32,000 bases of DNA from an uncultured Chloroflexia bacterium (lineage in GTDB: Bacteria; Chloroflexota; Ktedonobacteria; Ktedonobacterales; JADMIN01). Shown in pieces: positions 1 through 32,000 of this stretch. A program made the position numbers and the translations under genes. The notes under the pieces were generated by a model. That model saw nothing but the letters and a program-made list of their open reading frames with translations, did not search any database and was not told where the DNA came from. Where the stretch lies: contig CAVRAI010000015.1 of the NCBI GenBank assembly GCA_963718915.1, positions 810,001-842,000 on the forward strand, given 5' to 3'. Each line of letters begins with the position of its first letter. Within the stretch, counting starts at the first letter, position 1.

Positions 1-1022
1 CAGAACAGGTTCTGCGCCAGCCAGGCGTTACCACCACCCGCGCCGGCAGCGTCACCGCCGACCTGGTAGTAGAAGAAACTGGTCTTATAGGCGCGATCCA
101 GGAGGATCAACACCAGGTCGGCCGAGAAGGAGCTGGTGCCGATGGCCGCCAGCAACGCCGCGCCAAAGATGCCCCAGACCGTCATTGGCAGGCGAGTCCA
201 GGTCATGCCCCGCGTGCGCATCGTCAGCACGGTGGTGATGACATTGACCGCGCCCATGATCGAGGAAGCGCCGATGAGTAGGACGCCCGCCGCGAGCGAG
301 GTCATGCCAACACCTGTCTGGTCAGCGAGTGGAGCATAGAGCGTCCAGCCGGTCTGCACGCCCCCACCCTGACCGTTCATGAGAACGAGGCCAAGGAAAG
401 GCGTGAAGAAGAAGATAATCAGGCCGGGAATCAGCAACGCGATGCTCAGGGCATTCAGCCGTGGGAAGGCCATATCACGCGCGCCGATCATGATCGGCAC
501 GATGAAGTTGCCAAACGGGCCAATGAAGAACGAGATCGTCGCCAGAATCATGATCATGCCATGCATGGTGACGATGGTGTTATAGGTGCCTGTCGGGAAT
601 GCCTTCGCGCCTGGCGTAATCAACTCGGTGCGGATGAGCATGGCTCCCAGGCCGCCTAGCGCCAGCATAATCATCGTGACGACGAGATACTGGATGCCCA
701 CCACCTTGTGGTCGGTGGTGAAGCGGAAGTAGCGCATGGCGCCGCCGTCTTTCCCGGCCAGACGCATCTCTTCTTCGTGGGTAGGATCTTTGCGGGCGAG
801 TAGCCAGGTGAACGGATACTTGAGCGCGCCGATGCCGATCAGCCAGCCGAGGAGCAGGCCGATAAAGCCGATAATCAGCGCCTGTTCGTCGAAGTTGATG
901 CCGCCAACATCGTTACCGACGCCACCCTTCTGGATGAAATCGGTGACAAATTTGTTGCCGATGATGTAGCCAATCGCGCCGAGGACGGCCCCAGAAAAGT
1001 AACTGGGAACGAGTTTCCGCAT
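1..1022 (-). CDS. ctaD: heme-copper (aa3-type) cytochrome c oxidase subunit I, N-terminal ~340 codons; gene continues past the left window edge
   Basis: Absent from the ORF track because no stop lies in the window. Translated by hand from ATG 1022..1020: MRKLVPSYFSGAVLGAIGYIIGNKFVTDFIQKGGVGNDVGG...FTTDHKVVGIQYLVVTMIMLA...TMHGMIMILATISFFIGPFGNFIVPIMIGARDMAFPRLNALSIALLIPG. The TDHK-x-IG-x-Y, T-x-HG and GN-x3-P-x-MIGA-x-DMAFPR-x-N blocks are subunit I hallmarks. The ATG overlaps the stop of the upstream subunit II gene (TAATG). Confidence 0.9.
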   Translation of the reverse strand, partial: MRKLVPSYFSGAVLGAIGYIIGNKFVTDFIQKGGVGNDVGGINFDEQALIIGFIGLLLGWLIGIGALKYPFTWLLARKDPTHEEEMRLAGKDGGAMRYFRFTTDHKVVGIQYLVVTMIMLALGGLGAMLIRTELITPGAKAFPTGTYNTIVTMHGMIMILATISFFIGPFGNFIVPIMIGARDMAFPRLNALSIALLIPGLIIFFFTPFLGLVLMNGQGGGVQTGWTLYAPLADQTGVGMTSLAAGVLLIGASSIMGAVNVITTVLTMRTRGMTWTRLPMTVWGIFGAALLAAIGTSSFSADLVLILLDRAYKTSFFYYQVGGDAAGAGGGNAWLAQNLF

Positions 1023-1861
1023 TATGCAACCCACCCTTCCCGGATGCTATAGGATCGCGCGTCGGCATCCCGTGCCATCCAGGCCAGTGTATTTCCCTGG
1101 CCAGAGATGCGCGCCGATTCGCCAGATTGGAGCGTTGCGACCCAGGAATCAAAGAAATCGGGAGTAACAACCTGTACCGGTGTCTCCATGTAGGAGTGGT
1201 AGACACCGCAGAGTTCCGCGCAGCGTACCTCATAGTTGCCGACCTGTGTTGGTGTAGCGCTGATATGAGTCGTCTGTCCGGGAACGGCGTCCTGCTTGAC
1301 CGCGAACGCTGGAATCCAGAACGAGTGCTGCACGTCGGTCGAGGTAATGTCGAAGCGTACCGGTCGGTTGACGGGCAGAACCAGCGTTGTCGAGGAGATA
1401 TTGCCGTATTGTGGATAGTAGTAGTCCCAGAGCCACTGCTCGCCGTTGACTTTGATGACCAGTGTGTCTTGCGCGGATGCCGAAACCGTCTGGATCTGGT
1501 TATAGAAAGCCAGACCATAGCCAAAGAGGAAGATCACCAGAACAATGGAAATGAGCAACCAGGTGACCTGTAATGGCATGTGACCGCGAATTCCTGGGCC
1601 ATCACCATCTGGGCGGCCGCGCGACCGGAATGCGAACGCGGCGTAGCCTCCGAAGACGACCACCATCATGAAGACGGGAATCGAAAGGAGCGTAAACAGC
1701 CCCAGGACCTGATCGACATCCGAGGCTCGATTGGACGCGACGGCTGGTATTGATCCCCAACTGACGAGTTGTGGGCCAATGAACCAGGCGACCGCCAGGC
1801 CCACAATCGTGGCTATGAGCCAGATGATCGCGGCGCGTAGCAAATGTCTTGGTTCGTTCAT
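1022..1861 (-). CDS. ctaC: cytochrome c oxidase subunit II (CuA subunit)
   Basis: 279-aa ORF. Hydrophobic helices near the N-terminus (AAIIWLIATIVGLAVAWFIG; LFTLLSIPVFMMVVVFGGYAAFAF; VTWLLISIVLVIFLFGYGLAF). These are followed by a cupredoxin domain with DVQHSFWIPAFAVKQDAVPG and the CuA ligand block CAELCGVYHSYM (C-x-E-x-C-x3-H-x2-M). Confidence 0.92.
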   Translation of the reverse strand: MNEPRHLLRAAIIWLIATIVGLAVAWFIGPQLVSWGSIPAVASNRASDVDQVLGLFTLLSIPVFMMVVVFGGYAAFAFRSRGRPDGDGPGIRGHMPLQVTWLLISIVLVIFLFGYGLAFYNQIQTVSASAQDTLVIKVNGEQWLWDYYYPQYGNISSTTLVLPVNRPVRFDITSTDVQHSFWIPAFAVKQDAVPGQTTHISATPTQVGNYEVRCAELCGVYHSYMETPVQVVTPDFFDSWVATLQSGESARISGQGNTLAWMARDADARSYSIREGWVA

Positions 1862-1932
1862 ATTGTATCTCTACCGTGCCTCTCTACTGCTTGCTGTGAA
1901 CTCAGCGACTGTAGCTGCCTCAGGCAACGAGA

Positions 1933-2664
1933 TCACACGACATCAATGGTGCCGGACATGTAGCCTTTGGTAGACATCGGGCCGCCAAATCCATCGAAGC
2001 CAGAGCCGCAGGGATCAAAGCATTGCCAGATGTAATGGCCTGGGCCTTGCGTGACGAAGGAGAACTCGGTGATGACGGGCTTGTTCGGCATGCCGAAATC
2101 GTCGGTGGGGGCACTGTCGTCAACGCCTGTTATTGGTACGCTGACGTAGAGCCAGTCTTGAGCCGAGCTGGGGATCGAGTGGATGGTGAAAGTGTGTGAT
2201 GCATCCTCGGACTTGATACCGCTCACCGTCTGGCCATCGACCGTGATGGTATTGCCCAGCGTCCCCTGCGCCTTGTTGTAAAAGTCATTGAGCAGAGTCG
2301 ATTTGCCGTCGTAGTTCTCGAGAATGATTGTGACGACCGAATGGGCAGGAACCTGGAATGTGGTTGTTGGCCAGTAGGTTACCCAGTCCTGATTGTCACC
2401 CGCCGGTGGAATCGGCGTGCCGTTATCCATGCCGTCAGGGTAGGTCTTCGATATCCAGTCAGGGTCTTCGTAGGGGCTGGCTGGGAAGGTCTGAAGGTGG
2501 AGAGTGACGTGCTTGAGGTTTTTCGCGTCGAGATTGTAGGTTCCGGTGTCTGAAGCCGCCATCAATTTTGGAATGCGGGCGGTGTTGATAAGAGTCACCA
2601 GTACTGCCGCCACGATGGCAGCCCCTACAAGTACTGTCACCAGTGCGCCCAGATATCTGCGCAT
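1933..2664 (-). CDS. membrane-anchored CoxII-like cupredoxin-domain protein with a non-canonical metal-ligand set
   Basis: Track ORF is 1933..2691 (GTG). I prefer ATG 2664, which has GAGGAG 9 nt upstream. One N-terminal TM helix (LGALVTVLVGAAIVAAVLVTLI). A CoxII-like core follows: SHTFTIHSIP ... GHYIWQCFDPCGSGFDGFGGPMSTKGYM. It lies 71 nt upstream of ctaC on the same strand. Confidence 0.6.
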   Translation of the reverse strand: MRRYLGALVTVLVGAAIVAAVLVTLINTARIPKLMAASDTGTYNLDAKNLKHVTLHLQTFPASPYEDPDWISKTYPDGMDNGTPIPPAGDNQDWVTYWPTTTFQVPAHSVVTIILENYDGKSTLLNDFYNKAQGTLGNTITVDGQTVSGIKSEDASHTFTIHSIPSSAQDWLYVSVPITGVDDSAPTDDFGMPNKPVITEFSFVTQGPGHYIWQCFDPCGSGFDGFGGPMSTKGYMSGTIDVV

Positions 2665-3235
2665 ATCTTCCTGCTCCTCTGCGGCCCGCACGATGAAGCG
2701 CCATGCGGGTCACTCGCGACAATTGCAATTGACCATTCCCACGGATGCATGTCCGCATTCCGGGGATTCCTGGGCTGACGATCACACACGCTAACAATCG
2801 AAGTGATGGTGCGCGTGCAGTCGTCATGTCGTGACCCGAAAACTTCAGGCCACCTCCGCAAGCGTGAATTTCCGCAGGCCATGCGGTATGCGTCGGCGCG
2901 ATGATGTCCCGATACGCACAGAAGCGTGTCCGAGAGCATCCGGCATGGTGCTCCGCCTCCGGGATGGCGAGAGCGTCATGCCGCCTGCTTGAGAAACACG
3001 CTGCCTGTTGGTCGTATGGACGCGCACGGCGGCTATATGCAGGTTTACCTCACCTGTGGCCTGTGTAGCATGGTGCAAACTCACTATATTTTCGTAAAGC
3101 GGATAGGTATCGGTCAGAAATCTGGCGCAGTGCAGTTGTAAAGATTGTGAAGAGCACGGCGAATGCGTCGTTACTGGTTGAGCAGTCCATGATGATGCAT
3201 GCTAGAGAACTAGAGAATCGGAAACCAGGTGTTCG

Positions 3236-3994
3236 TTAGATCAGGCCGAGATGCGAAGCTGCCAGTACCGCTTGCAGGCGGGTCTTGACCCCTAGCTTTT
3301 CGATGACACGTGTGACGTGATTGCGTGCGGTCACCCGGCTAATGCCGAGTGCGTTCGCGATCTCGACGGTAGCCATGCCCTGCGCCAGCAACACCAGCAC
3401 CTCGTGCTCGCGCGGGGTGAGATGCTCCAGGGTCAATGTTGGGGCGCTATCGTTGTCCGCACTCTCCGAATGCCTTACTGGCAAGTGGAGAATGCTGCCA
3501 GGATGGTGAAAGACGTCGGCAGCGACCGCGCTGTGCTTCTGGCGCTCGGCATCGTCCGTCACATCCCGGAAAATATGGATAATACAGGCAGAACCATCGA
3601 GCTTGCGCGCGTGAAGGGTGCTCACTTCCAGCCAGCGCGCCGCGCCGTGCTGGGTGACGACGCGAACGCGCAAGGGTGTTTCACTCTGGCGGAAGGTATG
3701 CGCATGTGGATCGGATGAGTGCAACTCGCTGGGACAACGTGTATCGGCAGAATCGGCGTTCTCAATGGTATCGATGACCTCAGGACATATTGGCACATCC
3801 TGAGCATGGAGCAACGTGAGCATCTCTTCACAGGTGCGCCCCAGAGCCATGTCCGTGTCAAAGCCAAGCGTGCGCGAGGCAATCTCGTTCCAGGAGATAA
3901 TCCGGTGCGTATCATCCACCACAAATGTGCCAAATGCCAGTGATTCGGTCGTAATCATTAGCGTCATTGCATGCCGCATTGAGCTCATGCGCAT
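3236..3994 (-). CDS. PAS-sensor / LuxR(GerE)-type HTH transcriptional regulator
   Basis: 252-aa ORF. C-terminal LuxR/GerE HTH: LTPREHEVLVLLAQGMATVEIANALGISRVTARNHVTRVIEKLGVKTRLQAVLAA. N-terminal PAS-like region: FVVDDTHRIISWNEIASRTLGF...RWLEVSTLHARKLDGSACIIHIFRDVT. In-frame ATGs at codons 1, 3, 6, 10 and 13 leave the exact start uncertain. Confidence 0.8.
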   Translation of the reverse strand: MRMSSMRHAMTLMITTESLAFGTFVVDDTHRIISWNEIASRTLGFDTDMALGRTCEEMLTLLHAQDVPICPEVIDTIENADSADTRCPSELHSSDPHAHTFRQSETPLRVRVVTQHGAARWLEVSTLHARKLDGSACIIHIFRDVTDDAERQKHSAVAADVFHHPGSILHLPVRHSESADNDSAPTLTLEHLTPREHEVLVLLAQGMATVEIANALGISRVTARNHVTRVIEKLGVKTRLQAVLAASHLGLI

Positions 3995-4291
3995 TCCCTC
4001 CGCTCGTTTCGAGCATCAGCATGCGCAACCATCCAGCAGGTACGCCTCGTGCGCGGCGTAGATGGCCACCATGCCTGAACTCAGCCAGATAACTTCTTCT
4101 TCGAATGACATCTGTGCTCAGGCGGGGTTAGTGTGTTAAGTCCAGTATCCTGCTCATGTCAAGTAGTCAATTGCGCGTAGCTGGCTCTGGCCCAAGATGA
4201 TGAGCATGCGGCCTTCCAGCGCGACCTGGCGGCGGCGTATCATGGAGTGCAGATACTGGCTGACACGCAATGGCGCAGGAAGGATCGTTCC

Positions 4292-5152
4292 ATGGAACGC
4301 GGCGATGGTGCGGGCGTGAGCGAGCGCTTTGGCGAGGGATTGAGCGCTCGGTGGACACGCACCACACCCAATGGGGGTACACTCGAAACCAGCCCGACCG
4401 GTCTGCGGCTCGCGCTGCCTGATGGCACGCATGCCGGCGTCTATAGCGATGCCCAGATTGACGATTACGGGACGCTGCCGCCGTCGCGTTTTCCCTGGCG
4501 TCCGCCGCTCCATCTGGAAGTGCGCGCGCGCGCGTCGCACCCGGCCCATCCGTCGCGTGAGATGCCGCCAGAACGACTGGAGGACCAGCAGTGGCTGCGG
4601 GGAACGGCGGGTTTCGGTTTCTGGAACTACCCCTTCTCGCTGACGGGCGCGGTCCTTCGTCTGCCCGAGGCTGTCTGGTTCTTCGCGGCGTCTCCACCCT
4701 CGAATATGGCGCTGGTACCCGGATCGGTTGGCTGGGGCTGGAAGGCGCAGGTTGTTCATGCGCATCGACCCGGTGCCGTGCTCGCTGCGCTGCCAACGGC
4801 GGCAGCGGTGGTCTGGGCGCGAGTCAGTCGCCGGGAGCAGATGGCGGCGCGCTGGGTGCAGCGGTTGAGCGGGACGCATGAGGCGGCGCTGGAGGCCAAT
4901 CTGCGCGAGTGGCGTACCTATACCATCGATTGGCGACACGACCGCGTCCGCTTTGCCGTAGATGGTGTGGAGGCGCTCTCTGTGGTGAACCCGCCAACCG
5001 GCCCCCTGGGCTTCGTCGCGTGGATCGATAACCAGTATGCCATCGCCACGCCACGCGGCCAATTTCGCTTCGACACCCTCGCCACCAGCTCCGAATGGCT
5101 CGAAATCGAGTCGCTGCGTATCCTGCCCGGCGCGGATGGCGCGCAGGTGTAA
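4292..5152 (+). CDS. concanavalin-A-like lectin/glucanase fold protein (GH16-like), function unknown
   Basis: Track ORF is 4247..5152 (GTG). ATG 4292 has AGGAAGG 8-9 nt upstream. The protein is W/F/Y-rich with blocks GFGFWNYPF, WRTYTIDWRHDRVRFAVDG and GFVAWIDNQY, typical of ConA-like beta-sandwich glucanase/lectin families. The family call is from motif memory only. The longer antisense ORF 4154..5227 is an Arg/Pro-rich shadow. Confidence 0.5.
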   Translation: MERGDGAGVSERFGEGLSARWTRTTPNGGTLETSPTGLRLALPDGTHAGVYSDAQIDDYGTLPPSRFPWRPPLHLEVRARASHPAHPSREMPPERLEDQQWLRGTAGFGFWNYPFSLTGAVLRLPEAVWFFAASPPSNMALVPGSVGWGWKAQVVHAHRPGAVLAALPTAAAVVWARVSRREQMAARWVQRLSGTHEAALEANLREWRTYTIDWRHDRVRFAVDGVEALSVVNPPTGPLGFVAWIDNQYAIATPRGQFRFDTLATSSEWLEIESLRILPGADGAQV

Positions 5153-5348
5153 ATCAAGCTGGCGGCTGGTAGAATACGCCAGGCTTCGCGGCATGAATGC
5201 TGGAATTGTGCCTGCATACATCAACATCTCAGCTAGATCCGAATAGTAGCATCTAAAAGCAATGACGCTTGAAATACGTGCTTACATATTAACTTGCAAT
5301 AAAGGGAACAAGGCCTGCACTCTTTCCTCCTTCATCGTTGGCTATCGC

Positions 5349-5377
5349 TTGCGTTATGATATGAATTAGGATACAAT
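5349..5377 (+). promoter_or_regulatory. candidate sigma70-type promoter for the lipoprotein/membrane-protein pair
   Basis: TTGCGT (5349-5354), 17 nt, TACAAT (5372-5377). It sits in an AT-rich gap ~155 nt upstream of ATG 5532. Confidence 0.3.
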
Positions 5378-5531
5378 CAGGCACACATCAAGCTACTTCA
5401 CAACAACAATCGGTCAGGTGATTGCTGGCGTGCTTGCGTGTGATTTTTAGAGCGGGCTGTTCAACTGCCTCCTGCTTGATGTGCTTACAAGTATAGTCTC
5501 GTTCGGACTGAGGATGAGGAGTTCGAAAACT

Positions 5532-6542
5532 ATGCAAACCCACCGTTCCCGGCGTTTTATCGTGTTGCTGGAACTATCGCTCGCACTGCTGTTGTCATCA
5601 TGCGGAGTCACTAGCGCACAGCCAGCGCTGACCCACGTACATCCAACTTCCACAACGGCCCCGAAGCCAACGGCTACCCCAGAAACAACAGCTCAGCAAC
5701 TCTCATTAAATCAGGCCGCTTCAGCAGATATTGGTGGGTTGCATGTTTCAAGCGATGGCGTGCAGTGTGAGTCGTGGATCGTTTTGAAGGATGAGCATGC
5801 TACCTATGATGTGGGATCCCTGTCACAATTGAAAGATTACCTTGGCAAGGAGGTATTTAGTGACGATGGTGTTCATGTGATTTTGAACCTGCCCGGCCCA
5901 CTGCCAGCAGCGCCATCTTCGGCGGATGTGGTGCTGGGCAGTATGGGCAACGAGTTTGATACGGACAACTCGTATTCGGTACGCATCTATCAGGTTGAAC
6001 CCATGAACCGTTTTGGTTGCGCAACAGCGCTAACACTTACGAACACGAGCCAAGATAGCATCCAGTTGAGCAAGATGGGCGTGACTTATCTGAGCGCGTC
6101 TACCACCAATAACTTTGCATATCACTTGGTAGATTACTGCACGGTTGAAAGCTGTGGACCTTGTCCATGCGGAGCAGGTCTCAACTGCACATTATTCTCA
6201 TCGCTCACTTTGTCGAGCGGTCCTCTGGGTAAAGAGGTAGATGCGCCTATCGTGGTAGATACTTCTGATTCTTGCATCGGTAGCGGCCGTGTACAGCCCA
6301 CCCTTACACCAGGTCAGAGCGTGGTAATTCTGCTAGAACTACGTTCTGTAGATGCTAGTCAGATCTATCATCTGGGTTTAGCGGCCGATATCGTTACTTC
6401 GACGGGTAGCAGACGCCTGACCTTCCCTTCAGTGTTCAACAGCAATGTCGCTTTCGCGAGTAGAAGTCAGTTTTCATGCTTTGGGCTTCACGGCAATACA
6501 TTCACTCGTGAGGCGTCGGCGGTTAAACCGAGCTGTATATAG
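5532..6542 (+). CDS. orphan secreted lipoprotein with a Cys cluster
   Basis: Track ORF is 5481..6542. ATG 5532 is preceded by GAGGAG (5516-5521). The N-terminus MQTHRSRRFIVLLELSLALLLSSCG is a signal peptide with lipobox L-S-S-C. I recognise no family in the mature part. It contains the Cys cluster DYCTVESCGPCPCGAGLNC. Local GC is ~48-50% by hand count. Confidence 0.6.
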   Translation: MQTHRSRRFIVLLELSLALLLSSCGVTSAQPALTHVHPTSTTAPKPTATPETTAQQLSLNQAASADIGGLHVSSDGVQCESWIVLKDEHATYDVGSLSQLKDYLGKEVFSDDGVHVILNLPGPLPAAPSSADVVLGSMGNEFDTDNSYSVRIYQVEPMNRFGCATALTLTNTSQDSIQLSKMGVTYLSASTTNNFAYHLVDYCTVESCGPCPCGAGLNCTLFSSLTLSSGPLGKEVDAPIVVDTSDSCIGSGRVQPTLTPGQSVVILLELRSVDASQIYHLGLAADIVTSTGSRRLTFPSVFNSNVAFASRSQFSCFGLHGNTFTREASAVKPSCI

Positions 6543-6606
6543 CGCCAGAAACGTGTGGTTATAAGGTCACAATTACCGACTCGTTGAGTCGGTACGGAGG
6601 GGCGTA

Positions 6607-7626
6607 ATGGATGCGAATCGGTCAGATACTCGTGGGCAGGTTCTTGGCCATTTGCAGTGGTTAGCTCAGCTATGGATACGCGGCGCACTTGCCCTTGCTA
6701 GTCTGATTTTTGCAAGCATCCTTGCGATTCTATTTGGATTCAACGTATTCAATGGAAACGCCCCAATAGTAGAACTGATACGTCTTCATCCACTTTTTTC
6801 GCTCGTTGCGGGCGGTCTTTTTATAGCCATCACCTTAACGGCGCTGGTAATGGGCCGGAACTCTAATTCCAACGCTGGCGCTCAATCACGTTCCATTATT
6901 GTTGCGTTTTCTCTCGCAACGCTCAGCACAGCGCTCTTTCTTTCGCTGTTAGCAACAGTGCTTTTTCAGCCCGCCTGGTGCCAAGGGTCACCTTTCTGTC
7001 CAATAACCTACCACCCGAACGGGATCCACGATAGTGCGATGGAGATGTACTTCACCGCATATCAAAGCAAGTTCTACGTTATTACGGGTAATCCAAACAG
7101 CTACAACCTGGACGATCTGCCTGATCAACGCATAGGAGCCGTCATTTCTGGAACAACGTCGGCTAAAACTACGTCGTGCAGCATATTTATCGGCGTTCAT
7201 AGCTTGCGAGATAGCGGATATGACATATTGATCCAGCAGGTATATGTAATTGTCCGTGATGTGCCCGGGTTAACCGGCCATCTCAATGTGTGGCAGCCAG
7301 GATCCAATCTCGTATATCATGGCAATCCCTATCAAGTCATGTATCGGGGCGAACTCCAAGGAGGTGTATTGCGTGCCCAGTATCTTACTGCTCCGGCGGG
7401 GTTTGTACAACTCATGCCGCAAGAGACTGACGCGCTTGACCTTCAAATGTCCTCTCTTGTCCCCGCAGACGTTACATTTCAGGTCAAGATTGTCTATCGT
7501 ATGGCAAATGAGGGAGAGCTACATACCCTGATCCTGCCCCAAGTCTTTGAGGTGGTGTTCTCCAATAACGCAAACTGGCATCCCTATAACCTGGTAAACG
7601 GTCGGTTTGCGCCAGCTACGCCATAG
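6607..7626 (+). CDS. orphan integral membrane protein (3 TM helices plus a ~200-aa beta-rich extracytoplasmic domain)
   Basis: 339-aa ORF starting 64 nt after the lipoprotein gene. Helices: LALASLIFASILAILFGF, LFSLVAGGLFIAITLTALVM, IIVAFSLATLSTALFLSLLATVLF. I recognise no family for the remainder. Confidence 0.6.
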   Translation: MDANRSDTRGQVLGHLQWLAQLWIRGALALASLIFASILAILFGFNVFNGNAPIVELIRLHPLFSLVAGGLFIAITLTALVMGRNSNSNAGAQSRSIIVAFSLATLSTALFLSLLATVLFQPAWCQGSPFCPITYHPNGIHDSAMEMYFTAYQSKFYVITGNPNSYNLDDLPDQRIGAVISGTTSAKTTSCSIFIGVHSLRDSGYDILIQQVYVIVRDVPGLTGHLNVWQPGSNLVYHGNPYQVMYRGELQGGVLRAQYLTAPAGFVQLMPQETDALDLQMSSLVPADVTFQVKIVYRMANEGELHTLILPQVFEVVFSNNANWHPYNLVNGRFAPATP

Positions 7627-7673
7627 CATTAGCGCGTGTTCAATGATGCGATTTCCTTTCATACATGGGATTT

Positions 7674-7696
7674 GCCGCAGGGCTTCAGCCTGCGGC
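7674..7696. terminator. GC-rich hairpin between convergent genes (possible bidirectional terminator)
   Basis: GCCGCAGG (7674-7681) pairs with CCTGCGGC (7689-7696) around a 7-nt loop. It lies between gene ends at 7626 (+) and 7742 (-). There is no flanking U-tract, so terminator function is uncertain. Confidence 0.3.
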
Positions 7697-7741
7697 ATGT
7701 TCGAGCCAGGAAGATATTAGCCATTCAGGGCTTTCAGCGCA

Positions 7742-9401
7742 CTACTCACTCAACTGCTCGATGGTTTCGAGCAGCAGACGGGGCAGTGTCTCGAACGAGT
7801 AGGACATCAGCAGGCGCTCGCCTCGCTGGTGCGCGCCTGCGCCATACGGGCCAAAGTTGACTACCGGCAGTCCCAGCGCCGCGATTTCCGCTAATGGCAG
7901 GGAGTAATCGCCTGCCACTGGCGACGCTTCATCCTCGCGCCAGACTGGCATGTTGGCGGTCAGCGCGGTCAGGTCGGCGGTGGTATCAAGTTGCAAGTAG
8001 CTCATATCTGAGATGAATGGGTAAAACTCCTCGACACTCAGTTGCAGGTCAGGGTGCGCGGCGGCAACCTCCGCGACCGCAGTATGAAGCTCGCAGGGCG
8101 CCGCGGCGATATGCGGATAGTATGGTGGCGAGTAGTAGAGCACGATGGCAGGCCCCTCGCGTCCGCTCAGCGTCCAGAGCGCGTGCGTCATGCGCATGCT
8201 GCGCTCGCGACTGTCGATGCCTTCTGGCAGCCGCCTCCAGGCGTCATCTAATGCCGCGACGACCGCCTCTTCGCCCAGTCGCGCGACACATCCCGCCCGT
8301 AGCTCCCGCCAGGTCAGCACATCTCCAGTGCGCGGCGTGGCTCGTGGCTGCCAGTTCGCGTCATCTTGCGCGGCGACCCAGGCGCGTTCGGCGGAGTCGA
8401 TGCGGGCAAGCGTCCGGGTCAGCACCGCCGTTGCTCGCTCTCGCAACGTCTCGATCAGCTGGTCGGGTGTGGTAGAGAAGGTCAGCACGTTGAGATAGAA
8501 GTAGGCGGCGAACGGCAACTGTACGTCGTAGTGCGCCTTGAGGTCGGCGGCATGGAGTGTGACTGGGGGCGGCGTGCTCTGGCCGCGCACATGATCGCAG
8601 AGATTGGGGTTCATGCTGAGGTCGCCGATCAGTTCCGCGGCCAGCAAGTTGGCGTCCGCGCCGCTGAATGGCTCGCCGACGTGCGACTCGCGGCCAACCA
8701 CCAGGAAGCTCGGCAACAGCTTGCCAATTGTGCCGGTATAGATGTAGCGGTGCGTGTCGCCTTTGTAGCGGGCGGCGGTGTAGTCGGTGTTGAGTCGCGC
8801 CGAGGTACTCCAGGCCGTGCTCGTCGCGGAGGCGCTGCAGAAAGCGCACGGCTTGTAGCACGCCCGCCGACTCGTTCTCTTCGTCGGGGGTTGCCAGAAA
8901 GACGACCGAGAGTGGCAGCGGCCGCTGGCGATTGCGCGCGGCGAGATGGCGCATGATGGCGATATTGGCGGCGACGCCCGACTTCATATCGATCGTGCCA
9001 CGGCCAAGCATCCAGTCGTCGGGATACGCGGCAAGGTCTTCGGCCAGGCCTGGGGTGAAGGCTGCCAGTTCCTCGCGCCGCGCCCACAGTTCCTCCGGGT
9101 CGCGCGCCCACGGTTCGAGCGGACCATAGTCGCCCGTCTCGACGGTATCGAAATGGCCCAGCAACACGATGGCGCGCGCGCTGGCGCCTTTGACAAAGGC
9201 ATAGGCGTTCACCCGTTTAAAATGGTCGCCCTCGACCGAATCGAGACCGCTGGCGGTGTAGGCCTCGGCAAAACCGTCCTTAGTAAGCAGCGCCAGAATT
9301 TCCTGTGCGCACGCGATCTCGCCAGCGCCGGGGCTGATACTGTTCACGCGCACCAGCCGCTCGGTGAAGCGTCGCACATCGTTGTACCACTCGCTGGCCA
9401 T
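7742..9401 (-). pseudogene. M20 family metallohydrolase, RocB-like (~552 aa), split by one extra base as assembled
   Basis: ORFs 8361..9401 and 7742..8716 are the N- and C-terminal halves of one protein. M20 blocks: LLGHFDTV, GRGTIDMKSG, LATPDEENESAG. After ...RDEHGLEYLGA the sensible reading (LNTDYTAARYKGDTHRYIYTGTIGKLLPSFLVVGRESHVGEPF) continues one base downstream. The break is at ~8795 (GGC GCG A CTC AAC). Span is 1660 nt = 3n+1. Confidence 0.75.
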
Positions 9402-9452
9402 CTATTGCCTCCCTCGTGCTGTGGAACCTCTCTATTCGGGCAGTTGCGTCCG

Positions 9453-9462
9453 ATTGTACCAA
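9453..9462 (-). promoter_or_regulatory. candidate extended -10 element (TGGTACAAT on the minus strand) for the RocB-like gene
   Basis: The reverse complement of 9453-9462 is TTGGTACAAT, which fits TGnTAcAAT. It is ~50 nt upstream of ATG 9401. It forms one arm of a 10-bp inverted repeat with 9503-9512. Confidence 0.3.
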
Positions 9463-9502
9463 GCGGCGCATCCCGGCGCAACTGGACGCGAGCGCGCGCT
9501 GA

Positions 9503-9512
9503 TTGGTACAAT
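9503..9512 (+). promoter_or_regulatory. candidate extended -10 element (TGGTACAAT) for mdh
   Basis: TTGGTACAAT at 9503-9512, ~120 nt upstream of ATG 9631. It is the second arm of the inverted repeat. No good -35 element is present. Confidence 0.3.
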
Positions 9513-9630
9513 TCGCCCGGAATACATTGTGGTATGCCACCAGCCCAGCAGTCGCGGCAGCAGGATGGCTCGCTGCGACACGATGGGTGATTTCGAGGTA
9601 GAAAGATAGCAGAAGAAGGGCGGAACGATC

Positions 9631-10557
9631 ATGCGTAGCAAAGTAACCGTCATCGGAGCCGGGTTTGTTGGCTCGACGCTTGGCCAGCGTGTCGCGGAGC
9701 GTGATTACGCCGATGTCGTGTTGATGGATGTCGTGCCGGATATGCCACAGGGCAAGGCGCTCGATATTCTGGAGGCTGGCCCGGTGCTGGGCTATGACTC
9801 GCTCGTCATCGGCACAAACGGCTATGACGAGACGGCAAACTCGGATATTGTCGTCGTCACATCAGGAATCGCGCGCAAGCCCGGCATGAGCCGCGACGAC
9901 CTCATCCGTACCAACCAGGGCATCGTGACACAGGTCGTGCAGGAGGTCGCGAAGCATTCACCCAACGCGATCCTGATCTGCGTGACGAATCCGCTCGATG
10001 CGATGGTGCAGCTGGCGTTTAAGGTGAGTGGCTTCCCCAAACAGCGTGTGCTGGGCATGGCGGGCGTGCTGGATACCGCGCGCTTCCGCACCTTCATCGC
10101 GCAGGAGTTGAATGTTTCGGTGCGCGATGTGCAGGCATTCGTGCTGGGCGGCCACGGCGATACGATGGTGCCGCTGGCCCGTCTCTCGACGGTGGCGGGT
10201 GTGCCGCTGCCCGACCTGATTCCCGCCGAGCGGCTCCAGCAGATTGTGGATCGCACGGCCAATGGCGGCGCCGAGATCGTCAACCTGCTGAAACAGGGCA
10301 GCGCCTACTATGCGCCGTCCGCCTCGGTGCTTCAGATGATCGATTCGATTCTGCTGGATAAGAAGATGATTATGCCCTGCTCGGTCTACCTTGAGGGCGA
10401 GTATGGTATCAACGGCTTGTTCGTCGGCGTCCCCGCGAAGCTTGGAGTGAAGGGCGTCGAAGAGGTCATCCAGCTCGATCTGACCGAGGGCGAGCGCGCC
10501 GCGCTGCAAAAGTCAGCCGATGCCGTACGCGAATTGATTGGCGTCATGGGGATCTAG
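9631..10557 (+). CDS. mdh: malate dehydrogenase (LDH-like MDH family)
   Basis: 308-aa ORF. Rossmann motif [12 protein letters not shown]. The substrate-loop sequence [14 protein letters not shown] carries the Arg that distinguishes MDH from LDH. Catalytic region [11 protein letters not shown]. Confidence 0.93.
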
Positions 10558-10758
10558 AAATCAGCCATAGGCCATGCGCGCTAAGCATTGCTGGCCAGCG
10601 TGTACACCGCGCATCGCGGGAAAATTGGGCGCTCGCGTGGTATGCTGGTTCTAGGGGACGTGTGGAGGAGTTCCTCACCGTTCGTCGGGTCCATCTCCAT
10701 GTGAGCGCCGCTGAATTTGAAGAAACGCCCACCGACCCGGCCTCGTGTTAGGCGATCT

Positions 10759-11898
10759 ATGAGCACGGCCAATACGGTGACACATGCGAAGTCTCCGTTT
10801 CTCTCGACGTTTCCAGGGCGATACTACTACGATCCGGCGATTTTCGCGCGCGAGCAAGAGCGTATCTTCTCGCGGATGTGGGTCTACGGCGGGGTAGCGA
10901 ACAGCCTCGCGAAGCCTGGCGACTATCGCACGCTGACCATCGCAAATGAGAGCGTTATCGTCGTCCGCACGAAACAGGGCGACTTGCGCGCGTTCCTCAA
11001 CGTCTGCCGCCACCGTGGCTCGCGGCTCTGCCCCGAGGCGTCCGGCCACCTGAACGGCTCGATTCAGTGCCGCTATCACGCCTGGACCTATGGGCTGGAT
11101 GGCAGGCTGATTGGCGCGCCAAACGTCTTCAATCGCCCCGAGTTCGAGCGCGACCTCTACGGTCTGCATCCCGTCGCGCTGGAGGTCTGGCAGGGGCTGA
11201 TCTGGATCAACCTCTCTGAGAATCCACCGTCGCTCGCCGAGCAGATGGATGACCCCATCGTGCGCGACTTCGGCAGCAACGCCTCGCTCGACCGCTATGG
11301 TATCGCCAACCTCCGGGTCGCGAAGACCATCACCTATGATGTGGCGGCCAACTGGAAGCTCATCATGGAGAACACGCTCGAGTGCTACCACTGCGGCCCG
11401 ATGCACCCCGAACTCTGCGCGCTCCTGCCGGAGTATAAGACGGGCGCCATCGATGGCAACGACGGCACGACGTTTGCCGATGGCGTCGAGGCGTTCACCA
11501 TCTCAGGCAAGGCCAGCCGTCCGCCGCTGCCGGGGCTGCTCCCTGAAGATACACACCGCTATGCCGGTTTCTTCGGCCTGCCCAGCATCTTCATCAACCT
11601 GCTCGGCGACCATGTGGCGATTGACTGGCTGGAGCCGCTGGGGCCGACCCAGACGCGCGTCACGACTGAATGGCTCTTCGATCCGCGGGCGATGGAAAGC
11701 CCAGACTTCGACCCGATGGATGCGGTGGCGATCCTGGATCTCGTGAACCACCAGGACTGGGTGGTCTGTGCGCTGGCGCAGCAGGGGATGACCTCGCGAG
11801 CATACGCGCATGGCGGCAACTATGCGCCGCTCGAACACCATATCCGCGATTTCGTGGACTATATCCTCGCGCGGCTGGGTGATGAGGGCGTGGAATAG
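10759..11898 (+). CDS. Rieske [2Fe-2S] aromatic-ring-hydroxylating oxygenase, alpha subunit
   Basis: Track ORF is 10717..11898; I prefer ATG 10759 (MSTANTV...). Rieske motif CRHRGSRLC-x17-CRYHAWTY. Mononuclear-iron region NWKLIMENTLECYHCGPMHPEL. The substrate cannot be told from the sequence. Confidence 0.85.
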   Translation: MSTANTVTHAKSPFLSTFPGRYYYDPAIFAREQERIFSRMWVYGGVANSLAKPGDYRTLTIANESVIVVRTKQGDLRAFLNVCRHRGSRLCPEASGHLNGSIQCRYHAWTYGLDGRLIGAPNVFNRPEFERDLYGLHPVALEVWQGLIWINLSENPPSLAEQMDDPIVRDFGSNASLDRYGIANLRVAKTITYDVAANWKLIMENTLECYHCGPMHPELCALLPEYKTGAIDGNDGTTFADGVEAFTISGKASRPPLPGLLPEDTHRYAGFFGLPSIFINLLGDHVAIDWLEPLGPTQTRVTTEWLFDPRAMESPDFDPMDAVAILDLVNHQDWVVCALAQQGMTSRAYAHGGNYAPLEHHIRDFVDYILARLGDEGVE

Positions 11899-11913
11899 AC
11901 TGGTGGGTCCACC

Positions 11914-13192
11914 TTACACTCTCCGGCGGCTCTTGCTGAGCGCCTTGCGAGAGAAGGTGAAGTCGAGGCCCTCGCGTTCGGCGAACTGCTGGAAGAGCGC
12001 GTAAAAGCGGGCGCGGTCCTCCGTTGAGATGACCGCCACAGCGTCCGCCGCCTCGATGGAATACGGGATAGCCCTGGCCTGTGATAATCTCGCCGCGCAG
12101 CACATCCATCACGCGGTCGAGCTGGCCATCGTTATCCTCCAGCAGCCACGCCGGAAACTCCACCCGCGCGGGCGGACGGTCACTCGCGGCGCGCAAGTAA
12201 ACGAACGCCACCGCGTCCGCGCCACCGCGATAGCCCATCGTCGTCAGGTCTTCGCGCGCCGAGATGAAGGCGGGCGTACGGTCTCCCCAGGCCAGCGCAT
12301 CGCCCCAGAGCAGCGCGTCGTGGATGCCGCGCGGTGGGGGTAGCTCGTCGCCATCGCCCGAGAGCGCGCGCAGCATCGTGATCGTATCGCGGGCATAACT
12401 GGTGTCGATGTAGCCGAGCAGCGGGATGCGGGTGCGGCGCGAGGCGTCGAGCAGGCGTTGCGCGGCGGCGGCATAGCGCACAGGATATGGCGGCGGCATT
12501 TTGATCGCGAACGAGACGATCAAGCTGCCATCGAAGAGCGCCACGACTGGCCTATCTTCACCCGCCTGCCGCCGTGCCATGTGATGTTCCAGTCGCTCGA
12601 CCAGCGTCTCCACCTCAAGCTCGAAGCGCCGCAGATGAACGATCCGCTCCGAGTAGCCCGCCGCCTCGTTCGTGCGCGCGTTCATCATGTCCGGTTCGCT
12701 CACCAGCAAATCTTCCGGCGGTAGCAACTCGGTGCGCACATCTTTGAGATAGGGAGCGGGCGGCTGGTGTGGATTCTCGTAGATGCCCGCCTGCACCAGC
12801 GCCACCGGCACCGAGGCGTCGCGCCAGGGAAGCAACTGGCTGCCGTCCACGGCGAAGGTGGCCGTGCCGCGCAGACCCTCGGCCCATGCGCGCGACTCCT
12901 CGTGATGGGCGAATGCGCGGCCAAACGGCAGCACGGGCGGCCCGGATCGTCCGAGTTGACGCCAGCGGTCGTACTCGCTCGTGGGGAGCGCGCCTGGCGT
13001 GTGGGATCGTTCGGCATTCGTCAGCGCGGCATCCAGCGCATGCCGTAGCGCCGCCGCGTCGGGATAGCGCGCGCCCAGGGTCGCCAGCGCCTCGCGCCAG
13101 GCATCACGTTGCTGGCCATAGCGTTCGTCGTAGGAGGTGAAGAGCGCCCGTTTGCGCTCCAGTTCGGCGACGAGCTTTTCCGTGTAAAGCAT
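11914..13192 (-). pseudogene. nurA: NurA-type nuclease domain protein (~425 aa), split by one extra base as assembled
   Basis: ORF 11660..13192 is sensible up to ...[14 protein letters not shown]. The reading then continues in ORF 11914..12105 ([37 protein letters not shown]...). The break is at 12064-12067 (TAT CCC G TAT). NurA-like blocks: [53 protein letters not shown] lies 8 nt before ATG 13192. Span is 1279 nt = 3n+1. Confidence 0.7.
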
Positions 13193-13243
13193 CGCGAAGC
13201 CCTCCTACGCGCTCGACCGGTGGCATGTCCGCCTGATTGCTAT

Positions 13244-14748
13244 TCATGGAGAACGAGCCTGAACTTTCACCGGGCAGAGCGGCGCGACCGTGATGGAGTA
13301 ATACGGTGTTTGGGCGTAGTCTGTCCAGCACCACGTAATCGGTCGCGCCAGAGATCGGACGCGATGTGGAAACGTAATATGTTCCCTGCGCCACCAGCTT
13401 AAAGGTATACCCTCCAGTCGTGGCATCCAGCGTGGTCGAGTATTCATCGGAGTAGTAAGAAGCGTGTTGAAGTTCATGTGCTTCGAGAGATGCACCGTCG
13501 GCGAGGGATTGGTCGGCGCGCCGGTGATGAAGCCGGTGACATCCTGTGGCGCATTCAGCGCGTTCTGTGCCGTCTTGGCCTCAGGCGTGTCCTTATAGCT
13601 CGTGACGAGCGTCGTGAAGGTGCTGACCGCGCCAGTGCACTGCTGACCACTGATCTGATCCTGCCCGTAGGCGAGGTAGGCGGTGGCGGCTTTGGCGTGC
13701 CCCTGGCTGGCGTACGCGCTGGAGGCGTATTGCGCTTCCAACGTGCTGAATTCGGTGATTGCTTGCTGGTAACGCTTCTGCTGCAACAACTGAGCGCCAT
13801 AGAGATAGTATGCCTCAGGCGTGACGTTGGCCAGTGTCGCCTGGCAATCGCTGTTACAGGCCGGGCTGGACACGAAGTTGGCGAAGGCGGTGATGGCGTC
13901 GCGATAGGGTACGCTGCTGGCGTCTTTCTTCATCCACGCCGCGTACGCCTGGAACTGGCCCATTTGCGCGCGCTGGAACGGCGTCTCCGCTCTTCTGATA
14001 ATCGTTGAGCACGCTCTGGAAGTGCGTCCAGCGCGCCCTGGTAATCGCCCCGCTGGAGCAATTGCTCGCCCCAGGCGTTCTGCACGCGCGCGATGTCGGG
14101 GGCATCTGGTCCGCTCTGTCCGCTCAGGCCATATTCGCGGATGGCCACGGCCCATTGCCCGCTCTTTTCCATTGCCTGCGCCTGCGCCAGATGGAGCGGC
14201 GCGCTGCCGACGAGGCCGACCACGCCAGAGGCGGCGAGGCCAGCCACCAGCACGAATGTCAGCAACGCGAAGATGAGCGAGCGTCGGCCCACGGCTGCCC
14301 GTAGCAGCGCGATCAGCCCGAAGACCACCGCCAGCGCCAGCGCGACGGTACCGATAGCCACCGCGCCGTCGGCCCAGTCGCCGCCGAGCAGCAGCACGCG
14401 CACGCCAAAGACGAGCGCCAGCAGCGCGATGCTTCCCGCAACGACGAGCAGCGAGACCGAGAGCGGGAAGGGGTTGCCAAGCGGCCCGCGGCTGCGTTCG
14501 GGAATCCGCGAGGAAATGACGGCCAATCGTCCAGATGCGGACGGCTGCGAGGGCATCTTTGGCCGAGATGGCGCTCTTCGTGCGGCCATAGCCTGACTGA
14601 TACCGCGATCCCGAACCGCTGGGGATGGGCGCTGGAAGGGGTAGTAGGGCATCCGTGGGACGGGCGTCAACGGCGGAGGCTTATGTGCCGGGGCGCCAGG
14701 CGCAGACTGCGCTGGCTGATCGCTTCGCTCGTTTGGTCGCTCGTCCAT
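13244..14748 (-). pseudogene. membrane-anchored TPR-like repeat protein with a C-terminal beta-sandwich; needs about four frame changes as assembled
   Basis: Sensible sequence hops across ORFs 13930..14772, 13854..14105, 13244..14155 and 13104..13394. The joined reading is ...AWGEQLLQRGDYQGALDA / FQSVLNDYQKSGDAVPA / AQMGQFQAYAAWMKKDASSVPYRDAITAF...TVHLSKHMNF / YYSDEYSTTLDATTGGYTFKLVAQGTYYVSTSRP.... The N-terminus is Pro-rich, followed by 3-4 TM helices (SVSLLVVAGSIALLALVFGV; AVAIGTVALALAVVFGLIALL; LIFALLTFVLVAGLAASGVVGLVG). ATG 14748 has a GGAGGGG Shine-Dalgarno sequence; ATG 14772 is the alternative start. Confidence 0.55.
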
Positions 14749-14855
14749 GGCCCCTCCATGACCTCTTCGCATCGCTCAAGACCCGCGCACGCGGCCATGA
14801 TGGCCCGGGCAGGCTGACAATCTGTATTGTACCGCAGCGGCAAACAAGCGGGAGC

Positions 14856-17800
14856 CTAAGCGGGGAGTAATGTCTCATGCTCGGCAATGACCGTCTGGCC
14901 ATTGCGCTTCTCCAGATGAATGACGTCGTCGAGTCCCTGCTCGAAGGTATCGTCATGGCTGATGACGAGCAGTTGATCGAAGCCACGCACGCGCCGGATC
15001 TGCTCGGCCAGATTGCCGCGCCGCTCGCCATCCATATTCTGCGTTGGCTCATCGAAGAAGGCGATATCGAGGCGTGAGAGCCGCCGGAGTAGCGCCAGTC
15101 GCACCGCCAGCGCCGCGCTCATCTGTTCGCCACCGCTAAGCTGGGCGAAGGTGCGCTCGCGGCCATCGCGCCGGAGGACGATCTCGTAATCATCCTGCCA
15201 TGCGAGTTCGGCGGAGCGGTCGCCCAGGATCTCGCCGAAGATGCGGTTGGCCTCGCGCGAGATGGCATGTAACTGGGCGCGGAGAATATTTGGCCCAGCC
15301 TCCTTGATGATGTCGCGGAACTGCTTGAGCATCTTGTCCAGGTCGTCGAGCGTCTGGCGTTCTTCGCGGGCTGCGTTCAGGTCGATCAGCAGCGCCTCGA
15401 CGCGGGCAATCTCGTCGGCGAGCCGCGCGCCATCCTGCTGCGTCCGCCGAAGCTCCGCCGTGCACTCGCCATGCGCGCGCCGCACCTCATCGCCGCGCGC
15501 GGTTACTGCTGCCAGCCTGGAGCTATCGAACTTCGCCGCCGCCTGCTCGTAGTCGCGCGTGGCCTTCTGGTGTCTGGTGGTCGCAGCGCGCGCTACCTGT
15601 TCCGCTGCCGCATACGCCTTCTTGCGCGCGCCATGTTGCGCCGCAAGTTGCTCGTTGTGTAGATAGCGCAGATGGCCATCACTCGTGCGCGTCCGTGCGT
15701 CTTCCAGTCGGGCCAGTTCGTCATCCAGCGCGGCGAAAGGCGCCAGCCGCTTATCGCACTCCGCCAGTTGGGCGTCGTGATCACGCAGAGCCGCTTGCGC
15801 GTGTTTGACGCGCGCTCGCCCTGTTCGAGATGTCGGCGGCGGTGGCGCGCAGCGATGCCGCCAGCCCGCGCGGATCGCCGAGGGCGGCGAGTTCCGTCTC
15901 GATGCGTTGCAGATCGGCAGAGGCTGATTCCATCCCCGTCAGTTCGCGCGCCAGCCGCTCCAGCTCGGCGTTGAGCGTATCGCGCCGGTCGCTGGACTCG
16001 CGTAGATGCGATTGGATGTCGGGCAGGCGGTTGCACTGCATCGCGGCGTCATTACTTCGGTCATAGCTGGCGCGCAGACGTTCGAGCGTGCGGGCGTCGT
16101 GGCCGTTGGCGAGCGTCACCTCGATCTGCCGCTGTTCCGTCGTCAATGCCGCAATCTCGTGCTCCAGTCGCTCGCGGTCTTCGGCGGCCTCGCGCTGTTT
16201 CTCCTCGAATTCACCGCGACGGTCCCAGTAGGAGAGGACCGTGCGGGCGTGATCTATCCGAGCCGCCAGCTCGTGCGCATCCTCCTCCAGCGGCGCAAGC
16301 TCCTGCTCGGCCTCGGCGATCATGCGGTCGAAGTAGGTGATGAGGCTGTTCTCGCCGCGCTTCTGGATGTTCAGGCACGGCTCGCGCAGAAAGGGGCAGT
16401 TGCCCACGCCGGACTGCTGCCGCGAAAGGCGATGCTGCTCGATACGCGCCTGCACCTGACGAATCTTGCCGTCGAGAGCTTTCTGCTCCGCCTCCAGGGC
16501 GGGGAAGCTCTCGACCACCGCCTGCTGCGCCACAATCTTGCGCAGGTTCGCCGTCGCCTTCTGCTCAAGTTGCGCCTTTTTCTCGCGTTGCGTCTGCTTT
16601 TCGGGCAATTGCTCGCGTACTGCTTTGAGCCGGGCGCTGCTCGTCTCCCAGGTCGCCTGGGCCGCCTGCGCCGCTTCAAGCTGGCCGCGCCGCTCGCTCA
16701 ACTCCTCGGCCTCGGGGCGAAGCTGCTCTAGCCGGGCGATCTGCTGCTCATCCTGCGTGCAGGCCTGTTGCGCCGCCTGCCACTCGCCCTCGATGCGTCG
16801 CCGTGCCGTTGCCATCTCGTCGCGCCGGGTGACACGCTGCCGGGCCGCCGTGCGCTCCTCTTCGAGCGTTCGTTGCCGTTCGGCTTTTGGCTCGACCTTC
16901 TCCAGCTCATGAGCAGCCTGTTCCGCCGCCGTCAATTGCTCCTGGCTGTGCGCTAGCTCCTTACGCGCGCCTTCCTGCGCCAGGGCCACTTTCGCCCGCT
17001 CCTCGCGCAGTTGCGAGCGCTGTTGTTCGCGGGCGCGCGCCTGGGCAAGCTGCTTCTCGGTCGCGAGAAACGATTCATGGTCGGGACGGCTCTCGGCGCA
17101 GATGCGCGTGGCCTCGGCGGCCTCGGCAAGCTGGCGCTCAGCCTCCATACGCTGGGACTCCGCCGCGCGATGTTCCGCCAGGGCGACATCTACCGCGCTT
17201 TGTAGCGCCGTCACCTGTTGCTTGCGCTCTTCCAGCGCTTTGCGTTCGGCCTCAAGGGTCTCGGTCTCGCGCTGGAGCCGTGCGAGCGTTTCCGTCAGCG
17301 TGCGCTCGCGCGCCCGCCCCTGCTCGAACTGCATGCGCCAGTCATCCAACTGCGCCGTCTCGCGTTCAAGGGCGTCGATATGGCGCTCCTGCTGGTGTTG
17401 CTGATCGGTCAGGTAGCTTTTCGCGGCCAGCAGCTTCTCGGAGGCGGTGCGATAGTCCTCCACCTGGAGCAGCGCGTCGAACTTCTTCTTGCGAACGGCG
17501 GGCGTCTGCAAGAAATCGGCGGTGAAGGTGCCCTGCGGCACGCCAACCGCGTCGTTGAAAAGCGTTTCGAGGTTGAGGTCGCTCTCGATGCGTAGATGCT
17601 GGCGCAGAAACGCGATGACGTCGGTCTTCTGCTCCACGACCCGTTCATCCAGGTCGGGATCGTAGATGTACCAGTCGGACGAGGAGCCGCAACGGCGCAC
17701 GGCGTGATACTCGCGGTCATCTAGCGCCGAGGTGAAGATGACGGTGACGACGCCGACCCTCTCGCCCTCGCGGACGAACTGCGCCTGTTTGTAGGGCAGC

Positions 17801-17949
17801 GCGTCGAAGAGCGCGAAACCGATGGCCTCGACCAGCGTGGACTTGCCCGCGCCGTTGCTGCCACGGATGGCGGTGGCGCCAGCCGCGAGGTCAATCCGCG
17901 TGTCGCGATAGCTCTTGATATTTTCGAGTCTGACGCTGTTGATTCGCAC
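14856..17949 (-). pseudogene. Rad50/SbcC-like SMC-type coiled-coil ATPase (~1030 aa), split by one extra base as assembled
   Basis: ORF 15781..17949 (GTG start) begins MRINSVRLENIKSYRDTRIDL...IRGSNGAGKSTLVEAIGFALF (Walker A). About 700 aa of Q/E/R/A/L-rich heptad-like sequence follows. After ...RATAADISNRASA the reading continues one base downstream (RVKHAQAALRDHDAQLAECDKRL...) into ORF 14856..15485. That ORF carries the signature motif LSGGEQMSAALAVRLAL and Walker B/D-loop LDIAFFDEPTQNMD, then LLVISHD. The break is at ~15808-15819 in a GCGCGCG run. Span is 3094 nt = 3n+1. Confidence 0.8.
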
Positions 17950-18219
17950 GGGTTTGCCTTATCAATACGCTCGCCTGGACGCCGCGCAATGGGGAGAAGT
18001 GTTCAACTAAGAATATTCCTCACCCAGCGCGAAAAGCGGAAATAGACCTTACCCAGCCTTTGATCCCGTAAATCTCATCTATGGAGACGAATCCGCAAGC
18101 GGCGGCGTATCAGGAAAAGTATAGCATGCGGGCAGGCGGAGTCGTCAGCGGGTAGGATGGATAGCACGGTGCCCCATGCTGGAAGTCGCACAGTCTTGAA
18201 ACGGGGTTCAAGATAGCTA

Positions 18220-18579
18220 TCATTTCTCAGGCGGGGTGGACTCCGAGCCAAGTAGCCCGAGTCGCATCATGCGTTGCGCTAATTTGTAGATATCGCCTTT
18301 ATCATCTTCTTTTCTGATACCAGCGGCTACCACGTAGACAATCACCTGAGTCGCTTCAAGATGATAGAGAATCCGGTAGCGCTGGCCGACCGCGCGGACG
18401 CTGCGAAATCCAGCCAACTCACCGATGAGCGGCTTCCCTTTCGCGTCGGGACTGTCCTTCAATTCAGTGATAGTATCGAATAGTTTGCGTCGTATCCGGG
18501 CATCGGTGATGTTACGTAGCATATTCGCGGCCGTCTGGGTAATACGCACTTCCCAGACCGACGTCTGTTCTTCGGGCAT
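18220..18579 (-). CDS. type II toxin, RelE/ParE superfamily
   Basis: 119-aa ORF starting 36 nt downstream of the antitoxin gene. It has the typical RelE/ParE core ...LKDSPDAKGKPLIGELAGFRSVRAVGQRYRILYHLEATQVIVYVVAAGIRKEDDKGDIY. Confidence 0.8.
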   Translation of the reverse strand: MPEEQTSVWEVRITQTAANMLRNITDARIRRKLFDTITELKDSPDAKGKPLIGELAGFRSVRAVGQRYRILYHLEATQVIVYVVAAGIRKEDDKGDIYKLAQRMMRLGLLGSESTPPEK

Positions 18580-18615
18580 AACAACACGCCTTCCCGCCGA
18601 AACGATCAGACGAGG

Positions 18616-18882
18616 CTACTCCAGAGTCGCCTCGAACTCGTCGAGGGAGAGCGTACGTCCCGCGGCAACATCTTCGGCGCTCTGGCGCAGCGCGGCCATC
18701 AGATCCGCGTCGCCCATCACTTCCAATGTCTCGATAATCACCTCATACAGCTCCCACGGAAGTATTGCCAGCACTGGCTCATTCCGGCGCGTCACCGTCA
18801 CCGCCTCGTGCGACCGCGCCAGTTCGTCAGGGAGGCGCGTCAATTGTTCTCGCGCCTCGCTGATGGACATGGTATTGCCCAT
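18616..18882 (-). CDS. type II antitoxin, Phd/YefM family
   Basis: 88-aa ORF: MSISEAREQLTRLPDELARSHEAVTVTRRNEPVLAILPWELYEVIIETLEVMGD. This matches the Phd/YefM N-terminal fold signature, and the C-terminus is acidic. Confidence 0.8.
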   Translation of the reverse strand: MGNTMSISEAREQLTRLPDELARSHEAVTVTRRNEPVLAILPWELYEVIIETLEVMGDADLMAALRQSAEDVAAGRTLSLDEFEATLE

Positions 18883-18992
18883 TGATCGCCTGCTCCCTTC
18901 CGATGCTGAGAATCACTTCCCAGTGCGCAACATGCCACTCCATGCGACATCAGAAGCGCGATGACCACTCTTCACCATCAGATGCACATGTA

Positions 18993-19021
18993 ATTGTACG
19001 TGGATTTGTACAGAAGCGCAA
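18993..19021 (-). promoter_or_regulatory. candidate promoter of the toxin-antitoxin operon with embedded GTACAA repeats
   Basis: The minus strand reads TTGCGC (19021..19016), 17 nt, TACAAT (18998..18993). The plus-strand hexamer TTGTAC occurs twice 12 bp apart (18994-18999 and 19006-19011), overlapping the -10 element and the spacer. The promoter is ~110 nt upstream of ATG 18882. Confidence 0.4.
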
Positions 19022-19090
19022 GGCGCGGCCAGCAGGGGATCTGAACAATCAGGATTAGCCGCCTAGCTCTCAGCCTGCGGTCTGTACCCC

Positions 19091-19581
19091 TTACGAATTC
19101 GTCGCCTTCCACCAGTCTATCGTCACCTCGACGTGGCCGAGGTGCAGCCCCAGGTGCTCGACGGTGTGCGTCAGGCAGCGGCGGTTCATCCGGTCGCCAG
19201 CGGGATGGCGGCTGATGGCGGCCAGTTGCTCCGAGGTCATGCCGGTGAGCAGCGTCTCGGCGTCTGCCAGGAAGCTGACGAAGCGCGGGCGAAGTTCGGC
19301 CCAGGTGGGCAGCGCGGCGAACTCGGCGTCGCGGTCGCGCTCGATGGGGCCATCGCCGACGCAGCTGATGTACCCACCACTCGGCAGACGAGATAGCGTG
19401 CGAGCAGATGGCCGCCAGCGTGTTCGTCTGCGCGGTGGGCGGCTGCCAGGCGAACGCCTCTTCACTGATCGCGTCGAGCGCCTCAATATACCAGGTAATC
19501 AGCCGCCGCAGATGGTAGCGATATAGTTCCGACTCGTTCGTCGGCTCTTCGCCGGGCTTTCGGCGGCGTTGGCATCGGCAT
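19091..19581 (-). pseudogene. DinB-family (four-helix-bundle, His-rich) protein (~162 aa), two extra bases as assembled
   Basis: ATG 19581 (GGAAGGGG upstream) gives MPMPTPP. The sensible reading then moves +1 (KPGEEPTNESELYRYHLRRLITWYIEALDAISEEAFAWQPPTAQTNTLAAICSHAISSAEWW; break ~19551-19566). It moves +1 again at the GGG run 19371-19380 into ORF 19091..19486 (YISCVGDGPIERDRDAEFAALPTW...LTHTVEHLGLHLGHVEVTIDWW). Span is 491 nt = 3n+2. Confidence 0.6.
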
Positions 19582-19583
19582 GG

Positions 19584-20625
19584 CTATTGCCCCTTCCTTG
19601 CACTGTCGGTCAGCGTATTGCGGAGCATCCCCAGCCGTTCGATCTCCATCTCCACCACATCGCCCGCCAGCAGCCAGCGGTGGCGCTCAGTGCCCAGTTC
19701 GAGGATGCAGCCGGTTCCACAGGTGCCGGAGCCAATCACATCGCCGGGCCGCAGCCTCACATGCTCTGAGGCGCGCTCGATCATCTGCGGGAAGGTGTAA
19801 TACATGTTCTGCGTGTTGTCGTGGGTCAGGTTGTCGCCGTTGATCCAGCCGCGTATCTCCAGGTTGTAGCGCTCGTCCTTACCGGAGCCAGTGCGTCGGT
19901 CGTCCAACTCGTCGGGCGTGACCAAATAGGGGCCAAGCGAGGTGGCGAAATCTTTGCCCTTGGCTGGCCCCATATTGAGCACCTGCTCTTTGCGCCAGAG
20001 GTCGCGCGCGCTCCAGTCGTTCATCACCATGTAGCCAGCGATGTAGCCCGGCGCGTCGTCGGCGGCGATGTCGCGTCCCTCGCGTCCGATGACCGCCGCC
20101 ATCTCCAGCTCGAAGTCTACCTCCTGGCTGCGCTGCGGATAGCGCACCGGCTCCTCCGTGCCATACAACTCCGAGGTGTTAGAGAAATAGAAGACCGGGA
20201 ACTCATACCACGCCGGGATCATCTCCGCCCCGCGCCGGCGCCCGCGATGCCTTGACGTGCTGCTCGAAGACGTAGAAGTCGCGCAGGGTCGCAGGATTCG
20301 GCACGGGCGTCCGTAGCTCGACGTCGCGCAGATCGTGGGTAATCACCGGCTCGCCCGGCTCCAGCGCCACATCTTCCGGTCGTCCTTTATCCGCCGCCGC
20401 CAGCGCCGCGCGCACCGCCGCCATGCCGTCTGGCCCAAGCTGCAGCAGCGCCAGCGTCGTCGTCGGCAACCCCGGCACGCCGTTCACATCCAGCAGCACG
20501 ATGCCATTGCGCGCCGCCCACGTCCCCAGCGCCGCCAGATCAAACACCTGCTCGCCGACAAGAACGCCCGCGCGCCCCTCCGCCAGATGCGCCGCGCCCG
20601 CCTGCACATATGTCACCAGCTTCAT
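19584..20625 (-). pseudogene. fumarylacetoacetate hydrolase (FAH) family protein (~346 aa), split by one extra base as assembled
   Basis: ORF 20203..20625 (MKLVTYV...TLRDFYVFEQHVKA) and ORF 19584..20222 (MIPAWYEFPVFYFSN...MVMNDWSARD...GKDFATSLGPYLVTPDEL...RPGDVIGSGTCGTGC) are two halves of one gene. The break lies within 20223-20250 (GC-rich, GGGG run). Its stop is 2 nt from the DinB-family ATG. Confidence 0.75.
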
Positions 20626-20972
20626 CGCTTCATCACTCCTATGTGGCTATTGGTGGGGATAATTCTCCGGGAAATGCTGTCCGTAGCGCGTCCAACTTCG
20701 TTGTCGACACACCTGTCGGAGTATAGCACGGTCGGCGCCTTGTGACTTTTCTAGCAGAGTGGCAATCCCTGTGGTGATATACTTCTATGAAACTCAGAGG
20801 CTTGTTTTATGCTCTGCATTAGTGACCTTCTATGGTGCAATTTATTGCGGATAGATGCCTGATGTCATGTAGGCTCCTGGCAGAGTTCCGCAGTCCGCGT
20901 AGGCGGACTTCGTGGCCGCGGGCCATTTAGGCGCGGCTCTAGTCGTCAGCCCGAAATAGATGAGGAAGTGCT

Positions 20973-23900
20973 ATGACCCAGGTGAGTCGGTATCTTGAGG
21001 CGGTTCGGCAGCGGGTGATTGTCTTCGATGGCGCGATGGGCACCATGATCCAGAATCTCGGTCTGGAAGCGGCTGACTATGGCGGCGAAAGCCTGGATGG
21101 CTGCCCCGAAATTCTCGTATTGTCCCGCCCTGACGCCATCCGCGACATCCACCGCGCCTATCTGGCCGCAGGCGCCGATGTGCTCGAGACCGACACCTTC
21201 ACCGGCACGCGCCTTAAGTTGGACGACTATGCTCTAGGCGCGCGCACGCACGAGATCAACACTGCCGCCGCCCGGCTGGCCCGCGCCGCCGCAGATGAGT
21301 TCAGCACCGCCGAACGCCCGCGCTTCGTCGCTGGCTCGATGGGGCCAACTGGTATGCTCCCGTCTTCGGATGATCCCGCCCTCTCGAATATCACCTATCA
21401 ACAGCTTGCCGAGATGTACCGCGAACAGGCGGCGGCGCTGATCGAGGGCGGCGTTGATCTGCTGCTGATCGAAACCAGCCAGGACATTCTGGAGGTGCGC
21501 GCTGCCATTACCGGCATACGCCGCGCCTGGGCCGAGACGGGCCGCCGCGTGCCGATTCAGGCGCAGGTCACGCTCGACACGTCCGGGCGGATGCTGCTGG
21601 GCACCGATATCGGCGCTTCCTCCACGATTCTGAGTCACCTGGGCGTGGATGTTGTGGGCCTCAACTGCTCAACCGGCCCGGAGCATATGCGCGAGCCGGT
21701 GCGCTACCTCACCGAGAATATCCCGCTGCCGATCTCGACGATCCCCAACGCGGGGTTGCCGCTCAACGTCAATGGACGCGCCATCTATCCGATGGAGCCG
21801 GAGCCGTTCGCCGCGGCCCTCGCCGAGTTCGTCGGCACGCTGGGGGTCAACATCATCGGCGGCTGCTGTGGCACGACGCCCGAACACATCGCGCGCATCG
21901 TCGCCCATCTGGACGATCTCGATTCCGCCCATCGCAGCCATCCCGTGCGGCGGCTGAACGACTTCTCCGATGAGACGCGCCACCGCACCCAGCAGCTGGT
22001 GGCCTCGGCCATGCGCGCCACCTCGCTGCAACAGGATCCGGCGCCGCTGCTAGTGGGTGAGCGTGTCAACTCGCAGGGCAGCCGCAAGGTGAAGCAGGCG
22101 CTGCTGGCCGACGACTACGACACGCTGCTCCAGGTGGCGCGGGCACAGGTGGATGGCGGCGCGCATGTGTTGGATGTCTGTGTCGCGCTGACCGAGCGCG
22201 CCGACGAGCCGGAGCAGATGAGCCGGTCGGTGAAGAAGCTGGAGATGGGTGTTGAGGCGCCGTTGGTGATCGATTCCACCGAGGCGGGTGTGATTCAGGC
22301 CGCGCTGGAGACCTATCCGGGCCGGGCCATTATCAATTCGATCAACCTGGAGAATGGCCGGGTGCGCGTGGATGCGGTGCTGCCGCTGGCGCGCGAGCAT
22401 GGGTCGGCGGTGGTCGCGCTGACGATTGACGAGGAGGGCATGGCGAAGACAGCGGAGCGCAAGCTGGCCATCGCCCAGCGTATCTTCGAGATCGCCACCA
22501 GCGAGTATGGACTGCCCGCCGAGGCGCTGCTCTTCGACGCGCTGACCTTCCCAGTCACCACCGGGCAGGAGGAGCTACGCGATAGCGCCGTGCAGACGCT
22601 CGAAGGCATCCGCCGCATCAAGGCGGAGCTGCCGGGCGCGCTGACCATCCTTGGCGTCAGCAACGTCTCTTTCGGTGTTACACCACATTCTCGCGCCGCG
22701 CTCAATAGCGTCTTCCTCTATCACGCCGTGCAGGCTGGGCTGGACGCCGCCATCGTCAATCCGGCGCATATCACGCCCTACGCGGAAATCCCGGAGGCCG
22801 AGCGCGCGCTGTGTGACGACCTGCTCTTCAATCGGAGCGAGGATGCCCTGCCGAACTTCATCGCTTACTACGAGCAGCACGGTGGCGAGCGACCGCAAGA
22901 GGAGAAGGCTGACCCCACCGAGGGGATGAGTGTGGATGAGCGCATCCACTATCAGATTCTCCATCGGCACAAGGAGGGCATCGAGGCGCTGGTAGATACC
23001 GCCATCACCACGACGCGCCGGGGTCTGAGGCGAATCCCGACGCGCCCGACTGGAAGACGACGCCGCAACTCTCGCAGGCGGCGGTGGAGGCGCTCAATGG
23101 CGTGCTGCTGCCCGCGATGAAGGATGTCGGCGACCGTTTCGGCGCGGGCGAGCTGATTCTGCCGTTCGTGCTGCAATCCGCTGAGGTGATGAAGAAGGCC
23201 GTCGCCCGGCTCGAACGCTATCTGGAGCGCACCGAGGGCTACACCAAGGGGCGCGTGGTGCTTGCTACCGTCTTTGGCGACGTGCATGATATCGGCAAGA
23301 ACCTGGTCAATACGATTCTGAGCAACAATGGCTATACCGTCTATGACCTGGGCAAGCAGGTGCCGCTCAACACTATCATCGACAAGGCGATTGAGGTGAA
23401 GGCTGATGTGATTGGCCTCTCGGCCCTGCTGGTTAGCACGTCGAAGCAGATGCCCGCATGCGTCGCGGAGCTGGATCGGCGGAAGCTGTCGTTCCCGGTG
23501 ATGGTTGGCGGCGCGGCGATCAATCGCGCCTATGGCCAGCGCATCCTCTACGTCGGCGAGCCGGGCCAGGAGCAGCCGTATGGACCGGGCGTCTTCTACG
23601 CGCGCGATGCCTTCGAGGGGCTTGAAATTGTCGAGGCGCTGACCGATGGCGAGAAGCACGAGACGTTCGTCGAGCGGGTGAAGCGCGAGGCGCAGTCGGC
23701 GCGTGAGCTCCAGGCTGAGCGCGAGGCGGCGCGTGCGTCTGCTCCAACAGTTGTGCAGGAGCATGCCCCGGTGACGCCTGCCCCGGTAATCGTCGCGCCG
23801 TTCTGGGGGCCGCGTGTGTTGGACCGCGTCGCCGTCGAAGACGTGGCGAACTATCTCGATAAAAATGCTCTCTATCGTGGGCGCTGGGGTGGCGTGGCGC

Positions 23901-24592
23901 ACGGCGAGGAGTATAAACGGCTGGTGCGCGAGGAGTTCGAGCCGCGATTGGAGCGACTGCTGCGCGAGGCCCGTCAGCGCCAATATCTCCGTCCACGCGC
24001 TGTCTACGGCTACTATCCGGCGCGCGCCGAGGGCGATACGCTGCTGGTGCTCGATCCATCCGACCCGACAAGCGTGCTGGAGCGGTTCGCGTTCCCCCGG
24101 CAGCCCGACGGCCAGCGCCTCTGCCTGGCGGACTACTTCGCCACCGAGAGCGGCGAGCCAACCGCCGTCGCCTTCCAGGTGGTGACGATGGGCAACCGCG
24201 CTTCACAGGAGACCGAGCGCATGCAGGCGGCAGGCGACTACTCCGAGGCGTACTTCCTGCATGGGCTGAGCGTCCAGATGGCCGAAGCGATGGCCGACTA
24301 TGTCAATCGACGTATCTGTGACGAGTTGAAGTTGACCGGCGAGGCGGGACGCCGCTATAGCTGGGGCTACGCCGCGATTCCAGAGTTGGCGGACCACGAG
24401 CGCGTCTTCCGGATGATGGGTGTGCCTGAGGCGATAGAGGTCACGCTCACCGAATCGTATCAGCTTGTGCCCGAACAATCGACCGCCGCGATTATTGTCG
24501 TGCCGCATCCCGGCTCGGTCTACTTTGCCGTGCGCGAGGCGGCGGCGAGTCAACGGCGGGGTAGGGTCAGTTCAGATTCACGTTCCAGATAG
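20973..24592 (+). pseudogene. metH: cobalamin-dependent methionine synthase (~1200 aa), frame broken once (-1 type) as assembled
   Basis: ORF 20973..23120 holds the Hcy-binding domain (VIVFDGAMGTMIQ...GGCCGTTPEHI) and the pterin-binding domain (LLVGERVNSQGSRKVKQAL). ORF 23084..24592 holds the B12 cap and B12-binding domain (GELILPFVLQSAEVMK; FGDVHDIGKNLV, i.e. DxHxxG) and the AdoMet-activation domain (RRYSWGYAAIPEL). The frame switches around 22995-23020 (...EGIEALVDTAIT / ...DAPGSEANPDAPDWKTTPQLSQAAVEALNG). The 3' end is duplicated at 27212-27287. Confidence 0.9.
24483..24564 (+). repeat. direct repeat copy 1: the resident 3' end of metH
   Basis: By hand alignment to 27212-27287, 74 of ~81 columns are identical: ccgccgcgattattgt[cgt]gccgca[t]cccggctcggtctactt[t]gccgtgcgcgaggcggcggcgag[t]caacg[g]cggggta. 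Confidence 0.85.
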
Positions 24593-25971
24593 TGAGCGTG
24601 TCGAAGTTCGTATCGAGGAAGAAGAGCCTGTTGCCCTTCGCGTTCCAGGCGAGCGCAGGCTGGGGCGTGAGACCCCCAAAGGTCCGCAGACGATTCGCTA
24701 GCGGATGTGTCTTCAGCGTGAGCAACTTCGTGCCGGTCGCGCTAGTCGAAGATGGTGACACTTTGGCTTGCGGCGGGAATATCCGATCCGAGATTCGCGA
24801 CAATCTGATCGATCAATGGATTCGGGTCGGTCGCCGCGATCAGTTTACCGTCTGCGCGCCAGGCCACCGAGGTCTGCGACGCGTACGGATCAGCAGGATC
24901 CTTGAGCCGTATGGCCGCCGCCATCAGTCCTTTGTCACGCGGGGCAACATGATACTCCCCATCGCTTCCCTGCGCATAGTCTGTTGCGGCAGAATCGAGT
25001 TCGCCGCCAGATCCCAACACTGGTATCAGGTAGCGGTCATCAGGCGACAAAATTGTCATATTCTCATTGAAAGAGAGTACGCTCTTTTTGCGATCCAGCA
25101 ACACCATTCCTGGCTGCCACATGGTGAACGACTGTCCGCCGGATGGGGTACCTACAGGCGTAGTGGTTGAGGGATTAGGCGCCGCGACGAGTTTGCCATC
25201 GGAACTCCACCGATAGGCAGTCGCAATTGGCAGATTCGTGTTGCTATGTATCACATGATTTGCCTGAATGTCCCAATAGTCATAACCGTAGAATGCTGCA
25301 CTGGTGATCGCCTTCACTGCTTGCCCGTCCACTGGAGCCACCACTACGCCACTCACGGCAAGGAATGAGGTATTGTCAGGGCCAGCCATCATCCAAAATG
25401 GCAGCATCACCCGCTTGCCATCGAGCGCCCAGACGAGTCCCCAAAACTGAGGATAGACCAGAGATGATGGTGTGTCGGCCTTCGTGTATCCAGGAATGCT
25501 CGTATCTATGTCGATCTGCCGGACCAGATTGCCACGGGTATCGAGGATCGCGACCACATTTTGCGTGACGATTCCCGCGTCAGGATTGCTGCAGGCCCCG
25601 AGCTTCGCGAGTACCGCGACCTGTTGACCATCGGGCGACCATGCCGCAAAGGTTGGGCAGAAAAGGTTACCGTCAGCGAGGTTGATGCTGGTGACGTTGC
25701 TGGCGAGCTTTGCGTGCTGCTGCCAGGGAAACAGCCCCTTCCACGCGGCCCCTGCCGAGACGAGGACCACGACCGCCACGAGTATCGCCAACAACGTTGG
25801 CCACGGCCGTCTGCGTGATGGTGTATTTGCAATACGCATCGGAGCAGGATTGCCAGAATCGGGCATGGCTTGTGTGGCCCCGGCGAGTTTGCGCATGGCG
25901 GCGATCCGCTGGTTGCGCGCTACATCATCATTCCAACTGGCATTCTCTGGAGGCACATTCTCTTGGCTCAT
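24567..25971 (-). pseudogene. membrane-anchored beta-propeller protein (PD40/WD40-like repeats, ~467 aa), split by one extra base as assembled
   Basis: ORF 24742..25971 has an N-terminal TM helice (WPTLLAILVAVVVLVSAGAAW) and repeats of the type AAWSPDGQQVAVLA, YRWSSDGKLVAA, VAWRADGKLIAAT. It ends ...SQSVTIFD*. The reading continues +1 in ORF 24567..24803 (ATGTKLLTLKTHP...LAWNAKGNRLFFLDTNFDTLTIWNVNLN). The break is at 24741-24747 (GAC T AGC). Span is 1405 nt = 3n+1. Confidence 0.65.
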
Positions 25972-26010
25972 GTCGACTCCGGGAAGTTCACAGCAATTGG
26001 GTGGATCATG

Positions 26011-26544
26011 CTAGTCTTGCATCTCTACAATTGCTTGCCACTCTACCGTGCCTTCGATGGTGGCGCTAACTGTCACTGAATGATTACCCGACGGAGGCTG
26101 AAATACGGAGGTTCCGTTCAGTTCTGGCGTTGCAGTGCATGGACTGGATTCTGTCGCCTGGGGATAGGTGATATGCAAAGTGCCCGATCCTTTGCAGGTA
26201 TAGAAAAGTTTGTAGGATTTGGTTGCTACAAAACTTCCAGCAAACGTCTGAGATGTCGCAGACGTGTTTCCAAGCGTGAGTACGATATGCCACCCTTTCT
26301 CTGCTGTCAATGGTGGCAACGTTGCTACTGTGGTTGGCGATGCGGGCATAGTCGGCGTTGGAGTTAGTGTCTTGATAGCGGTTGAGCCATCACAGGCTGT
26401 CATAAAAAGAGTAACAAGCGACGATACAAGCAATGTTGTCACAAGCAAACACATCCTGGATGCGCATCGCGATTGGGAAATATAAGACACTCGTATCATC
26501 CTCTCGATCATACTATGGAGGACACCAGCATGAGTGTGAGACAA
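26011..26544 (-). CDS. small secreted lipoprotein, family unknown
   Basis: 177-aa ORF with internal ATGs at codons 12, 16 and 31. It has a signal-like segment and lipobox: ...SRMCLLVTTLLVSSLVTLFMTAC-DGS. The mature part is Thr/Pro-rich then beta-rich. It sits 39 nt upstream of the propeller gene. GC is ~48%. Confidence 0.55.
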   Translation of the reverse strand: MSHTHAGVLHSMIERMIRVSYISQSRCASRMCLLVTTLLVSSLVTLFMTACDGSTAIKTLTPTPTMPASPTTVATLPPLTAEKGWHIVLTLGNTSATSQTFAGSFVATKSYKLFYTCKGSGTLHITYPQATESSPCTATPELNGTSVFQPPSGNHSVTVSATIEGTVEWQAIVEMQD

Positions 26545-26677
26545 TCCATCTCATACCCATGCTGGTGTGCATGATGTGCGTCTGAGACGTTCTCAGCATC
26601 TTGTCAGGAACCAAAAAGCGTCATTATCCTGTCAGGATGCGTCATGGCTGATTGGGTCGCCCTGATTAGGAGCCTAT

Positions 26678-27097
26678 TCAGGTATTCCAATTTGGATACC
26701 AGGGACTACGCGCTGTAACTGTACCTTTGTCGTTTGTTATCGCGCAATTGCTCGCGAGATAGTAGTAGTGACCGGTGGTCACCTTTTGAAGGACTCCATA
26801 TTGCCCGTAGCCTGCCTTGTGCGCCGGAACTGATATGGCCATGCTGTGCCCGATAGTGGTGGAAATTGAGGTGGTAACCGTGATGCCCAGCGTAGCGTTT
26901 ACACCTGCAACGATCACGCTTGCATCAACTGTCGCACTCACGTTTATCGAAACGGAAACCGTGCCAGTGACCAGTGCACTAAATGTTTCCGTTGCGCTGG
27001 TGGCATTGCTATTATAGGCTCTATATGCAGATGCCCCATTTGGTTGGTCTGCTGGATATGGGCCAGAGAAAATTGGCGCAACTATAAAATACGACAT
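26678..27097 (-). CDS. small Ser/Thr/Val-rich beta-protein, family unknown; N-terminus uncertain
   Basis: 139-aa ORF. No other ATG/GTG/TTG lies in frame back to the stop at 27221-27223. An out-of-frame ATG at 27126 would give a better signal peptide (MAS.CALLFGMSYFIVAPIFSG), so another indel is possible here. Confidence 0.4.
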   Translation of the reverse strand: MSYFIVAPIFSGPYPADQPNGASAYRAYNSNATSATETFSALVTGTVSVSINVSATVDASVIVAGVNATLGITVTTSISTTIGHSMAISVPAHKAGYGQYGVLQKVTTGHYYYLASNCAITNDKGTVTARSPWYPNWNT

Positions 27098-27211
27098 CCC
27101 GAACAGAAGAGCGCACAGGATGCCATGTGTTAGCTGTCTCCACCGAACGAGCGTGTAGAAGGTATGTGTCTGGGGTAGCTGAGCTTCCAGGTGACGCTGA
27201 ATGATGCGCCG

Positions 27212-27287
27212 CCGCCGCGATTATTGTGCCGCACCCCGGCTCGGTCTACTTCGCCGTGCGCGAGGCGGCGGCGAGCAACGCGGGGTA
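27212..27287 (+). repeat. direct repeat copy 2: orphan relic of a metH 3' end (last ~24 codons plus TAA)
   Basis: It reads in frame AAIIVPHPGSVYFAVREAAASNAG-TAA (stop at 27286-27288) and is preceded by an in-frame TGA at 27202-27204. It lies 4 nt from the stop of the convergent anti-sigma-like gene (27293). Confidence 0.85.
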
Positions 27288-27292
27288 AGCCG

Positions 27293-28579
27293 CTAATTGT
27301 CGCCTCCGACCGTACCGGTAGGGGTAGCTGAACCGCCCGGCGAACCGTGGTGATCGCCGCCGTGATCGTCGTTCTCAGGAGTCTGTTGAGCGCCAGGCGT
27401 ATCGTCGTCGTTTTCCTCATGGCTGGTTATACTCGTCGTGACCGCCGCCGTATTGTCGGGGTTGCCCACGCCGATTGTGCTTGGCCGTGGCGCGTCATCG
27501 TCGCCCGACATCCGCGCGACCAGCTTCGTTGGTGTCACAGAGATAGTGGCGCTGACGGGCTGTCCATTCACCAGCAGCACGGCGCCCTGCTGAAAGCCTG
27601 ATCCAGAGACGGTGACTGTCCAGAGATGCTGGTCATGCTCGGAATAGACCATATTGGCCTGCGTGACCGTTAGCACCTGGTCGCCAATCTCGGCGAGCAC
27701 GCCCGTCGTCTCGATGCGCTCCGGCCATGGCAAAATGGCGAGCGCGGTATGCAGGTCGGCGATTCCCGTGGTACGCAGTTGTTCCAGTTGTGACGAGAGA
27801 GAGTCCCGTGCGTCGCCAGCGGGCACATTATCCAGATTGGTCGCGGCGGCGCGCGCCTCATCCCGGAAAGTCGCCAGCGCGTCGTCATACGTCGCGCCGG
27901 TCTGGCGGTTCGCGACCGCGGAGTTCAGGGCAAGCAGGGCATCTTGCGCATTGCTGATATGGAGTTGCGTGCGGTCGGCTGCGCTGCCAGTGATATTCGC
28001 CTGAAGATTCTGCTCCCACCGATGCAGGCCATAGAAAGGCGAACCCGGTCCGGCAAACGCCGCAGCCGTAAAGGTTGTCATGCCAATGGTGAAGAGCAGA
28101 GTCGCTGCCAGTGCGGGCCAGAGCAGCCGTCTCCACACGGGTCGGCGGCGCGTGGCGAACGGACGCGCTATTGATGGGATGTCTGGTAGCGTGGCGTCAT
28201 TCGCTGCGGCGCCCCACTCAATGCCTGGCAGCGTAGGGTCGTCGTTTCCCAGGAATGGCGGTGTCTCGATCAGTGGAAGAGGAGTTGTGTCGTCCGTGAG
28301 CGGCATTGGAGCAATACTATCGCGCTCTCGCAGGTATGCGGCGCGGGCAAGGAACAGCGCCTCCAGGTGAGCGACGAAGGCCTGCGATGGCTCCTCATCT
28401 CCCAGCTCGGCGACGCGATCCGCGGCGTCAAGCAGTGGCTGAAGATCCCCAGCTACGCCAGTGCCATTGGCCGATGGCCGCTCAGTTCGCCCTCGTCGCG
28501 CGTCCACACGGAGGGTGAGCAGGGTGTCGAGCCTATCTTCGGGTAGCATTGCCCTTCCCTCCTTTCCGTGCTGTCGCAT
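27293..28579 (-). CDS. anti-sigma-like membrane protein (DUF5667-like extracytoplasmic domain) with an Asp/His/Gly-rich tail
   Basis: 428-aa ORF directly downstream of, and overlapping, the ECF sigma gene. Single TM helix (LLWPALAATLLFTIGMTTFTAAAFAG), then FYGLHRWEQNLQANITGSAADRTQLHISNAQDALLAL.... C-terminus: ...SHEENDDDTPGAQQTPENDDHGGDHHGSPGGSATPTGTVGGDN. ATG 28549 is an alternative start. Confidence 0.65.
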   Translation of the reverse strand: MRQHGKEGRAMLPEDRLDTLLTLRVDARRGRTERPSANGTGVAGDLQPLLDAADRVAELGDEEPSQAFVAHLEALFLARAAYLRERDSIAPMPLTDDTTPLPLIETPPFLGNDDPTLPGIEWGAAANDATLPDIPSIARPFATRRRPVWRRLLWPALAATLLFTIGMTTFTAAAFAGPGSPFYGLHRWEQNLQANITGSAADRTQLHISNAQDALLALNSAVANRQTGATYDDALATFRDEARAAATNLDNVPAGDARDSLSSQLEQLRTTGIADLHTALAILPWPERIETTGVLAEIGDQVLTVTQANMVYSEHDQHLWTVTVSGSGFQQGAVLLVNGQPVSATISVTPTKLVARMSGDDDAPRPSTIGVGNPDNTAAVTTSITSHEENDDDTPGAQQTPENDDHGGDHHGSPGGSATPTGTVGGDN

Positions 28580-29198
28580 GTCCAGAATCGTCGGGGACTT
28601 GAGTACGATCCGCGATGTTCAGATAGCGCGCCAGCGATGCCAGAGCACGGAATTGCAGGGCGCGAATGGCGTTCGGCTGCTTCTCGAGCAGATGCGCGAC
28701 ATCCTCGGTGGAGTAGCCTAGCACGCAGCGATAAAGGATGACCGCCCGCTGGTCCTCGGTGAGCCGGTTGAGTCCCGCGACGACCTCAGACCAGCTTTCC
28801 CGCGCTGTAATAATCGTCAGGGGATCGCCTTGTTCGGCGACGGCCCACGGTTGCTCGCTCTCCGGGAAGAGTTGGGACGCCTCCGGGCGCGTTCGCTGCC
28901 GTCGGTAGTGCGTGGCGACTTTGTTGCGCGCGATGCCAAGTACCCAGGCCGCGAAGGTCAGTTCGTCGTGCGCGCGCATGGTTCCGATGCTATTAATGAC
29001 CGCAATGAACGTCTCGGAGGTGATATCCTCGGCTGTCTGCACCGCGCCGATACGCGCCAGCACAAAGCGATAGACTACGGGCAGAAAGCGACGGTAGAGC
29101 ATCCCCAGCGCCGACTGGTCAAGCGCCCGCGCGCGTTCGAGCGCAAGGCTGAATGGAAGCGCGGGAGGCCAGGTCATGCCTGTCCCCGCGTTTCCCAT
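28533..29198 (-). CDS. ECF-type sigma-70 family RNA polymerase sigma factor
   Basis: Track ORF 28533..29468 has a nonsense Thr/Ala-rich 5' extension that overlaps the upstream gene. The real start is probably ATG 29198 or ATG 29177. Region 2: LGMLYRRFLPVVYRFVLARIG...AEDITSETFIAV. Region 4: LTEDQRAVILYRCVLGYSTEDVAHLLEKQPNAIRALQFRALASLARYL. Confidence 0.85.
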   Translation of the reverse strand: MGNAGTGMTWPPALPFSLALERARALDQSALGMLYRRFLPVVYRFVLARIGAVQTAEDITSETFIAVINSIGTMRAHDELTFAAWVLGIARNKVATHYRRQRTRPEASQLFPESEQPWAVAEQGDPLTIITARESWSEVVAGLNRLTEDQRAVILYRCVLGYSTEDVAHLLEKQPNAIRALQFRALASLARYLNIADRTQVPDDSGHATARKGGKGNATRR

Positions 29199-29304
29199 AC
29201 CCCATGTTGTGTTGTCAACCCTGCCGGGTATCGCCGAGCCGCGATCAGCCAAGAATAGGAAGCCTCTCTGGACGAACATCGCGCTGATAGGTCGAGCTAG
29301 TCGG

Positions 29305-29889
29305 CTAGTTGTGGGGCGAGCCGTCGTCTTGACCGCCGTGACCAGACCCACCAGAACCATCGCCGCTGTGATCGTCAACGCTGGGTGTCGCGCTACCGCT
29401 GCCTGAGCCGCTATCGTTGTCGCCGCCATGACCATCGTTGCTGCCGTCGTCCGCGTCCTCGTTGTCACCGTGGACTTTGGTGGCTGTTAGTGTACCATCC
29501 GCCTGCGGGTTACCATCAACCTCGATAGACATTCCGGTTTTGAGGTCGCCAAAGCTGTGCGGACCATCGGTGAAGACCGTCGCCGAGTTCACGACGACCG
29601 TTACGGATGAGCCGTGTTCGGTCTTGACGACGAAACGTGAGTTGCCGGGGTCAATACTGCTGATGGTTCCCTCGGCCTCATGGCCGTCATGTTGGTCGTT
29701 ATCATGTTGGACATTGTTCTGCTGACCACCAGTATGCTGTGATGATGGTGTCTGGGACGCGAACGGCATATGGAGGTCATTGCCATTCGCCGCCAACGCG
29801 GCGGCGCTCCCAGCGCTCGCAATCAGGACTGCCCCGGCGATGGCGACCGCGATCTTATTACGGAGCAGGTGTGTCAGTCTCCCTGGCAT
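29305..29889 (-). CDS. secreted/anchored DUF5666-like beta-barrel protein with an Asp/His/Gly/Ser-rich tail
   Basis: Track ORF is 29305..29976; I prefer ATG 29889 (MPGRLTHLLRNKIAVAIAGAVLIASAGSAAALA, a signal or anchor). Core: EGTISSIDPGNSRFVVKTEHGSSVTVVVNSATVFTDGPHSFGDLKTGMSIEVDGNPQADGTLTATKVH. Tail: GDNEDADDGSNDGHGGDNDSGSGSGSATPSVDDHSGDGSGGSGHGGQDDGSPHN. Confidence 0.6.
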   Translation of the reverse strand: MPGRLTHLLRNKIAVAIAGAVLIASAGSAAALAANGNDLHMPFASQTPSSQHTGGQQNNVQHDNDQHDGHEAEGTISSIDPGNSRFVVKTEHGSSVTVVVNSATVFTDGPHSFGDLKTGMSIEVDGNPQADGTLTATKVHGDNEDADDGSNDGHGGDNDSGSGSGSATPSVDDHSGDGSGGSGHGGQDDGSPHN

Positions 29890-30163
29890 AACGTCTCGAT
29901 TCCTCCCCGATTCCTTTGCGCACCATGTGTGCGGTGTATCGTTCGCGGGCGCCCTGCGACGACGTGTGTTGTACATGACATGTCACAGAGGAAGTCGCGC
30001 AGTGAGGGTGAAATGTTATGGCTGCCATCTGATTCCTGGCGCAATCTGCTACGATTTGCCTCGTTTCTGGCTTCTGTCTGCTACGTTCGGCGGTGTAGAC
30101 TATGAGCAGAGACCATTCTGCGCCGAGGCAGAAGCGGGTGTTTTTGACAGGAGGCTGTGACGC

Positions 30164-31519
30164 ATGGCGGATGTGCTGGGCGAGCTTGAACAGTATATCG
30201 AGGATCACCTGGCGGAGTCCCTGGAGGATCTGCGGCGACTGACCGCTATCCCCAGTGTATCGAGCAAACATGAGGGCATCGACGATGCGGCGGCGTTCGT
30301 GCGCGAGCTGCTGGCGGCTGCTGGCTTCGAGGCGCGGGTGATGCCGACGAGCGGGCATCCGGTTGTCTACGCCGACTCTGGCGGTAGCGGCAAGACGCTG
30401 CTCTGCTATAACCACTACGATGTCCAGCCCGCCGAGCCGCTGGATTTGTGGGAGTCACCGCCGTTCGAGTTGACCGAGCGCGATGGCCGTGTCTATGCGC
30501 GTGGCGTCTCGGATGACAAGGGACAGTTGATCTCGCGGCTGGCGGCGATTCGCGCGGTGCGCGCGGTGACGGGCGGCCTGCCGGAGCGCGTCAAGTTTCT
30601 GGTCGAGGGCGAAGAGGAGATCAGCAGCCCCAGCCTCGAACCATTCGTCGAGGAGCAACACGACCTGCTGGCCGCCGACGCCTGTGTCTGGGAGTTCGGT
30701 GGTGTCGATCCCAACGGGCGGCCTGAGGTGGTGCTGGGCCTGCGCGGCATTCTCTACGTCGAGTATCGCGTGCGAACGCTCTCGCGCGACGCGCACTCCG
30801 GCAGCGCCCACAATCTGCCAAACGCCGCGTGGCGGCTGGTGCGCGCGCTCAACACGATCCAGGGAGCCGATGGGCGTGTCCTGATCCCTGGCTTCTACGA
30901 CGCGGTCCAGGGGCCAACAGATACCGATCTGCAACTGCTGGCGGGGCTGCCTTCCTCTGAAGAGTTCTATCACGAGCACTTTGGCGTCAAGGAGTTCGTC
31001 AACGGCCATACCGGCATGGACTACCGGACTGCGGTTTACGAGCCGACGGCCAATATCGCGGGCATCGGCGCGGGCTGGCAGGGGCAGGGGTCGAAGACGG
31101 TCATCCCGGCCTATGCAATGGCCAAGATGGACTTCCGCCTCGTGCCTGATCAGGATCCCGAGGATCTCTTCGCGAAGCTGCGCAAGCATCTCGACGACGG
31201 CGGGTTCGGCGATGTCGAGGTGGTGAAGCTAGGCGGCGAGCGGGCCGCGACCACACCCGGAGACGATCCGTTTGTCCAGTTGACGGCGCGGCTGGCGTCG
31301 GAGGTCTATGGCAAGCCCGCGGTGATCGACCCGCTGGTTGGCGGAACTGGCCCGGTCTATCCCTTCCGTGCGTTCCTGGGCACGCCCATCGTGACGCTCG
31401 GCCCTGGCGACCCACTCTCCAACGCGCACTCGCCCAACGAGAGCATGTCCATCGCCAACTTCCTGCTAGGTACGAAGCATATGGCGCGGCTGCTGGTGGA
31501 GTTTGGCGACCTGCAGTGA
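30164..31519 (+). CDS. M20 family dipeptidase/metallopeptidase (ArgE/DapE/ACY1/CPG2/YscS group)
   Basis: 451-aa intact ORF. Metal and catalytic blocks: LLCYNHYDVQP, ARGVSDDKGQL, FLVEGEEEISSPS, PNESMSI near the C-terminus. Confidence 0.85.
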   Translation: MADVLGELEQYIEDHLAESLEDLRRLTAIPSVSSKHEGIDDAAAFVRELLAAAGFEARVMPTSGHPVVYADSGGSGKTLLCYNHYDVQPAEPLDLWESPPFELTERDGRVYARGVSDDKGQLISRLAAIRAVRAVTGGLPERVKFLVEGEEEISSPSLEPFVEEQHDLLAADACVWEFGGVDPNGRPEVVLGLRGILYVEYRVRTLSRDAHSGSAHNLPNAAWRLVRALNTIQGADGRVLIPGFYDAVQGPTDTDLQLLAGLPSSEEFYHEHFGVKEFVNGHTGMDYRTAVYEPTANIAGIGAGWQGQGSKTVIPAYAMAKMDFRLVPDQDPEDLFAKLRKHLDDGGFGDVEVVKLGGERAATTPGDDPFVQLTARLASEVYGKPAVIDPLVGGTGPVYPFRAFLGTPIVTLGPGDPLSNAHSPNESMSIANFLLGTKHMARLLVEFGDLQ

Positions 31520-31598
31520 CTGCTGTGCCCAGATAAGGCTAACCAGGCCAGTGCCGCTGATTTTGGAGGGAATAGCCTGTAAAGAGTGGCCAGATGCA

Positions 31599-31627
31599 TT
31601 GTCTGTGCCCAGAGACCATGCTATAAT
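31599..31627 (+). promoter_or_regulatory. near-consensus sigma70-type promoter
   Basis: TTGTCT (31599-31604), exactly 17 nt, TATAAT (31622-31627). The predicted transcription start is ~31634-31636, ~290 nt upstream of ATG 31925. Confidence 0.5.
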
Positions 31628-31637
31628 CTAGGCGCGG

Positions 31638-31841
31638 CGCGGAAACCGTTAGCTGGGGAACGTGCCGCCTGGCATCTCCTCCGCTCACCAAACTCCGGAG
31701 ACGATCCAACGCTCGCGCTGGATAACCGCCCCCAATCGCTGGCCGTATCCCGCCGACTCGTTGGCTGGCGCTGGGAGTCTGAGCCGTGGTGAGGCCAGTA
31801 TCGCGTACATCGCGCAAGGGGAATGGGTTTCTCTTTCCGCG
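31638..31841 (+). ncRNA. candidate structured 5' leader or cis-regulatory RNA of unknown class
   Basis: A ~204-nt GC-rich stretch with no credible ORF. It is closed by an 8-bp helix CGCGGAAA (31638-31645) / TTTCCGCG (31834-31841). Local hairpins include GTGCC-GCCT-GGCAT, ATCCA(31704-08)/TGGAT(31719-23) and GCCGA-CTCG-TTGGC. Longer-range pairs are CTCACC/GGTGAG and CTGGCC/GGCCAG. It matches no riboswitch consensus that I can recall. Confidence 0.25.
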
Positions 31842-31924
31842 TAACTATCGTTCGTAAACGTCACTATCACCTGTCACTTGATTCCGGTTCGCTGTTTGAC
31901 CGGCAACGTGTCCGTGAGGCGCGG

Positions 31925-32000
31925 ATGTCCTGGAAAGTTCTGATCGAGCGCGGCAATTTGGGCTTTAGCGCCGCGCACTTTATCACGTTTGAGGGCCAGT
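31925..32000 (+). CDS. 6-pyruvoyl-tetrahydropterin synthase / QueD family protein, first 25 codons only
   Basis: ATG 31925 with GAGG 7-10 nt upstream. Translation MSWKVLIERGNLGFSAAHFITFEGQ... The F-S-A-A-H-F block is typical of the PTPS/QueD family. The rest of the gene lies outside the window. Confidence 0.45.
   Translation, partial: MSWKVLIERGNLGFSAAHFITFEGQ

Follow-up and report, generated by a model that had tools for sequence, protein, structure and literature searches.

A Rad50-like ATPase gene linked to nurA across Ktedonobacteria: a possible counterpart of the archaeal rad50–nurA genes

Which partners serve a Rad50-like ATPase and a NurA nuclease that are encoded together, with neither Mre11 nor HerA beside them? 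The question is raised by a locus in a 32,000-nucleotide stretch (here called the window) of DNA from the Ktedonobacteria, a soil-dwelling class of Chloroflexota. A preliminary description had taken three neighbouring genes, for a Rad50/SbcC-like ATPase, a membrane protein with TPR-like repeats (TM-TPR) and NurA, as a minimal module in which the ATPase uses NurA as its nuclease. From the analysis below, we lean somewhat towards another reading, namely a two-gene operon, rad50-like ATPase followed by nurA, that is inherited throughout the class Ktedonobacteria and would be the bacterial counterpart of the rad50–nurA part of the archaeal mre11–rad50–nurA(–herA) cluster, which processes double-strand break (DSB) ends.

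The three genes of the window

Six-frame translation confirmed three minus-strand genes between 11914 and 17949 with two short gaps (Table 1), and no terminator-like site was found on the minus strand of either gap. As previously described, the ATPase gene is preceded by a 270-bp non-coding region and then an antitoxin–toxin pair, the orthologues of which at a related locus are PhdYeFM and ParE. No minus-strand promoter was identified in the 270-bp region, where the sole sigma-70-like match (18196–18223) lies on the plus strand. None of the three genes is uninterrupted in the window, but the frame-corrected (stitched) proteins can be aligned over their full length with homologues that are intact.

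Table 1. Features of the ATPase–TM-TPR–NurA locus (positions in the window)
Feature	Position	Strand	Basis
Non-coding region 5' of ATPase gene, 270 bp, likely promoter region	17950–18219	minus	
Rad50-like SMC/ABC ATPase gene; stitched product 1031 aa; one single-base insertion (frame change near 15812–15817)	14856–17949	minus	Pfam, NCBIfam, PDB matches
ATPase Walker A GSNGAGKST	17836–17862	minus	motif scan
ATPase mid-coiled-coil apex motif GNCPFLREPCLNI	16366–16404	minus	
ATPase C-terminal head motifs, whole block	14949–15140	minus	
ATPase signature LSGGEQ	15123–15140	minus	
ATPase Walker B and D-loop IAFFDEPTQNMD	15030–15065	minus	
ATPase H-loop LVISHDD	14949–14969	minus	
Gap ATPase/TM-TPR, 83 nt	14773–14855	minus	six-frame translation
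TM-TPR gene; stitched product ~508 aa; at least four single-base insertions (frame changes near 14029, 13978, ~13460, ~13262)	13244–14772	minus	weak TPR Pfam matches
TM-TPR transmembrane helices	14401–14463, 14302–14364, 14206–14277	minus	topology prediction
Gap TM-TPR/NurA, 51 nt	13193–13243	minus	six-frame translation
NurA nuclease gene; stitched product 425 aa; one single-base insertion (frame change at ~12064)	11914–13192	minus	Pfam and predicted fold
NurA acidic block FAVDGSQ	12836–12856	minus	
NurA acidic block RRFELE	12614–12631	minus	
NurA acidic block ALFDGSLIVSF	12509–12541	minus	
NurA acidic block GYIDTSYARD	12386–12415	minus	
NurA acidic block YSIEAADAV	12037–12063	minus	
NurA basic C-terminal tail	11917–11946	minus	

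The stitched ATPase matches SMC_N, AAA_23 and SbcC_Walker_B in Pfam. The Walker A, signature and Walker B motifs noted earlier were all found, the Walker A being the only genuine one in the six frames of the window, and all head motifs are conserved in 59 intact orthologues. NCBIfam archaeal Rad50 gave the best match (2.4e-48, versus 5e-7 for bacterial SbcC, TIGR00618 sbcC), although a score of 165 bits against 700 is far under every NCBIfam Rad50 equivalog cutoff. The best PDB matches are likewise archaeal Rad50 (5f3w, 3aux and 3qku, at about 1e-21), and chains of E. coli SbcC gave no match at E ≤ 1e-3. The canonical CxxC hook is absent; at the position of the Rad50 zinc hook the apex carries a Cys pair, C-P-x-L-x3-C, and the motif G-x-C-P-x-L-x3-C-x-N-I is kept in at least 95% of the 59 orthologues. 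Methanoperedens Rad50 has a similar non-CxxC apex motif, GICPVLNGVKC.

The NurA assignment was borne out by a search against PF09376 (E=2.9e-35, 122 bits; cutoff 21). Sequence similarity to solved NurA structures was undetectable by HMM; the AF2 model of a 93% identical protein (P0001; pLDDT 83) has NurA structures as its best fold matches, namely 2ygk, 7f6d_G (second-best) and 3tal. Five residues are invariant (D116, E193, D221, D263 and D383), and the invariant acidic residues come in the order that an RNase H fold would predict, with Asp on strand 1, Glu on a helix, Asp on strand 4 and a C-terminal Asp. The catalytic set of Pyrococcus furiosus NurA is Asp51, Glu105, Asp126 and His411 (PMC3300031).

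The TM-TPR protein consists of a Pro/Arg-rich N-terminus, three transmembrane helices (not 3–4, as first counted), TPR-like repeats and a C-terminal domain. Its matches are weak, both in Pfam (TPR_14 and TPR_2) and in NCBIfam (YbgF/BamD-like). The predicted topology places the TPR part outside the cytoplasm, which argues against the suggestion that this protein tethers DNA repair to the membrane.

Linkage of the ATPase and nurA genes

Of 72 informative Ktedonobacteria loci, 68 (94%) have the ATPase gene directly upstream of nurA and in the same orientation. These linked loci span NurA identities from 92% to 46% and include that of the cultured Thermogemmatispora carboxidivorans; nurA stands without an adjacent ATPase gene in the remaining four. 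Nothing separates the two genes in 41 loci, where the median overlap is 11 nt; about 20 loci show an overlap of this length. Throughout the class the pair occurs as a single copy and in synteny, with sequence divergence running parallel in both genes. These results bear out a genuine module of the ATPase and NurA genes, closely linked and conserved.

The linkage does not extend to the trio as a unit. TM-TPR lies between the pair only in the clade with NurA at least 57% identical to that of the window, sometimes in two or three tandem copies, and nothing of the kind is found there in Ktedonobacteraceae or Thermogemmatispora. We take it as an insertion into the operon, specific to this clade and with a TPR domain predicted to face outwards; it is not a core part of the repair pair and is probably unrelated in function. 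Counting against unrelatedness, it is retained in about 33 loci, co-oriented and with short terminator-free gaps, which leaves room for a functional link.

Mre11, HerA and the alternatives

The reported lack of Mre11/SbcD is true of the window but not of the lineage. In the window, no GNHD/E metallophosphatase motif was found in six frames, no Metallophos Pfam match on the other ORFs and no tblastn match with a Ktedonobacteria Mre11 query. However, a 443-aa metallophosphoesterase family is kept across Ktedonobacteria (1321 matches). Its best NCBIfam match is archaeal Mre11 (8e-29, versus 1e-9 for bacterial SbcD), and it is 31% identical, over nearly its full length, to the operon-heading mre11 product of Candidatus Methanoperedens. 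The gene always stands alone (six loci), and none was found beside the ATPase gene. On the 2.8-Mb contig_36185 it lies at 1.16–1.18 Mb, about 715 kb from the ATPase–NurA pair at 1.88–1.90 Mb; the metagenome-assembled genome (MAG) DASYGC01 carries it together with a NurA locus, and at three loci it is found 1.4–3.5 kb downstream of nurA, in convergent orientation. Because the lineage encodes this archaeal-type Mre11, homologous to that of the Methanoperedens operon, it is unlikely that NurA replaces Mre11 as the nuclease of Rad50. A Mre11–Rad50 partnership in Ktedonobacteria would be expected by homology to the archaeal operon, at about 30% identity, and another SbcC/Rad50 in these genomes may be the true partner of Mre11; one locus encodes a further SMC-like ATPase, which has a transmembrane hairpin at its centre.

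Domain identities, synteny, gene overlap, the unlinked Mre11 and the archaeal three- and five-gene operons are observed here, whereas every physical interaction and activity is inferred from the protein families. The ATPase would form a Rad50-type dimer in which ATP-bound ABC heads clamp DNA and long antiparallel coiled coils join at the apex Cys-pair motif, and the nuclease working with it to recognise and trim ends would be the unlinked Mre11/SbcD homologue. NurA, presumably co-translated with Rad50, would act as a ring-shaped dimer of RNase-H/PIWI fold, giving 5'-to-3' resection of the opened end. The motor feeding DNA into NurA may be a HerA from another site in the genome; should HerA be lacking, Rad50 or another helicase may take that role.

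The search for HerA covered 1.45 Mb of Ktedonobacteria DNA in total and combined tblastn, using HerA queries of archaeal and bacterial origin, with a scan for Walker A motifs. None was found within 10 kb of NurA at any of 85 loci, as the preliminary description had noted for the window, where the other ORFs gave no DUF87 Pfam match and no second genuine Walker A; nor was a HerA/FtsK-type gene found near Mre11 in six loci. Other lineages keep HerA directly downstream of NurA, with one small gene between them (seven loci), so its absence next to NurA in Ktedonobacteria would be a derived state. It is possible, if doubtful, that Ktedonobacteria have no HerA and that NurA docks on the Rad50-like ATPase, with Mre11 acting in trans or not at all. 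The SMC-type ATPase, not a hexameric translocase, would then drive or gate resection, as in an amended form of the minimal module. Such a machine would agree with the derived absence of HerA beside NurA, with the 11-nt overlap, which suggests coupled translation and would fit a physical complex, and with the fact that nurA ends some Methanoperedens operons too. However, a gene missing from the neighbourhood may still be encoded elsewhere in the genome, and Mre11 illustrates that members of the gene set are dispersed in this lineage. The closest archaeal relatives include herA within the cluster, and NurA activity is modulated by HerA in published work (PMC3300031; PMC9960219). Direct docking itself is proposed from gene arrangement.

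We consider it improbable that the adjacency is a historical relic without joint function, the genes having stayed neighbours after an acquired archaeal-type operon broke up, with Rad50 serving only the unlinked Mre11, and NurA acting alone or with another partner. Mre11 did separate from Rad50 without apparent loss, the ATPase gene is missing at four loci, and an unrelated TM-TPR gene could enter between the pair and even duplicate there. Neutral retention of adjacency, order and strand is nevertheless unlikely across the divergence described above, and the overlap of stop and start codons recurs in the rad50–nurA genes of Methanoperedens.

The suggested role in anti-phage or anti-plasmid defence appears very unlikely. 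Such a system would pair a Rad50/SMC-like sensor ATPase with a NurA effector nuclease, and possibly a membrane component, by analogy with Lamassu, PARIS, Gabija or MADS. ATPase–nuclease pairs are a common defence architecture, an antitoxin–toxin pair is encoded a short way upstream in the window, and the ATPase matches PADLOC mad3 (2.8e-31), LmuB (1.6e-23), AriA and GajA. However, these matches cover only generic ABC/SMC head regions, and there were none for NurA or TM-TPR. Defence is also disfavoured because the neighbours of the pair are housekeeping genes (CtaA/B, CtaG, MogA, PstB, FtsH and Ldh), not defence islands or mobile elements. The class-wide pattern is consistent with vertical inheritance, and the homologous archaeal genes belong to a classic DSB-repair operon with mre11.

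The frame breaks are unpaired single-base insertions relative to intact orthologues at three loci (85–89% DNA identity). Since the orthologues are intact and the same kind of split affects three unrelated window genes, for peptidase M20 (7742–9401), FAA hydrolase (19584–20625) and MetH (20973–24592), sequencing or assembly errors are the most likely cause. Despite at least six such insertions within 6 kb, decay of all three genes into pseudogenes in the source organism is scarcely credible: the other broken genes are housekeeping genes, gene calls are similarly fragmented on two related long-read MAG contigs and, insertions aside, there are no in-frame stops and 85–93% protein identity to intact orthologues.

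Comparison with known systems

The nearest parallel is the archaeal DSB-repair cluster herA–mre11–rad50–nurA of Sulfolobus and Pyrococcus (Constantinesco 2004, as cited in PMC9960219). In Candidatus Methanoperedens, we found overlapping mre11–rad50–nurA genes at five loci and the five-gene order mre11–rad50–nurA–171aa–herA at two, encoding proteins 28–34% identical to those of Ktedonobacteria. The two groups share the Rad50 and NurA families and their gene order, in which rad50 immediately precedes nurA and overlaps it, as well as the non-CxxC apex motif; for Rad50, Mre11 and NurA of Ktedonobacteria alike, the best-scoring models or structures are archaeal. The host here is bacterial, however, mre11 stands by itself at an unlinked site, the locus lacks herA and the small gene before it, a membrane TPR gene separates rad50 from nurA in one clade, and all the proteins score far under NCBIfam equivalog cutoffs. 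The earlier statement that no described system has such a composition was overstated, since the classic archaeal mre11–rad50–nurA–herA cluster contains this composition as a part.

Deinococcus radiodurans NurA–HerA (PDB 7f6d), encoded in one operon and forming a complex (PMC9960219), resembles the present case in having a NurA-fold nuclease in a bacterium, one that presumably takes part in resecting 5' ends. In Ktedonobacteria the gene beside nurA encodes a Rad50-type ABC ATPase instead of a HerA/FtsK translocase. With E. coli SbcCD, the lineage shares a Rad50/SbcC ABC ATPase with long coiled coil and a genome-encoded Mre11/SbcD metallophosphoesterase. Whereas sbcD and sbcC are normally neighbours, the Ktedonobacteria homologue of SbcD is stand-alone and the ATPase, with its poor match to SbcC, is paired with nurA. 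An ABC/SMC-type ATPase gene also adjoins a nuclease gene in Lamassu (LmuB), MADS (mad3), PARIS (AriA) and Gabija (GajA), but none of their cognate partners occurs at the Ktedonobacteria locus, NurA is not among the effectors known to PADLOC, and the ATPase–NurA pair is class-wide in housekeeping contexts rather than patchy and in defence islands. Overall, the pair appears to be part of the archaeal Mre11–Rad50–NurA–HerA gene set in rearranged form and no new type of system; the repair system itself is known, and what is new is its arrangement.

Conservation of the ATPase-NurA pair

Six-frame translation confirmed the three co-oriented genes of the preliminary description at the coordinates tabulated below, with 83 nt between the ATPase and TM-TPR genes and 51 nt between the TM-TPR and NurA genes. 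Promoter and terminator scans revealed no terminators in either intergenic gap and nothing else of use. A PhdYeFM antitoxin and a ParE toxin are encoded immediately upstream of the ATPase gene, and this pair is also found in the closest relative, L001.

Coordinates of the features discussed; unprefixed positions refer to the window, and L-numbers denote homologous loci in other genomes or metagenome contigs
Feature	Position	Strand	Remarks
Rad50/SbcC-like ATPase gene	17949..14856	minus	six-frame translation
Membrane TPR (TM-TPR) gene	14772..13244	minus	six-frame translation
NurA-domain gene	13192..11914	minus	six-frame translation
Single-base insertion, ATPase gene	near 15812-15817
Single-base insertions, TPR gene	14029, 13978, ~13460, ~13262
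Single-base insertion, NurA gene	12064
Cys-pair motif of the ATPase	16366-16404		C-P-x-L-x3-C pair at residues 518-525
PhdYeFM antitoxin	18616-18882	minus
ParE toxin	18220-18579	minus
Peptidase M20	7742-9401		split, overlapping ORFs
FAA hydrolase	19584-20625		split, overlapping ORFs
MetH	20973-24592		split, overlapping ORFs
ORFs in low-GC stretch	5481-6542, 6607-7626	plus	neither with a Pfam match
Second SMC/Rad50-like ATPase	L017:17748-20891	minus	1047 aa
Downstream TPR protein, ~410 aa	L040:11421-12653		also L002, L017-L019, L024-L027, L029, L032, L034, L039, L041, L043
Small nurA-herA spacer gene	L170:11143-11661; L175:9154-9669; L132:9674-10270		no Pfam match recorded in Methanoperedens loci
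NurA-like/SufU-IscU-like loci, examples	L120:2581-2967; L122:1208-2428
GyrB-like gene with apparent intein	L093:280-3480	minus	metagenomic contig

Homologues of the window NurA come from Ktedonobacterales MAGs. When relatives were sought in one genome per GTDB species, 241 were found, the best 80 of which all belong to the class Ktedonobacteria and include Thermogemmatispora carboxidivorans and Dictyobacter. Synteny, assessed by tblastn and ORF clustering, placed a same-strand ATPase gene upstream of nurA in 68 of the 72 informative, non-redundant loci, and the two proteins diverge together, from 92% to 46% identity for NurA and from 87% to ~37% for the ATPase. An adjoining ATPase is missing at L002, L033, L037 and L083. 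Ktedonobacteraceae, Thermogemmatispora and an intermediate clade, 41 loci in all, have the two genes directly consecutive, with a median junction of an 11-nt overlap. An intervening TM-TPR gene is restricted to one clade (~33 loci), in which NurA shares at least 57% identity with that of the window. Since 41 loci have no intervening gene and TM-TPR is confined to one clade, the conserved unit is the ATPase-NurA pair and not, as had been proposed, the trio. The flanking genes are variable and of housekeeping type (CtaA/B, CtaG, MogA, WD40, PstB, FtsH, Ldh). In one Ktedonobacterales MAG (L017), a second SMC/Rad50-like ATPase, whose coiled coil is interrupted midway by a hydrophobic hairpin, is encoded ~6.5 kb downstream of nurA; its best-scoring NCBIfam models (Rad50, arcadin-4 and sbcC) fall well short of their cutoffs.

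The middle protein gave weak matches above cutoff to TPR_14 (30.2 bits, cutoff 23.5) and TPR_2 (27.1, cutoff 27), together with weak YbgF- and BamD-like NCBIfam matches below cutoff. It has three TM helices, for which the positive-inside rule predicts an N-in, C-out topology, so that the TPR and C-terminal domains are predicted to lie outside the cytoplasm. Given this topology, and the absence of the gene from half of the class, we rejected the earlier suggestion that the protein tethers the system to the membrane; the best-supported reading is that TM-TPR is an unrelated envelope gene inserted in one clade. Several MAGs (L001, L010, L037, L038, L047) carry two to three tandem copies of it between the ATPase gene and nurA. 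At L037, a 1299-aa all-TPR protein is encoded ~2 kb upstream of two TM-TPR copies, and no ATPase gene lies within 10 kb upstream of nurA. In 16 loci, though not in the window, a co-oriented gene downstream of nurA encodes a different membrane TPR protein of ~410 aa, with N-terminal TPR and C-terminal TM helices. The membrane TPR genes that recur at this locus are therefore of two unrelated kinds.

Sequence and fold of NurA and the ATPase

The assignment of the third gene to NurA was borne out by its match to PF09376, which extends over profile positions 3-254 of 254 (122.4 bits, cutoff 21; E=2.9e-35). An AlphaFold2 model of P0001, a protein 93% identical to the window NurA, has the RNase H/PIWI-like NurA fold (pLDDT 83.2, pTM 0.85). 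NurA has a helical extension at its N-terminus (residues 1-60), a candidate site of contact with Rad50. Its top Foldseek matches in the PDB are the NurA structures 2ygk (E=2e-8), 7f6d_G and 3tal, which are the S. solfataricus enzyme, the D. radiodurans enzyme in its HerA-NurA complex and the P. furiosus enzyme, respectively; EndoV, Argonaute and RNase H follow. TM-scores are low (0.34-0.53), and we therefore regard the window family as a divergent member of NurA. A sequence search of the PDB with the NurA profile retrieved no solved NurA chain, and its sole match, JetB (E=0.21), was dismissed as noise.

Invariant acidic residues of the family are D116 in strand 1, E193 in the long helix, D221 in strand 4, D263, and D383 in the C-terminal block (EAADA). 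The metal-binding catalytic residues of P. furiosus NurA are Asp51, Glu105, Asp126 and His411 (PMC3300031). The order D116/E193/D221/D383 appears to match this site; under such a putative mapping the last catalytic position would be Asp instead of His.

Walker A, Q-loop, LSGGE signature, Walker B, D-loop and H-loop are all present in the ATPase, and across 59 orthologues each is conserved to at least 95%. The protein matches SMC_N, AAA_23 and SbcC_Walker_B in Pfam, and the two halves of its bipartite ABC head are separated by ~650 residues, a putative long coiled coil, which are poorly conserved and have a high content of Glu, Arg, Ala and Gln. Among NCBIfam models the best is archaeal Rad50 (2.4e-48, versus 5e-7 for bacterial sbcC), with residues 1-1016 aligning to positions 1-869 of the 888 of Rad50 PRK02224, and all scores stay far below the equivalog cutoffs (164.8 bits versus 700 for NF003034; 28 versus 478.5 for TIGR00618 sbcC). 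In the PDB the best matches are likewise archaeal Rad50 heads (5f3w, 3aux and 3qku, ~1e-21), and no E. coli SbcC chain was matched at E<=1e-3. The canonical CxxC zinc hook is absent. Exactly mid-protein, at the position of the Rad50 CxxC hook, there is instead a conserved G-x-C-P-x-L-x3-C-x-N-I motif; a comparable apex variant, C-P-V-L-x4-C (GICPVLNGVKC), occurs in Candidatus Methanoperedens Rad50.

Mre11, HerA and alternative readings of the locus

As originally described, the window encodes neither Mre11/SbcD nor HerA: there is no Metallophos or DUF87 Pfam match, no GNHD/E motif and no Mre11 tblastn match, and only one true Walker A motif is present. Genuine FtsK excepted, no HerA/FtsK-type gene lies within 10 kb of NurA in 85 loci, and HerA sequences from archaea and bacteria, used as tblastn queries, had no match in the 1.45 Mb of Ktedonobacteria DNA searched around the NurA and Mre11 loci.

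The lack of Mre11 does not extend to the lineage. A motif scan found a gene for a 447-aa Mre11/SbcD-like protein, convergent with nurA and 1.4-3.5 kb downstream of it, at L040, L041 and L043. The family is conserved in Ktedonobacteria (1321 matches at E<=1e-10, including Dictyobacter, Ktedonosporobacter and Ktedonobacterales MAGs), and it scores best with archaeal Mre11 models (8e-29, versus 1e-9 for bacterial SbcD). Mre11/SbcD is usually encoded next to its Rad50/SbcC partner, yet none of the six Mre11 contexts examined (L086-L089, L171, L172) has SbcC/Rad50 beside it, and in no locus does Mre11 adjoin the NurA-linked ATPase. The 2.8-Mb contig_36185 carries Mre11 at 1.16-1.18 Mb and the ATPase-NurA pair at 1.88-1.90 Mb; the MAG DASYGC01 also encodes both Mre11 (L172) and NurA (L030). 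Of the minimal module first envisaged, a conserved Rad50-NurA module unlinked to HerA thus stands, with Mre11 encoded elsewhere in the lineage and the TPR protein no part of the core.

On balance, we favour the view that 11914-17949 holds the rad50-nurA operon of an Mre11/Rad50/NurA system of archaeal type for the processing of DNA ends, which seems to be inherited vertically in Ktedonobacteria; mre11 would have been relocated and, in one clade, a TPR gene inserted. Judging from the families involved, the Rad50 dimer would clamp and tether DNA ends, Mre11 would open or trim them, and a NurA dimer would then carry out 5' to 3' resection. The motor for NurA might be a HerA encoded elsewhere, or there may be no HerA, with Rad50 or another helicase serving NurA. 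The latter reading, which we consider possible but rather doubtful, holds that Ktedonobacteria have no HerA at all and that NurA was recruited to work directly with the Rad50-type ATPase and the unlinked Mre11. If so, these bacteria would possess a three-protein Mre11-Rad50-NurA resection machine with NurA controlled by an SMC-like ATPase and not by a ring translocase; if HerA is encoded elsewhere in their genomes, the finding shrinks to an operon rearrangement.

To our knowledge, NurA has been studied so far only as a partner of HerA. Our literature search turned up no account of a rad50-nurA operon in bacteria, and nothing relevant on NurA/HerA in Ktedonobacteria or Chloroflexi or on NurA in defence systems. 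A whole bacterial class in which translation of nurA is apparently coupled to that of a Rad50-type ATPase gene, and in which herA is not found close by, offers a natural test of whether Rad50 and Mre11 alone can drive or gate NurA, and the cultured Thermogemmatispora and Dictyobacter make the question open to experiment. The locus is also evidence of an Mre11/Rad50/NurA set of archaeal type in bacteria, and it illustrates how such an operon may be dismantled, through the departure of mre11 and the insertion of a foreign membrane gene.

An anti-phage or other defence function, raised in the preliminary description, is very unlikely. The ATPase does match in PADLOC, but through generic head regions, and no model matches NurA or the TPR protein; neither a full complement of defence genes nor an island-like or patchy distribution was found, the class-wide synteny and housekeeping neighbours being those of a core gene.

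All three genes have broken open frames, once each in the ATPase and NurA genes and at least four times in the TPR gene. Alignment with the intact orthologous loci L006, L007 and L009 (DNA identity 85-89%) traced every break to a single-base insertion that is unpaired in the window sequence. The genes for peptidase M20, FAA hydrolase and MetH are similarly split, suggesting that single-base indel errors are frequent throughout the window, and fragmented gene calls also occur in related long-read MAG contigs. On these grounds we attributed the breaks to errors of assembly. Once stitched, the frame-corrected products are collinear with intact homologues, and it is very unlikely that the breaks are real and the genes decaying to pseudogenes. 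Between 5000 and 8000 the GC content of the window drops to 0.50-0.53 (~0.62-0.65 elsewhere), and this stretch, which contains two plus-strand ORFs, may be foreign DNA.

The wider NurA family and the archaeal cluster

The NurA family reaches well beyond Ktedonobacteria, with 1399 representatives at E<=1e-3, and roughly 190 representative clusters at E<=1e-30, in an exhaustive profile search. An alignment of 28 distant representatives was judged too diverse, and a nine-sequence subgroup was used as the query for a metagenome scan. The genes retrieved were NurA-like but for the most part very distant (21-30% identity), and were not the sister groups of the Ktedonobacteria family. Of 80 metagenomic loci (L090-L169), in which the NurA-like gene mostly matches the core domain only, 33 have that gene directly next to one of SufU/IscU type, often with SufS, DnaJ and a HAD hydrolase close by and with no ATPase partner; a NurA-fold protein is thereby associated with genes for Fe-S cluster assembly. 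At L093 a distant NurA-like gene adjoins a GyrB-like gene that apparently contains an intein.

Some of the scan loci, which belong to Candidatus Methanoperedens, contain overlapping mre11 (434 aa), rad50 (1178 aa) and nurA (385 aa) genes. Identity between the Ktedonobacteria and Methanoperedens proteins is 31% for Mre11, 31-34% for the Rad50 heads and 28% for NurA. The Methanoperedens cluster continues through a 171-aa gene to herA in L170 and L175 and stops at nurA in L173, L174, L095 and L097; if Ktedonobacteria do possess the three-protein machine, the same may be true of the Methanoperedens genomes in which the operon ends at nurA. Other distant loci have NurA, a small gene and HerA in that order (L105, L114, L119, L135, L151, L163). 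The small gene between nurA and herA is conserved in many loci, encoding ~171 aa in Methanoperedens and ~199 aa in bacterial loci.

Of the four genes of the archaeal herA-mre11-rad50-nurA cluster, only rad50 and nurA are clustered in Ktedonobacteria; mre11 is unlinked, and no herA was found in the 1.45 Mb of Ktedonobacteria sequence. The impression that no system of this composition had been described is too strong, the composition being a subset of the known archaeal cluster.

Follow-up and report, generated by a model that had tools for sequence, protein, structure and literature searches.

How does the 3′ end of metH come to stand twice in one genome, on the two sides of a 2.6-kb segment that carries three minus-strand genes? 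The locus lies in a 32-kb stretch of DNA (the window) from an uncultured Ktedonobacterales genome, which we compared with relatives at about 90% identity. A sequence-only reading of the window had headlined the duplication as an att-like scar, left by site-specific integration. We asked how strong the repeat is, what lies between and beside its copies, and which event would join them in this order.

Size and strength of the metH repeat

About 80 nt of the metH 3′ end are present twice in direct orientation.

20973 to 24564, plus strand: metH, cobalamin-dependent methionine synthase (Pfam S-methyl_trans, Pterin_bind, B12-binding_2, B12-binding and Met_synt_B12)
24483 to 24564, plus strand: copy 1, the functional metH 3′ end, contiguous with the genes between the copies (module 1)
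27209 to 27288, plus strand: copy 2, the orphan relic of a metH 3′ end, contiguous with the genes to its right (module 2)

A repeat search of the window returned 24483-24549 against 27209-27275 (67 nt ungapped, 88% identity), and when the copies were aligned globally with gaps, 74 columns were identical across copy 1 (82 nt), which agrees with the approximately 74 columns of a roughly 80-bp repeat in the sequence-only reading. The end given there for copy 2 is one base short, the copy ending at 27288 and not at 27287. Local alignment of the copies scored 123, against a mean of 23 and a maximum of 33 in 200 shuffles; across the 152 loci scanned, the same test had a median of 23 and a 95th percentile of 28. 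The score is thus far beyond chance.

Copy 2 had been described as an orphan with an in-frame stop just upstream and a TAA end, abutting the convergent anti-sigma gene, and we located each of these elements. The upstream TGA lies at 27202-27204 and its own stop TAA at 27286-27288, only 4 nt from the convergent anti-sigma stop (CTA, 27293-27295), and the GCCG spacer between the two stops is the same in the window and in the genome L005, where the site is empty. Every difference reported for copy 1 was found again, namely the 3-nt indel, the substitutions and two additional tail bases; compared with L081, L084 and L001, this copy contains an inserted ATT (3 nt) and two more bases in its tail. 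A window-specific ATTATT variant is common to both copies. The relic tail of the window and of L001 resembles the module-1 type (AAASNAG) and not the module-2 type, while L165 and L084 have a relic with a module-2-type tail (CTTCGACGGCG...TGA) and a functional metH end with a module-1-type tail and the stop TAG.

The metH gene itself is not full-length in the window, as had been supposed for the gene fused to copy 1. It consists of ORFs 20973-23120 and 23084-24592, split by two 1-nt insertions near 23013 and 23026, and its natural stop is TAG 24562-24564. The orthologs in L001 and L084 are intact (1194 aa). The FAA-hydrolase gene, the gene for the 1032-aa ATPase and the gene at 13460-14772 are likewise interrupted by 1-nt frameshifts, as comparison with the intact orthologs of 3-4 relatives showed. 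Because such frameshifts hit most long genes of the window, the single-base insertions that shift the stop in the metH tail are probably assembly errors.

Genes between the copies

The interval between the copies contains the three minus-strand genes that had been read there and a fourth feature that had been overlooked.

24567 to 25971, minus strand: module 1 gene 1, membrane-anchored beta-propeller protein (weak Pfam PD40 repeats)
26011 to 26544, minus strand: module 1 gene 2, small lipoprotein-like protein of 177 aa (signal sequence with Cys)
26678 to 27097, minus strand: module 1 gene 3, small secreted beta-rich protein (sec)
27176 to 27218, minus strand: relic of a Peptidase_A4 (PepA4, eqolisin-type) gene, 43 nt or its last ~14 codons (3′-end similarity to PepA4 genes)

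A 1-nt insertion at 24743 divides the propeller gene into two ORFs (24742-25971 and 24567-24803), and the ortholog of this gene in L001 is intact with 486 aa. The split metH, the shifted stop and the split propeller gene, which look like pseudogenisation, are therefore most likely assembly noise. The propeller translation has a hydrophobic N-terminal segment; the family is small and clade-restricted, and the nearest allele is that of L081 (91-95% nt identity). The lipoprotein gene had no match in Pfam, PHROG, PADLOC or NCBIfam. It is 91-93% identical to the L084 and L170 alleles but only 35% to that of L001, which has an LVGC lipobox. The sec gene of the window is 5′-truncated and encodes 139 aa without signal peptide, compared with 196-212 aa elsewhere, and ~440 nt of L170 are absent from the window between 27086 and 27175. 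Its AlphaFold model had a pLDDT of 65, Foldseek returned aerolysin-type pore-forming toxins (best E 5e-3, TM about 0.24), and the profile search against PDB returned CEL-III (E 0.029). These are weak, consistent hints that sec may be an aerolysin-type pore-forming toxin, an identity they do not establish. The module 1 cargo gave no phage or defence-system matches in PHROG and PADLOC, the sole PHROG hit being the weak, non-significant one of sec139 with phrog_16793 (E 0.004).

The interval between the copies has a GC content of 54.0% (57.4% in the propeller gene, 48.9% in the lipoprotein gene and 49.8% in sec), while metH has 65.1%, the anti-sigma gene 63.1% and the flanks 61-65%. The 47-48% reported earlier holds for the right half of the interval and not for the whole of it, and the flanks do not span the roughly 60-75% that had been estimated.

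Arrangements in related genomes

Module 2 and the right flank of the window are as follows.

27293 to 28579, minus strand: module 2 gene 1, anti-sigma-like membrane protein (weak DUF5667 and TIG; CoaZ repeat)
28533 to 29468, minus strand: module 2 gene 2, ECF-type sigma factor (Sigma70_r2, r4_2; NCBIfam sigma70-ECF)
29305 to 29976, minus strand: module 2 gene 3, DUF5666 protein (Pfam)
30164 to 31519, plus strand: M20 peptidase gene, the conserved right flank of a variable slot (Pfam), 91% identical across genomes

The comparison showed that the convergent metH (plus strand) and Peptidase_A4 (minus strand) genes of this Ktedonobacterales clade enclose a variable slot, which can be filled by module 1 (propeller with or without lipoprotein and sec) or by module 2 (anti-sigma, ECF sigma and DUF5666). 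Empty sites, for which the sequence-only reading had proposed a search, were found in L002, L005 and L003, where a single metH end lies directly opposite the anti-sigma gene (module 2 only); in L005 and L002 no more than 4-13 nt separate the two stops. So the 2.6-kb segment is a genuine insertion relative to related genomes. The genomes L081, L082 and L083 have module 1 only, and their propeller gene is the normal convergent neighbour of a single, unduplicated metH end, an arrangement that the same reading had named as refuting its own proposal. The window aligns with L081 across 20956-25781 at 90.5%, and its metH runs unbroken into the propeller gene as in these three genomes. In the module-1-only genomes PepA4 lies directly upstream of the propeller gene, without lipoprotein and sec.

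In L084, L165 and L170 every gene of the insert is a homolog of one of the three module 1 genes. L029 is an analogous hybrid with other cargo, a DUF433/DUF5615 pair, for which L087 has the empty site and L009 shares the left flank. The cassette proteins are 35-54% identical between genomes with ~90% identical flanks, and the hybrid junction occurs in non-sister lineages. The contig of L170 has identical 29-nt ends, which would fit an excised circular form but which an assembly-graph break induced by the repeat predicts equally well.

The right junction is a chimera of two gene ends

27212 to 27218: junction microhomology CCGCCGC (three-way anchored comparison with both parental sequences)

The right junction of the insert was found to be the PepA4 3′ end fused to the metH fragment at a 7-nt microhomology, one of the results on which the att-like interpretation fails. 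The reverse complement of the PepA4 relic encodes GGGASFSVTWK with a mutated stop codon, and the relic shares 88-93% nucleotide identity with the 3′ ends of the PepA4 genes, intact or partial, of L081, L083, L084 and L165; the intact C-terminus ends in GGGTSFSVTWKHS before the stop, with a Pfam Peptidase_A4 match of 5e-41. CCGCCGC is common to the PepA4 3′ end, where it encodes Gly codons, and to metH, where it lies in Thr-Ala-Ala codons (7 nt, perfect), and the wider junction 27209-27218 matches at 9 of 10 positions. In the window, L001 and L170 the junction is identical: PepA4 3′ end as far as 27218, and metH from 27212 onward. In L170 the PepA4-derived sequence runs on into the native 3′ flank of PepA4.

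L165 is an independent event of the same topology. Checked against intact parental sequences, its junction lies at the 6-nt TGCCGC, where ~300 nt of PepA4 pass into metH at about -65. Counted from the metH end, the first position of the relic is about -80 for the window, L001 and L170, about -65 for L165, about -17 for L084 and about -70 to -85 for L029. Three of these metH breakpoints thus fall in the narrow range of -65 to -85.

Proposed origin of the repeat

We consider the repeat to be the scar of a microhomology-mediated illegitimate recombination that stacked two alternative gene modules, with a probability of roughly three in four. The genomes show the two parental arrangements as well as the hybrid with its relics and microhomologies; the enzymology, which we infer, would be a RecA anchor plus microhomology joining or template switching. 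One illegitimate recombination between a module-1 allele and a module-2 allele would have given rise to the arrangement of the window, L001 and L170. DNA of the module-1 allele, ending within the PepA4 3′ end, would have been joined at the GC-rich CCGCCGC to metH of the module-2 allele, ~80 nt before its stop, and the opposite side of the exchange would have been resolved by ordinary homologous recombination in a conserved flank, either metH or M20/PepA4. Such a process may be called homology-facilitated illegitimate recombination (HFIR) or, equivalently, unequal crossover between two alleles. Its product is intact metH, module 1, the PepA4 3′ relic joined to the metH 3′ relic, and module 2, in this order, and therefore the 80-bp direct repeat would be the metH end of one parental allele, orphaned beside the anti-sigma gene. 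The functional metH end would belong with module 1. Two statements of the sequence-only reading fit this order and were borne out, namely that metH has a surrogate end contiguous with the inserted genes and that copy 2 is an orphaned metH terminus, still contiguous with the anti-sigma block. Of its three alternatives, capture by recombination came nearest to the truth, and att-like site-specific integration did not hold.

Intact PepA4 lies between the DUF5666 gene and the M20 gene in L003 and L084, to the right of module 2, as the hybrid model predicts. Other observations speak against the model. The predicted precursor, metH followed by convergent propeller, lipoprotein, sec and a complete PepA4, was not found among the relatives compared. 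The AAASNAG-like relic tail of the window and L001 would require that the copies later underwent gene conversion or that the module-2 parent already had such a tail; the ATTATT shared by both copies does support gene conversion. Sliding-window identities in metH revealed no recombination breakpoint, the ingroup genomes being all about equidistant. The narrow range of -65 to -85 also counts against the model. With the metH and anti-sigma stops so close together, short metH-end duplications may recur since only joins that duplicate a short piece of a gene end would spare both genes, and long duplications would be lost through homologous recombination; the narrow range would then reflect selection and repeat stability.

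Alternative explanations

A wider reading makes the metH-to-PepA4 slot a dedicated, recombinase-free hot spot of cassette exchange in Ktedonobacterales. Gene-end relics would serve as portable homology arms, and modules, including the fast-diversifying three-gene unit with its possible aerolysin-like pore-forming toxin, would be looped out, transferred, re-inserted or stacked between species. This would explain the junction in non-sister lineages, the 35-54% cassette identity in ~90% flanks and the identical L170 contig ends, and we regard it as an unlikely but thinkable extension.

Intragenomic tandem duplication of the interval from the metH end to the PepA4 end, followed by differential gene loss or replacement in the copies, is quite unlikely. 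Tandem duplications at microhomologies are common in bacteria, the PepA4-3′/metH-3′ junction has exactly the topology of their join point, and the metH ends of the window and L001 share a tail type, as expected from one allele. However, the two slot copies have no genes in common, which would demand a number of additional exact deletions or replacements; in L165 and L084 the tails of relic and functional end are of different allele types, which argues for two parents; and both single-module alleles exist in relatives.

A Campbell-type insertion without recombinase, in which a circle with module 1 and ~80 bp of the metH 3′ end enters by a single RecA-dependent crossover, has a slim chance at best. 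Repeats of 80 bp are long enough for RecA-dependent exchange and could loop the segment out again; the shared ATTATT variant would show that the copies interact, and the spread of the hybrid junction over non-sister lineages and the identical L170 contig ends also fit. But the chimeric PepA4/metH junction is left unexplained, so an illegitimate event is still required, and the hypothetical circles could account only for later spread or loss and not for formation.

Site-specific integration, in which a tyrosine or serine recombinase, later lost or acting in trans, would have placed a small genomic island in an attB at the 3′ end of metH, is very improbable. It is the reading suggested by direct metH repeats around the insert with empty sites in relatives, by cargo of lower GC than the flanks, by the patchy distribution among equidistant relatives, by the other cargo of L029 at nearly the same place and by the identical ends of the L170 contig; e14 likewise leaves a 163-bp pseudo-icd, according to the summary in PMC6379469. 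The differing breakpoints of independent events have already largely refuted it, and on the right the insert is bounded by the truncated end of a host gene, PepA4, which a microhomology joins to metH. Moreover, the propeller stands beside a single metH end in L081-L083, and the cargo lacks PHROG matches apart from the non-significant one of sec139. Pfam scans of the ORFs of the 32-kb window and of the insert genes of L001 and L029 revealed no tyrosine or serine recombinase, as the sequence-only reading had noted for the window.

A transposon or insertion sequence with target-site duplication was rejected, with no transposase in the scans of the window, no inverted repeats at the boundaries and a duplication of about 80 bp compared with 2-15 bp. 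A chimeric or duplicated join made by the assembler, to which an indel-prone window assembly might point, has a negligible chance and is already refuted by independent assemblies from other samples, which have the same architecture and junction (L001, L170) or a variant of it (L165).

Comparison with known systems

The scar of the window is ordinary genome plasticity, neatly documented. It gives a natural example of new gene neighbourhoods arising without mobile-element machinery, in which the parents, the hybrid and the microhomology junctions can be read from genomes, and the same outcome was reached at least twice via different breakpoints. For callers of islands and prophages it is a caution: an empty site and reduced GC are insufficient for an att call even when the 3′ end of a gene is duplicated, and the junction partner has to be examined. 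The biological payoff is modest: the module that came to lie downstream of an ECF sigma/anti-sigma operon is fast-diversifying and consists of uncharacterised envelope or secreted proteins.

In e14 and phage 21, which integrate into the icd 3′ end of E. coli (Hill et al. 1989, as summarised in PMC6379469), the insert also lies in the 3′ end of a housekeeping gene, with the functional gene end contiguous with the insert, a short orphan pseudo-end at the far side (163 bp of icd′ there, about 80 bp here) and empty sites in relatives. But e14 encodes its own integrase and has a fixed att core, whereas the window insert has no integrase, its far junction is a chimera with the end of another host gene, and independent events of its type differ in breakpoint. 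The chimeric junction of PepA4 and metH ends has the topology of a tandem-duplication join point, from which the locus differs in that the two slot copies hold unrelated modules. Flexible genomic islands such as O-antigen and capsule loci likewise have deeply divergent alternative alleles between two conserved genes, but the slot here is small (3-7 kb) and its cargo consists of uncharacterised envelope or secreted proteins.

The bacteria of the window are uncultured and filamentous, and experimental HFIR usually deletes recipient DNA and does not duplicate it; the product in the window, in contrast, keeps both parental gene sets plus a short gene-end duplication. HFIR was observed in transformation experiments, whereas the case here is deduced from natural genomes. 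[quoted passage not shown] 2002; Meier and Wackernagel 2003, as cited there). The window shares three features with it: one flank of the acquired DNA runs on into a conserved anchor of homology (metH or M20/PepA4); at the opposite flank a short GC-rich microhomology, of 7 nt or 6 nt in these genomes and 3-10 bp in published cases, links the DNA to unrelated sequence; and there is no dedicated recombinase.

Duplication of the metH 3′ end

The 3′ end of metH occurs twice in direct orientation in the window, and the features of the locus are as follows:
24483-24564, plus strand: functional metH 3′ end (copy 1)
between the copies, minus strand: three genes, for a membrane-anchored beta-propeller protein, a lipoprotein-like protein and a small beta-rich secreted protein (sec)
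27202-27204: TGA in frame with copy 2, upstream of it
27209-27288, plus strand: orphan metH relic (copy 2), ending in TAA at 27286-27288
27293-27295, minus strand: stop of the convergent anti-sigma gene, 4 nt from the copy 2 stop

A repeat search of the window aligned 24483-24549 with 27209-27275 (67 nt, 88% identity ungapped), and gapped alignment of 24483-24564 with 27209-27287 gave 74 identical columns with one 3-nt indel and two 1-nt indels. The repeat is far beyond chance: its local alignment score was 123, against a mean of 23 and a maximum of 33 in 200 shuffles, and in the same test the 152 loci scanned scored 23 at the median and 28 at the 95th percentile. Thus the direct repeat of about 80 bp described by the sequence-only reading was confirmed by search, alignment and shuffling, as were the three minus-strand genes between the copies and the orphan state of copy 2, with its upstream in-frame stop and its position abutting the anti-sigma gene. 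Both copies have a window-specific ATTATT variant in common, which is evidence that they may still interact. On the minus strand (27220-27248), the ATTATT of copy 2 reads AATAAT, and TAGACC lies 17 nt ahead of it; together the two resemble a promoter directed at the truncated sec gene. The whole scan found four such sites and shuffling predicted 2.5, so this is not above expectation. A 24-nt inverted repeat (22/24 complementary) also links metH (23969-23992) with the anti-sigma gene (27537-27560); it arose in none of 100 codon shuffles and was not conserved in the six relatives compared (10-15/24).

The insert had been called a low-GC cassette from a hand count. The drop in GC is genuine but not as deep as that, with 54.0% GC between the copies (propeller 57.4%, lipoprotein 48.9%, sec 49.8%) versus 65.1% in metH and 63.1% in the anti-sigma gene. 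By comparison with intact orthologs in three to four related genomes (reference loci L001, L002, L084 and L005), single-base frameshifts break most long genes across 13460-25971.

Table. Indels in the window relative to intact orthologs
23013 and 23026: metH, 1-nt each, splitting metH into two ORFs
near 24551: metH tail, 2 extra bases
24743: propeller gene, 1-nt frameshift
about 20237: FAA-hydrolase gene, 1-nt frameshift
about 15815: 1032-aa Rad50/SbcC-like gene, 1-nt frameshift
about 14028 and about 13977: gene at 13460-14772, two 1-nt frameshifts

Since nearly every long gene is affected, these frameshifts suggest that the window assembly is indel-prone, and probably long-read-only, rather than that the metH locus is decaying, which makes pseudogene calls within the window unreliable. 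The relatives' metH stops at the TAG equivalent to window 24562-24564, and the 28-nt downstream shift of the metH stop, which had been attributed to two insertions, is probably an artefact of such an assembly. The broken Rad50/SbcC-like ATPase gene (14856-17949) belongs to a DNA-repair-type cluster at 11660-17949, in which an unannotated gene separates it from the gene for a NurA-domain nuclease (11660-13192).

Two modules in the slot beside metH

The slot between convergent metH and the Peptidase_A4 gene (PepA4) can hold module 1 (propeller, lipoprotein and sec) or module 2 (anti-sigma, ECF sigma and DUF5666), both on the minus strand. Among the relatives of this uncultured Ktedonobacterales lineage (Chloroflexota), loci L002, L005 and L003 had module 2 only, and anti-sigma, ECF sigma and DUF5666 come straight after metH there. 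These are the empty sites that the sequence-only reading had proposed to look for, and their alignment to the window jumps the gap from 24560 to 27209. Loci L081, L082 and L083 had module 1 only, with a single unduplicated metH end, the propeller gene as immediate convergent neighbour and no sigma/anti-sigma block. Both modules were present, as in the window, in L001, L084/L085/L137, L165 and L170. The window, L001, L002 and L005 are about equidistant in all pairs (nucleotide identity is about 90% for metH and about 91% for the conserved right-flank peptidase gene M20), so occupancy does not track a simple phylogeny and a sister relationship of the window and L001 was ruled out.

The three module-1 genes (sec, lipoprotein and propeller) are conserved as a unit, which was also found away from metH, beside grpE, in L167-L169, while L164 and L166 had the sec-lipoprotein pair alone. 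No gene-end relics were seen around module 1 in the non-metH context of L167, within 245 nt of upstream sequence. In L164 (Ga0679431_0002604; flipped coordinates 1108-2289), metH abuts the anti-sigma gene in the module-2 manner; on the opposite side of metH, past the FAA-hydrolase and DinB genes, the sec-lipoprotein pair adjoins a DDE_Tnp_1 transposase fragment. The cargo proteins of the window and L001 were 54%, 35% and 49% identical and their flanks about 90%, and the window alleles matched those of L081, L084 and L170 at 90-95%. This pattern fits a diversifying locus that is exchanged via its conserved flanks. Overlapping the lipoprotein gene at its 5′ end is an inverted repeat (26522-26568) whose 20-nt arms, 90% complementary, enclose a 7-nt loop.

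The window sec gene lacks the 5′ end and signal peptide present in L170 and L001. An AlphaFold model of the family had a mean pLDDT of 65, and its Foldseek matches were weak (best E 5e-3, TM about 0.24) and almost all to aerolysin-type pore-forming toxins. The sequence profile matched the pore-forming lectin CEL-III weakly (E 0.029), Pfam gave no match for the family, and one segment is Ser/Thr-rich with alternating polarity. The model and profile hints for the family (window 26678-27097; P0030-P0042), namely parasporin-2, epsilon toxin, lysenin and CEL-III, are weak but agree in kind, and we take an aerolysin-type beta-pore-forming toxin as a lead, not a finding.

Junctions in the window and in other hybrids

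Left of copy 2, window 27176-27218 matched the 3′ end of PepA4 at 88-93% identity. This gene is intact in L083 and L084; L165 has part of it, and in L081 a contig edge cuts the gene but leaves its 3′ end whole. The reverse complement of this segment encodes GGGASFSVTWK, the PepA4 C-terminus; the intact protein ends in ...GGGTSFSVTWKHS, and Pfam assigns it to Peptidase_A4 (5e-41). In an anchored three-way comparison, the junction of the window and L001 tracked PepA4 to 27218 and metH from 27212, and the two overlap in CCGCCGC (7 nt perfect; 9/10 over 27209-27218). What joins the two gene ends, which are unrelated to each other, is microhomology and not an att core. L170 carries the same junction, with the PepA4-derived part running on into the native 3′ flank of PepA4. 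The L170 contig (Logan SRR16630557_1768043, 3264 nt) consists entirely of the cassette between two metH-end copies, and its 29-nt ends are identical, which could mean either that the assembly graph broke at the repeat or that the contig is an excised circle.

Other hybrids had different breakpoints. L165 has the gene order of the window, with about 300 nt of PepA4 (...NFTLTISDS to stop) fused to a metH relic. The relic starts at TGCCGCATCC, some 65 nt short of the stop, and set against intact parents the junction shows a 6-nt microhomology, TGCCGC. In L084, about 17 nt of metH end (CTTCGACGGCGGGATGA) are left before the anti-sigma stop, and an intact PepA4 lies right of module 2. A 448-nt segment (L084 13641-14089; 58.8% GC) stands there where the window has sec, its PepA4 relic and the greater part of its metH relic. 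In both L165 and L084 the tail of the relic is of the type seen in module-2-only genomes, and that of the functional metH end is of the module-1 type, which means that the two ends came from two different parental alleles. L029 (CAVTFE010000058, 11450-12480), from a more distant lineage, carries an independent insertion of about 1 kb immediately behind metH, a toxin-antitoxin-like DUF433/DUF5615 pair, with a metH-end duplicate of 65-85 nt after it. The corresponding empty site is L087, and the left flank of L029 recurs in L009 for only the first 45 nt or so downstream of metH.

Origin of the hybrid slot and comparison with integrative elements

The window type holds both modules in series, with a chimeric spacer made of the slot's two boundaries, the PepA4 3′ end and the metH 3′ end. 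The most economical origin is homology-facilitated illegitimate recombination, as outlined in PMC6382021, in which a RecA-dependent anchor is combined with joining at 3-10-bp segments. Here a module-1 allele would have been joined unequally with a module-2 allele at microhomology, and an ordinary homologous exchange in a conserved flank would have completed the recombination. No crossover point within metH was visible by sliding-window identity, and no intact precursor with PepA4 upstream of sec was found among the relatives looked up; L170 shows no more than a retained native 3′ flank of PepA4. In L005 and L002 a mere 4-13 nt separate the stops of metH and the anti-sigma gene. We infer that short metH-end duplicates recur because only joins that double a short stretch of a gene end leave both genes intact, and long repeats would be lost through recombination. 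The feature is a recombination scar of a known kind, unusually well documented because parents and independent recurrences are available.

An insertion, an orphan ancestral metH end and a surrogate end, as first proposed, are all borne out, but the proposed mechanism, site-specific integration, was wrong: breakpoints vary, a PepA4 end lies at the junction and there is no recombinase. As had been noted from the sequence, none was found in the 32-kb window, nor in any insert, and cargo searches gave no PADLOC or NCBIfam matches and, in PHROG, only a weak, non-significant match of sec139 to phrog_16793 (E 0.004). The metH end as a common att site was rejected, a long duplicate being present in only 3 of the 152 loci scanned, window included. 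A fixed att crossover was considered when L029 first appeared to share the repeat boundary of the window, but closer alignment and the L165 and L084 junctions gave different breakpoints.

There is a real likeness to e14 and phage 21 in icd, which are described as supplying a surrogate 3′ end and leaving a 163-bp pseudo-icd (PMC6379469), since the window also has a surrogate 3′ end and a leftover pseudo-end. Unlike integrative elements, however, the inserts here carry no recombinase and their breakpoints differ from event to event, what would be one “element end” is a chromosomal gene cut short, and the cargo adjoins a single metH end in several genomes.
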